64,000 nucleotides of DNA from Cycas panzhihuaensis (Eukaryota > Plantae > Cycadophyta). The stretch is from NCBI GenBank assembly GCA_023213395.1, contig CM041465.1, forward strand, positions 44,647,741-44,711,740. The letters run 5' to 3'. The translations under genes were made by a program, and so were the position numbers. Below the pieces are notes generated by a model. That model was given only the letters and a program-made list of their open reading frames with translations, did no database searches and was not told where the DNA came from. Shown piece after piece: positions 1 to 64,000 of this stretch; position 1 is the stretch's first letter; every line of letters starts with the position of its first letter.

Positions 1-1034
1 ACTTTGTGCCAAAGCAAGTATATCAAAGACTTGTTAACAAAATTTCAAATGAAGGATTGCAATCCATGTACAACTCCCATGGAAGTGAATTGTAACTTTG
101 TCCCTACCAAGGAAGAGCCTCAAGTTAATGCCGCCATGTATAGACAACTTATTGGGAGTTTGATTTATCTCATTGCCACTAGACTTGACATCTCATACTT
201 TGTAAGTCTAGTATCAAGATACATGCGGGAGCCCAAAATAAAACATTGGAGAGCAATAAATAGAATATTGAGATACTTAAGAGGAACAATCAAATTGAAG
301 TTGGTATCTCCAAAGGAAGAATCACTTCAGCTAACATGATTTTGCAATTTAGACTGGGCAGGAGACAAAGAGCAAAGAAAGTCTACGAGTGGATATTGCT
401 TCTTCCTAGGCACTACACCAATCTCTTGTAGTAAAAAGCAAACAACAATAGCCCTACCATCAACAGAAGTTGAGTAGAAATCAACAATCAGTGCAGCTAT
501 TGAAGCAATTTGGCTAAGATAGCTTTTGACATATCTGAATCAACATCAACAAGGAACCAACAACACTGAATTGTGACAATCAAAGTTTAATCAAATTAAC
601 CAGGAATCCAGTTCTTCATGCTTGGACAAAGTACATTGAAGTTCATCATCATTTCATTTGAGAGAAAGTTCAAAGCAAGGAGATTGATCTGACCTACTGT
701 CCAACAGGAGAACAAGTGGTAGATATTTGACAAAACCACTTGGAAAAGACAAATTCCAAATCCTTATGGATAAGATAGGATTAAAGGGATAAAACATTAA
801 GAGAGGGTGTTAGAATGTAATGTTTTATCCTAGGAAGTCTAAAGGGGTAATAGACCTCTAAAAAATGTAACTTATAAATGTATGCAGGACATGTGTCTGA
901 CAAGTGTCATATTTTCATGTTACAGTTATAGTTTGTTTCTTGGGGGTTATAAAACCTAATTGTATATATTCAGGAGTTCACTCCTCAATAATCAATCAAG
1001 CATTTCTCTTCCATATCAAGGTTATTTCCTAACA
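1..1034 (+). mobile_element. Ty1/copia element A, 3' end (RT C-terminus, RNase H, PPT, 3' LTR 808-1034); truncated by window start
   Basis: ORF 4-339 carries YRQLIGSLIYL...TRLDI, followed by degenerate DWAGDKEQRKSTSGY and KYIEVHHHF motifs. PPT AAGAGAGGG at 799-807. LTR is TGTTAG...CTAACA. Closely resembles element 30340-35551. Confidence 0.92.
808..1034 (+). repeat. 3' LTR of copia element A
   Basis: Starts TGTTAG right after the PPT and ends CTAACA (6-bp terminal inverted repeat). Confidence 0.85.
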
Positions 1035-2488
1035 TGATGTAGGCTTTAGTTTTTTGGTAGTTTCCTTTAATTTTCTCATTTTTAGGACACTATGCAGGGA
1101 GCCTAATGAGAAGAAAATGAGAACATATTTTACACTTGAAGAGAGAAAAGTGTAAGAAATTTAGTGGTTTGATTGCCAATGTACATGCAAAATTTTGATC
1201 CAAGTGTTTGTTTTCCACATTAAAAAAGTTTTAGAAGTGTTTTTGTAAAACAAAACACTAAAAAAAAGGTGATTTTTAAAACCTTAGGTGTGGGGTTCAA
1301 ATATTGCACTTGGAATATTCGAAGAATATTTCCAAGTGCATAATTTGAAGTGTGAAAACTTTAGATCTTACAAAAACATTTTTTGATTGTCATTTATACG
1401 GTAGTTGGGCAACTATGATTCACAAATTTCGTTGAGATTTTTTATTCAATCACGGACTGTGGGTGAGGATCGAGCACAAAGTATGGAGGGATGACAGTCC
1501 ATGCTGAGTCATGAGCAGTGACTGGTAAGTATGCATGAGTCACACAACAAAGCAAAGAACTGGGAGCCACATGCCACGAGAAGAAGAGGTATGCCAAGAG
1601 ATGCCATGGGGGTGAAGATACGAGACATGAGCATTTGAGATGCATGGGATAGAGCCCAACACAAACTGTAGCACACAGACTAGCCACAGAATTCAGGCTT
1701 TAGGACAGAACTATGTAGGAAGAATGATATGCCAGCTTAGGTAAGAAGGCTTGCCATGGAATGAAGACTTGAAACAAAAATGTCGTACAACAATTCTTTT
1801 TTAATAAGATATTGAAAAAAAAAAATCAGTTCTCAAAAAATATTGTTAGTTCCATAATAAGGATGTGCTCATAAAATTGGGATTTTCCCCAATAATTGAA
1901 ATAAATAAGCTTTACAAATTTTCAAAAAAATTATTTTTAAAACTAGTGATAAGTGAGAAAAATTCCTCCTTGGGATTGCCTTTGTTTGGTGAAGGTCATC
2001 ACCTAAGAGTAATAAGCACCTCTCCTCCTATAAAGCCCAACTCCTAGCTCTGATACTGAATGTGAGAAGGAAGATCTAGTTAGGAGAAAGGAGGAAAAGA
2101 GAGATAAGCAATGCTACAAGATAACTAACAAACATGTACATTAAGCACAATAGAAATGGAGGAGGTAGAATTGTTCTACACTCCAATAATATTTAGCATT
2201 GAATAAGTAGTATAACAATACACTTATCTTCAACTATACTAGACAAGAGAGAATGGTCTCATTATGTAGATGAGAGAGATGCCCTTAGGGTCTTTGCATG
2301 CCAAACAAGTGTCGAACATGCATGGATAGATACATACTTACATTCGCCACTCAAAGAGCAGGGGAAAGGGGTCTTTGACCCTTAAGTTACAACTTAAGTT
2401 ACATCACTAGAAAAAGTGCACAATAGACATTCAATATAAAGTGTATAAATAATATATGACTTAATGATCAAGCATAAAAGTTCTAACA
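1035..2488 (-). mobile_element. 5' portion of a minus-strand LTR element (5' LTR ~2061-2488, PBS ~2047-2057, non-coding leader), host of element A
   Basis: GCTCTGATAC (reverse complement of the tRNA-iMet PBS) precedes TG at 2061, and the LTR ends TTCTAACA at 2488. Gypsy integrase tail sequence begins immediately afterwards. Confidence 0.6.
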
Positions 2489-2922
2489 AATTGAAGATGT
2501 GCTAGTAAGGACCTTATGTTATCCAACGAATATTCCCAAATGCTTTGGTTCAACTAAAGGAATTGGATGAACAAATACTATAAAAAATGGTCAATGGCAG
2601 TAGAGTGAAACCCTATCACCATTAGGATCTACTAATACTACCAAAGGAATCAATGATTGTACTATATATGTATTGCATGAAGTTGAGGAAAATCGAAATT
2701 GTCCCAGCATTAAGAAAATGGTTCCATCTTGATACATTAAAAGAAAACTACCAAAAAATTCAAAAAATGTGAAAAAACAACCCATAATTCATCATCAGAC
2801 ACTTATTGACACTAAAGAACCCATGAGAATCACATACATTAGTAATGAAGACCCTATAAAATTTTTAAAAACCGAATAAACAATGAAAAACCCACCGTTC
2901 AAGCAAAAACTGAATAACTGTC

Positions 2923-3240
2923 AAAGCATCCTAGTTGCATTTTGCCTGCATTTCGAGAAGCATCCCCAAAAGCATCTGTAAGTGTCCAAGAAACTAGTGC
3001 AGAAGCGTCCTATCAAGGAACATTTTTGCGAACAGTTCTGAGACGAAAAGCCCATAAAAATTGAAAATTCATGGAAGTTCTCATTTTTTTCATGTAGAGG
3101 AAGCATCCAGAGGAAAGCAACAAAAGTGTCCAATTGCAAAAGCATCCCAAATAAAAGCGTCCAATTGCAAAAGCATCCCAAACAAAAGCGTCCAAGTGTA
3201 GAAGCATTTGAACATAGAAGCATCTAGACAAGCGTCCCAC
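2923..3240 (+). repeat. Degenerate ~30-bp tandem repeats (AAAGCATCC.../AAAAGCGTCCAATTGC) between integrase and the 3' ORF
   Basis: Near-exact units such as AAAGCATCCCAAATAAAAGCGTCCAATTGC at 3139-3195. Confidence 0.75.
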
Positions 3241-3259
3241 TATTGGTAAGCTACCTATT

Positions 3260-4430
3260 GTGAAAATTCTAAAAATGAAGGTTGAAGTACAAGAACCCTA
3301 TTTGCCACAATTACAAAATGACTATGCTAGAATGCCAGATGAATTCAAGGTAGCAGTAATTAGCACCAAATGGAAATGTTATGTGTTGCTACCTCCTTTT
3401 TATTGGGACAACATGATAATGCAAAGCATCATTTTATTAGTGAAAGAATGCCTAAACAAAATTGAGATATCTATTGACCTAATTGAGAGAATCACAAAAC
3501 TATCTAATAGTGGAAGAATTCCAGTGGGAGAAAAGAGGATAGAAGTACATAGGGAAGAAGTTGTTTATGCATTATGTAGGGAGAATCCCATAACATATAT
3601 AGGAGGAATAAAAATTGATGACCTAGTGGACCTAGAGTTGAAGTGGTTAGCTAAAATTTATATTATCAAGTTTTTGGGAAAGAAAAAGTATACTTATTGT
3701 CCAATTGGCATCCTTCCTACCCTCCAAGAGGTATAAGAGCGTACAAAGTTAAAATGGAGTAAATATTTGGCAACTTCACTCCAAAATCAATTCTAGAAAA
3801 TAATGTGAATAGAGGCAACTTTCAAACATTCTTCACTATTGTTAGGGTTATTATTTACCCAAATTTCTATAGCTCGACCACCTAAAGCAGAGATCGAGGA
3901 TGGGTGGGGACTAATGCAATAATGGACAAGTTCATTTCTGATGGATATTGACTTGATGAAAACCAAATATTTTGTTGTTGCATCAATGAGACACATTGTG
4001 TTATGGCTTCATTGTACACACTCTACACATCCTCATTGCCTAAAGAAGAACACAAGGAAACAAACACGACAGGAAGTCATATTTGACACAAAATCTACAA
4101 AGGAGACCACTCCACCACAAACAATAGTAGGTGAGGGCACTTGCCAAGGTGTGGTAAGTATGGAAGATAAAATCCAACAAATAAAAGGATGGCTGGATGA
4201 ATTGTTGGAAACTTCGTGACAACAGAAAAAATAAATGGCACAACTTCAACAAGAATTAAAGGATAAGATGGTAGAGGTTGAATTTCTAACAAAAATAAAT
4301 GAAGATATGACTGAATTGGCACAACATAGAGATGCCTAGATTGGCAAGCTATAGGAATATCTCGTGAGAAGAGGTGGGGGAAGGAAACCCACAAAAAAAG
4401 ACAAAAAATCAAAATTTTTAGTGACATTGA
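3260..4430 (+). pseudogene. 3' extra (env-like position) ORF of gypsy element J, degenerate
   Basis: 158-aa ORF 3260-3736 plus downstream fragments with a coiled-coil-like tail. Homologous to the minus-strand relic at ~35750-36265 (WKCYVLLPPFYW vs WKKYVLFPPLYW). Confidence 0.6.
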
Positions 4431-5079
4431 GCAACGATGTTGAAAGAATTCTTAGACCCTTGGATAGATGTATGTAGTAGATTTTGATCCAGGACGCTTG
4501 GAATGGTTGAGGATCGGTTCCAGGGATAGTGGATGGTTGAAATCCTAGAATAAATCAAGTATTCTAGTAAAATCAAATGAAGGGACAACGAGTGAACGGT
4601 TCTAGGAAGGTTTTGGTTTGTAAGGGATGGTTACATATCATGATATGATGAGCAGTTATTATTCTTTATTCTTTCTTCTTTCTTAATTCTTTCTTTATTT
4701 CTTTCCTATTTATTCATTCTTTTTATGTACAAATAACAAGGAATGCATGGACGACAAATGTCCATCGTGCAGAACCCTTACTCATGTATTTATACTACAA
4801 TGATTCAATGAAATCAGACATTGAAGTCTTACATTCTTTGCTTTGCTCTCTTTATTTTGCTTACCTCTTGATGGTTATACACCGATTTTGGTATCAGGGC
4901 TATTTTGTGGGCTCTCTCGAATAGGCCAACACGTGCTCTACACCCTCCTATTCCAACGCTTCCACTAATATAACTGGCCTCTTCCTCAGTTCATTGTTTG
5001 CGTAGTGCGATAAGAATGTTTAGGGTGACGACAGGGGCTTGGCATTTTCCTTGGGTGGTGATAGGGGCTTATTTCAAAA

Positions 5080-7147
5080 CTCAATAGCTACTGGAGCAAC
5101 AAAACTGATGGTTGTTGAGGTGCATATGGTTGAACAAGCCTTGACTTGATGGCAAACATATAGCAAGCAACAACCAAATTTTACTTGGGAGGCTTTCAAA
5201 GTAGCCATTAAAGGGCATTTTTACCCACTTGGATATCTTGATAACCTCGCGAAACAATGGTTACATATCAAACAATTATCAAGACAAATAGTGTAGCAAT
5301 ATATTGGTGAATTCTTGAAGCTCTACATCAGGCTGGAAGTCAATGGCCCTGACCATCTCCTAAAACTCAAATTTATTGGAGGATTTTACTCACATTTACA
5401 ACAAGAGATGGAATTACTTGAAATACCAACCTCATAAGCAGCCTTCCAATTGGCTCTAAAAATAGAAGCCAAACTATGAAAACGACCCAAGCTGTTCATG
5501 GGTCCTGCCACCATAGCCTCTTCCTCTAAAACACAGCCATTGCCATGCATGCTGTAGTCAACAAACATAAAATATTGCTCTTTCCACAAGTGCACTGGAC
5601 ATACAGATGCTGGATGTAGGGCACAACAGAAAAGAACAGTTATGATAGAGCCACAAAGTGAACAAACATAGTTAAACGTCATCCCTCTCGCTAATCTAGA
5701 AATACACAATCCAAATTTAGTACTCATGGCTAAAGAGTACTTGACACAAGGACGAGAAAAGCTATTCACTCACAATTGCCAGATCAAAGATAGAATTGCA
5801 TTCTACATCATAGATAATGGTAGCATAAAAAAATTGATTTCAAAATCAATTGTACATACTCTATAGTTGCCCACTAAGCCACATCCGCGGCCATACACCC
5901 TTGGCTAGGTCTCTGCCAATGGACAACCAACAATCATCAACCACGTCTGCACAGTCACCTTTTCCATTTCACTGCTCATAGATACTATCAACTGCGATGT
6001 GACTCCAATGTACTGTATCGATTTATTTCTTGGTCGACCTTATCAGTATGATCATCTATCACTCTATGATGGGTACCTTAATATCTATACAATCCACAAG
6101 GATGGAAAGGGATACAAACAGACCACAACAACACCATCGCCAAGTGCTGTGACATTACTTTTAGGCAATCAAGCATCTAAGTTGGTTAGCACCTCCAAAT
6201 CCATGGCTCTTTGTATCATTCGTCAAGCAGAAAAGGGCAATTGTAACAAAATTTTGCCAACAGCAATAAAAACTATTCTAGATGCATATACCGATGTGTT
6301 TGCTAAGCCAAAGGGACTACCTCCATTTAGAGCAATTCAACACACCATTGATCTTTTGCCTGATGCAACATTACCTAATCAATCTCCATATCGAGCCACA
6401 TCTTTTACTAAAGCTAAGCTCAAAAGACAACTAACACAATTAATAGATGAAGGAAAAATCCAGCCTAGCTGCTCTCCTTACAAATCCCTAGTAGTTCTCA
6501 TACCTAAGAAAGATAATGATTGGTGACTATGTATTGACTATAGGGATCTCAATAAAGTAACAGTGAAAAACAGATACCCCTTGCCACGCATAGATGACTT
6601 GCTTGATCAACTTCAAGGAGCTAAATACTTCTCCAAAATTGATTTGGCCTCTGGCTACCATCAAGTCTGAATGGATGCTACGGATACTTGGAAGACAACA
6701 TTTAAAATACAACATGGCTTATATGAATGGCTTGTGATGCCCTTCGAACTTACAAAAGCCCCTGTTGCCTTCATGTGCCTCATCAACGACATCTTTCGCC
6801 CGCATCTTGGCAAATTCGTTATTGCTTATCTCGATGACATATTAATCTTCAACAAGACCTTACAGGACCATCAAAAACATGTTGACACTGTTTTGTCACT
6901 ATTATGCCAACATCAGTTAAGGACCAAGCTTAAGAACTACTCCTTTGGCCAAACAACGATCTCCTATCTTAGCTTTGTTATAAACAACCAAGGAATTCAA
7001 GTAGACCCAACAAAGGTCCAATTTATCAAGGATTGGCCAACTCCCAGCAATCTTACATAGCTCAAAAGCTTCTTGGGTAGTGTCAACTTCTATTGGAATT
7101 TCATTAAGCATTTTTCCAGCATTGTACACCCATTGAATGCTCTCAGA
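5080..7147 (+). pseudogene. gag-protease-RT of element B (degenerate)
   Basis: ORFs 5999-6526 and 6671-7060 (HGLYEWLVMPF, YLDDILIF), with in-frame stops. Confidence 0.9.
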
Positions 7148-8488
7148 TATTGGGCCGACAGATGTAAACTTAATATTAATTAATTGAGGCACTTATGATC
7201 TATAAATATAGATCAAAGTCCATTGTAATGTTACACACGATAGATTTGTAAAAATGTAATTACATTATTTCTATGGTGGGTTTTTCTGGAAAGGATTCCC
7301 ACATCAAATCTATCTGTTCCGCGTGCTGATTCTATTCGAGTCTATTATGTTCATAAACGATTTTGTGATCCTGTTTGTATATTAGTGTTTCCTAACATGG
7401 TATCAGAGCAATAAGAGGTGCACAATCAGGCGTATGTTGGGCGAATCGTTCGATCATTGGTTGCTAGGTCATGATGGCTCACCTTTTGAGGATCGACTCA
7501 TCCGACAACCGAAAGAACAAGCCACGGAGCTGCAATGATTGTGTGCAGATCCTGGAGCCTTCTATCTTTTGTTTTGCAGGGATTCTATGGCCTACGAAGA
7601 TGTGGGGACGAGTAGAAGGCATTGTTTTCATTTGTGCATGTGCTGGTGCCTGTATTTTCGAATATACAGCCCTGGTTACTCATTTGCTAGTCATTGATGC
7701 CTGTTTTGACCCTGCGAAAGGTGCTAGATTTGATTATTGGTGTGGCCACTAAGTTTGCAGTGAAACCATGGAGTTTGCAAGCCATTGATAAGCCTGTTGC
7801 AGCCCCTGGTACCAGAGTTGATGTTGGAGCTGCCTTTGTGAGCCATGGTGATTGTGTTTTGGAGTTGTGATTGCAGATCGGGTTGCGTGAAGAGATAGAG
7901 GCTGCCCGTGTAGGGAGAGATGCCATGTACGAAGCTGCAAACGTCGCCACTTCAGAGTTTCGCGCAGAGAAACTATTCGTATTTGTAGAGGGCCATTAAG
8001 ATTGCAGTTCGCGTGAAAAATATACAGTTGCAGAGGTCGCCGGAGAACGAAGGTTACATTCATGCATGAAATAACGGTAGTCGCGTTGAATGTTTCAGTT
8101 GCCATGTTAATCCCCGATTGAGTCGTGATGATAAGTGCAAATATATTAAATTGCGTTTTATGATATTAGGGTTGCGCAAGAGAAAATTACAGACTGTCGT
8201 GTATTAATACGACTAAAAATCAAAGGTATTTCAAATGGCCTATTTTTTAATTAAAGTTCGACGTTATATATTTAATCAAAATTGCCCGATTTTTCATCGC
8301 TATGTTATTATCCAGCCGCATTGATAAATATAGAGATCAGCATGTATTCATTAATTGCCCATTGTTGATATTTTTCAAATCGCCTGCAACATATATAGTT
8401 TGATCTGATTGGTCACCCAAATGTTTATTTCAATCCCCTCTTTGATATTTGACATATTTAATCAAATATATTTTGTTGCATCTAAGTT

Positions 8489-11400
8489 TGTTCGGGAACA
8501 TGAAATCATACACAAATGTTCCAATCCGCATAATCTTTAATCATACACAGCAAGCAAATAAGAGTACACATAGAAAACAGATGCACAGTCCACAGGATTT
8601 ACGTGGCAAAACCCTTTCGGGAAAAAACCCACCACAAAAGGACCCTTGATGGATTACATTGATTATTGCACAATTGATTGATACATTGAATACATAAGGG
8701 CTCAAGGCATTTATATTCTTCTAAGAGGTGTCACCCGATTAGGGTTGTGACCCTTCGAATAATTCGCACCTTTTTACTTAATGACTTTAGTTAAGCCACA
8801 TTAACATTAACTTAGTGGCTTAACAAACAACTGCCACTTTAACACCCCCCCTTAATGTGAATGTGGGGAGCCTGCCAACTGCAACAACTATGTTATCACG
8901 AAGGCTGGGACTATCCTGCAGCTTCTTTATCCTTGTTGATACATCCCCCCTCACAGATAACATTTGTGAGTCCTAGCTCGATACGCATCTTTGTGAATTG
9001 ATGTTCAGTGAGTGGTTTGGTGAACACGTCTACAAGCTGGAATTCACTCGGACAATAGTCAATTTGCAGCTTCCTTGACTTGATCTATTCACGAATGTAA
9101 TGGTGCTGAATCTCGATATGGTTCCTACGCACATGAAACTCTGGATTCTTCGACAGGCAAATGGTACTTTGATTATAAACAAAGATAATCGAATGTCCAT
9201 TTGAAACTCCAAAAAACTCGAAAAGACCTTGCAACCATACTGCTTCCTTCACACCAGCATTGAGTCCTTGATATTTTGCCTCTGTAGAAGATAGTGCCAC
9301 TTTCTGTTGCTTCTTTAACTACCATGAAACAAATCCATTACCAACACCAAACAGGTATCCAACAGTGGACTTCCAATCGTCAGAGTCTCCTCCCCAATCA
9401 ACATCCATGTAGCCATGTAACCTTACCTCTTCACCTTGACGGTATTCGAGACCAAGATTTATTGTCCCCTTCAAATACTTCAAAATCCACGTCGCTTCAA
9501 CCAAATGAGGCTCCTGAGGATTCTGCATGTAGCAGGAAACCAATCCAACAACGTATGCGATATTTGGCTTGGTATGAGTGAAATAGATCAGACTCCCTAC
9601 CAATTGGCGATACTTCATGCCATCTATAGAGGGTTTGGCCATATCCTTCTACTACTTTTCTCTTTTTACAGATGGTATTGCAACTGTTTTGCAATTCTGC
9701 ATTCCAAATTTCTCCAACAAGTTCTTCACATACTACAAGTGCAACAACACGATCTTGTCATCCATCTGCCTGATCTGAATGCCCAAGAAGTAGTGAAGTC
9801 TCTTGAGGTTTGTCATGTCAAATGAAGCTCCCATATTGGATTTGACTTTAGCAATAGCCTTGTCACAGTTACCGTCGATGATTAAATCATCCACATACAC
9901 CATGCAAGCAACTATTGAAGTCCCTCTTCTTTTAACATACAGGTTTGGGTCGAGTTCTAAAATCTCGAAATCTTCAGCTTTCAACTTAGCATCCGTTTTC
10001 TCATACTAAGCACGAGGTGCTTGTTTCAGGCCATAGATTGATTTCTTCAAATAGTAAACAAGATGCTCTTGCCCATCCTTAACGAATCCCAGAGGTTGCG
10101 ACATACATATTTCCTCCGTTAGATCTCCATTAAGGAATGCGGACTTGATGTCCATTTGGTGTAACTCCTAACCGTAAGCAACTGCTAAGGAAATGAGCAA
10201 TTGTACCATTGCCATTTTGGAGACTGGTGTAAATGTCTGCTCATAGTCAATTCCTTCTTTTGCTTGAATCCTTGAGCAACAAGTCTGGCCTTGTACTTGT
10301 CCATCTCTCCATCGGAGCGAAACTTCGTCTTATTGACCCACTTGCATCCAATAAGGTTCTTCGTTGGAGGGAGTGGAACCAAATCCCACGTATCATTCTT
10401 CATCAGAGAACCATACTCCTCCTCCATCGCAACTCTCCATCATGGATCTCCGTTTGCTTCATCGAACGAATTAGGATCATTGAGTCATGGTGTCCGCCAA
10501 GATGGCTCGATCGGCATGTTGACTTCTTGTTCTTCTATCATCAGTCAAGGTATGCATCGCCACACCGGAATCTTCAATAGTCTTCCTTGACCATAAAGGT
10601 ATAGAAGGATCCGTTGCTAGAGGTACTTCTTCTCGCGATGACTCCTCACTATTACTCGTCCCACTAGGTCCTACTTCCTTATGAATTCCAACGGCTGGCT
10701 TATCGTCCTCTTCGCCTAATGAACATGAGAATGGGAGTAGGGGGGTAAAAAGGCTCCTCTGATGATCTATTAGCATGATACGTCGATGACTCATCAAATT
10801 TTACATCCCGACTAACCATAATCTTCTTCCCCTATGGATCCCATAGTATGTAGGCTTTATTCTTAGTGCAATACCCCATGAATATGCACTTTAGACTCTT
10901 CTGATCCAGCTTCTTGCGGGTATCATCTAGGATGCGGGCGTATGAAATACACGCAAAAGTTCTTAAATGGCTAATGATAGGCTTCTGACCAGTCCATTTC
11001 TCTTCGGGGGTCATGCTGCGAACTGCTTGACTGGGTACCCAATTTAAAATATAAACAACAGTCGCCACAAATTCTGCCCAAAACTTCGGTGGCAGGTTTT
11101 TAGCGTGCAACATACACCTTGCCATCTCCATCATGGTATGATTTTTCCTTTCAGCAACTCTGTTTTGTTGTGGGGCATACGGGACTGTAAATTCCTGCTT
11201 TATACCATGATTGCGACATAACTGATTAAACGCATGTTTGTTGTATTCCTTGCTTTTATCACTTCTTAAAGATTTTATCTTCTTATCACATTCATTTTCC
11301 ACCATTGCTTTCCAGTCACGGAAGCGATCAAACACATATGACTTGTTCTTGAGAAAGTAGACCCAGGCCTTCCTAGTGTAATCATCTACAAACACAAGGG

Positions 11401-14400
11401 TATACCGAGCTCCTGATATCGAAGGGTTAGGGAGTGGTCCCATTATATCTGAGTGTACAAGCTCCAGCTTCTCCTTGGCTCTCTAGGCGTTATCTCGAGC
11501 AAAAGGGTAGCGGTGATGCTTGCCATACATACACCCTTCGCAAACACCATCTGAGTAGGAAACTGACGGCAATCCTTCCATCATCTTCAACCTCTTCAGT
11601 AGTGCAATGCTCCTGTAATTAAGATGTCCAAGGCGATTGTACCACAGTTTACTCACTTCATCCGCGCTGGCAACAAAGGCATATGACTTCTTTTGAGATT
11701 GAAAAATTTCAAACACCCAAAAGTTGTCCTTGACTTTCCCAGTAGCAACGACAACAAAGTTCTGCTTTGGATCCTTAATCAGGCATTTATCATTGTAGAG
11801 CTCCACCTTCATGCCTTGTTTGCAGATTTCTCGGGTTGAAAGAAGGTTCAACTGCATCTTGGGTACACAATATACCTTGGTAAACGTACCTCCTGCAATG
11901 GATACTTCGCCGATACCTTCCACGAGCAAGATGCGAGCATCTCCAAGGACAATTTCAACACCACTCTGATTTTCAGTGATCGTATCAAAGTTTTGCCTCT
12001 GATAAGAGATATGCTTCTGTGCTCCAGAGTCAAGCACCCAATAATCTCTCCGATTTGACTTGGCTGATAAGGTCTGTGCTTTGACGCAATGAGCAACAAT
12101 GCTCTTCCCTTTATCATTCTGGTAACTTTGTGCTTGTCACGACGCTTGAACCAACAGTTCTTCTCGCGGTGACCTTCCTTCTTGAAGCAATTGCATTTTT
12201 TGTTGAACTTCCTTTTGTCTTGTGAACTTTCTCTTGACCTCTGTGTAATCTTCTCTTCCTTAGTGACCTCCTTCCTCTAAGTTTTCATGGCTAGGGCCTG
12301 ACATGAATTAGAACCTCCAAGCATTTCGTGATGTTCAAGCTTGGCATCCTCTGCTAGAATTAGGTTTTTAAGCCTACCAAACGTTTCTGCTTCCATCACT
12401 TCGTCTCTACCATAAATGGTCTAGAAAGTGGCGAATGCAGTCGGTAGCTTCGACATGATTATTGTGAATAGTAAGGCATCATCGATCGAGTTCTGCTTCA
12501 GTTCTTCTAGCTCGTTCTTCAAGTTTGTTATTTTATTAAGTTAGGAGTTGATGTTGTTCTCATCTTCCACACGCGAACTGAGCAACTCCAACATCAGGGC
12601 AAGGCGTCTATTCATCTTCTTCTTCCCAAATGTATCACACAGTTTTGTCCATATTTCGTCTGGTTCGTCCAAATTGTGAACCAAGGCTCTCTGGTTCGGC
12701 GTCAGTGACAGTTTCAACAGTCCCACGGCCATAAATTTTTTCTCTTCGAGACAAACACACTCTTTATGGTCTAGTGGAATCGCGTCCACCTTCGCCTTAG
12801 TGATACCCCATAGTTGATTCACCATGAGAATGAGCTCCATATTAGCCTTCCACTCACTGAAATTGTTAATGTTGAAGATAACCTTGGGCATAATGCTCTT
12901 CATCTTGAGAAACGGGCTTCAATATGAACTAAACGACACTAAAAACAAATGTCTTCAGGACAAAAAATGCATCCGTGTCCTCCTCTAGCTCAAGCGCATG
13001 TTTCAGAGGGCACCAAACACCAACTATACATGCGTTGAGCGAGTCACCGACTTTTTTTCCTCACAAATGGCGAACAAAACATCCTTAACTAACCTTTAAA
13101 AAGTCAAAAAATGACCCTTAAGGCACTTAAAAATGGTGCTCCAAGTACAAAGGACGGCTTGACAGGGTATAAATGCACGGTCTCCAAGTCAAAACACCGA
13201 AAGTTTTCCTCGATCCGTGCTCAAAACAGCTCAAGGATGCTCTAAATACAATACACTATGCAATATTTTTTTTATAGATCAATGGTATTAAGGTCACTTT
13301 TTATAATCTTTCATTTAGGGGAATATGCTAAAAGGCATATTCCTAAAAAGTGCGACTTTTAATAAACTCTATGCCTTTTAATCTTAGACCTACGTGCCTC
13401 AAATCAAATGAAAGTAAGATTTAATCTTTCCAAAGTTTGAACTTTGGACAAAAGATAAATCAACGTGATATATTGGATGTCCATGGGATTTGCAATAGCC
13501 AGACATGGAGCGAGACAGCCGGGAATGAGTGCCTCATAGACTGACCAATGGGCGTTGGATGCGGGTCTCCACACGCTCGAATAGCAGGTAAGTAGCCCGA
13601 ACAGAGATAAGCATGCGCCAAAGACCCTCGACTACCGCAAATAAGTGCCTAGCCAACACAAACTAGTGCTCAACGGGTGAGAAAAGCGCCCAGCCACAAT
13701 ACAGAGTACTCGCCCAACCTTAATACAACTATATCAAGCTTAACTCATGTACACACCTCTCCAAAACAATGCATAATCAGCCCAACTATCTCTCAACTTA
13801 CAGATACCGGCTCAATAAGTGCATATAGAGGAGATATAAGGTCACACTTCCCAATTACAAAGCACTACAATTCAAAAAATACATCGGATGATACTTTATA
13901 CTGCTATATATGTAGTCTAATCCCAATATAGAGGGCTGAAAATGTTCCAAATTGGCTCCAATCTCTCCCTTATATAGACTAGATATAGGTACATCTAGAA
14001 AAACTCATTTTTTTGAATTTTCTAGTGTTTTGGATGGGTAAATAATTGACTTACTTGTGTACTTAGATGGCTGTCCTTATAGTTGCCGAATCACCATCAA
14101 TACGTGCTCAACTGGCTTGAATCATTGCAACAAATCATCTACTGGCTTCGAATGATCCTCAACAAGCCAACTCCAACCACAACTGTGGCCTTTACGCCTG
14201 AATATTGATTCCAATAAACCCTTATGCTCCGTTGAATAGTGATTTTCACTGCTTCAACCACCGCCGCTTTCACATGCTCGCTTCGACGTTGCTGGAGTTG
14301 ATGGACCCGCAAGACAAGTCCTAGGTTTGACGGCTTCACCCGACAACCAACGATCTCATCACTCCGCTTAACGTTAGGCTTCAGCTGTGTAGGACCCTAC

Positions 14401-14769
14401 GGCTCTAATACCATATTCGGGAACATGAAATCATACACAAATATTCCCCTTTGCAGAATCTTTAACCATACACAATAAGCAAACAAGAGTACACACAGAA
14501 AACAAATGCACAGTAGAAAGGATTTACGTGGGAAAACCCTTTCGGGAAAAAATCCACCACAAAAGGATCCTTGATGGATCACATTGATTATTGCACAATT
14601 GATTTATACATTGAATACACAAGGGCTTAAGGCATTTATATTCTTCCAAGAGGTATCACCCGATTACGGTTGTGACCCTTCGAATAACTCGTAACTTTTC
14701 GCTTAATGACCTTAGTTAAACCACATTAACATTAACTTAGTGGCTTAACAAACAACTGCCATGTTAACA
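8489..14769 (-). mobile_element. Ty1/copia element D, full length, nested in C
   Basis: LTRs 8489-8844 and 14414-14769. TSD AAGTT/GAGTT (1 mismatch). PBS reverse complement at 14402-14413, PPT reverse complement from 8845. Confidence 0.93.
8960..12903 (-). pseudogene. copia gag-PR-INT-RT-RH polyprotein of D with stops/frameshifts
   Basis: ORFs 12541-12903 (gag), 11483-12037 (LDSGA protease, GAG-pre-integrase), 10832-11443 (rve), 10185-10427 and 9733-9984 (YVDD), 9085-9642 (RNase H). Confidence 0.93.
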
Positions 14770-14919
14770 GAGTTGCCCGTTATTATATATCTATTGTTGT
14801 GTATTGATTTTGGTGGTTGATATATTTTGATATATGATATCATATATATAAAGTCATAGCCATATGATATTTATCAAAGTCGCATCCTCTTGATATCAAA
14901 ATTTGCCTTATGTTGTGAT

Positions 14920-14921
<2 letters not shown>

Positions 14922-14958
<37 letters not shown>
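14922..14958. repeat. (AT)n microsatellite
   Basis: Direct reading. Confidence 0.95.
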
Positions 14959-14960
<2 letters not shown>

Positions 14961-17894
14961 CGCCTTTGATAATGTTAGTGCCCTAAGTTGCCGTGAATGA
15001 AGTTTTTCCTATTGATTTTATTCAATAGTCAAAGTCATCATGAGATCAAGTGGTTAGACATTGGGTTACTTATTTTATTAAAGTGGCATAAATAAGGCAT
15101 TTTTGATATGATATGGTGTTAGTGCATTTTTTCATAAATAAAAAGGAATGTGAGTAAGACTTTGATTTTTTGTGGCAATATGAGGCAGTGATTTGATGAT
15201 GAAGTATATGAGGCAGAGTGGGCAATATGAGGCAACGATATACTTTCTTGCATGTGATTACATGAGAGAGCTTAATGGGCAAAAAGGGGTGTGATTAATG
15301 GGCGAGAGCTATCAACGTCAGTGTTGTGTTTCATTGATTGACAGAAGGGCGAGAAAGGGCGAATTTCATGGAGATACCGAGCTAGAGGGCGGAGCAAGCA
15401 ATGTTATGTAGTATTAATCATTGCGCATTCATCAATAAAGGTGTGGTTTATCTATTATAAAGTGATGGTATTTTATTTAGTTATATCAGTGTTTTTACAT
15501 GAAATGTTAATGGTGAAGAGTTTAGAATTGTTGTTTATTGGCCTGTTTGTATAAGTGGTTATCAGTTTGTGGTGGACTGTTATACTTTGGGTGGTTGAAC
15601 TGAGTGCCTATTCGATGCTGGTTCAATGTTTGTTCATATCTGAACAAGTCTGATGTAGATCTGATAATGTGTTTATGATGAAATTGAAATGTGAATGGAA
15701 AGATGTATGACGAGATGATTTAAAATCAATTCTACCTTTGTCATGGTATAAAACGAGAGTTGGTTATCCCTTGTACCCTGTTAGATTGTGTTGCAGGTAA
15801 AGAATGATACCATTATGCAAATGTGGAGGTGTTTGGTACATGCTAAGAGTTTGCCTCCCATGTTCTGGGCAGAAGCTATTGGACAACCGTTTTATGAGGC
15901 GCTTCCTAGGACTATTTATGGCATATCCCTTGGAATTGTGTTGGACCAACCATAAACCTTCCATTGATCATTTGAGGTGCATTAGAGTAGACACATCTTA
16001 GACGTAGATCGCAGCAGCAAGATCATAAGAGTTTGATTTGTAGAGGGTTTGAAACAAAGTTTACAAACTGCATGATTTGTAGGGGGAAAACATTGTGATT
16101 AGTCTAGATGTCAAGCTGAAAAGTTATTGATGTATCATGCTAAAGTGTCATTTGAATATGGGTTTTGTCCTTCATTTCTTCACCTTTTTAAGCCATGGTT
16201 CAACAGATATAGAGGTTTGTGTACCTAACATTGTGTTTGAGATGAAAGCAGGATCTAGTGGGAGCATTGATAAGGAGCCATAGTATGAAGGGGTACCGAT
16301 TGAAACCTCATGTTTCATTGTGGGCTAGGAGGACCTTTGAGGACTTTAATGAGATGGTTGAAGACCTAAAGGATGATTGTTAAACAAGGATCAACATGCT
16401 AGTCAAGCTTGTGATAGACACCAACATTCTAGCGAGAGGAAGATTCGTAATGGAGAGCTGCATTGATGGAGGAGATACATGTGGGATTTGGTTCCCTTAC
16501 CTCTTGTAAAGAACTTGGTCAATTTGCAAGTTGGCAAGACTTGATGCGCAAGATTTCATTGTAGGAAGAAGGAATCAGGTATGGGGAGATATTTGCACCA
16601 TTCTCTATGTTATTTACGGTCCTATTGATCCTTACTTTGGCAACTTCATATAGTTGGGAGTCACATCATGTCAGCATTCCTTAATGGAGACTTGAAGAGG
16701 AGAATCACATGGCTCAACCTCTTGGTTAGTCAAGGAAAATGGCTGAGTATTATGGACTAAGTGTCGGTGCGAGAGGAGTTGTATGGTTGCAGGGACTATT
16801 GGAGCACTTCCAAAGAATCACGCACATACGAGGCATAGCACCATTACTTCTGAGAGCATATTAGATCAGGAAAGATGTAGGTTGAGTCTTGTCCAAGTGA
16901 AGATCAACTTGAGGACGTGTTCACCAAGCTCTTACTGAAGATCGCTTCATCAATGTTCATGCATATTTGGGATTCAATGAAGTTATCTGATCTGAATTTT
17001 GAATGGGAAAGTGAAGACTTAAACCAATTGAAACAAAATCCAAAACAATTTACAATAATATTACATATAATTTGAAGATATGTTGAATTTTCTTACAAAA
17101 CTCCTTTTGTTTGTGCTCTATTGAGCATGCAAAGGACTGCTACAACGAGTTGGGAGAATAGAACGGAGTGGTGGGCGTTTGTTGAGCTGCCGTATGTTTT
17201 TTTGGAACCTTTGCCTTTGAAGTTTGCAAAGCGTTTTTGGTTGCCGTTAACCAACAATATTCTTTCTTGGTGAAGAAACCTGCTAGCGTCTCTTTCTTGG
17301 ACTGCTGCCATCTGCCTCTTCTTCCCTACCGCAACTTCAATCTTTCGGGCTCCTTCACGATCCACACAACGGATTTTGTGTGTTGTTCCATTGTTTTTCC
17401 GTTGTTTTTCCTCTCTACGCAGAATTTTAGATGTTGGAGCCGTTCTCTCTTTTTGGAAAGCGATTTTAAACAACTCTCCTCGAATCTTGCTCCGTACTGC
17501 GTCTAGGGCTGCAGTGTCCTCTTTTCTGCAGAAAATCTCTGTTTTCCGTGCCCAGATCTTCACCATTTTAAACCCTATAATGCGTTTTACTTTGCACGGG
17601 TTTTCTGTTTTTCCATTTTCCAACGGATTCCAAAACGGCTTACGAAATCTTGGTAAAATCCTTTTAATTCGGAGATTTTTCTTCTTAAACGTGTAGAAGA
17701 CACGTGTGAGAAGTTCCTCCTCGAATTTCGTGCGAAACAGACTTAATTTGCGCTGCCAAAATCGCTGCTGTTTTTATTATTTTTCCGTTTTTCACGTTTT
17801 CAGGTAGCGATTCACTGCAGAAGCACCGGGTAGCGATGGCAAGACTGCGTAGCATCTAGTTGCACTTGTAGAAGTACATTTTTTTAAATTTTTT

Positions 17895-17974
17895 AAGCCT
17901 TTTTAAGGCATTTTTCTACTAAATGAAGACCATTAAGCCTCTTTAAGGCATTTTTCTAGTAAATGAAGACCATA
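17895..17974 (+). repeat. 40-bp tandem duplication
   Basis: AAGCCT(T/C)TTTAAGGCATTTTTCTA(C/G)TAAATGAAGACCAT occurs twice. Confidence 0.85.
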
Positions 17975-18454
17975 AACATGAAAAACAAAGTATTTTAAGA
18001 GTATTATAAACTTAAAGATCCGAAAACGGATCATTATCCTTGAGGGGGCATCTATCGACAAGGATAAAGTGATAGACAAATCCTTGGAAAGACTTCAAGA
18101 CCCCACATTTACATTAAGAGGGGATGTTAGAGTGACCTTATGTCACTTATTGACTAATGTTAATGTGGATATATTATGCAGATAATGTTGATGTATTATT
18201 GTAATGTATTGGGCCGACGAATGTAAACTCAATATTAATTATTTGAGGCACTCTTATGATCTATAAATATAGATCAAAGTCCATTGTAATGTTACACACA
18301 ATAGATTTGTAAAAATGTAATTATATTATTTATGTGGTGGGTTTTTCTCGAAAGGGTTCCCAAGTCAAATTTCTCTGTCTCGTGTGCTAATTCTATTCGA
18401 GTCTATTGTGTTGATAAATGATTTTGTAATATTGTTTGTCTATTAGTGTTTTCT

Positions 18455-20030
18455 ATTATTATATACAACAATTCAACTTCATTATCAAATACAAAAAAGG
18501 AGCATCTAATAAAGTAGCAGACTTCCTCAACTGCCCTCCAACATTAGCATTCACCACACTGTTGAACAATCATATTATCTCCTATGCAGACTAGAGAAAT
18601 CTTTACCATATAGATCCTCAATTTCAACCTATTATGTAGGCACTGGCACATCCAACAACTACCGATCTGGAACCATACTTGGATTGCTACATCAAGGATG
18701 ACTTATTGTATAGACTCAACAAGCTCTGCGTACCTACCAGCGGACCTTGACAACAACTTCTTAAAGAAGCACATTCATCCTTATACAACAGTCATTTTGG
18801 GACTCAAAAGACACTCCAACATTTGCAACGATACTTTTACTGGCCATCCATGAAGAAAATGGTCAATGCATACATTCGACGATGCTCCCTATGCAGTGAA
18901 TTTAAGCTAGCCAATAGGAATCTCATCCTTTATTATTAGCCATTACTGGTCTCGACACGACCCTAGGAATCAATTTCAATGGATTTCCTCAGCAGATTTC
19001 CCACCACACAACATGGCAATAACTACATCTTTGTTATTGTATATTGATTTTAAAAAATGGTCATATTCATACCATGTAAAAAGGAAATCTCTGCCTCACA
19101 AGCTGCCACACTATTTTTCCAACATGACTGGACCCACTTTGGATTACCACTTTCTATCATTTCAGACAGGGATAGCCATTTTCCGAGTCACTTCTGGCAA
19201 TCCTTATGGAAGATGCTCGGATGTCAGCTCGAGTTTTCTATATCATTCCATCCACAAATAGATGGTCAGAGTGAAGTGGTTAACAAAACGCTAGTTCAAG
19301 CCCTCAGAATTTCTCAACATCACAATAAACAATGGGATGTGCACCTCCACCATGTTCAACATAGCTACAATTGAGCAATCCATTGATCGATAGGACATTC
19401 TCCATTTGCAGCTTGCTATGGCTATCATCCCCTAGCTCCATACGAAATTCCTTTAGCATTACCATCTCTAGTCACAAAGCATGAAGACAAAGAACAACAA
19501 AAGGCCACCAGTTTCATCGAGCATCTTTCGTGTCTACACACATTAGTCCAATAGATACTCTGTAAAACTTAGGAAAATTACAAGACTCAACATGATCAAC
19601 ATCGAGTTTCAACTAGTTTCAACATCGGTGATACAGTTTGGCTCCAGTTGGATAGACGACGATTCAAACACCAGCACAAGCTCAAACCTATAAGGTTTGG
19701 ACCTTATACCATTTTTCAACAAGTTGGCCCTAATGCTTATTGGCTTGACTTACTTGCACATTTAGGTATTCACAATGTCGTAAACATTAACCAATTAAAA
19801 TTGTGTGAGCCATCACAATTAGAGGTTGAACCCTCTCCCACACATCCCTCAAATACAATTCTTGACTTTCAACCACCACTGTAAGAGGATATTTTGCTAG
19901 ACACTAGACAATGGTGCACCGACAGTAGCTCATCACCACTTACATTGTTGGCAGGAAAGGAACTCGACCCACACAAGCCAATTGGATTTGTGAAACAAAC
20001 TTCTCCACAATTTTCTCCATGTTCAGCAGA
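18455..20030 (+). pseudogene. RNase H tail and integrase of element B
   Basis: YIQQFNFIIKYKKGASNKVADFL; zinc-binding H-H-C-C region; ISDRDSHF; FHPQIDGQSEVVN; KLKPIRFGPY. Confidence 0.9.
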
Positions 20031-20394
20031 AATTGGGGACAATTTCTTCCTAGCAAGGAGGAACTAATGAGTAGTTATTATTCTTTATTCTTTCCTATTT
20101 CTTCATTGTTCCTATATACAAATAATAGGGAACGCATGGATGACAAATGTCCATCGTGCAGAACCCTCACTCATGTATTTATACTACAATGAATCAATGA
20201 AATAGGACAATGAAGTCTTGCATTCTTTTCTTTGTTCTCTTTATTTTGCTCACCTCTTGATGGTTATACATCATGATATCAACCCTCAATGAATGGTCTT
20301 AAGGACGATTCAGACTACATCGGAATGGTCACGAAATGGTGGTAGAATGACAGACGGTTCTTGGAATGGGATTGTGCTTAAGAACCAAGCGTAA

Positions 20395-21407
20395 TGTTGT
20401 ACAAATGTATGGATGTACCCAACCAACATTAATTATTGTTAATTAAGGCTTTGTGTTATGAATGGTCAAGAGTCATGTTATAAAAATTGTACCCTTTTGG
20501 GTTTTGGTCATGTAAAAGTGTATAAAAGGGTCATTTCTCCCATTAGTTCAATGGTGAGAGTCGAACAATTGAGTCTTGTAATATGCTCTCAAGGGTGAGA
20601 ACCAGGGAAAGAAAATGATGTAATGTTCTATTTAGTAATGCAAATAGAATATATGAGTTATGAGGAAATAAGTGTACATTTTGTGTGCAAAAAATGCAAT
20701 CAAGGTAGATTTCTAGATTTGGGAGTATGATCCAGCTTGGAAAATGCAACCAAAGGTACAATCAAGAGCTTTATTGTAGTTGGAAGTGCAATTAACAACT
20801 TGATCGTAGTTGGAGGTCCAATCAGAGGTGTGATCCAAGTTTTAATCGCAATTTAGGTACAATCAAAGGTATGATCTGAACCCTGATCGCAGTAGTTCAT
20901 GTACGACCCAAGGTATGACCGAAATGTCGATTGCAGTTGTAAGTTCGACCAGAACTGTGACCAGTTATTTGATTGTAGTTCAAGTGTGATCTGGAGTACG
21001 ATAAGCAACCTGATCGCAATTTAAACTGCAACTAAAGACTTGGAAAATCACTTGATTGTATTTTAACATGTGATTAAATAGGTCAACAAAGGGTTAATTG
21101 ATAGTTCAGTTACAACAGAATGTATTCTTCTTATATAAGTAAAGATTGCATGTATGATATTGATGTATTTAGTAGTATAGAATTTCTATCTTCTTGCTGT
21201 AATGACTCATTGCTATACCTTTGTAACAACTTCCATATTGTATTGTTTAGGATTGCATTTGGTTGTGAGAGGACCAGACATAGTGCCCTCTTGGAATAAA
21301 AAGTTTGGTTTGCATTCCCAGATTGATGTGTGTATCTTGATGTTTGTGCTTGCTTTATCTACATGAATGGTTGGTAAACAGTATGCATACGTAGCGCGAC
21401 ACACACA
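20395..21407 (+). repeat. Probable 3' LTR of element J containing degenerate internal tandem repeats (~20700-21070)
   Basis: TG...ACACACA ends, a TATA-like TATAAAAGG at 20521, and a 3' end homologous to 46290-46443. The 5' boundary is uncertain. Confidence 0.5.
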
Positions 21408-23559
21408 TCTATGTGTTTGATATTAATTGCCTTAGTATGATGATCGATATGTTGCTTATATGAGAATATTATAAGTTATCATATGTGTGAAAGTTAACTA
21501 AGTGCAACCAATGTCAAGAAGGTGAAGACGACACAAAACAAATACGTTATCGTGTGGTTTTTGGGTGCTGTTGGGCCAAGTATATATCAATAATGGTTAA
21601 CTTGAAATGCCCTGCCAACTTCTTTAGTAATTTTAGCTAACACTTATATGTGTGCTTAATTGCAGGTCTTTTTTTCTATTGATATTTTTATTTTGCAAGT
21701 TTGGTTGGTTTTTTCATTACTAGTTTGGTTTGTTGGAACTACTCCTTTTTAGTTAGAGGTGTTGGGAAAGCTTGATTTTGTGTTGGGTTTTCTCTTTCTG
21801 GTCACTTCTTGTTCAATAATTTACAGTGTGTATTTTCTAGGATTTTTAATACCATAGTGGCTAACTTTGAAGATATTAGTATTAATGTGCAATCCTTGGA
21901 ATCTTGGTTTGGTAGGCTAGACATTTGGATAGATGAACGTTGCCTTTTAATCGATTTGCATAAAGGCAACCTACTATCCAATGGCCAAACTCTAAAGTAC
22001 ATATATACCAACTTAATGGCATCTTCATTTGAAGTGATCCATTTGAATTCGTTGTATTATATACTAATATATTATTATTATGATTGCAACCTTTGCCTTT
22101 AGAGGGATTTACCTTGCTGTTGTGTTAGTATTCCATTGTGTTGTGTATGCACATTCTAATATAGGTGGTGACTCAATACACTAGTTGTTCCAAGGCTACT
22201 CATTCATGCAACTGTCATGTGTCATCTTCAAGTTGGTCTTCGTTGTCTCCTCATGGCCTTTGATTTGTTCTTTAGTGTCTTTAACATCTTCAATGCCTTG
22301 ATTGCTACATGTTAGGTCTCATGTACATATTGCAAATGGAAGCATTCACAAGAGCATACTCACATACATCACATTGCACATATATTTCCACATAATTCTT
22401 ATATTCATTAGACAATGATGATGTACAATGCTTTAAGCTACCTTGGTTTGGGTATGCTCGAGTATGTTAGCTCTCACACTAGAGAGTATGACTTGTGATC
22501 AAGTGATTAAAGTCTCACACTAGAAAGGATGGCCTATTATCAAGTGACTCAACACTCACTCAAAGAATGATATGGAATGCACTATTTATGCCCCAAAGGT
22601 GGCCAAAACACTAAAAGGTGCAACCTTTATTTATGTCCTTTGACCTTTTATAATATACTATCATTATTACAAAATACACTTGTTATCCATCGTGATGCTT
22701 TAGATTTCTGTACAATTGTATGGACACACTGTACGGTTTTTGTTGTAGCCATTTGCTTTTCCACTGACTATTTTTGGATTGTGCCATGTGTTCCCTCCTG
22801 ACCATTTTACTTTTCTCTTCCAAGCATTCCGCCCTTCTCTTCTAAGTGTTCCACCATTTTGACTATATTTTGAATTCCATTGTTCCTTGCAACTATCTCG
22901 AGCATTTGCGAAGAGTTGATTTCTAGTGCTTGAACTATTCCAATAGTTCTTGCAAACGTTCTTGAGTAGTTTTCCATTGTTGTTTGTTGTTTCCACCTAT
23001 TGGATTCCAAGTGTTCGTGCGCATGACTTGTTGCATACATCTCTCTAATGGTTCAAAATCATCGAGCATTCTTGCTCAAAATCCTCCAAAAGTGTCCCAC
23101 GATGCGAAAATTGTCAAAATTTTTATTTTTTACATGCGATTACTCCCCTCCTCCTTTTCTCTTGAGTTGCCCTTGTAGTTCAATGACTTGTGCTTGCTTG
23201 GCCGCCAAGTTACGTTGTAACTCTTGCATAACTTCCTCTTGTTTAGCAATTTGTTATGCCATTTCTTCTTTGAACTTTGTCAAACATTCAACTTCCATGT
23301 TTTTGGTTGTAACAGACCAGTTATGTTATTGGAAATTGGAGCAAAGTAGAAGAGCACACATTGAAACAATTAAGAGTCAAATAAATGAATAATATTGATT
23401 GAATGAAGATTGATGATATATATTACAGTTAGGGTTAATTTTATATGCATATTGTCCCCTTTCACAACGGTTATGTCTTTTTAGTGACACCCCTTCGTTA
23501 ACAATGATTAATTAACCCCTTTTAAAGAGGTTCATAACAATTCCTCCCTCTTAAGATGT

Positions 23560-26500
23560 TTCGCCCATGAAACTCTCTTTTCTCAAATCAGGATGAAGTT
23601 TGATAAAATCGGAGGATTCCTAGGAAGCATCTTCGAGAGGCAACTGTTTCCATTTGATCAAGTATTCTCGAATAGTCTTTGACCACAACCGACGTATCGA
23701 ACTTCAAGGATAGCTTCTGGTAATAAGATTAATTTGCCTTCTTCATCTAAGAGGGGCAATTCTGTCTGTACCTCTACATGATTTCCAATTTTCTTTTTGA
23801 GACAAGACACATGAAATACATTGTGTAATTTTGAAGTTGGAAGTTCTAAGGCGTAAGCCACTTGTCCAATTTTCTGTTTAACCTGAAAAGGCCCATAAAA
23901 TCGAGGACTCAATTTCTCCTTTTGAGAATTTTTTAATGATGCTTGTTTGTATGGTTGCAGTCTTACATAGACCCAATCCCCAACTTCGAATTTTCTTTCT
24001 GTACGGTGTTTATCAACTTGCTGTTTCATACAATTTCTTGTTTCTTCTAAATGTCGCTTTAATATTTGAATTGTGTTTTGTGATTCTTGGAGATAATCAT
24101 GAACTGTCAGAACCTTATTATCCTTGTTTAACCAATCCTTTAATTGAATGGGTTGATAGCCATGCAATGCTTGATATGAGGTCATTTTAATGGATGAATG
24201 GTAAGAAGAATTATGCCAAGCTTTAGCTAAATGCAGCCATTTGACCCACGAATTTTGTTTATCTGCTACATAATGTTGCAAATAATTCTCTAAACATTTG
24301 TTAACCACTTCAGTTTGTTCGTTTGTTTGTGGATGATAACAGATACTCATCTTTAGTTTTGTACCCACTTGCCGAAACATTTCCTGCTAGAAATGACTTA
24401 GAAATTTGGGATCTCTGTCACTGATAATGGTTTGCGGAAATCCATGTAATTTGTGAATTTCATTGATAAATACTTTGGCCAGTTATTGAGCTTTATAATT
24501 ACATTGAATGGGTATAAAATGAGCAAAGTTTGTTAAACAATCTACAATCACGTAAATAGCATCTTTCCCTTTTGATTTCGATAAATCGGTGATAAAATCC
24601 ATGCTAATACTTTCCCATTTTTGTTGCGGAATAGGAAGAGGTTGGAGTAATCTAGGAATAGCAGTACGTTCATATTTATTAGCTTGGTAAACTGTGCATT
24701 CAATAACAAATTTTTTAATGTCCTTTTTCATTCCCTTCCAGAAAAATGACTGTTTGGCTCGAAGATATGTTTTTTAAAATTCTTCATAACCTACTGTAGG
24801 TACTATATGTGCTTCATTTAATATCTTGGCACGGAAAATTGAGTTTGCGCCTAAGAATATCTGTCCTTTATACCATAAAATATCATTCTTCTATTGGATT
24901 TTGTTTTCTTTTCCTCGTTGAATTCTTAGAATCAGTTATTAAATGTCAAGGTCTTTCACATATTCTAATTGTAATTCCATGATCCATACTGGTTCTATCA
25001 TTGAAAGGACTTTTAGCTGAGATTCTGCACTTTCTTCATCTTTTTGCGACAATGCATCAGCCACCACATTATTTTTTCCTTTATTGTAAGTTATGTCGAA
25101 ATCAAATGTTTGAATTTTACTTATCCACTTCTGTTATTCAGGGGATAATTCTTTTTGTTTCAATAAATATTGCAAACTATTATAATCTGTCTTGACTATA
25201 AATTTGCTACCTAATAGATACTGACGCCATTTAACCAAAGCGTGTATAATGGCCAACATTTCCTTATCATAGGTAGATTTGAAAATTTCTCTGTTGTTTA
25301 GCTTTCTACTCTCAAATGCAATGGGTTTACCTTCTTGCATTAATATTGCGCCGATTCCTGTTCCCGATGCATCACATTTTATTATAAAAATTTTATAAAA
25401 ATCAAGTGGTGTTAGTATTGGTAACTAGGTCATTATTTGTTTAACTTGTTCGAAACACTTTGTCGCTTCTTCATTCCATTGAAAAGAATTTTTTTTTAAT
25501 AAACAAGTTAAGGCAATTGTTCTCTATGCATAATTTTAACAAACATTGATAATATGCTATTAATCCTAGAAATCCTCGAAGTTTCGTAATATTTTTGGGT
25601 ATCGGCCATTCTTGAATTGCCTCGACTTTCCCTGGGTCAGCGCTAATTCCTTCTTTTGATATAAGATGACCCAGATATTCTATCTCTTTCATTCCAAAAT
25701 AACATTTTGATTTCTTAGCATAAAAATTTTGTTCCTTCAATGTGCTCAATACTTGGTCAAGATGGTTCATGTGTTTTTCCTATTGTTTACTGAAAATTAA
25801 TATGCCGTCAAAGAAGACTAAGACAAACTTCTGCAAGAAGGGTTTCAGAACTTGATTCATTATAACTTGGAATGTGGCCTATGCATTGGTTAGGCCAAAG
25901 GGCATTACCTTGAACTCATAATAACTATGGTGTGTATTGAAGGCTGTTTTGTACATATCTTCTGGTTTAATACGAATTTGATGGTAACCCGACTTTAAAT
26001 CTATTTTTGAAAAATATTCTGCTCCATGTAATTCGTCTAGTAGCTCATCGATCCTTGGTATAGGAAATTTATTTTTTATTGTAACTTTATTTAGGACTCG
26101 GTAGTCTATGCACATATGATAAGATCCTTCCTTACTAAGATTACAAGAGTTGCAAATGGGCTTTTACTAGGAGTTATCGCTCCTATATCTAATAATTCTT
26201 GTATGATTTTTTCAATCTCATTCCGATAATGATGTGGTTGTTTATAGGGTCGAATAACAATTGGATTAGTGCCTGCTTCCAGCTCAATTTGATGTTCAAA
26301 TCCCCTGTCCAGCGGTAATTGTGCTGGAATATTTTGGAAAACTTCTTTATGTTTTTGGACAACATTTTGAAGTTCATTTTCTTGTGTAGTTGGCTTAATT
26401 TCTGCTTGTATTGAAAAGAGTTGAGCCATTATACCACGGTAGCCTTTCTTGATTAATTTTTCCATTCGTTTAAAGGATATTAGTTGGCTATTCCTAGGTT

Positions 26501-28147
26501 TCTCTCCTTGAAGGACGATAGTTCTTCTATCTTTCTTATATCTCATAAATAATTATTCAAGATTCATTTCAAAAGTTCCCAAAGTTCTTAACCACTGACT
26601 CCTCAGAACAATATCTACTCCACCAATATCTAATACATAAAAATTTTCTTTAAGAATGACATCGCCTATTGAGATTTTAAGGTTTTCCATCATTCCTTGT
26701 CCAGATATAACTTGGTGCCCCCCAACACTTACTTGAAAAGGTGCCATTCTAGATAGAAATAGTTTTAAGTGTTGAGTCTATATTCTATCAATAAAATTAT
26801 GTTATGAGTACTTCCGAGATCGATCAAAATCATAACAGCCTGATTTTTAATAAATCCTCGTAGTTTAAGCATGTTAGACCTTGTCAGACCACTCATAGCT
26901 GAGAATGACATTTTCAAGTTGTCCTCCTCTTGGTTATATTGGTACTCATGATTTTCAATAGTATTTTCTTAGCCACACTCTATATCATCCTCTTCTTCAA
27001 TTTCCTCATTTTCTGCTACCGGGGATAATTCGATTGTATATAATTGATTTTTCTGGCATTTGTGATTAGGTGTCCATTTTTTAGCACACCTGAAACAGAG
27101 ATTCGTTTTCTGTATTTCTTCTTACTCGGCTCTTGTCCTTTGAAGTAATGGTTTAGCTAGCCGAGTAACTCTGCTAGGTACTAGACCAGGTCCTATAGTT
27201 GAAGGAGGACTAGAATGAGCATAAGGAGGAATATAGGGTTTTGTTCTTGCTTTTCGTAATTCATTGACCTTTCCTTCCTATATTTTGGCAAGTTGTATTG
27301 CCTTATTTAGTTCCTGAGGTTCTTGAATTTTGACGTCTGCTTGGATCTCAATGGTTAAGCCATCTATATATAATTGGATAAGTTGATTCATGGGAATGTC
27401 TTCTAAAACATAATTTAATTTTGTAAATGTTGCACTGTATTCTTCCACAGATCCTGTCTATTTTAATTTTCGTAATTCACAATAATAATCACGATTAGAT
27501 ACAATCTCAAATCCTTCGATGAATAAACGCACAAATTCTTTCCAGGATGGAAGTTGAGTTCGAAAAGAGGTTCATTCTAGACACTGCCACCATTCACACG
27601 CTATCCCATCCATGTGCAGGGTGGCTAACGGAACTTGCTGTGCTGGCTCAATTTCCATTAAGCAAAAGTAGTTTTCCATTTGCTGAATCCACACTCTCGA
27701 CTCATGCGATTTTTGCTCCATATTGAAACGTTGTATAGTAATTTTTTCCAACTTTTTCTTTTTCTGTGTTTGAATACTTTGTAAGCAGTTGAAGTATGCT
27801 TGAAAACCCACTATCTTTTGTTCTTCAGGAGTTAAATTCCAGTATTCATTAAGATACTTTATGATAGCCTCTTTGTCAAAATTAATCGGAGATATCTAAG
27901 GCCCCAACTGATTTCTTGTAGTTTGATGTCTAATATGTGATTGATAACTCGTTGCTTTGTCTTCTAAATCCGGCACTACCATATCCTCTTTTTTGCTTGT
28001 TGCTATGATCGTTAGTTTATCCAAAATTTGGTGTAAGGTATGATTCAAGAGAGTGTTTGATGTTTGGACCGCGCTGTGAACTGCTTGAGTGATTGGTTCG
28101 ACGATCTCTTTTTGAACGGTGTTGTCTGCCATATCATCAGTGTTCAT
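23560..28147 (-). pseudogene. gag-PR-RT-RH-INT-chromodomain polyprotein of F, degenerate
   Basis: ORFs 27572-27811 (gag), 26553-26747 (protease tail), 25879-26115 (RT), 25134-25340 (RH), 23658-24731 (INT). Confidence 0.92.
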
Positions 28148-28925
28148 TATTTTAATGATTGTGTAAGTACGATTCCACTGCTTTTCTGTCGTGTTTAAAG
28201 CAAATGTATGTTTCTCCTGTTAACTTCTTTGACCCCCTTTTATTGACGTATAATCCTCATGCACTTCGTAAATAGATGCCAATTTGATCTAATACTCAAT
28301 ATCAAGGTTTAAGAGGACGTCAACTAGTGAGTAAACAAATAAATAGAATGACAGACTGATGAGAAGAACAGAGGAAACATACGTCTTGGGTAGAGCAAAG
28401 AAAAATTGTTCAACTATTCAATGTTCAACAGATATTAATGAATTGAATAAGGTGGGGGGACTTAGAAAAAATGAAAATTAAATACCTAACATAAGAAAAT
28501 TACTGTCTAATAAATATTGTGACCATGACCGAGAATCTTTGAGTCAACTGATATGACCAAGGATAGTCAAATGACTTATATAAGTGAGTTATAAAAATGA
28601 ATATATATGTTATGTTGAACAATATTAAAAATGTAACTTCAAGTGTCCTAGGTATAATGATGCCACTATATAATATAATCCAAGATGTGTGAGGATATTA
28701 AATAATAATATAAACTATGGAATATATATTATATAATACACATAGTAATAGTGTCTAGAATAATATATATAAAATAACTTTATTCACTACGTAACAATGA
28801 CAATATATTAGAGTGTAATTTAAATTACACTACAACTTAAACTATTCCCAAATCTTTAATATATGTGATAATGTAAGTGGTTGTTCTCAAACTTTTAATA
28901 TATATGATAATATAGCCCGGCGACT

Positions 28926-28926
<1 letters not shown>

Positions 28927-28966
<40 letters not shown>
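28927..28966. repeat. (TA)n(CA)n compound microsatellite
   Basis: Direct reading. Confidence 0.95.
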
Positions 28967-30339
28967 AAAGTGTATTAATATTATCCGCGTGTATGATGTT
29001 GATACTGGTAAATGATTTAATGTGTAGACAGATGAAGATGCAACACCCTCTTAATATCTACGTCCGATGTGAATGATTTTAGGTCAAGACAGATGAAGAT
29101 GCAAGACGGCGGCGCGGGACACACGTAGAAATGGCGGTGTGGATCGTGAATGGAAAGAGGATGCAGGTGCGGAAGATACGATGAAGACGCAAGGGAGCAG
29201 AAGCAGGACGCTCAAAGATGGATACTCGAAGACAGAACGAAGCAGAAGCAAGGCAGGATGAAGGTCAAAGCGAAACGAAAAAGGCGGATGAGCAATGAGA
29301 GGGAAGGACAACTAAATGAATAGATGGTGGTTTTTATTCTCTTAATTATATATATATTAACAGCACGATCAATTTTAGGGCACGACTGTATGGTAATCGT
29401 TGAAACTATGGAAGGACTCAGAACGATAATGTAGAACGAAAACAGGATGGTGTGGCGAACCCGGTATAGAAGACGTATGATATTAACGTATCACTCAGCA
29501 ATCAACAATCGTTATAATAATGTAGAAATATTAGTGGAAATTGCTATACGTTATTGAGTATGTTCTTGCAAATGCTTTACTATGTGATACAATAAGAATC
29601 TACGATAGTTTCTCTTAATGTCAGAAGGTTGTTTTGATGGCAACTATGAAATAGAGTTGAGTATCTCCAATAGATCGATTTATAAGATCTTTCGTCACTT
29701 CTCTATAAATAGACTACTATATGGAGCAATTAGGAACCAAAGTAATTTTCCACAGGGCAGAAAAGTTACTCTGATACCACTTGTAATAGACTAGTTATGT
29801 TATTGGAAATTGGAGCAAAGTAGAAGAGCGCACATGTAAACAATTAAGAGTCAAATAAATGAATAATATTGATTGAATGAAGATTGATGATACATATTAC
29901 AGGTAGGGTCAATTTTATATGCATATCGTCCCCTTTCACAAGGGTTATGTCTTTCTAGTGACACCCCTTCATTAACAATGATTAATTAACCCCTTTTAAA
30001 GAGGTTCATAATATTGGTTGTCAATTCCTCTTCCAATCTTCCTATTTTTTTTGCCTGTTGATTGACTTAGTTATATTTTTCTTGAATCTCCTCCAATAAA
30101 TTTCACATTTATTGAACGTTATTGCTCTTAGTTTCTCGTACTTGGAATGTACCTTCTCCTAAGATTTTATGGACTGGCAACTGTTGTGGGGATGGCATTT
30201 GTATCAACCCCTTTTCTAGTTTTGACTCATCTACCTTGTGGCATCGTGGCCTTTTAACGTTGTTCATGGCTTTTTGCTTGGGCTTGCTATTATTTGGTTC
30301 TACTACATCCTTGTGGAGCCATGCTATAATCCTTCTCAT

Positions 30340-33300
30340 TGTTGAAATGTAATGTTTTATCTAGGTAAAGAGGGGTCATGTTGAGGTCACCAGCAAATGT
30401 AACTCTAATCTGAGATTGTGACACTTGGCTGTCCTATATTGATCAGTTACATCTCAATGTGTAACGATCATCTTTATGATGTATATTTAAGGAGCATGAA
30501 TCTCAATGAAACACAGGCCATTCCTACCTCATCTCAATTGAGTATTCATCATGGTATTAGAGCAGGTTACTCTGCTTGTTTGAGAGAGGGTCCTTGGTGA
30601 TTGTCAAAGACAGTTCTGAGATAAAGAAGCCAACAAACACAGGAGGTAACAGGGAGCGAAAACAACTGTTAAGAAGAGCGGATTCATAGGAGACTGGAGA
30701 TATTGTACGAACAAGGGTACGGAACCGTACAACTGTATGGACAAAATTTCAAGTGTCTTAGATTGAGATGAAATTTCACTAGCAAGGAGATCTCAATGCC
30801 CCCGTCACTTCTCTCTTCAGGGTCGAGTTCATTTGACGAACTTTTAAAGGGGTTTTTGCCAGTTTTTCAGCCGTGCGGGTTTGGAGGTATTCCTGTAGAT
30901 TTCTCTCAAAATTTTCAAAATCTTTGGATTAAATCTGGTGTGAACTCTGTGTCAGAGCCTTAAAAAGATTTCAAGACAGGTTTTGGTTGATTTGGTGAAG
31001 TATTTTTTGTTTTTTAAGCAAAAATGGGTTTTGCACTAGCCCCGCCCTTTTGTCTTGCAACCCAAATTTCTCTCAATCCACAGACTGTTCTAGAAAAATA
31101 ATAACAGATCCAGAATCGTCGACTCCTCCTCTTTCTTTTGAGGTACATTTCGTACCAATCCGTACAGGTTCGTTCACATATGGAAATCTGTACAGGTGTA
31201 TGGCCCAGACACTGTTAATTAGTTTTCTCTCTGTCTAAATGGCTTCTGCTGTTATTTCCTTGCTAGAACCAGAAAAATTAACTGATTCAAACTATCATGT
31301 TTGGAAGATTAAGGTGGAAACTATCTTGAGAGTAAAAAATGCATGGAATATTACAATTGGAGCAGAAAGTCGTCCTAGTGACTCAGATACAAAGCTGGGA
31401 AGCTAGGAAGAAAGAAATAATATAGGTGTCCTCACTCTGAAAATGTCAATTTCTGACTCAATCTTGATTTATGTTGAAAAATTGAATCTATCATCTGAAA
31501 TTTGGAAATGTCTTGAGAACTTGTATGGGCAGAAAAATAAGGCAAGAATAATTGCTCTTAAAGAGGAAATGTATAGACTTCACATGAGAGAAAATGAGAA
31601 TATAACAGAATTCATGCACAAGGTTATTTCAATTCGAAATAATCTTTTGAGTGCAGGAGGTTTGATTTCTGAACAAGAATTAGTAGAACTTGTGGCAACC
31701 AAGTTGCCAAAATCTTTTGACACAACCATCAATACTATCACAAATAGTGATAAAATTGATAAGATAACACTTGATGAATTAACAAGATTACTGTTAAGAC
31801 AAGAACTAAGAAACAAGAGGTATGAGGACTCTTCAGAATTGGAGGATGCCTTTGCATCTAGATTAAACCTAGGCTCACGCGGAAGGAATCAATTTCGTGG
31901 ACAAGGCTCGACACTAGATTCTAGAGGACGTGGACGTTGGCAAGATTCAAGGGGACATGGACGAAGCAGAGATACCAGAATCTGTTTCAATTGTGGAAAA
32001 ATCGGGCACATCTCCAGCAACTGCAGAATTTTTGATATATGTTACCACTGCGGACAAACCGAACATTATCCATATCAGTGTCCACAGTGAAGAAGTGAGA
32101 TCCAAAAGGGAAAACGACCTGTTGGAGGATACAACAAAGAAAAAATAGAAGAAGAGGAAGAAGAGACTGCATTCATTATTACCTTGGCTACCGGCTTGAA
32201 AGACAATGACATATGGTATATTGACTTAGGAGCATCGAGACATATGACTAGTCGTGAGGATTGGTTCGAGACCCTAAAACCCTATGACTTTGACAAATCA
32301 GTTGAGTTAGGCGATAAATATCCACTTGATATAAAAGGGGTTGGGACCATTTCAGTCAATTTATAGGGGGATATGAAGAAAATTAGAAATGTTTTACTTG
32401 TTCCTGGACTAAAAATGAATCTTCTCTCTGTTTCACAACTGAGCAAAAAAGGGTTAAGAACAGTTTTTGACGAAGAAGGATACTGTTATATGAAAGAAAA
32501 CGGAGAAATCATTGCAAAAGGAGTAAGATGTAATGATCTTTGCAAACTGCTGTTGGATCCTGTACTTCCTAATCTGGAAGAAAAGTCTTGTACTATTGTC
32601 AAACCTAGTAATAAAATCTGGCATTTGAAGTATGGACATCTCCCAATTGAGACATTAAGATTAATAGAAAAATCATGAATGGTGAATGGATTGCCTTACA
32701 TCTCCTCTGATAATTTTGTTTGTAAAGGTTGTCAATTTGGCAAACAACACAGACATCCCTTCAAAGAAAGCACCTGGAGAGCACAATCAAAGCTAGAAAT
32801 GATTCATACAGATATTTGTGGACCAATTACACCGCTCTCAGTCAATGGATGCAGATTTTTTTTAACATTTATCGACAATTTCACTCAAAAGGTATGGGTA
32901 TCCTTTATTCATAATAAGTCAGAAGTTTTTGAAGCATTTAAAGAATTCAAAGTAGAAGTAGAGTTAGAGTTAGGAACAAAATTTAAATGTATCAGATCAG
33001 ATGGAGGGGGTGAATATATATCAAAGGAATTCCTGAACTATTGCAAGGTTCAAGGAATTCGCAGACAGATTACAACTTCTTGTACGCCACAGTCGAATGG
33101 AGTAGCTGAAAGAAAAAATAGAACCTTAATGGAGATGGCTAGGAGTGTGGTTTATGGAAAGAATGTATCAAAATGTTATTGGGCAGAGGTAGTAAGCACT
33201 GCTTGTTATCTGATAAACCGAAGTCCAACAAAAGCTTTAAAGAATATCACTCCACAAGAAGCCTGGACAGGTAAGAAACCTGATGCAATTCTACTTAAAA

Positions 33301-35551
33301 TTTTTGGCAGTCAAGCATTTGTTCATATACTTGATTCAAAAAGGTCAAAATTAGATGCAAAAAGCATAGAATGTATTATGATAGGCTACAACAAAAACTC
33401 AAAAGCCTACAAATGCATAGACCCTAAATTCGACAAGATCTATGTAAGCAGAGATGTAATTTTCAATGAAGAAGATGATTTCAATGAACCTACACAAGTC
33501 AGAGTAATTGAAGAAAGTGGAAAAGAGATTGAGCAAGAAGCTACAAAGGAGACTAAGCAGGAAGTTGCATCAGAAATCACATCAGAAGAAGGGATTTCCT
33601 TCCCATCATCATCAGATCCAACGATACATGAAGCAGAATCTGTCATAGAACAACCAGCAGAGGAGTCTAACAGTAAGGAAGGCTCATAAAAACAAGAGAA
33701 GTTACCTAAATGGTACATTAAGACAATTGAGGAAGGAAAAGGCAATGTAATGGAACACAAAACAAGAAGTCAAAGAATAAAAGCTCTACTAAGCAGAATC
33801 AAACCTCAAACTTTTCAAGAAGCCAAGGATCAACAAATGTGGAAGGTTGCCATGGACAGTGAAATGGACTCAATTAAAAGAAATCAGACATGGGAATTGG
33901 TAGAATTGCCTACCAACAAATCTGCTGTCAACTGTAAATGGGTCTTCAAAGCCAAAGAAGGAATGGATGGTAAAATAGAAAAGTATAAAGCAAGATTAGC
34001 CGCAAAAGGATACACACAAACAGCCGGGGTAGACTTTGATGAAACGTTCTCTCCTGTGGCTAAAATGAACACTGTAAGGACAGTAATTGCACTAGCTGCG
34101 ACACAAAATTGGAAGGTCTTCCAATTAGATGTAAAGAGCGCTTTCTTGAATGGAGAACTGGAGGAAGAAGTCGACATGAAACAACTTGAAGGATATATTA
34201 AAGAAGGGCAAGAAAATCTAGTTTGTAGATTAAAAAAGGCATTATATGGTCTGAAGCAGGCTCCTCAAGCCTGGTACGCCAAATTAGATCACTTTCTAGA
34301 AGAGAACAACTTTAAACGATGTAATTCAGACCCCAGTCTATACATAAGGAAAAGGGATGGTAAAGTTACAATAATTGTGATCTATGTTGATGATATGCTT
34401 CTCACTGGGAATGATGAAGAAGGCATTAAAGACATAAAAGAACAACTCCAGCAAAAGTTTGAAATGACAGACTTGGGTCCTTTGAAGTATTACCTGGGAC
34501 TAGAGATAGATCAACAACATAGTTATATAACTTTGTCCTAGAGCAATTACATTAAAAATTTACTTGCTAGGTTTCAGATGGAAAATTGCAACCCTTGTGT
34601 CACACCCATAGAAACAAATTGTGAACTAATGGCAGATGATATGGAGGAGGCTGCAGACATCACTATATACAGACAAATGATTGGAAGCCTAATTTATCTA
34701 ACAGCTACGAGGCTTGACATATCTCACTCAGTGGGACTATTATCCAGATATATGCAGAATCCAAAATTAAGACACTGGAAGGCTGCAAAGAGAATACTGA
34801 GATATCTAAAGGGAACAGTAGACTTAAAACTAGTATATCCAAAAGGAGGACCAACTAAATTGTCAGGATATTGCGACTCCGACTGGGCTGGAGACAAGGA
34901 ACAAAGGAAGTCCACTAGTGGATACTGTTTCTTCCTGGGCTCTTCAGCAATTTCATGGTGCAGTAAAAAACAAGCTACGACTGCACTGTCTTCCACAGAA
35001 GCAGAATATAAGGCCGCCACAACAGCAACTTACGAAGCTATTTGGTTGAGGCAACTTCTGATCGACCTGGAACAACAACAAAATAAAGCAACTTCCCTAA
35101 AATGTGACAATCAGAGCGCCATCAAGCTGACCAAAAATCCAGTTCTTCATGCAAGGACAAAGCACATAGAAGTTCATCATCATTTCATAAGAGAAAAAGT
35201 ACATAACAAGGAAATTGACCTGGAATATTGTCCGTCATCAGAACAAATTGCAGATCTTCTGACAAAACCTCTTGTGAAAGAAAGACTTCAATATCTAAGA
35301 ATAAAATAAATCTGTTAGAGATAAAACATTAAGAGCGGGTGTTGAAATGTAATGTTTTATCTAGGTAAAGAGGGGTCATGTTGAGATCACCCTCAAATGT
35401 AACTCTAATATGAGATTGTGACACTTGGCTGTCCTATATTGATTAGTTACATCTCAATGTGTAACGGTCATCTTTATGATGTATATTTAAGGAGCATGAA
35501 CCTCAATGAAACACATGCCATTCCTACCTCATTTCAATTGAGTATTCATCA
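30340..35551 (+). mobile_element. Ty1/copia element E, full length (5212 bp)
   Basis: 212-bp LTRs 30340-30551 and 35340-35551 (about 9 differences by eye). TSD CTCAT. PBS TGGTATTAGAGC at 30552, PPT before 35340. Confidence 0.96.
31239..35309 (+). pseudogene. copia gag-pol of E, few stops
   Basis: MASAVISLLEPEKLTDSNYHVWKIK...; two CCHC-type knuckles; WYIDLGASRHM; rve core; IYVDDML; RNase H CDNQSAI...TKHIEVHHHFIRE. Confidence 0.95.
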
Positions 35552-38500
35552 CTCATTGCTACTATCACTTGTCTTTTGATTTTATTTGACTTGACATCAT
35601 GTGGAAATGCCTAGGTCTACTATTGCATCAATGCAAAATTCTGAATAGTTTCTTTCTTTAACAAGTCTGCTATGGGGCATTGGAGGAATAGTACACCCAA
35701 TAATAGGAATGGGTGTTTGAAAATGGGCTTTGGTCCATGAACTCCTCTAATTATCATTGCATTGTGTGTGTAAAATACTCATTCCAATTGAGTGAGATGC
35801 CTTGCTACATGTCCTAGAACACTGGAAGCATATTGTGGGATAATGTGTAAATTTCTTTTTGGCCAAAAATCTTGCCACCGATATCTTCACTATCCATTGT
35901 AGTTGTTTGTGCCTCAAGTTCTCAATTTTATTTCCTCCAAACTACAATTTCACTCTAGGTTTATATAATGCCCAAGTCATTAGTTCTCAATCAATATCAT
36001 TTTTCTTACTCCCCCATGACATTTCTTCATTTCTAGGTAGTTTTGTTAACCTTAAGATTGGATTTGCAAAAATCTCCACTCTGTCCATGCTTTGGGCTAT
36101 TAGCCCTATAATAATATACATTGTTTCTTTGTGCCAATATAATGGTGGAAATAACACATACTTCTTCCAACCTGCCTGGATAATCAATGGTTTGAGTTCA
36201 TTTGGTATTCAAGGATAATCCTTTGTCAATCAAGGTATATATGATTCTTGGATATTAATATGCATCTTGCTATAACTGAAATACTATTGGAATACTTGGA
36301 GTGGTAGATAAAATCATTTAGAACACTACAATAGAATGGAATGCTGAATTCTTACTTGGATGTATTGGTAAATGGATGAAATTTTGCTTACTGCCTTATT
36401 GGAACATTGTGGTTGGGTATGAACACTACTAGACACTATTGGAATGTTCCTATGGATTACATATCATGGAACCCTTTGTTGGGAAGCAAGGGAATTATTC
36501 AGATGGTTCACCTCTACTAGGGCAACAATTTTTGTCTCATATTTGCACGATTTTGTTGGAAAAACCTTAGAACCCTTGCTCCTCATGGCTTTACATTCTT
36601 TTTACAATCTGTTTATGCAAACTAACCTTTTTTTTTTCTATTCTTATTTTCATTTTCTTATCATTGAAGTCATACCATTCCTAGAGCCATTCTTGTGGGC
36701 AATGGCTTGGGAATGATCCCTTAAATTTTGAATTCTCAGAATGGTGCTAAAAGGGCTTACTTGACTTCTCCCTTGCATACCATTTGAAACAGTTACTGAC
36801 GACTTTTCCTCCTACTGTTCAAGAATGGTTCCTTGGAATGGTTGGCTTTTTACACTAGAATGGTGACTTTTACATTAGAATGGTGATTATTTTACCTTGG
36901 AATGCTTGAAATGTTGGCTAAATTAGTCTTCTTTCCCTTCTTGGCTTGAATGCATCATATTCATTAATCATTTAGTATATTATTTACTTGTAAGATGGGA
37001 GTTACAGTTGATTTTTGTCTTTCTAAAATTTTTTAACATATTTTTTGTTTATGCATCAAGGGTTCTTGATGCTAAGACAACTTTGGTTGTTCTCAACTCA
37101 AGCAACATGTTATAGTACACCTGGTTATGCTGATGCTAGAAAAAGTACCCTGTTATAACTGTGGTTGGGTTTATTTTTGCTACTCCTAAGCATTTTACCT
37201 AGTGACAGGCTTGCCAACTCCCTCAGTTGGACAATGCAATCTTTATAAATTTATTCAATCGCATAAGGTCCTTTCAAACACATCTTTATCTATCTCTAAC
37301 GTGTTTGAAATTTGTTGTTGTATTGCCATACCCAATCCCCTTTTTTGAATTGCAGTGCCTTGATGTGATGGTTGTGCCATGCCTTTTTCTTCTTCCTTTT
37401 TGTTGTGGTTTGCTTTGTCAATTTTCTATTGTTGCTCTTTGACTTATCTACCAATTTGTTACCACGACTTGTAGGATGTTGACTAATAACATGCATTTGA
37501 TTCTATTTCCACGATTGGCTATGCCTAAGTCTTTGTTTTTATCATTTCCATGGCATTGCTCCTTTTCTCTTTGTTCACTATTGTAAATACTGTGCATATT
37601 ATAACAACTAGTACTAAGTCCATCTATTTCATATGCCACTTGCAACCAATTTGTCAGGTATGTGGTTGTTTCGCCTTCGTCATAGTTTAAATTTAGCTAT
37701 AGTTCTCCATAATGATTGGGCTCTTGTCTCATATGGATTATTTATTATGGTGGCTTCCTCCACAACTTTATATGTAGCTATTTTATCAAATGAATTAGTT
37801 GTCTTCATTAACGATTATTGTGCTTGAGCCTTTGTCTGAAATAATTTCAATCATATACTTTTTCTTACTGTCACAAGCAATGTTACTATGCTCCCATCAT
37901 GCGAGAGGGTGAGTGTTCTATGTTTCCAAATTTAGAGGCAATCTGCATCATACAACCATGGCCAACCTAGCAAAGTTGGGTATGACAACCCCTTCTATTG
38001 GTTCAATTGCAATGAACTCCAAAGTGACTTCAATTTTGGCAACATTGACTTTCATGTTGGGCAGCATTCCTGGAGGTCAAGCATGTAATTTGTTTGGAAG
38101 TTTAAGGGAATAAGTTGTTCGGGTTTTTTGTGGGCTTCCTAATTTTTTCCAAGCATGAACTGGCAACACACTTACCGCAAAGCCTTTGTCAATAATTACT
38201 AAGTCTATTGACTTTTCCAATACTATCATGATTACCTTGGAATCTTCATCGATTAATGGCAGGATTATATTCATATTTTGTACCACTCCTTCCAAGACTC
38301 AAAATTGGAGTGCTTTTGTTCCCAATCATTGGATAACTTTCATTAATGATATTGTTAGCTCTAGTTGTTTTGCTAGATGCTTAAGCAACTTTAGGGTTCT
38401 TAGGGTGCCATCATTTGCCATATTAGCTAATAAATTAATTGACTTTGGCTTTCCTATTGTTTTCTCCCCTTGGCAGGGATTGGGTGCCTGGCTTGGCTTA

Positions 38501-40072
38501 GGCGATCCCTTCCTTTTATAAACTTGCTAGATTTTATGTTTTGGTAGTGTGGGTCGACTAACTTCTGCTTCATCTACAACATCTTTTAGGGCTATCCTAG
38601 TTACCGCAAAATGATCTATCCCCACTTTTGGATTTCTATAATTTGATTCTTCTTTGCTCTATCTTCCCTTCGACTTGTTTCTATTTTATAATTTTACTAA
38701 ATTGGTAGGTGGCCTTGGCACAATCATGGTTAGATTACTCGCTTTGACATTATTTGGGCAATTTTCAAAATCATTATTTCTAGGACTGCACTTCCTACGT
38801 ATATGTGTGTCATCATTACTTGCTTCCTTATAAGGGAAATTCGACCTCGAAAGTTCGAACTCCAAGTCGAAGATGCAATGTCCTATTGACTTTTTCTTTT
38901 TTAGTGGATCTAGTGCCACCTAGGTGGAGTACGCCAAATAGGTTTTGCCACCTCTACCTTAGCCTCTTCCTTGAGTGTTATTTCATTGAGCATTACTATA
39001 ATAATCTCGAGTGTTGTGTGTGAGGGCTTCACAGATAGTGCACCACTTCTCCTCCTCCTCCTTCCCTTTTTGTGTCTTTGCTTGCTTATTTCTAGCTTTT
39101 GACTCTTCTTTTGGTTGCATGGGATTTTTCTATGCTTGTGCTAAATCAATCTTTAATTTATTTGTAATGCTTCCATTTCTAGGTTTTCTTCTAACTTTTC
39201 GATTGTGTGACAAATATTTTCAACCCTAAACTCCTTGATTTCTTCTCATAGCATTCTCAAATGCCATCTTGATTAGTCCCTTCTTCACTGTGTATTTGTT
39301 TCTCAAATTTTAATGCCATCTTTTTTGCCTTTGTCCAGGTCTCAATTAGATATCATTACAACCCATCCTGTAACTTTGTATCAAACCCATCTATAAAATA
39401 TGCCTCCGTTAAGTAATCTAACACTTTTTATCTATTTGTGATGTTTTTGGCAAGAATCACCATCTTGCTTTCATAATGTAACACTAACTCCCTTGGCCTT
39501 TGGTAGATGTCTTTAAGGGCTTGTATAATAGCTTGGTTACTACAAAGTTTTCGGAATCTCTACTAAAGCTCTTTCATCACGTGCTCCTAAGTTAACTTTG
39601 TTAAATTATTTAATAGAGATCATCCGATATTAAGAATATTGAAACAAGCATCATGAACATAATGGAAATATCATTAACTTATAATCAGAATGTCTAAATC
39701 ATAATGACTCCACAACAATGACTTCACAATAATCTCCATCTTGAATCAATGTACTTTACCTCACTCACTCATTTATAGACCACAAGTGAGAATATGTAGG
39801 ATGAGGGGTGTGGTACATGTGGGACCATCAACCTCTAACACAACTAATGACATAACACCTATTAATTGACCAATAACCTATAGACCACCTACTTGTATAA
39901 ATGTGCATTATAATAATATTATAATATTTGACTCTCTAAAGTCTAACACCTCCCCTTAATACACATTTGGGGATTTCTTGAATTTACAATGTCTTGGTCT
40001 TAGAATTGTCTTGAAAATAATGTCTTCAATTTGTCCTTTAGCTTCATTCCTGTAATGATGTCCTTGAAGTGG

Positions 40073-41143
40073 TTATTGAGAGTAATGGTTCTTGAACTTG
40101 ACATTCTTCATCTTGGTGTGCAACACTGAATCCTTCATCATACAAAATGTATGGTAAATCATAGTTGGTCCAACTTGAGTTTGGTGTAGATCTTGTAAGT
40201 AATCCTGTAGGTAACCATTAAAAACATCTTGAAATTCAAAGTTCATATCAAGCATGTCTTTGATCATTGTTTCAATTACAACCTGTTTGTTTTCATTGAC
40301 GTATGAATAATTAGCATCAATTGAGCTAACATCAATATTTGAAGATAAGACATCAAAAGAAGAATCAACATCACTTGAAACATCTGAGAAATGAGTATTA
40401 ACATCCTGTATAAATTCTTCTTCTTGACTAGCATATCCAATAATAATTCCTTTAGCTTTTGGAGCAGAGTCTTTGTAAACTTGCAAACAAATTTTCTCAA
40501 TGTTTGAACAATTCGAATTTGAACCAATACTCAAACCATTGTTTGAACTTGAATCAATGGATAGAGATGAATCACCAGACTTATCTTCAATAGGACAATC
40601 ATATTTAACAACACATTCGATTGCAGTCTCTTCATATTCATTACTTGTTTCATCAATATTCATAATTTCTTTATCAAGATCTTGACATACCTTTTCACTA
40701 GTATCAACATTACTTTCATCATCCTTTTTACTTGCATTATTAATAATTTTGTTTGCTTTTTCAGCAATCTCTTGTACCTCTTTAGGAGTCTTTTAATACA
40801 CATCCTTCAAAAGGTTCCAAGTTTCTTTAGTAGTACCAACATTATGAATTACAGGGATGAGAAGTTGGTAGGAAGAAGGAGGCTCATCTTTATTTAATGC
40901 AGTAAGAATAACATCAATTATTGTTCTATTCTTCTTAAAATTTTCTTCTCCTTCTACATCAATTAAGGCATCTTATCCATCAATGATAATTTTTCATAAC
41001 CTTTTGTACACAAATATACCTTCCATTTTGATTGCCCAATATCGATAATTTGTTCCTATGTACTTAGGTAAGGGAAAAGGAAGGTCTATTAATTAGTACT
41101 CATTCTTTCCAGGTACAAAAATGATGATGTCACTCAACTCCAT
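40073..41143 (-). pseudogene. Truncated copia Gag N-terminus fused in frame to an acidic low-complexity tail (element P1)
   Basis: MELSDIIIFVPGKNEY*LIDLPFPLPKYIGTNYRYWAIKMEGIFVYKRLWKIIIDG, with the NY..W..KM....LW copia Gag motif. Same frame as ORF 40073-40663. Confidence 0.8.
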
Positions 41144-42168
41144 GATTGTAAGAATGAATCGATCAAGAGTGCATCACACAAGATTCATGCATCCACTTCA
41201 AATTGAAATAACTTGATGAAATTAGTAGCAAAATAAAGTCACATTTTAGACTGTAGTACTTTAAATGAGGATTTCAACAGTTCAAACAATTTGGAAATCG
41301 GATGCCTAGTTGAGGAGATATTGCGAAAATTGTAACATGACCTCCTTATGAAAATAACCAATTAAGGTCGTTAAGAGTTTAGTCGCTTTAACAAATTAGC
41401 AACAAGTCATATTGAGACTACATGGGACCAAAGGCCTTTACTGCTGGGGGGGCTAGCAGACTCCAAATTACATTCCAATATGATTGAATCCAAATTTGAC
41501 TTTACAAAAATAATTAAATCCTCCTTATTCAATTTGACGTCCACGGATTTGAAATAGATTTTAGTCTGCCTTAGTTTAATTCATATTTTTGAAAAAATAT
41601 AATCCCTAACCAAAATATGATCTCTGCATTTGCGGTGGCAGGCAATTTCATCTTCATCTATGTCTTGTGAGCGATGATGTATTATGACAATGGAGTGTGC
41701 TCAGGGTCTTTAGCTATTCATGGATCTCACAGACTTCAACAGATCTTCAGCTCATCACAGGTAGGGCACGAAGGAGCAGAGCGGATGATCTTCTCGGTGG
41801 AGGCAACATCACAACAACAAGATAAACTCAGGAGGTAGGATGGCTTAGAGCAGTCGTAAACACGAGTGCAAATGAGTGTAAAGAGGACGTCACACTGAGG
41901 AGCTTCCTGTGGATTATCGAGCGAATAGATTTCACACAATTAGGCCGTTCAACCAACATTGCATGTAGAACGATACCTAGGTCTTTGGAGGTGGAATGTC
42001 ATGGTCAACACACATAGAGCAGCTTTTAACACTTCAACGGAGAAGTGAACGACAGGGGTTTTTATGAACATGGAAGTCACTCAGTCTCATGGAGTAGGGA
42101 CGAAGTAGACAGGAAACTCTTCACACAATCGCATAGTCAATTACCGAGGAAGTTGGTAGCAAGGGCAG

Positions 42169-42411
42169 TCATAGGTAGTACCGTCGATCCACTACTCCAT
42201 TTGTCAACTGTTCTTTTTCATCCGAAGTCATGTTGCAGTCTTCAGTGATATTGTCTTTGGCTTTGCCCCACAAAACGAAATAGAGACCTGCGAAGCTTAG
42301 TAGCACTCCCAACACGCTTCCAAGATAAAGGGTTTCATGTAGAAATATGCAGGATAAAATTGCGGAGGACACAGTACACACTGGGTTGAATATTGCCACG
42401 AACATTGGTCC
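42169..42411 (-). pseudogene. Captured fragment of a WAT1-related / UMAMIT (nodulin MtN21, EamA) transporter, C-terminal helices
   Basis: GPMFVAIFNPVCTVSSAILSCIFLHETLYLGSVLGVLLSFAGLYFVLWGKAKD matches the family's GPVFV..F.P...E..YLGS..G......GLY.VLWGK signature. Confidence 0.9.
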
Positions 42412-45400
42412 CTACAAGTGACAATCCGCAACAGACGACTCCTTTGTACAGAATGGTTCCACTCCGATCCATGTTCCACGTGGGCACATATCTTCAAGTT
42501 CGTTTTTTTTACGGCAAGCAAGGTTCTAGGCGTATCAACCTTCTATGCAGGGTTTGTGGACAACTGCTTCTCTTTATCTTCGTTTATGTCTTCAACGGGG
42601 TGTTTCTCCTCTACAATCATTTCCATGGCTGGCAGCTTTAATCCATCTCACCTCAGCTTAGCCATAATCCTTTGGATGACAATCTCCTTTGTGCAGGATT
42701 TTCCTTTAGCTATGGCTACCTTCTTCTGTGGGCAGCCCTTCATACATGTAGGAGCCCCTTCAATAGACAACACTAATCAACCGTTTTTTCATGAATTGGA
42801 TTCCCTTTCCACATAGACATCACTTTCCTATGCAAGATTTGCAAATTTCCACGTAGGAACCTTCACTCGGCTTATGCAGAGTTTCCATGATAGCCATAGT
42901 CGTGTCCTTCCATGCACTCTTCTATCATGTATTTCATGCAACCCTTTTCCATGGACTATCCTTCTTGGCCGAAGACCTATGAGTGTCTTATATCTATCAC
43001 TGCTCAACTGCATTCATTCTAGCTAGGGTTTTACAAATGGTTGTGGCTAACTTCTCTATGCATGCAGGGTTTATTCATGGCATAATTTCTCCATAAAGAC
43101 AATTTTACATAGAAATTGGTAATTGACTTTAATTTCACCAATTAAATCCTCAATATTTTTCAACACAAACCCTAACAAGTATTTACATGTACAAAACCAT
43201 CACTTTCACCATACAAACATAATTCAATGACCAGCAAATTTAGATTCATTCATATGTCACCACTTTTCAGCTTCACAAATTCACACCAACACCAACCAAT
43301 TTCTTTACAGTGTAAACCTTACCATAAAGTAAGTGAATAGTATTACCTGGTAATAATTCTATCTTGTATCAATCATAGTCACTGGCTTGGCACAACTTGC
43401 AACAACAACAGCCTTAGGGTTTTACCTTCTACAAGCAGATGCTCGACCTAGCAATCAACTCTACGGAGCCACCTTCACACACATCAATAAATTGGTGAAC
43501 CTGCAAAACGTTGAGCTTGACAACAACCTGCTCTGTTACCATGTTAAATTAGTTAATAGAGATCATCCAATATTAAGAATATTGAAACAAGCATCATGAA
43601 CATAATGGAAATATCAGTAACTCATAATCAAAATGTCAACATCATAATGACTCCACAACAATGACTTCACAATAATTGCCATCTTGACTCAATGCACTTT
43701 ATCTCACTCACTTATTTATACACCACAAGTGAGAATATGTAGGATGAGGTGTGGTACATGTGGGACCATCAACCTCTAATACAACTAATGACATAAAACC
43801 TATTAATTGACTAATAACCTATAGACCACCTACTTGCACAAATGTGCATTACAATAATATTATAATATTTGACTCTCTAAAGTCTAACAAACTTGTTAGC
43901 ACTGAGATTTTTTTACCATACAAATGGTGCTCTTTGTAATGTGCACGAAAAATGGCATTTGATATCCTCCTCATTCTTAATACGTTGTATCGATATCATA
44001 TTGTTAAAGAGATACATGTATTCTTTTGTGTCTATTGCACCATTGAATATTAAATGGTTTAGGGTTCTATCATTTTGGTAGATAACTGGTGCCATGGGGC
44101 TTGCTATTTTGGGTGGCATACTTATACCTAAGGTGTTTAAAATTGGTGTATTAACTGTGGCTATTGTTGACATACTTGAGCCTAGTCTTCGCTATGGTTT
44201 TGTACAAGACTTAAACAAGGGATTTTTTCACGGCATTTTCAAGTACATCACCACATCTACTCATGGCATTTGAACAATTAACGATGTGGCTATTAGAAAT
44301 GTATTGTCTCGTAGCTCTAGAGGGGTGTCAAAGAACTTCCTTGTGAAGTAATTTTCTTGGTGTGCCTCAAGACCTTCCTCTACCTTCTTTTCGTTGTCCC
44401 TCGTGCTCTATGAACTTCTTGTTTTTTCCCACTTATGGTTTCTTCTTTCCATTGTTGGTTCCTTGTTGAGGATTGATAGATGGGCCTCTTTGCAAATTTT
44501 GAGTTGCTTCTAACATCAGTGGGTTAAGTTCACTATTAGCTGTTAGGGGTGTCCACAATTCGTTGTCTTCTAATGTTTTGGTATACTTAGTCTTGCTTGA
44601 TGATGATGTGCCTTCTATCTTTAATCTTCAAAGTTTACACTCCTTGGCCCATGTATTATCATTTCTCAACTTGATTTGGCTATTCCCTTGTTCAAAGTCT
44701 TCTTTGGTGGCATTGGAAGGATCCCTAACTATTGAGGGTTTAGTTAGAACCCATCAAAATGGTAGTAGCTAGGGTCCTTTCTATTTTGATTGGAATATTC
44801 TAATTCAAAAAAGAATGTTCTTTTTTAAATTGAAAATGAGAAACTATAAAATATAGTATAGAAGGGCTTTTTAAAGTTTGTTTTGATGAAAAAAGTGAAC
44901 AAGGAGAAAAATCACATAGCCAAGGAACTACATCTGTCACTTAAAAATTTGCTTATAACCCATCGAGTAATTTCTTTTCCTTTCCATTGGGTTCTTGTGT
45001 GAAATAGAATAATTGAATCCATGACTTTTGATGAAGAACTTTATTATTTTAGCCTCAACATTTGGGCAATGATATTTACCATTAATATTTAATATTTGAT
45101 GTTTGCATCGAGATTTATGCCGAAAAGCATTTGATCCTTGATGTTGCCATTAACCTAGGTCGCCACTATTCTTTTGCTTGCATGTTGATTTGGGCATTGG
45201 CATATTTCACTCCTATTTGCTTTTACCATAGACTGCCACCATGCTTGAATGAGGAAGGTCTCAGGTATCACATTCTAAGGAAGATGAGGCCATTATTGAC
45301 CCCTAGCATGTGATTATTCAAGAGTTAAGGGATCACTAGATTGCCATGATGCAAAATCAAACAATTATGATGTAAAATCATACTATTATAATGTAGAACA

Positions 45401-45889
45401 TGATGGACATATTCAGCAATATGATGGCCTAATAGCTTTAGGCTTCATGGTTCGTAGCATCCTCTCTGAACACATCATTCAAGATTGATAATAAGATCTC
45501 TATTGAGAAATTTGATGGCTTCATTAATGTGAAAGCTCTAGATAGTTGAATATGAAATCTAGAGGCCTCTTTTAAAACACAACAATTGACAAAACAAGAA
45601 CAAATTGTATTGGCAAAGATACATATGGGAAGCCAAACTCTCACTTGTAGGCAATTGTATAGGTTGATTATTGCAAAACAACTGCTTGTCACTGCATGGA
45701 GTCAAATTGCAATGGTAAGAAGAGAATGATTTTACCCTCTCGATTACAAGAATGAATTAATCCAAACATGGATCTAGCTACACATGCTACTAGGGTAAAC
45801 GATACAACAATATATCGATACTTTTCATAAGTTGTCAATCATGCTAGAGATCATTGATTTTGATCAATATATGCAAAGGAAAATCAAGC

Positions 45890-46050
45890 TTAAGAGTGCA
45901 AATTAGAGTGCAATCTAAAGTACGGCCAGGGAACAGGATTGCAACCTAGAGTACAACCGAGGACCAGGATTGCAACCTAGAGTACAACTAAGGACCAGGA
46001 TTGTAACCCAAAAGTATAACCAAGGACTAAGATTGCAACTAAAAGCATAA
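45890..46050 (+). repeat. ~30-bp tandem repeat in LTR of H
   Basis: About 4-5 degenerate copies of GGACCAGGATTGCAACCTAGAGTACAACCGA. Confidence 0.8.
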
Positions 46051-47379
46051 TTGAGACCCCAACCAACTAATGGATTGTAATTGTAATTAGTTTGTATGGA
46101 CTAACAAGATGGTTAGTTAAGTTTTGTTGTAATAGAACGTAGTTATTATCATTATATAAAATGTATTCTTGTTGAACGAGGATATCATCTAGGTTTAGGC
46201 TTTCTAATCTTCTTCTTCTTCTTTGTAACAACAAGCAACCAACTTCTCTTTTTGTAGCAGATTCTTCATTTTGTATTGCCTTTGGGTTTGCATCTGGTGA
46301 AGAGAGGACTAGATGTAGTTCTCTCTTTTATGTATAAAGGAGCAATTGGTTTGCATCCCAGTTGACATATATATTCTTAAGTGCTTTGTGTTCTGATATA
46401 TGCTTTCTTGAATAATGCACATAGTTAGATAGAGGAACACACATTGGTTTCGTTGCCTCACTTGAACTTGAGAGGAAGATGCTAGTAGAAGATGGACAAA
46501 AGTAATTAGAAAAGACAGTGTCTTTTCCATGCCACCAAGAAATGATTCTGAAAGAAAGAAAAATATGCACCAAGAGCGTAGCGATCACTGGGTGAGCGAG
46601 AGGATACAAGGAGGCACATGTAGACCGAAATTTTTTGTCACAACAAGAAGATAAGTGAAGAGCAGACCACCTGCGGAATCAGTAGTAGAAAAGAAATCAA
46701 TTCCAAAAGTTAAAGAGAAAGATAATAAGTTTACGGAGCTAGAAGTCTTAGAGCAAGAAACCCTAGTTCAAGAAGTGGGAACTTAGATGGGGATAGGAAC
46801 AGAAATCCTATAAAAGAATCAACGGTGTGCATTGGAGCAAGGCCCTGCAAATGAAGTTAGTCTATAATCAACATCTTCAAGCATAGAGATGTCACAAAAT
46901 TAAACCATATCAGGAAGCGAGAGTATTTCCACAATCATAGAGAATTATAGTACTTCTAGTGGAAGTGGGGTCATCCCATTGTTGAGGAGCAATCTCTTTT
47001 CACTTAGCACAAAAATCCTTTGTATGTCGAAATGGGGGAAAGATTCATTGGATCAACTTTGTTTGACCCATTCATCCCACAAGGAGATGGAAGCCCTTGT
47101 TAGGTAGGAAGCACACTCAGGAATTCTCTAATGGGAGGAAGTAGTAATCAACCACTAACAGGGAATGCCATGAATTCTGAAGGACACAGTCCATTGCAGT
47201 TAGGAGGAATGACAACATATCTATTGATGGGGGGAGGTGGTAGTTGACCACCAATAGGCAGTGCAGGGATCCCTGGAATTGCTGCAAGAGGAGGCAATGT
47301 ACCATCGCTAGGAGGTTTAACAACCAATCCAATTCCAACAAGTAGAGTACAACCCATAGCTTTCTATGTAATCATATAG

Positions 47380-50300
47380 AATGATGTTGCTTTTGCAAAC
47401 TTGCAATTTGATGGATTAGGAGACAGAGGGGACCATTTGGCATTGTTCTCGAACATGCTAAAAATAAAAATTATCCATGATGCTAATGAGATAAAGGTAA
47501 AGTTCTTTTCAATCATGCGAGGAGTTGCTATAATGTGGTATCAATATGTTTCCACATGAAATCCAACATGGGAGCAATTACAAGTTTATCTTTTGGACTG
47601 ATTCCAGAAGTTACGAGATCCCAAGGCAATCTTTTAGGCATTAGAAGAGATTCATCAACTTCTAGGGGAATCGATAAGTGATTTTGATGGATGCATGAGA
47701 ATCATTATGAATAAGATGGATTCAACAACTCCAATCAATCTTATGTTAGCTTTGAAATATTTTGTCCAAGGACCGATTCCCAGTTGAGGGAAAAGGTAAC
47801 ATTGCATCCAATGAATAGTTATGAGCAAGTGCGGGAGTCGGTGCTAAAATTTAAGAATTAGATGAAGACAACATACCTGCAACTAGTAATGTAGATGGGG
47901 TTGAATTTCCAGTTTGGACTTGCTTTTCAACAAGCACCACAAGGTGAAATCAATTTGTAGCAACCCACATCAAACTTCTAGCAAGGAGTAAATTTTCAAA
48001 TGGGGCCCAATCCTCAACAAGGATTGCAGTTGTCACAAATGGGATTTAATCCCTAACATACTTTACAAATGGGATTAAACTCAGAGTTAGAAGTGCTGAA
48101 AAGAGAAGTTGAAGCTTTGAAACAACCACCACCTATTTTAATACCAATGGGAATGCAACAAAACTAAGAGATTGAGCGTTTGCGCATAGAATTGGCACAC
48201 CTGCGCTTAGAGAAACCTCGGGAGAATGTATGGTGTTCCCCACCTTGCAATTAACAAGGCCAAATTCAAAACGAGCATCCAAAAGCACCAATGGGAGTAA
48301 TCATAGCACATGGGAGTGTTATTTTCGACTATCACTTAGAGGACATGGACATGGACCCAAGATTAGAGATTCCTTCTATAAAAAAAAGGATCAAAGTTGA
48401 TTAAAGCAATACAAAGGGAAGACAAAACACATTTAATGTCATTTATGCCAGTGATGGGGGCATTATTGATCGGAGTGTCCATTGGAGAAAAGAGGAGGAG
48501 AATATGTTTGTGAAAAATGTGGACCATTTGATCATGAATGGAGAAATTGTTCAAAAAATTGTAATGCTCAAGTACAAACTTCTAATTTAGTGACAAAAAA
48601 TCCAAATAAAAAAAAGTTTTCGTACTTGCAAACACGAAGTGAGAAAGTCTTAACAAATCTTGTAGCAGGGAATTTTCCAGAACCTATTGTTGAAAAAAAG
48701 AGATACTAGGAGGTGGTTAGAGCTTTGCAAGATGCAATGAACTAGGTACAACATGAAGAGATACAACAAGCTAACTGATTCAAAGGACAAGCATACAAAA
48801 TGAGTCCAACTTTTTAAGAAGTTCAACAACAAGGAGAGACCATGAAAGAAGGATTGAATCCTTGGCAAAGATTACAACTGGTAAGGAACTTGCTCATAGA
48901 ATTGGGAGTTACCATCCTAATTGCTATAGTTTTTAAGTGGTGGAAGGCTAGGTATTTTCATCAAATTGTTCTAGACCAGATTGAAAAACCAATGTTGAGT
49001 GATTTGAAGACAGATGTCGTGGATCCTCAAGTTCCAATGGCCATTCTTGGAACAACCATCTGCAAAACTATTGTAGATGGTGGATCGAGAGTAAATGTTC
49101 TGCCAAAGTCCTCATGGATATCATTGGGAAGGCTAGAAGTGGTTAGCCCAGACTATTCCATCAGGTTAGTGAATCAATTGCAGGTCAGACCAATGGGGAT
49201 GTTGATGAATGTGCTAGTCACTGTGGCAGGAATAATTGTTTTATTGGACTTCGCTATGGTTCAAATGCAAAATCACAAGATCTATCCAACATTACTTGGG
49301 AGAGTCTGGTTGCTAGCCACCAAAGCAATCCAGGATTGGGGGAGGTTCACATTTACTCTCTCAGTAAAAGGACAAGTAGTGACCTTGCCTGTGTTTTGAT
49401 GAATCCAATATTGAGAGGATTAAGGACAAAGATAAGGGCTCTTCACCCACGGTGGAAACTAGATCAATTGTAAATCCCTGTTAAGAAAAGGCATATTAAG
49501 TCCAAGCTACACCATGATCAATGCTTAGTGATCTATCTTCAACATATATGTTAAATTGGTTGCAGAATGCCTGGGAGGAAATCAAACCAATAAATAGCTA
49601 TCATTTGGAACTATGTCTAGATTCATCTTTAGAGGAGGATGAGATAGATTGTGCCATAAATCAAGAAGAACAATAGTTAGAAATCTACCTTGCAAAGTTA
49701 TTCAAAGACTGATCAAGTGGGAACAAGTTGAAAGCAAGGTTAGCAAACCCAAAAATAGTATAGCAATTACAAATCATTCAAGGTAATCACAAACTATTCA
49801 TTGAAGTTCTTGAAAAATTGTCACAATTTTGGGGGCAAAAGAATGTTGCAACAAACCATTTAAAACAATGTGTAAAATGTTTGAAGAATAATGAATGGCA
49901 AGAAAAATTTTGGGTGTACCTCTTTCCGTTGTCTTCGATTGGGTAGCCATTTGCTTTGTATAGTGCACATTATACTCAATTGGAAAATTGGACTTTGATG
50001 GAAAATAGACTTAAGATTAGATTCTAGCATGAAGATCATGAACTCCCAAAGTTTTGTAATGGTAATAACCTAGGGCAATGCATTTTGAATTGTAAAAATG
50101 TTTGGGAAGGGAAAAACATCCCACAACAGGAATGGACTCATCATTGGGCCATTGCCTTTGTGGATGTTAGTTATAGTTTCTATCACCATTGTGAGAGATT
50201 ATAGATAGTAGATTGGAATCAATTAACAAAAGAATTCAGTAATACTTTTTTTATCATAGTCCAAATTCTCGAGCACAAACAATTCTTTCTGCATTAAGAA

Positions 50301-53165
50301 GAAAGGCAACAACTCAAACAATTGGATGTTTCCACATAGAGTCCATTGAAGAAGAGGGTTAGAGACCGGATTTAAAATCTTTTTTAGACAAAGATAGCAA
50401 GGAGAATTTGCAGAGTTTCCCCCACCACATATTCTATTATAGAATATGGGGATAGGAAGATAAACTAGACACTAGCTTGTGAATTACAAACAGATGGGAA
50501 GGTGGTCCAAGGAAATGAATTAAAATTGCAGAAAATTAACATTGTAATAGAAGTCTAACCCAAGTATATGACCATGGGTGATTATTGGGATGAAGAGACT
50601 GTGAATCAAACAACAATGCTTTTCATTGAATACAAAGATGTGTTTGCATGGTCCTACAAGGATCTTAAGGGAATCCCACTAGAATTGGGAGAACACAAGA
50701 TTGAGCTGATCAATGAGGCAAAGCGAGTTACACAATGCCCCTATTGAATGAATCCAAAATATAAAGATAGGGTCAAGGTAGAACTTGATAGGTTGTTGAA
50801 AGCCTAATACATCTTCGAGGTCGAGAACAACGAATGGGTGAACCCAGCCATAGAAGTTCCCAAGAAAAACAAGAAGTTATGAGTTTGTGTGGATTATAAA
50901 GCCTTGAACAAGGCAACAAAGTGGGATCCATTCCCTATTCCATTAACCAAAGATGTTTTGGAAAAGGTAGCAGTCGATGGAGTCTTTTCATTCATTAACA
51001 GATTAAGTGGATACAATCAAGTGAGAATTGCTCTCGAAGATTAATTGAAGACAACCTTTGTCACGGAATGGGGCACATATGCCTACCGTGTCTTGTCTTT
51101 TGGCTTGATGAACACACCAACTACCTTCCAAAGGGTAATTTTGAATATTTCTCGAGTAGCCTTAAGAAAAATGATTGAAGTTTGCTTGGATGACTATACC
51201 CTATATACTCTTTTAGATGATCATTTGAGCAATTTGAGATTAATGTTGGAGATCTGTAGGAAAAGCAATTTGTGTTTGAATCCAAACAAATGTACTTTTA
51301 TCGTACCCTTTGGTTCATTGTTAGAACCTGTGGTCACCAAACAGGGATTGCTGATAGATCCAACAAAAGTTGCAGCCATTTGGATTTTTTCGATACCAAA
51401 GATTGTAAAGAATCTTGAAAGTTTCCTGGGTATGATTGGTTAGTATAAAAAATTTACTAATGACTATGCTCAAATTGCAAATCCTTTGGAGTCTTTGCTG
51501 AAGAAAAAAACATGACAATGGACATTGAAGCATCATTTGACTTTTGATATGTTAAAAAAGAAGATCGCTCAATCACCAATATTGAGGTTCCCATATTGAG
51601 AAAAACCATTCCACGTCTATGTGGATGCATCATTGCATGCCATCAAATGTGTGTTAACCTAGCCAGGAGATCACAATGTTGATCTTCTAGTGTATTTTGC
51701 AAGCCAAAAACTCACAAAGGATGAGCAAAATTATTGTATTACGGGAAGAGAAGGGTTGGGGATGGTGTATGCCCTAGAAATTTAGGCATTATTTGTTTAC
51801 AAATTTGTGCATCTTTTTTGTATACCATCAAACCTTACAATATTTGATTAACAAACCAATATTGTAGGGTCAGATTAATTGATGGTTGATGTTGTTTCAG
51901 GAGTTCACCTTCAAAATTATCATGAAAAAAACGGAGAAATATATCACTCCAGATCAGTTATCTTGTGCATTGGAAGTAATGACAAGAATACTAGATGACT
52001 TTCTAGATAACAAACTATTTGCGATTGAGGTAGTACCAACCTGCTATGAAGGGATTGCAGAATATCTCACAACAGTTAAAACACCTATAAGGCTAGAACA
52101 AGCAGAACATTGAACCTTAGTAAGAAAAGCTTTTCCCTTTCAGTTGGTTCATGGTATGCTTTACAAATTAGGACCTGACGAAGTCTTGCATCGTTGTGTC
52201 CTAGAACATGAAGTAGAATGAATACTAAGGGAAGCTCATGAAGGGCCTGCAACAAAACACGAGCGTACAATTATTGAATGGAAAATCCTATTGGCAGGAT
52301 TATGGTGGCCTGCCTTGTTTGAGGATGCTGATAAATGGATTAAATTGTGTGATGTTTGTCAAAGAGTAGGGAGACCCTTGAAGCAGCACTTTATGCCCCT
52401 TCAGCCGATATTAGCCCAAGCTCCATTTGAAATATGGGGATTGGATTTTATGGATTTTAGCGGTCCAATCAGCCTACCAACATGGCACACTAATGTAAGA
52501 TATATATTAGTGGCTACAGATTTCATGAAAAAGTGGATAGAGGCCAAACCAATAAGGTGTTGTGATGCACAGAGCACGACCCATTTTTTTTACGAAGTCA
52601 TATTTGTTTGTTTTGATTGTTCATTAGAGATTGTCTCTAACCAAGGGAGCAATTTTTTAAATCATATAATCAAACATTTAACTTTCGAATTTTTGACTCA
52701 GCATAATAAATCTTTGCCGTATTATCCAAGGGCAAATGAGCAAGTGGAAAGCACCAACAAGATCTTGAAGATTGCCTTGACCAAAATCTGTAATACTAAT
52801 AATACAGATTAGGTTGAAGGACTACATTCGGTCCTATGGATAGATTGAACAACACAAAATGACCCCATAAATAGACACCATTTTAGTTGGTTTATGGGAT
52901 AGAGGCCATGGTTCCTTTGGAGTTCCAAGCGAAGAGCATAAGAGTGACAAATCAATTGTAAATGGAGGAATGAGAATCACGAGACCAACGACTTTTGGAT
53001 TTAATGAAGTTAGATGAACAACGAGCTAAAGCTTTGTGGGAGATAAAGTCAGAGAAAGCCTGGAGCAAAGCATGGCCTGATCGACATTTTAAGCAACCAT
53101 AGTACCAGGTAGATGATTTAGTACTCTTGTACGACAATAAATTTTGAATGAAACCAAGCAAGATG
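47380..53165 (+). pseudogene. gag-PR-RT-RH-INT of element H, degenerate
   Basis: Gag CA-like FDG...HLALF at ~47410, zinc knuckles at 48230-48560, and ORFs 48842-49399, 51045-51443 and 52291-52812. Confidence 0.85.
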
Positions 53166-53953
53166 TGTTAGATTTTAACATGGAAAGCATTCAACTCTAA
53201 CATCAATCAACAATATCAATGAACAAAGCATAACTTGTATTAACTCAATATAAGCATATTACATCAGAACATCAATGCACCATAGACTCAACATGAGTCT
53301 CCATGATGACTTTATTACATACTCTACCTCAACCACCTTTATATACAACATAGGTGGGAGAACATACAAGAGATGGGATGTATGTGGGACAAATGCCTCT
53401 AACCTAGCCAATGATATTTTATCAACTAACTAAGCAATGACCTTTTAACTTCCTACATAACATTATTATAATGTATGACCCTTAGACTCTAATACTTAGG
53501 ACTATGACTCTATTGACTCTAAGACACACTTTACATAGAACACATATATTTTAAACATTATATTCTAACACCTCCCCTTAATGTTTAATGTTGAGACTAT
53601 AGGAAAACTAAGGACAACATGACACCTAGTGCTAAGGACTGACACAAACTACACATAAGACTTGACTTAAAGAGTTGTTTGACTTTCCAATACCCGAGTC
53701 TTGGAACTTTTTTGAAGATGATGTCATAAGCTTTGTCTTCAACTGAAATGCTGCAAAATCTATATGTTGTGTCTGTTATGTCACCTCCTGTTTCCTGTTT
53801 GATGACTCTTCCTGTGTATTATAACTATAGGTATGGTCTTCTTTGAATTTTGTTTCCTGGATCAAGTATGATGACATATGATCTCAGTTCCATGAGGAGA
53901 ATGGACTCCTTGTTGTTTGTCTCCAAGTATGCTAGGATGATCAACTTCTCGAG

Positions 53954-55150
53954 TCAATGAACACTTCCTTGAAAGGAAAGGAGGAACAATGATTCCTTTC
54001 CTAACTCCACCTGTGCAGGTACATGTCCAGAACCAACAAGATACTTTGTTCTCTCTATATCATCCAAGAATTTTTTTGTGCCAAATGCGATGAGAATTTC
54101 CATTATGACTACATGCACATGTGTCCCGGTTATGGTTACATAAAGATAGAACTTCACTTTGACATAATTGAATTTCATAGTTAGGTGGCCTACCAAAACC
54201 ATACAATGATCTTGGTGGACAAGATTTTGATCAAATGATATTCTAGCTATGTTCTTTCTTCCTTTGAATGAATCTTCTAGAGTTTTTGCAGGGTATGCTA
54301 TCACAATTTGGATTCTTTCAAAGATGAAAATAGAAAATGCAACTAAGTTGAATGTAATCATAGAGAGTCTCATGCATGTGCAAATAATCGTATACCCTAA
54401 AATCATTTGAACCCTGGCAACAAATCTATCAACACAAATTAAGGTAATGTTGCCTATACTTTCTACCAAGGTACTTGTGTCTCCATGGTGTACCACCTGT
54501 AAAAGTTGATCACTTTCGGATCTTTTAACCTCCATTCCAAATGTAGAGTTTCCTGTCAATTTGATGAGTCTCAAAGCATTTGGTGAAATCATGTCTTTAG
54601 ATTACAAATAGTGTTCAACTGTCTTATTTTCAGAAATGGGTTCATGCAATTCTTTATCTCTTTTATGAGTGACATATGAATTTATATGAGAACTGGTCTT
54701 ACCTGAATCAATTTGTTTTTCCCTTTTCACTTTTCTCTTCGGCTTCTTTTTCTAGTTCTTTGTCTTCTTGATAGCCTTCTGCACTTCTTCAAGACCTTTT
54801 TCATACACTTCCCTCAATAAGTTTCATGCCTCTTTAGCTGAGTCAGTGTTCTGAAGTGTATGGATAAGAAAATGGTATGAAGGAGGGAGGTTATCTTTGT
54901 CGAAAGCTGCAAGCATCACATCAGTAGCTACTCTGTTCTTTCTCCTAAAACTTTCCTCCCCTTCTTCATTAATCGCTGAAGTGCCATCAAGAACAATTTT
55001 CCATAACCCTTTAGCTCTAAATATGCATTCCATTTTAATTGCCTAAACATGGAAATTTATTCCCATATATTTAGGTAAAGGGAAAGGAAGATCTATCAAC
55101 CAGTATTCTTTTTTTTCTGATACAAGGACAGTAATATTTTTCAACTCCAT
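53954..55150 (-). pseudogene. Truncated copia Gag N-terminus fused in frame to a basic linker and an unidentified ~210-aa domain (element P2)
   Basis: MELKNITVLVSEKKEYWLIDLPFPLPKYMGINFHV*AIKMECIFRAKGLWKIVLDG is homologous to the P1 ORF. One frame runs through ORFs 54824-55033 and 53954-54592 with four internal stops. Confidence 0.78.
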
Positions 55151-55872
55151 GATGTGAGAGAGAGTTGATTACAAACACACTATTCATAATTAACTTCAAC
55201 CTAAAATAAATCCGTTAAATTAGTAAAAGAATGTTTTAAATCACATGGCCAGGTTAAAGCCACTTAACAAGGTTTGCTTCCTTTCCTGCAACTCAAATAT
55301 CTCTACCAAATAACTTATCCTTCTTGCCCTACTGTGAATGAGTTGACGCTGATAACTTTAATCCAAAGTTTACCCTTACTTGCCCATTAATTTTTTTACA
55401 TGCAGAAATGTAATCACTTTATATCACCATCGAGACTTTACTTTATCACCAACAAAAGAATCATATTAATCTTGAAGGAATACTCATAAAAGTCTTTTGA
55501 TGGAATAACACCAAAGGGCAATAATCTTTAAAATGAGAAGTTATAAAAGGTTAAATTGATATATCAAATATCAATACTCTAACATACGAATCGTGCCTCA
55601 ATATCTTAATTGTGATTAAAGGGGCGAGATTACCTTGATAATTTCGTTGCGGAACCAACGATTCGAATGTAATTTAATTAAATTCCAAATTTGAGTAAAT
55701 ACAAAGGGGCGTTCATGCCAGAACCCTAAGTGAGGTGGCGGCAAGAATTTTGATTGGTTTGCAGGTCGAATTAATCTTCAGGATTGATAGATTGCAAGAT
55801 GCTCTTCCTTGATATCAATCTTGTCGAATATATGTAGATCTTCAGTTCTCAATTCGTGGTCTGCGGCTCTGA

Positions 55873-56082
55873 CTTGTTCATCCCTTCGATGGCATCTCTC
55901 ATGGACTGCTCATCACTGTAGGTTACAAATCCAAATCCATGGGATCTACCATTCTCTCGATCAAATACGATCTTGGATTCTAGAACTTCTCCAAAAGCCC
56001 TGAAAGCCTGTTCCAGACTTCTGTTGTCGGTGGCCCATGCAAGCCTGCCAATGAAACATCAATACTCAACTTCGACTGAAGC
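55873..56082 (-). pseudogene. GRP7: Intron-less fragment of a glycine-rich RNA-binding protein (GRP7/GRP8 class RRM)
   Basis: Manual translation: ASVEVEY*CFIGRLAWATDNRSLEQAFRAFGEVLESKIVFDRENGRSHGFGFVTYSDEQSMRDAIEGMNK. Contains RNP2 and RNP1 (RSHGFGFV). Not in the ORF track. Confidence 0.93.
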
Positions 56083-56097
56083 AGGATAGAAACAAAG

Positions 56098-56515
56098 ATG
56101 AGAATGGCCAATGCTATGGCAATGACAGTGGCTCCCGCTCTCTCAATTCTTACAATAGGAGGAGGAACAACCAATACAACCCTGCCCAAGATTTGTTCAA
56201 TGCCAACCACACTAAACCCCAAGTTTGCAGGGCTTAACCTCAGATGTGCCCGTGTTGGAGGAGTGGAAATACCCAACGGTAAAACAATAGAATATTCATT
56301 TCAATACATTCATGGAGGAGGAAGTACCACAACTTGTCAGATATTATTTGATTTGGGTATGGAGAATAAGGTTACTCGTGGCTTGGCTGAGGAGGAACTG
56401 ACCAAAATTCGAGATGAGGTGTCAAGGTATATGATTGAAGGAGATTTGCGACGGTTTAACAACCTTGCCATCTAAAGACTGATTGAAATTCAATGCTACA
56501 GAGGAAAGACACCTA
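56098..56515 (+). pseudogene. RPS13: Fragment of nuclear-encoded plastid 30S ribosomal protein S13 (transit peptide plus most of the mature protein), uninterrupted
   Basis: ...LRCARVGGVEIPNGKTIEYSFQYIHG...[38 protein letters not shown]. Premature stop at 56473-56475, truncated before the usual GLP.RGQRT motif. Confidence 0.95.
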
Positions 56516-58409
56516 GATAGAGTAATTTGGGCAGTATCTCATTGAAGACCATTGTCTCTCCATATGTAATCTGCTCTTTCGAAGGCTCCACAGACTTTCA
56601 TGCAATCTTTCTACTGCTGCTTCTTTAGAGATTTCTGCTGTTGAGGCTTGTTTGATGACAAGAAATTGCTCGACACTTTATTCTTCATTCATGCTTTCTT
56701 TTGTCATTTCAGCCTAAATTTCCTGCAAACAAGTGCTTTATACATGCAACTAGACTCCTTTTTTTTTGCAATAGGTCTTCTTACAACACTTATAGAAACA
56801 AGGGGAGTAGCCAATGAAAGGCTTCTTTCTAAAAATTTTCAACAAACCCAGGAGGACATAATTACCCAATATAAGTTTTGTTTTGAATCGTCACTTAGCA
56901 CACCTTACACCATCGATGGTCATGGGACTTCACCTTTACTACTCCAATTTCAATCCAGCTACCAACTTAACGGAGCCACCTTCTTCCTCACCGAAAACCT
57001 TGACGAATCTGCACAGCAACAATCTTACCATGCAACCTGCTCTGATAACATGTTAGATTTTAACATGGAAAGTATTCAACTCCAACATCAATCAACAATA
57101 TCAATGAACAAAGCATAACTTGTATTAACTCAACATAAGCAAATTACATCAAAACACCAATGCATGATAGACTCAACATAAGTCTCCATGATGACTTGAT
57201 TACATACTCTACCTCACTCACCTTTATATCCAACATAGGTGGGAGAACATACAAGAGATGAGATGCATGTGGGACAAATATCTCTAACCTAGCCAATGAC
57301 ATTTTACCAACTAACCAACCAATGACCTTCTAAGTTCCCACATAACATTATTATAATGTATGACCCTTAGACTGTAATACTTAGGACTATAACTCTATTG
57401 ACTCTAAGACACACTTTACATGGAACACATATATATTAAACATTATATTCTAACAAGATGAAGTTGCGTTGGATAGGGTTGTACAAGGTATAGTATATTT
57501 GGTAGAATGGAGTTGTCCAACTTAGATAATTAGATGGTAAGATATTGACCAAGGTGGTCAATGGAAGTTGGTTGAAACCATATCATCATTTCAAAAAAAG
57601 GATGTAAACGAAGGAGATAGGAATCTTGAATCACAATGTGCTTTCTAATGGTGAGTTATGATTGCAATCTTGAGTATGACCTTTAGCAAGATTGTAATTT
57701 GATTGTGAATAGGTAATAACTAGAAGACCGTTAAAAGATAGGGAGGTGGTGGACAATTGGTGATAAGACAACAATTGGTGAAACGACTTTTCAACAGACA
57801 AAATAATAATGATTAGACGAGCATATTTCTACCACCTTTGCACACGAAGATTCATTGTGAGGTCGTCTCCTTGGTATGAACAAGCTAAGTTAAAGATTGT
57901 AATGCAGAAATTGGGTGTAGGAACAACATTGGAGCAAATGGCAATGAAAGAAGAACTCCCCCAAATTAACATCGTTCTGTGAGTTAGATGATGTCCATAT
58001 TTGGATAGAATGAGGTGTAATGAAGGAAGAAGATCCACAGAAGCAAGCAATAGTTTCATCAACTCTTTCATAGTACATCTCCATTGTTGTTCTTCTAATT
58101 TATATGAAATTCTTGGTACTTGTAACAACGATGGTAGCATTACAATAATCGATTCTAAATTTTTTTGTAGAGGTAGTCTCATAGTTAATAGTTTTACCAA
58201 TAGAAGGTAAGGATATTCCACGTGATAAGCAAATTCCTTATGAGCAAGCAACAAAGGAATTGGGCATAGATGAAGCTAAGGTGTCCAAGTTACGAATAAA
58301 GTTTATAGGAATCAATTTTGAATAGATAAGGTGGATAGCTCAGTTCCTATTCATGAAAGTTATTTCAAGCCAAAAAATTTTGTATGTTCCGACTAATCTT
58401 CATTCGATG

Positions 58410-61400
58410 TGTTGAGAATACAAGGTCCCAAACCTTTAACCGCCACCAAGATCTATTGCATTCTTACAACTAGTTACAGAAATCGAAACTTAAAATTACA
58501 TGCAAGTTCTAAAATCAGAGATTATACAATAACATGAAAATGAAAACCAAACATCACATATGCACCCGATATAACGTGGTAGAACCCTAGCAGTGTGCTA
58601 GGGAAACATCCACACAGGGAAGGTATTGATCTTTATTGCTGTAGAATGGAGAAATAGTAAATCTCAGTTACAGACTGCTCTCAGGAACAACAACCAACCG
58701 CCGCCCTCATAACATTACATTACATTACATACAACATAATAAGAAAAGCCCTAAAACGGGCTACATGAGAGGGACATACAAGGCATGAATCTCAACCGTA
58801 GAATCTAGGGTATTTGTATTGAACGACCCTGATTCTCTTTACATTTTGATAAGGTTTACATGGCTAATTTTTTGAATTAGGGCTATCGCCCCAACCCCTT
58901 CTAATGGGCGTTCCGCCCCCCCCTTGGAATCCCCCAAGAAAGATTAGGGGGGAAACCGTGCCGAAAACATGCCAAAATATTAGTCTCATAATTGTTGTCA
59001 CAATATCCAACAATCTCCACCTTGACAACAATTACCCGGTACCTTTCCTAGACTCTTCATCATCTTTTCTGCAAGCCAAGAGAAGTCAAACACCATTTGA
59101 ACTTCTCTCGGTAATCGGTTTTGTGAATATATCAGCATAATTCTGATTGGTATGAATCTTCTCAAGTGCCACTCCACCTGCTTCCACAACTTGTCTAACG
59201 AAATGGTACTTAAGAGCAATATGCTTTGTTCTACTGTGATAAAATTTGGATTCTTGGCTAAGTAAATGGCACTTTGATTGTCACAAAATACCTTTACATT
59301 TTCTTGTCTCCTTCCAAGCTCAACCAATAGACCCTGTAACCAGATTGCTTCTTTACAAGCATGTGCTGCAACAACATATTCGACGTGGTTGTGATTAAGG
59401 CAATTGTCCTCTGCAATTTGGACATCCAACTAACTGGACCATTTGCAAGAGTAAAAACATAACCTGAAATAGACCTTCTTTTGTCTAAATCTCTTGCAAA
59501 GTCTGAATCGACATATCCACGAACCGGATTACCTGTACCTCCAAAGGTGATGCAGTAGTCACTTGTGCCTCTCAAATACCGAAGCACCCATTTCACTGCA
59601 GCCCAATGTTCTTTTCCTAGATTTGCCATAAACCTGTTAACTACACCGACTGCATGTGAAATATTAGGTCCTGTACATACCATGGCATACATCAAACTTC
59701 CCTCTTGCCGGCATAAGGCACACGAGACATATAAGCCTTTTCTTCTTCACTACTAGGACTCATATTCGAAGAAAGCTTGAAGTGGGAAGCCAATGGGATA
59801 CTCACTGGTTTCACATTTGCCATACCAAACCTGGTTAGCACCTTCTCAACATATTTCTGCTGTGATAACCATAGCTTACCATTTTCACATCTCTGTATCT
59901 CCATGCCTAAGATTTGTTTCTCCGCTCCTAGATCCTTCATATCAAAAGTCCTAGCCAATTGAGCCTTTAGCTTATTGATTTCTTCCATGCTCTTGCTTGC
60001 AACCAGCATGTCATCGACATATAATACCAAGATAATGAATAAGCCATTGTCTATAAATTTAAAGTAAACACAATGATCATACTCACTTCTTTTGAAATTT
60101 TGGCTCTCCATGAAGGCATCAAACTTCTTGTACCACTGCCTGGGTGATTGCTTCAGGCCATACAATGATTTCCCGAGCCTGCAAACAAGTCTTTTCCTGT
60201 CATCTTGTACAAACCCTTTTGGTTGATCCATATAGATCTCCTCATCTAAATCTCCATGTAGAAAAGTTGTTTTTATATCTAACTGCTCAAACTCCAAATC
60301 GAGAGAAGCTACCAATGCTAACAGCACTCGAATTGAAACAAGTTTAACAACTGGTGAAAAGATTTCATGAAAGTCAATATCCGCTCAGGCAAAACCTTTA
60401 GCCACCGGCCTTGCCTTGTATTTATCAACCTTTCCATCAACATCTGCTTTCTTTTTGAAAACCCACACGCAACCAACGATCTTCCCGGTGTGGAAGTTCT
60501 ACCAAGTCCCATGAATTATTTTTCTTCAAAGCATCTATCTCTTCCTGCATAGCCCTTATCTACTTCTCACCATGGATATCATCTACGCTTCTCGATAACA
60601 TGTGGGCTCACCATCATTAGAAACTAAAGCAATAGAAATAGAAGGGTCAGACTCGGTGGATGACTAACTCGTGTAGATCTTCTAACTGCTGGCGGAGGAG
60701 TGTCCACATACTCCCGTGAATCGGTTGATTCATCTTCGTAAAGATCTTCATGCTCTTACGATTCCACGGATGGTTGCATTTCAAACTTGACTTGTTGATG
60801 TTCACTTCGCTCTGTTTCATTTCAACTTCTCCACTGTCTGATTTTACAAGGGGAGATTCATCAAATACAACATCTCTGTTAATGGTGATTTTGTGGGCAG
60901 TAGGATCCCACAACCTGTATTCCTTCACACCATCCTTATCACCATAACCAACAAAGATATATCTCTTGGATTTTAGGTCTAACTTTGAACGTTTACTTTT
61001 ATCAGTCCAAGCATAAGCATCACAACCAAAAACTTTTAAATTTGAATAATCACACGGATGTCCAGTCCATACCTCTTCAGGAATCTTGCAATTTATTGCA
61101 AGTGATGGTGACCTGTTTACTAGATAGCAAGCTGTTTGAACAGCTTTTGCCCACAAGCCCTGCTCCACTCCGGCATTACTTAGCATGTTTCTTGCTCTTT
61201 CCAAGAGTGTCCTATTCATGCGCTCAGCAATGCCATTTTGTTGCGGAGTATAGCTAGTGGTCTTGTGTCTTTCGATCCCAGCTTCTCTGCAATAGTTCTC
61301 GAATTCCAAAGAGTTGAACTCACCTCCATTGTCAGTTCTTAAACATTTGATTGTCTTACCAGTGCTGTTCTCAACTAGAGCCTTAAACTGCTTAAACACA

Positions 61401-63664
61401 CTAAACATTTCAGATTTCCTTTTAAAAAAATAGACCCATACCTTCTTGGAGTAATCATCTATAAATGTGACAAAATACAATGATCCTCCACAAGATATTT
61501 TAGGGGCTGGTCCCCATACACCTGAATGTATGTAATCTAGAACGCCTTTACTAGTGTGACTCCCTACTTTAAACCTGTGTCTACACTGTTTTCCAAAAAC
61601 ATAATGTTTACAGAAAGCCAAGTCTGAAAGCTGCAAGTTAGGAAGCGACTTACGGTTTATCAGCACCTTAAGTCCTCTCTCACTCATGTGCCCAAGTCTC
61701 TGATGCCATAGCTGAGCTTGATCTTCTGCAGTCTTTGACGCTGTAGCTGCTTGGCTGACATCTATACTTCCCACTAAAATGTAAAGATTTCCTTTCTTTA
61801 AGGCTTTCATAACAACCAAGGCGCCCTTTGACACCTTTTGGACTCCTTCACGACTTGTATGCTTAAAACCACCCGAATCTAATTCACCCAAGGAAATCAG
61901 ATTCCTTTTGAAATCAAGTACATGTCTAACCTCAGTTAATGTTCTGACTACCCCATCGAACATCTTAATTTTGATGCTACCAATGTCCACTGTCTTACAA
62001 GAAACTTCGTTTCCCATAAGCATATCACCACCATCAAGAGGTTGGTATGATGAGAACCAACTCTTGTGTGGACACGTGGTGCGAAGCACCTGAATCTAAT
62101 AACCAGTCATGGTGATAATGAGAAACATTACAAGCAACCAAGACATCATCATCCATACCTTGATTTGACTCCACCTGATTCGCCTTCTTGGTAGGATCTT
62201 CCTTTTTCTGGAACTGTTTCTTTTTGTAACAATCCTTCTTGAGGTGACCGGTCTTATTACAATGGCAACACCTGAGCTTACTCTTTTTGCTCTTTGACTT
62301 GGACCTAGATGTATCCCTAGAGTTTTGTCCTCTCTCAAACGTTCTACCCCTTACTGTCATGGCTTCTGGTGTGGAGGTTTCAAGACTAGACTTCCTCCGC
62401 ACTTCTTCCATTAGCAAAGCACTCACAACAGAATCATATTCCAATTCATCTGTAGTGCTAAAACTAATTGAGGTGACAATATTATCCCGTGATTCGTAAT
62501 GAGCATAATGGTAATGACCTTGCCCTCATTCTCAATTTTAACATCTATACTAGTCAATTGACAAATAAGAGTATTGAAAACATTTAAATGGTTAGCAATT
62601 TTTGTACCTTCCTTCATCCGTAACGAGTACAATTGCCTCTTCAGGTATATTTGATTACATCGATTTGATCATATCTGTGCCTTCCAACCGGGTCTATAAT
62701 CCTGCTGCTGTCTGCTCCCCTGTGATGTTAAACAAAACTTCATCCGCCAAGCACAATCGTATTGTGCTAAGTGCCTTTTTGTCTAAATCATCCCATTCAT
62801 CATCGTCCATCCCTGCGGGTTTCCTCGATTTGCCTGCAAGGGCTTTGTACAAACCTTGCTGTACAAGAATATCATACGCTTTTAGCTTCCACAACTCGAA
62901 GTTGTTCTTGCCATTGAATTTCTCCATCTCGAACTTTGCACCTGCTACTTTCGCCATTTGGTGTAGAAAAGCCGACACCAAAATCTTCACAAACTCGCTG
63001 CAAGAAAAAGAGTGGTTCTGATATCACTTGTTGAGAATACAAGGTCCAAAACCTTTAACTGCCACCAAGATCTATTGCATTCTTACAACTAGTTACAGAA
63101 ATCAAAACTTAAAATTACATGCAAGTTCTAAAATCAGAGATTATACAATAACATGAAAATGAAAACCAAACATCACATATGCACCCGATATAACGTGGTA
63201 AAACCCTAGCAGTGTGTTAGGGAAACATCCACACAGGAAAGGTATCGATCTTTATTGCTGTAGAATGGAGAAACAATACATCTCAGTTATAGAGTGCTCT
63301 CAGGAACAACAACCAACCGCCGCCCTCATAACATTACATTACATTACATACAACATAATAAGAAAAGCCCTAAAACGGGCTACATGAGAGGGGCATCCAA
63401 GGCATGAATCTCAACTGTAGAATCTAGGGTATTTGTATCGAACGACCTTGATTCTCTTTATATTTTGATAAGGTTTACATGGCTAATTTTTCGGGTCAGA
63501 TCATAAGAGTGACAAATCCTAGCGGGGGGCATTCCACGCCCCTCGCACCCTCCGGCCAAGGAGGGCTCACCCCCCTTGGAATCCCCGAGAAAGATTTGGG
63601 GGGGAAACCGCGCCGAAAACATGCCAAAATATTAGCCCCATAATTGTTGTCACAATATCCAACA
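58410..63664 (-). mobile_element. Ty1/copia element G, Tnt1/Tork-like, full length
   Basis: LTRs 58410-59012 and 63029-63664. TSD CGATG. Degenerate PBS reverse complement at ~63015-63026, PPT reverse complement AATCTCCACCTT. Confidence 0.95.
59070..62957 (-). pseudogene. copia gag-pol of G with frameshifts
   Basis: MAKVAGAKFEMEKFNGKNNFELWK; CCHCNKTGHLKKDC; WLLDSGASHH; 480-aa PR-tail/INT ORF 60647-62089; LYVDDML; GYVDSDFARDLDKRRS. Confidence 0.95.
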
Positions 63665-64000
63665 CGATGTTGTTGCAGGTGACGAAAGGGGAAACATTCA
63701 ATTGGGCAGGGTTTGTTTTAAGAAAATTTCAGCCAAATTTAGAAAAGGTGAAAAATGCATGACAAACGATTATGTTCTTCTAGCCAACATTACTTTAAGG
63801 GCTATTGTTTTCGCAAGGCCTTGATGTTCATCTATTGCCTCTAAACTAGGGCAAGCTAAGTTGGCTAAGTGAACAACACTTTTCAATAGGGAAAACACCA
63901 ATTTGCAAGACATTTGGCAGTTGGTTCAAGCACAAGATATAGTAAAAGTCTAGTTATAGAAGAAATGGAAAAAGGCGATCTCGACATCCTTATTAGGTAG

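Follow-up and report, generated by a model that had tools for sequence, protein, structure and literature searches.

Host-gene fragments between leader and ORF of two related, pol-less copia-derived LTR elements in Cycas panzhihuaensis

The window, which is the whole 64-kb stretch of Cycas panzhihuaensis DNA analyzed here, contains two LTR elements on the minus strand, P1 and P2, the parts of which are listed in Table 1. The LTRs of P1 are 93.7% identical (350-nt alignment), and the element is flanked by a perfect target site duplication (TSD) of 5 bp (39594-39598 and 43890-43894, AACTT on the plus strand). The LTRs of P2 share 93.1% identity (405 nt aligned), and its TSD is also perfect and 5 bp long (53161-53165 and 57456-57460, AGATG on the plus strand). 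An earlier note on this DNA had described an LTR pair and a TSD at the ends of each element, which was confirmed, and the iMet-type PBS, the leader motif, and the PPT that it described as common to both were all located where it had placed them. The classical copia PBS is TGGTATCAGAGC, from which the PBS of P1 and that of P2 differ by one mismatch each. The PBS core is identical in an autonomous copia of the window at 30552.

Table 1. Features of the elements P1 and P2, given in element order.
Feature	Position	Strand	Remarks
P1 element	39599-43889	-	4291 bp, paired LTRs and perfect TSD
P1 5' LTR	43542-43889	-	348 bp, TG..CA, TATA-like box
P1 PBS, iMet type	43525-43541	-	abuts 5' LTR; TGGTAACAGAGC at 43541-43530
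P1 leader, conserved with P2	43340-43524	-	contains 14-nt motif at 43463-43476
P1 insert without P2 counterpart	41245-43339	-	~2.1 kb; UMAMIT piece is the sole identified part
WAT1/UMAMIT (EamA) C-terminal coding fragment	42172-42411	-	sense to P1, then own stop codon
P1 decayed ORF	39961-41143	-	394 codons, 5 in-frame stops, no frameshift
P1 PPT	39949-39958	-	TAAGGGGAGG; adjoins 3' LTR
P1 3' LTR	39599-39948	-	TG..CA, pair of 43542-43889
P2 element	53166-57455	-	4290 bp, paired LTRs and perfect TSD
P2 5' LTR	57051-57455	-	405 bp, TG..CA
P2 PBS, iMet type	57034-57050	-	abuts 5' LTR; TGTTATCAGAGC at 57050-57039
P2 leader, conserved with P1	56858-57033	-	contains motif at 56970-56983; strongly repetitive in public runs
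P2 low-copy cargo patchwork	55658-56857	-	borders only to ~170 bp, from read bins
Plastid RPS13 fragment	56080-56508	+	antisense to P2; 24 nt of 5' UTR and codons 1-134 of 169
GRP7-type RRM fragment	55852-56082	-	sense to P2; RRM_1 match and parent-gene contigs
P2 AT-rich spacer before ORF	55151-55657	-	intermediate repetitiveness
P2 decayed ORF	53583-55150	-	522 codons, 9 in-frame stops, no frameshift
P2 PPT	53571-53580	-	TAAGGGGAGG; adjoins 3' LTR
P2 3' LTR	53166-53570	-	TG..CA, pair of 57051-57455

Homology between P1 and P2 is limited to the LTR core, the PBS and leader, the start and the tail of the ORF, and the PPT, with ~68-71% identity over the LTR core, the ~200-nt leader, and the gag-like start. 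The proposal of a single family therefore holds as far as the two are related in these parts, but at 68-71% identity they belong to two related families and not to one. The leader motif occurs at exactly two sites in the window, those listed in Table 1, with a chance expectation of 0.08, and two matches were reached in none of 100 shuffles. In both elements an insert occupies the same slot, between the conserved leader and a point that lies ~100 nt before the ORF begins. The two inserts are unrelated in sequence, which agrees with the different cargo described for this position, and the P2 spacer aligns with P1 over its final ~100 nt only. The near-identical lengths of the elements are probably a coincidence, as no basis for them was detectable. 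In the two autonomous copias of the window, the leaders of which measure ~690 and ~70 nt, no host fragments were detectable.

The ORF of P1 starts with a gag-like N-terminus (~115 aa), continues with an acidic and serine-rich unrecognized middle part, and ends in a relic of the C-terminal part of RNase H. Its frame shows five stops in 394 codons compared to 20 and 56 in the other frames, and the alignment of its tail with the copia RNase H end scores 54, compared to 27.2 +/- 5.4 for shuffles (1/500 shuffles). The P2 ORF also has a gag-like N-terminus, followed by a hydrophobic unrecognized middle and a tail similar to that of P1, with nine stops in 522 codons compared to 41 and 38 in the other frames; the relative P0121 has 289 open codons at 74% identity. 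Among the Pfam profiles, the gag pieces of the window match Retrotran_gag_2 at E 0.078 only, which is below the cut-off. The intact relatives P0124 and P0125 match DUF4219 at E 7e-4 and 2e-4, and Retrotran_gag_2 is matched in intact relatives at E 0.0066 (positions 1-76 of 172). These values are likewise below the Pfam cut-offs, and the two matches occur in the order known from copia Gag (DUF4219 plus Retrotran_gag_2/UBN2).

When the INT, RT, and RH of the window's own copias were used as tblastn queries, no match better than E 0.05 was obtained in P1 and P2, in line with the reported absence of PR, INT, and RT, and neither element contains a CCHC knuckle. What had been read as a truncated Gag is indeed gag-like, but it forms only the N-terminus of a decayed ORF of 394 or 522 codons that reaches the PPT. 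Due to the RNase H relic in P1, both elements appear to be internal-deletion derivatives of a copia, and since this relic is the only similarity to pol, they are non-autonomous derivatives and not full copia members. A search of 1.84 billion representative proteins turned up no autonomous partner, and no other family members emerged when public collections of metagenomes and viruses were scanned.

The cargo of P1 matches the EamA profile with 23.6 bits, which is under the Pfam cut-off. This sub-threshold score is backed by a match to WAT1-related proteins with 57-58% identity (E 7.6e-10 and 1e-15), so that the WAT1/UMAMIT fragment previously recognized here is confirmed. Immediately 5' of it lies a run of eight adenines (42503-42510). 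The remaining pieces of the insert have neither a Pfam nor an Atlas match, and of the GC-richer cargo block formerly assigned to P1 just ~0.25 kb, the UMAMIT piece, can be identified.

The patchwork of P2 consists, in element order, of a block ending in a run of nine adenines (56759-56767), an unknown block, the RPS13 piece, the RRM piece, and a further unknown block; its identified portion amounts to ~0.65 kb. The GRP7-type RRM and the plastid RPS13 proposed for this cargo were both verified, the former by the RRM_1 profile with 65 bits (55852-56058, minus strand) and the latter by the Ribosomal_S13 profile with 35.5 bits (56080-56472, plus strand) as well as by protein matches with 74% identity to Ginkgo Gb_24491 and 70% to Picea. 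The RPS13 piece follows the protein collinearly for 135 codons (429 nt including the UTR) without interruption, apart from one in-frame stop, and is likely derived from an mRNA. The RRM piece begins one codon past the ATG of its parent and also has one in-frame stop. Its similarity to the parent ends right after an IEGMN motif (~55870), and the contig depth drops at positions below 55832. As an exon may end here, this piece could also have been taken from pre-mRNA or genomic DNA. The two pieces are joined head-to-head with 0-3 nt shared at the joint, both begin at most 25 nt from their start codons, and contigs of the parent genes depart from P2 exactly at 56080/56082 and at 56508. With a stop in every piece, the cargo of both elements is pseudogenized and has no evident function.

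The spread of P2 was analyzed with contigs of three public DNA runs mapped to a 5.2-kb stretch around this element. Each mapping comprised 8,332-9,876 contigs, a depth which does not equal copy number. They are densest on the LTRs, the ORF, and the leader, and the bins of the cargo (55658-56875) lie far below those of the backbone, i.e., a highly repeated backbone carries low-copy cargo. All that can be read from these data is that this particular cargo is absent from most P2-type copies. The junction at 56508 is crossed by ~91%-identical contigs of X3 (56420-56578 and 56462-56583) and X5 (56420-56541), which are two other species labels. As orthologous contigs of the flanks are ~98-99% identical, the junction contigs represent paralogous copies of the same P2 chimera, and because they span the junction of RPS13 with the next block, the chimera has spread after capture. 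The same switch point is thus found in several copies, as in secondary retroposition.

It is established that LTR elements capture genes, and that this extends to multi-gene chimeras and to their secondary spread (PMC5131818, PMC13317346), and partial mRNAs, several parents, and secondary retroposition are documented hallmarks of LTR-mediated retroposition (PMC5131818). In P1 and P2, host exonic sequence lies within one LTR pair and one TSD. Probably the two are internal-deletion derivatives of copia that gained host-mRNA cargo by template switching and integrated as a unit, with P2 being recopied. They would be old, would have inserted independently, and would belong to two related families of non-autonomous, Ty1/copia-derived elements, which descended from an autonomous copia and kept the LTRs, the iMet PBS, the ~200-nt leader, and the PPT as cis parts. 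One long, now decayed ORF would have been retained, composed of the first ~115 Gag residues, unrecognized sequence, and the last RNase H residues. Between leader and ORF, a patchwork of 1.2-2.1 kb with host-mRNA pieces would have been gained, in P1 from the 3' coding end of a UMAMIT mRNA and in P2 from the 5' parts of GRP7-type and plastid RPS13 mRNAs, placed head to head.

We infer that the virus-like particle was supplied in trans and that the reverse transcriptase jumped from the element's RNA or cDNA to a co-packaged host mRNA and then returned. Sense pieces would arise during minus-strand synthesis, and the antisense RPS13 piece during plus-strand synthesis, in which the leader is the first part to be entered once the PBS jump has taken place, or from the copying of host cDNA. 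The chimera would then have integrated as a unit, and at least that of P2 would have been copied again afterwards. Transduced genes are mostly in sense orientation (PMC7264820). The antisense piece is unexpected from simple minus-strand template switching, and this counts against the mechanism.

A patchwork might instead have been copied at the DNA level, from genomic loci into an integrated and still mobilizable element, while a double-strand break was being repaired or when replication switched templates. Repair filler DNA typically shows mixed orientations, short pieces, and overlaps such as the 0-3 nt at the head-to-head joint. The RRM piece terminates where an exon may end, and a large part of the insert resists identification and may represent non-coding genomic DNA. 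This origin seems unlikely to us, however, as the RPS13 piece runs through 24 nt of UTR and 405 nt of coding sequence uninterrupted, and an internal segment is duplicated in an RPS13 paralogue of Arachis, which indirectly suggests that in angiosperms exon borders lie within the captured span. Furthermore, the start of both P2 pieces within 25 nt of the start codons is expected when copying proceeds towards the 5' end of an mRNA. Less probable still are later, locus-specific insertions into the integrated elements, be they LINE-type processed retrocopies or nested fragments, to which the runs of eight and nine adenines on the sense strand of the elements might point. Such runs are statistically unremarkable in a sequence with 65% A+T and lie between blocks, not at the ends of identified genes. 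The earlier note had named TSDs or poly(A) flanking the cargo as evidence against its reading; no TSD-like repeats, i.e., no direct repeats of at least 9 nt, flank the internal A-runs, and hence there is no sign of a later LINE-type insertion. In addition, the identical slot in two elements would require a coincidence, and the junction of RPS13 with the next block is common to paralogous P2 contigs, so that dispersed copies are partly seen.

A specialized Pack-LTR lineage, in which the leader slot is a hot spot that repeatedly captures pieces of host mRNA and many cargoes are carried as in Pack-MULEs, is a serious possibility, though one that we lean somewhat against. The routine capture of host mRNAs suggested in the earlier note would correspond to this reading. 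It is consistent with two related families that share the position of the cargo but differ in its content, as well as with a P2 backbone far more repeated than the cargo and a spacer of intermediate repetitiveness, as if acquisitions were layered. However, the members compared here number two, the low depth of the cargo would be explained equally well if most copies lacked cargo, and high TE activity together with the insertion tolerance of a non-essential leader yields the same picture by no special mechanism.

TR-GAG elements, reportedly described by Chaparro and co-workers in 2015, are LTR retrotransposons with gag only. P1 and P2 share with them the LTRs, PBS, PPT, a single gag-related ORF, and the lack of pol. 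They differ in that the ORF is not a complete Gag: only the N-terminal third (~115 residues) is gag-like, the zinc knuckle is missing, the remainder is unrecognized and unrelated, and a C-terminal relic of pol is present.

The copia-like, pol-less maize element Bs1 carries parts transduced from three host genes (PMC13317346, PMC5131818). Like Bs1, the elements described here lack pol, carry a gag remnant and partial exonic pieces from more than one host gene, and, as seen for P2, have switch points that recur in a few copies, a sign of secondary retroposition. In Bs1, however, the cargo is in frame within the ORF and translated as a chimera, whereas here it lies upstream in the leader, is pseudogenized, and includes an antisense piece. 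Bs1 has 1-5 copies, whereas backbones of the P1/P2 type are highly repeated, as read data show for P2. With the LTR-mediated retrocopies of Tan et al. (2016, PMC5131818, which also cites work on yeast Ty1) they have in common element/mRNA chimeras, partial mRNAs, several parents, and later non-autonomous behavior. Those retrocopies replace part of internal ORFs, whereas here the cargo is an addition to the leader, and both families retain the ORF region and a fixed architecture. Switching depends on microsimilarity there; here microsimilarity is readable at one joint only, that of RRM and RPS13 (0-3 nt). Pack-MULEs and other Pack-TYPE TIR transposons (PMC13317346) also combine constant ends with variable patchworks of host genes in both orientations, but they are DNA transposons which take up genomic DNA with introns, whereas P1 and P2 are retroelements with at least one mRNA-like piece, so that this is an analogy and not a membership.

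For the giga-genomes of gymnosperms, exon capture by TEs on a very large scale was published in 2026, with a bias towards first exons (PMC13477047). In that work, copia and gypsy LTR elements of gymnosperm hosts carry host exon fragments, with a preference for first and second exons and with old captures, as is the case here. That study is a statistical survey (BLASTN of exons against TEs), and is not known to describe a pol-less lineage in which a slot is fixed between leader and gag. As they stand, P1 and P2 are well-preserved examples of a known process; the mechanism of capture is known, and the slot common to two elements makes them an unusual variant.

Tentatively, and with more doubt than confidence, one may go further and envisage a high-copy, pol-less copia lineage with a recombination hot spot in the leader, just past the PBS-proximal packaging region. 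There the reverse transcriptase would repeatedly incorporate 5' portions of abundant host mRNAs, in sense or antisense orientation, so that the lineage would be a counterpart of Pack-MULEs and a major source of the dispersed exon fragments, hundreds of thousands in number, that have been reported for gymnosperms. It is also conceivable, as a possibility only, that the cargo is a source of small RNA or methylation directed against the donor genes. If the slot is a recurrent capture site, it would provide a concrete vehicle and mechanism for the abundant TE-borne exon fragments in gymnosperm genomes and a test case for how template switching of the reverse transcriptase determines the orientation and the 5' bias of the fragments. 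It would also flag donor genes as possible targets of TE-directed silencing, in the present case highly expressed housekeeping genes, among them those of GRP7-type RNA-binding proteins and plastid ribosomal proteins.

The two non-autonomous LTR elements P1 and P2, which the earlier note had delimited, were confirmed on the minus strand, each with paired LTRs and perfect 5-bp target duplications. All of their LTRs start with TG and end with CA. In both elements an iMet-type PBS lies immediately 3′ of the 5′ LTR, and an identical ten-base PPT precedes the 3′ LTR. The divergence of the LTRs (K2P) amounts to 0.060 for P1 and 0.073 for P2, equivalent to a few million years if substitutions accumulate as in angiosperms. 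For conifers a slower substitution rate of 2.2e-9 per site per year is often applied; at this rate the same divergence corresponds to ~14-17 million years. The lengths of 4291 bp (P1) and 4290 bp (P2) are nearly equal despite unequal inserts, LTRs and ORFs. A cause was sought and none was found, and the one-base difference is probably a coincidence.

Positions of P1 and P2, their target duplications, the cargo pieces and the insert intervals that are unrelated between the two elements
Feature	Position	Strand	Description
P1	39599-43889	-	LTRs of 350 and 348 bp, 93.7% identical
P1 target duplication	39594-39598 and 43890-43894		AACTT (plus-strand reading)
P1 unrelated interval	43339-41245		~2.1 kb
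WAT1/UMAMIT transporter, C-terminal end (P1)	42172-42411	- (sense)	EamA, E 6.8e-5
P2	53166-57455	-	LTRs of 405 bp each, 93.1% identical
P2 target duplication	53161-53165 and 57456-57460		AGATG (plus-strand reading)
P2 unrelated interval	56857-55247		~1.6 kb
RRM piece (P2)	55852-56058	-	RRM_1, 65 bits
Ribosomal_S13 piece (P2)	56080-56472	+ (antisense to element)	35.5 bits

The entire window consists of nested retroelements, and no host gene is evident. A near-intact autonomous copia (30340-35551, plus strand) has LTRs of ~96% identity, the PBS TGGTATTAGAGC, a leader of ~690 nt and long, little-interrupted ORFs for gag (including two CCHC knuckles), INT, RT and RH. A second copia (58410-63664, genes on the minus strand) also has LTRs of ~96% identity, a leader of ~70 nt, long gag/PR-INT/RT ORFs and an additional 95-nt direct repeat at 58918-59012 and 63570-63664. 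No host fragments were detectable in the leaders of these two autonomous elements. Between P1 and P2 lies a degenerate Ty3/gypsy interior (48842-52812, plus strand) with protease-, RT- and integrase-like ORFs, and P2 is inserted directly after it. A tandem repeat with a 31-nt unit (45909-46039, 4.2 copies, 81% matches) is located between P1 and this interior. Further LTR pairs were found at 23307-30011, 7192-18464 and 8491-14715 (95, 88 and 90% identical, respectively); one is nested within another, and they contain ORFs of gypsy and copia type.

The assignment of P1 and P2 to one shared family did not hold, as their similarity is restricted to a few regions. These are an LTR core (~125 nt at 67%), the LTR end with the PBS and a ~200-nt leader, a stretch of 459 nt at 68% around the ORF start (~100 nt directly upstream of the ORF and its first ~360 nt), and a brief segment at the ORF end plus the PPT region. 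The 14-nt leader motif described as common to both elements has exactly two matches in 64 kb, against a chance expectation of 0.08. The interval from the leader to the pre-ORF region, the slot which holds the host-gene fragments (cargo), is unrelated between the elements, in agreement with the claim of differing cargo in the same position.

The WAT1/UMAMIT fragment proposed for P1 is matched by a WAT1-related protein at 57-58% identity. Extra UMAMIT residues read by eye at ~42430-42490 were rejected, having no tblastn support. For P2, the expected RRM and plastid ribosomal protein S13 (RPS13) cargo was recovered by Pfam (RRM_1, Ribosomal_S13), the latter also by tblastn. The RRM piece is very similar to the GRP7 class. 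Codons 1-134 of ~169 of S13 align to 56104-56508 (tblastn queries: plastid S13 of Ginkgo, Picea and others), with a lone one-codon gap relative to Ginkgo and one in-frame stop, and are otherwise uninterrupted. The nearest S13 proteins are those of gymnosperms (Ginkgo 74-76%, Picea ~70%, a Taxus fragment 78% identity), and several residues are common to Picea and absent from Ginkgo, which places the host among the gymnosperms outside Ginkgo. Each cargo piece holds a stop codon, and therefore all are pseudogenes. In the remaining insert sequence of both elements, 20 further stop-to-stop pieces had no match in Pfam, and the inserts had none in Rfam. Likewise, a search of the Atlas with the longest plus-strand ORF of the P1 insert gave nothing (score 0.88, low recognition).

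The borders of the P2 pieces could be placed with high-depth contigs of a fourth run, which match the two gene pieces alone and depart from the element at 56082, 56080 and 56508. Past 56082 they continue as a 5′ UTR ending in ATG and past 56508 as the S13 frame, and therefore they derive from the parent genes. Measured against these contigs, the RRM piece begins at the codon following the parent ATG and the S13 piece 24 nt upstream of its ATG. The two meet head to head, with 0-3 bases in common at the joint.

A separate observation concerns S13 in Arachis hypogaea, where three annotated uS13c-like isoforms (P0006-P0008) carry a duplicated internal S13 segment before a normal transit peptide, a layout resembling an exon duplication 5′ of the gene. 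At the end of this segment the isoforms vary in one or two residues. The duplication suggests exon borders within the captured S13 span, an indirect hint on intron loss.

The spread of P2 was assessed from assembled contigs of older runs over a 5.2-kb stretch, in which contig depth does not equal copy number. Runs with many species labels contain the stretch, and none of them is recorded as RNA. In three DNA runs, 8,332 to 9,876 contigs per run aligned at >=90% identity, concentrated on the LTRs, the ORF and the leader following the PBS. The bins covering the cargo (55658-56875) lie orders of magnitude below this backbone and a few-fold to 30-fold over the single-copy right flank, with the spacer (55136-55657) at intermediate depth. 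Flank contigs from three species labels show 98-99% identity to the window, whereas contigs running across 56508 from the S13 piece into the adjoining block reach ~91%. The latter were found in two contig sets with other species labels, X3 (56420-56578 and 56462-56583) and X5 (56420-56541). They therefore represent paralogous copies of one chimera, and the composite was therefore copied after its formation. Together, the two elements in the window and the contrast between backbone and cargo make recurrent ("routine") capture a candidate reading, which may apply here.

The backbone ORF had been described as a truncated gag. A gag-like start is indeed present, but it only opens a decayed frame of far greater length. 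Counted from the initial MEL to the PPT, this frame comprises 394 codons with 5 stops in P1 and 522 codons with 9 stops in P2, both without frameshifts, while the other two frames contain 20-56 stops across the ORF spans. It is open in relatives from public assemblies, namely P0121 (289 aa, 74% identity to the P2 middle) and P0123-P0127 (72-139 aa), of which P0127 continues P1-like and P0126 P2-like. Two intact relatives match DUF4219 (E 2e-4 and 7e-4) and one matches Retrotran_gag_2 over positions 1-76; these matches all lie below the Pfam cut-offs and are in the correct order. A zinc knuckle was looked for in the P1 and P2 frames and none was found.

The reported lack of INT and RT was supported by a comparison with the INT, RT and RH of the window's own copias, which revealed no similarity. 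In P1, the final ~50 residues of the frame align to the C terminus of copia RNase H with a score of 54 (shuffles 27.2 +/- 5.4; 1 of 500 reaches 54). The P2 tail resembles the P1 tail at a score reached by 14 of 500 shuffles; its similarity to RNase H is not significant by itself (365 of 500 shuffles reach the score). From these sequence comparisons, P1 and P2 are read as having arisen from an autonomous copia by internal deletion, with retention of its cis-acting ends and of a fused frame. When 1.84 billion representatives were searched for an autonomous partner with a profile of the gag-like region, five short relatives were recovered but nothing that convincingly represents a polyprotein; the sole long match (E 6e-4) is spread over eight low-complexity stretches. 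Patterns of the PBS-leader and the gag start had no matches in metagenome contigs (two scans) or viral contigs (one scan).

The ORF middles of P1 and P2 belong to no family recognisable with Pfam and the Atlas, and P0121 found nothing in the Atlas (best score 0.79). The P2-type middle (53583-54601, minus strand; also in P0121) is hydrophobic, strongly repeated in public runs and open for 289 codons in the 74%-identical relative. Its source may be captured sequence or decayed pol.

The picture matches LTR-mediated retroposition, in which the reverse transcriptase inside the particle leaves the element RNA for a co-packaged host mRNA and then returns. This process yields partial copies, at times of several genes, which later behave as non-autonomous elements (PMC5131818; review PMC13317346). 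Both P2 pieces are 5′ parts of their parent genes, as expected of copying toward an mRNA 5′ end; this also agrees with the reported preference of gymnosperm TE captures for first exons (PMC13477047). Transduced genes are mostly in sense orientation (PMC7264820), so the antisense S13 piece needs further explanation. The switch onto the mRNA might have occurred during plus-strand synthesis, when the leader would be entered first after the second strand transfer, or a host cDNA might have been copied.

Later insertion of independent retrocopies would predict cargo with its own target duplications. Runs of A8 and A9 on the sense strand between the blocks of both inserts may stem from poly(A) tails but are statistically ordinary, and the A-runs are not flanked by TSD-like repeats. 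Retroviral leader and dimer-linkage regions are recombination hot spots. By analogy, the slot adjoining the conserved leader is consistent with such a hot spot, and equally consistent with a leader that merely tolerates insertions.

The nearest known systems are the maize element Bs1, a pol-less LTR element carrying host-gene pieces, and the retrocopies formed through LTR elements in animals and yeast. In those the cargo replaces or joins the ORF, whereas in P1 and P2 it is located in the leader. Also unlike them, P1 and P2 represent two diverged families of high repetitiveness built on one architecture, and the cargo orientations are mixed. Exon capture by gymnosperm TEs at large scale was published in 2026 (PMC13477047), and the general phenomenon is therefore known. 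What may be new is the fixed slot within a pol-less copia lineage.
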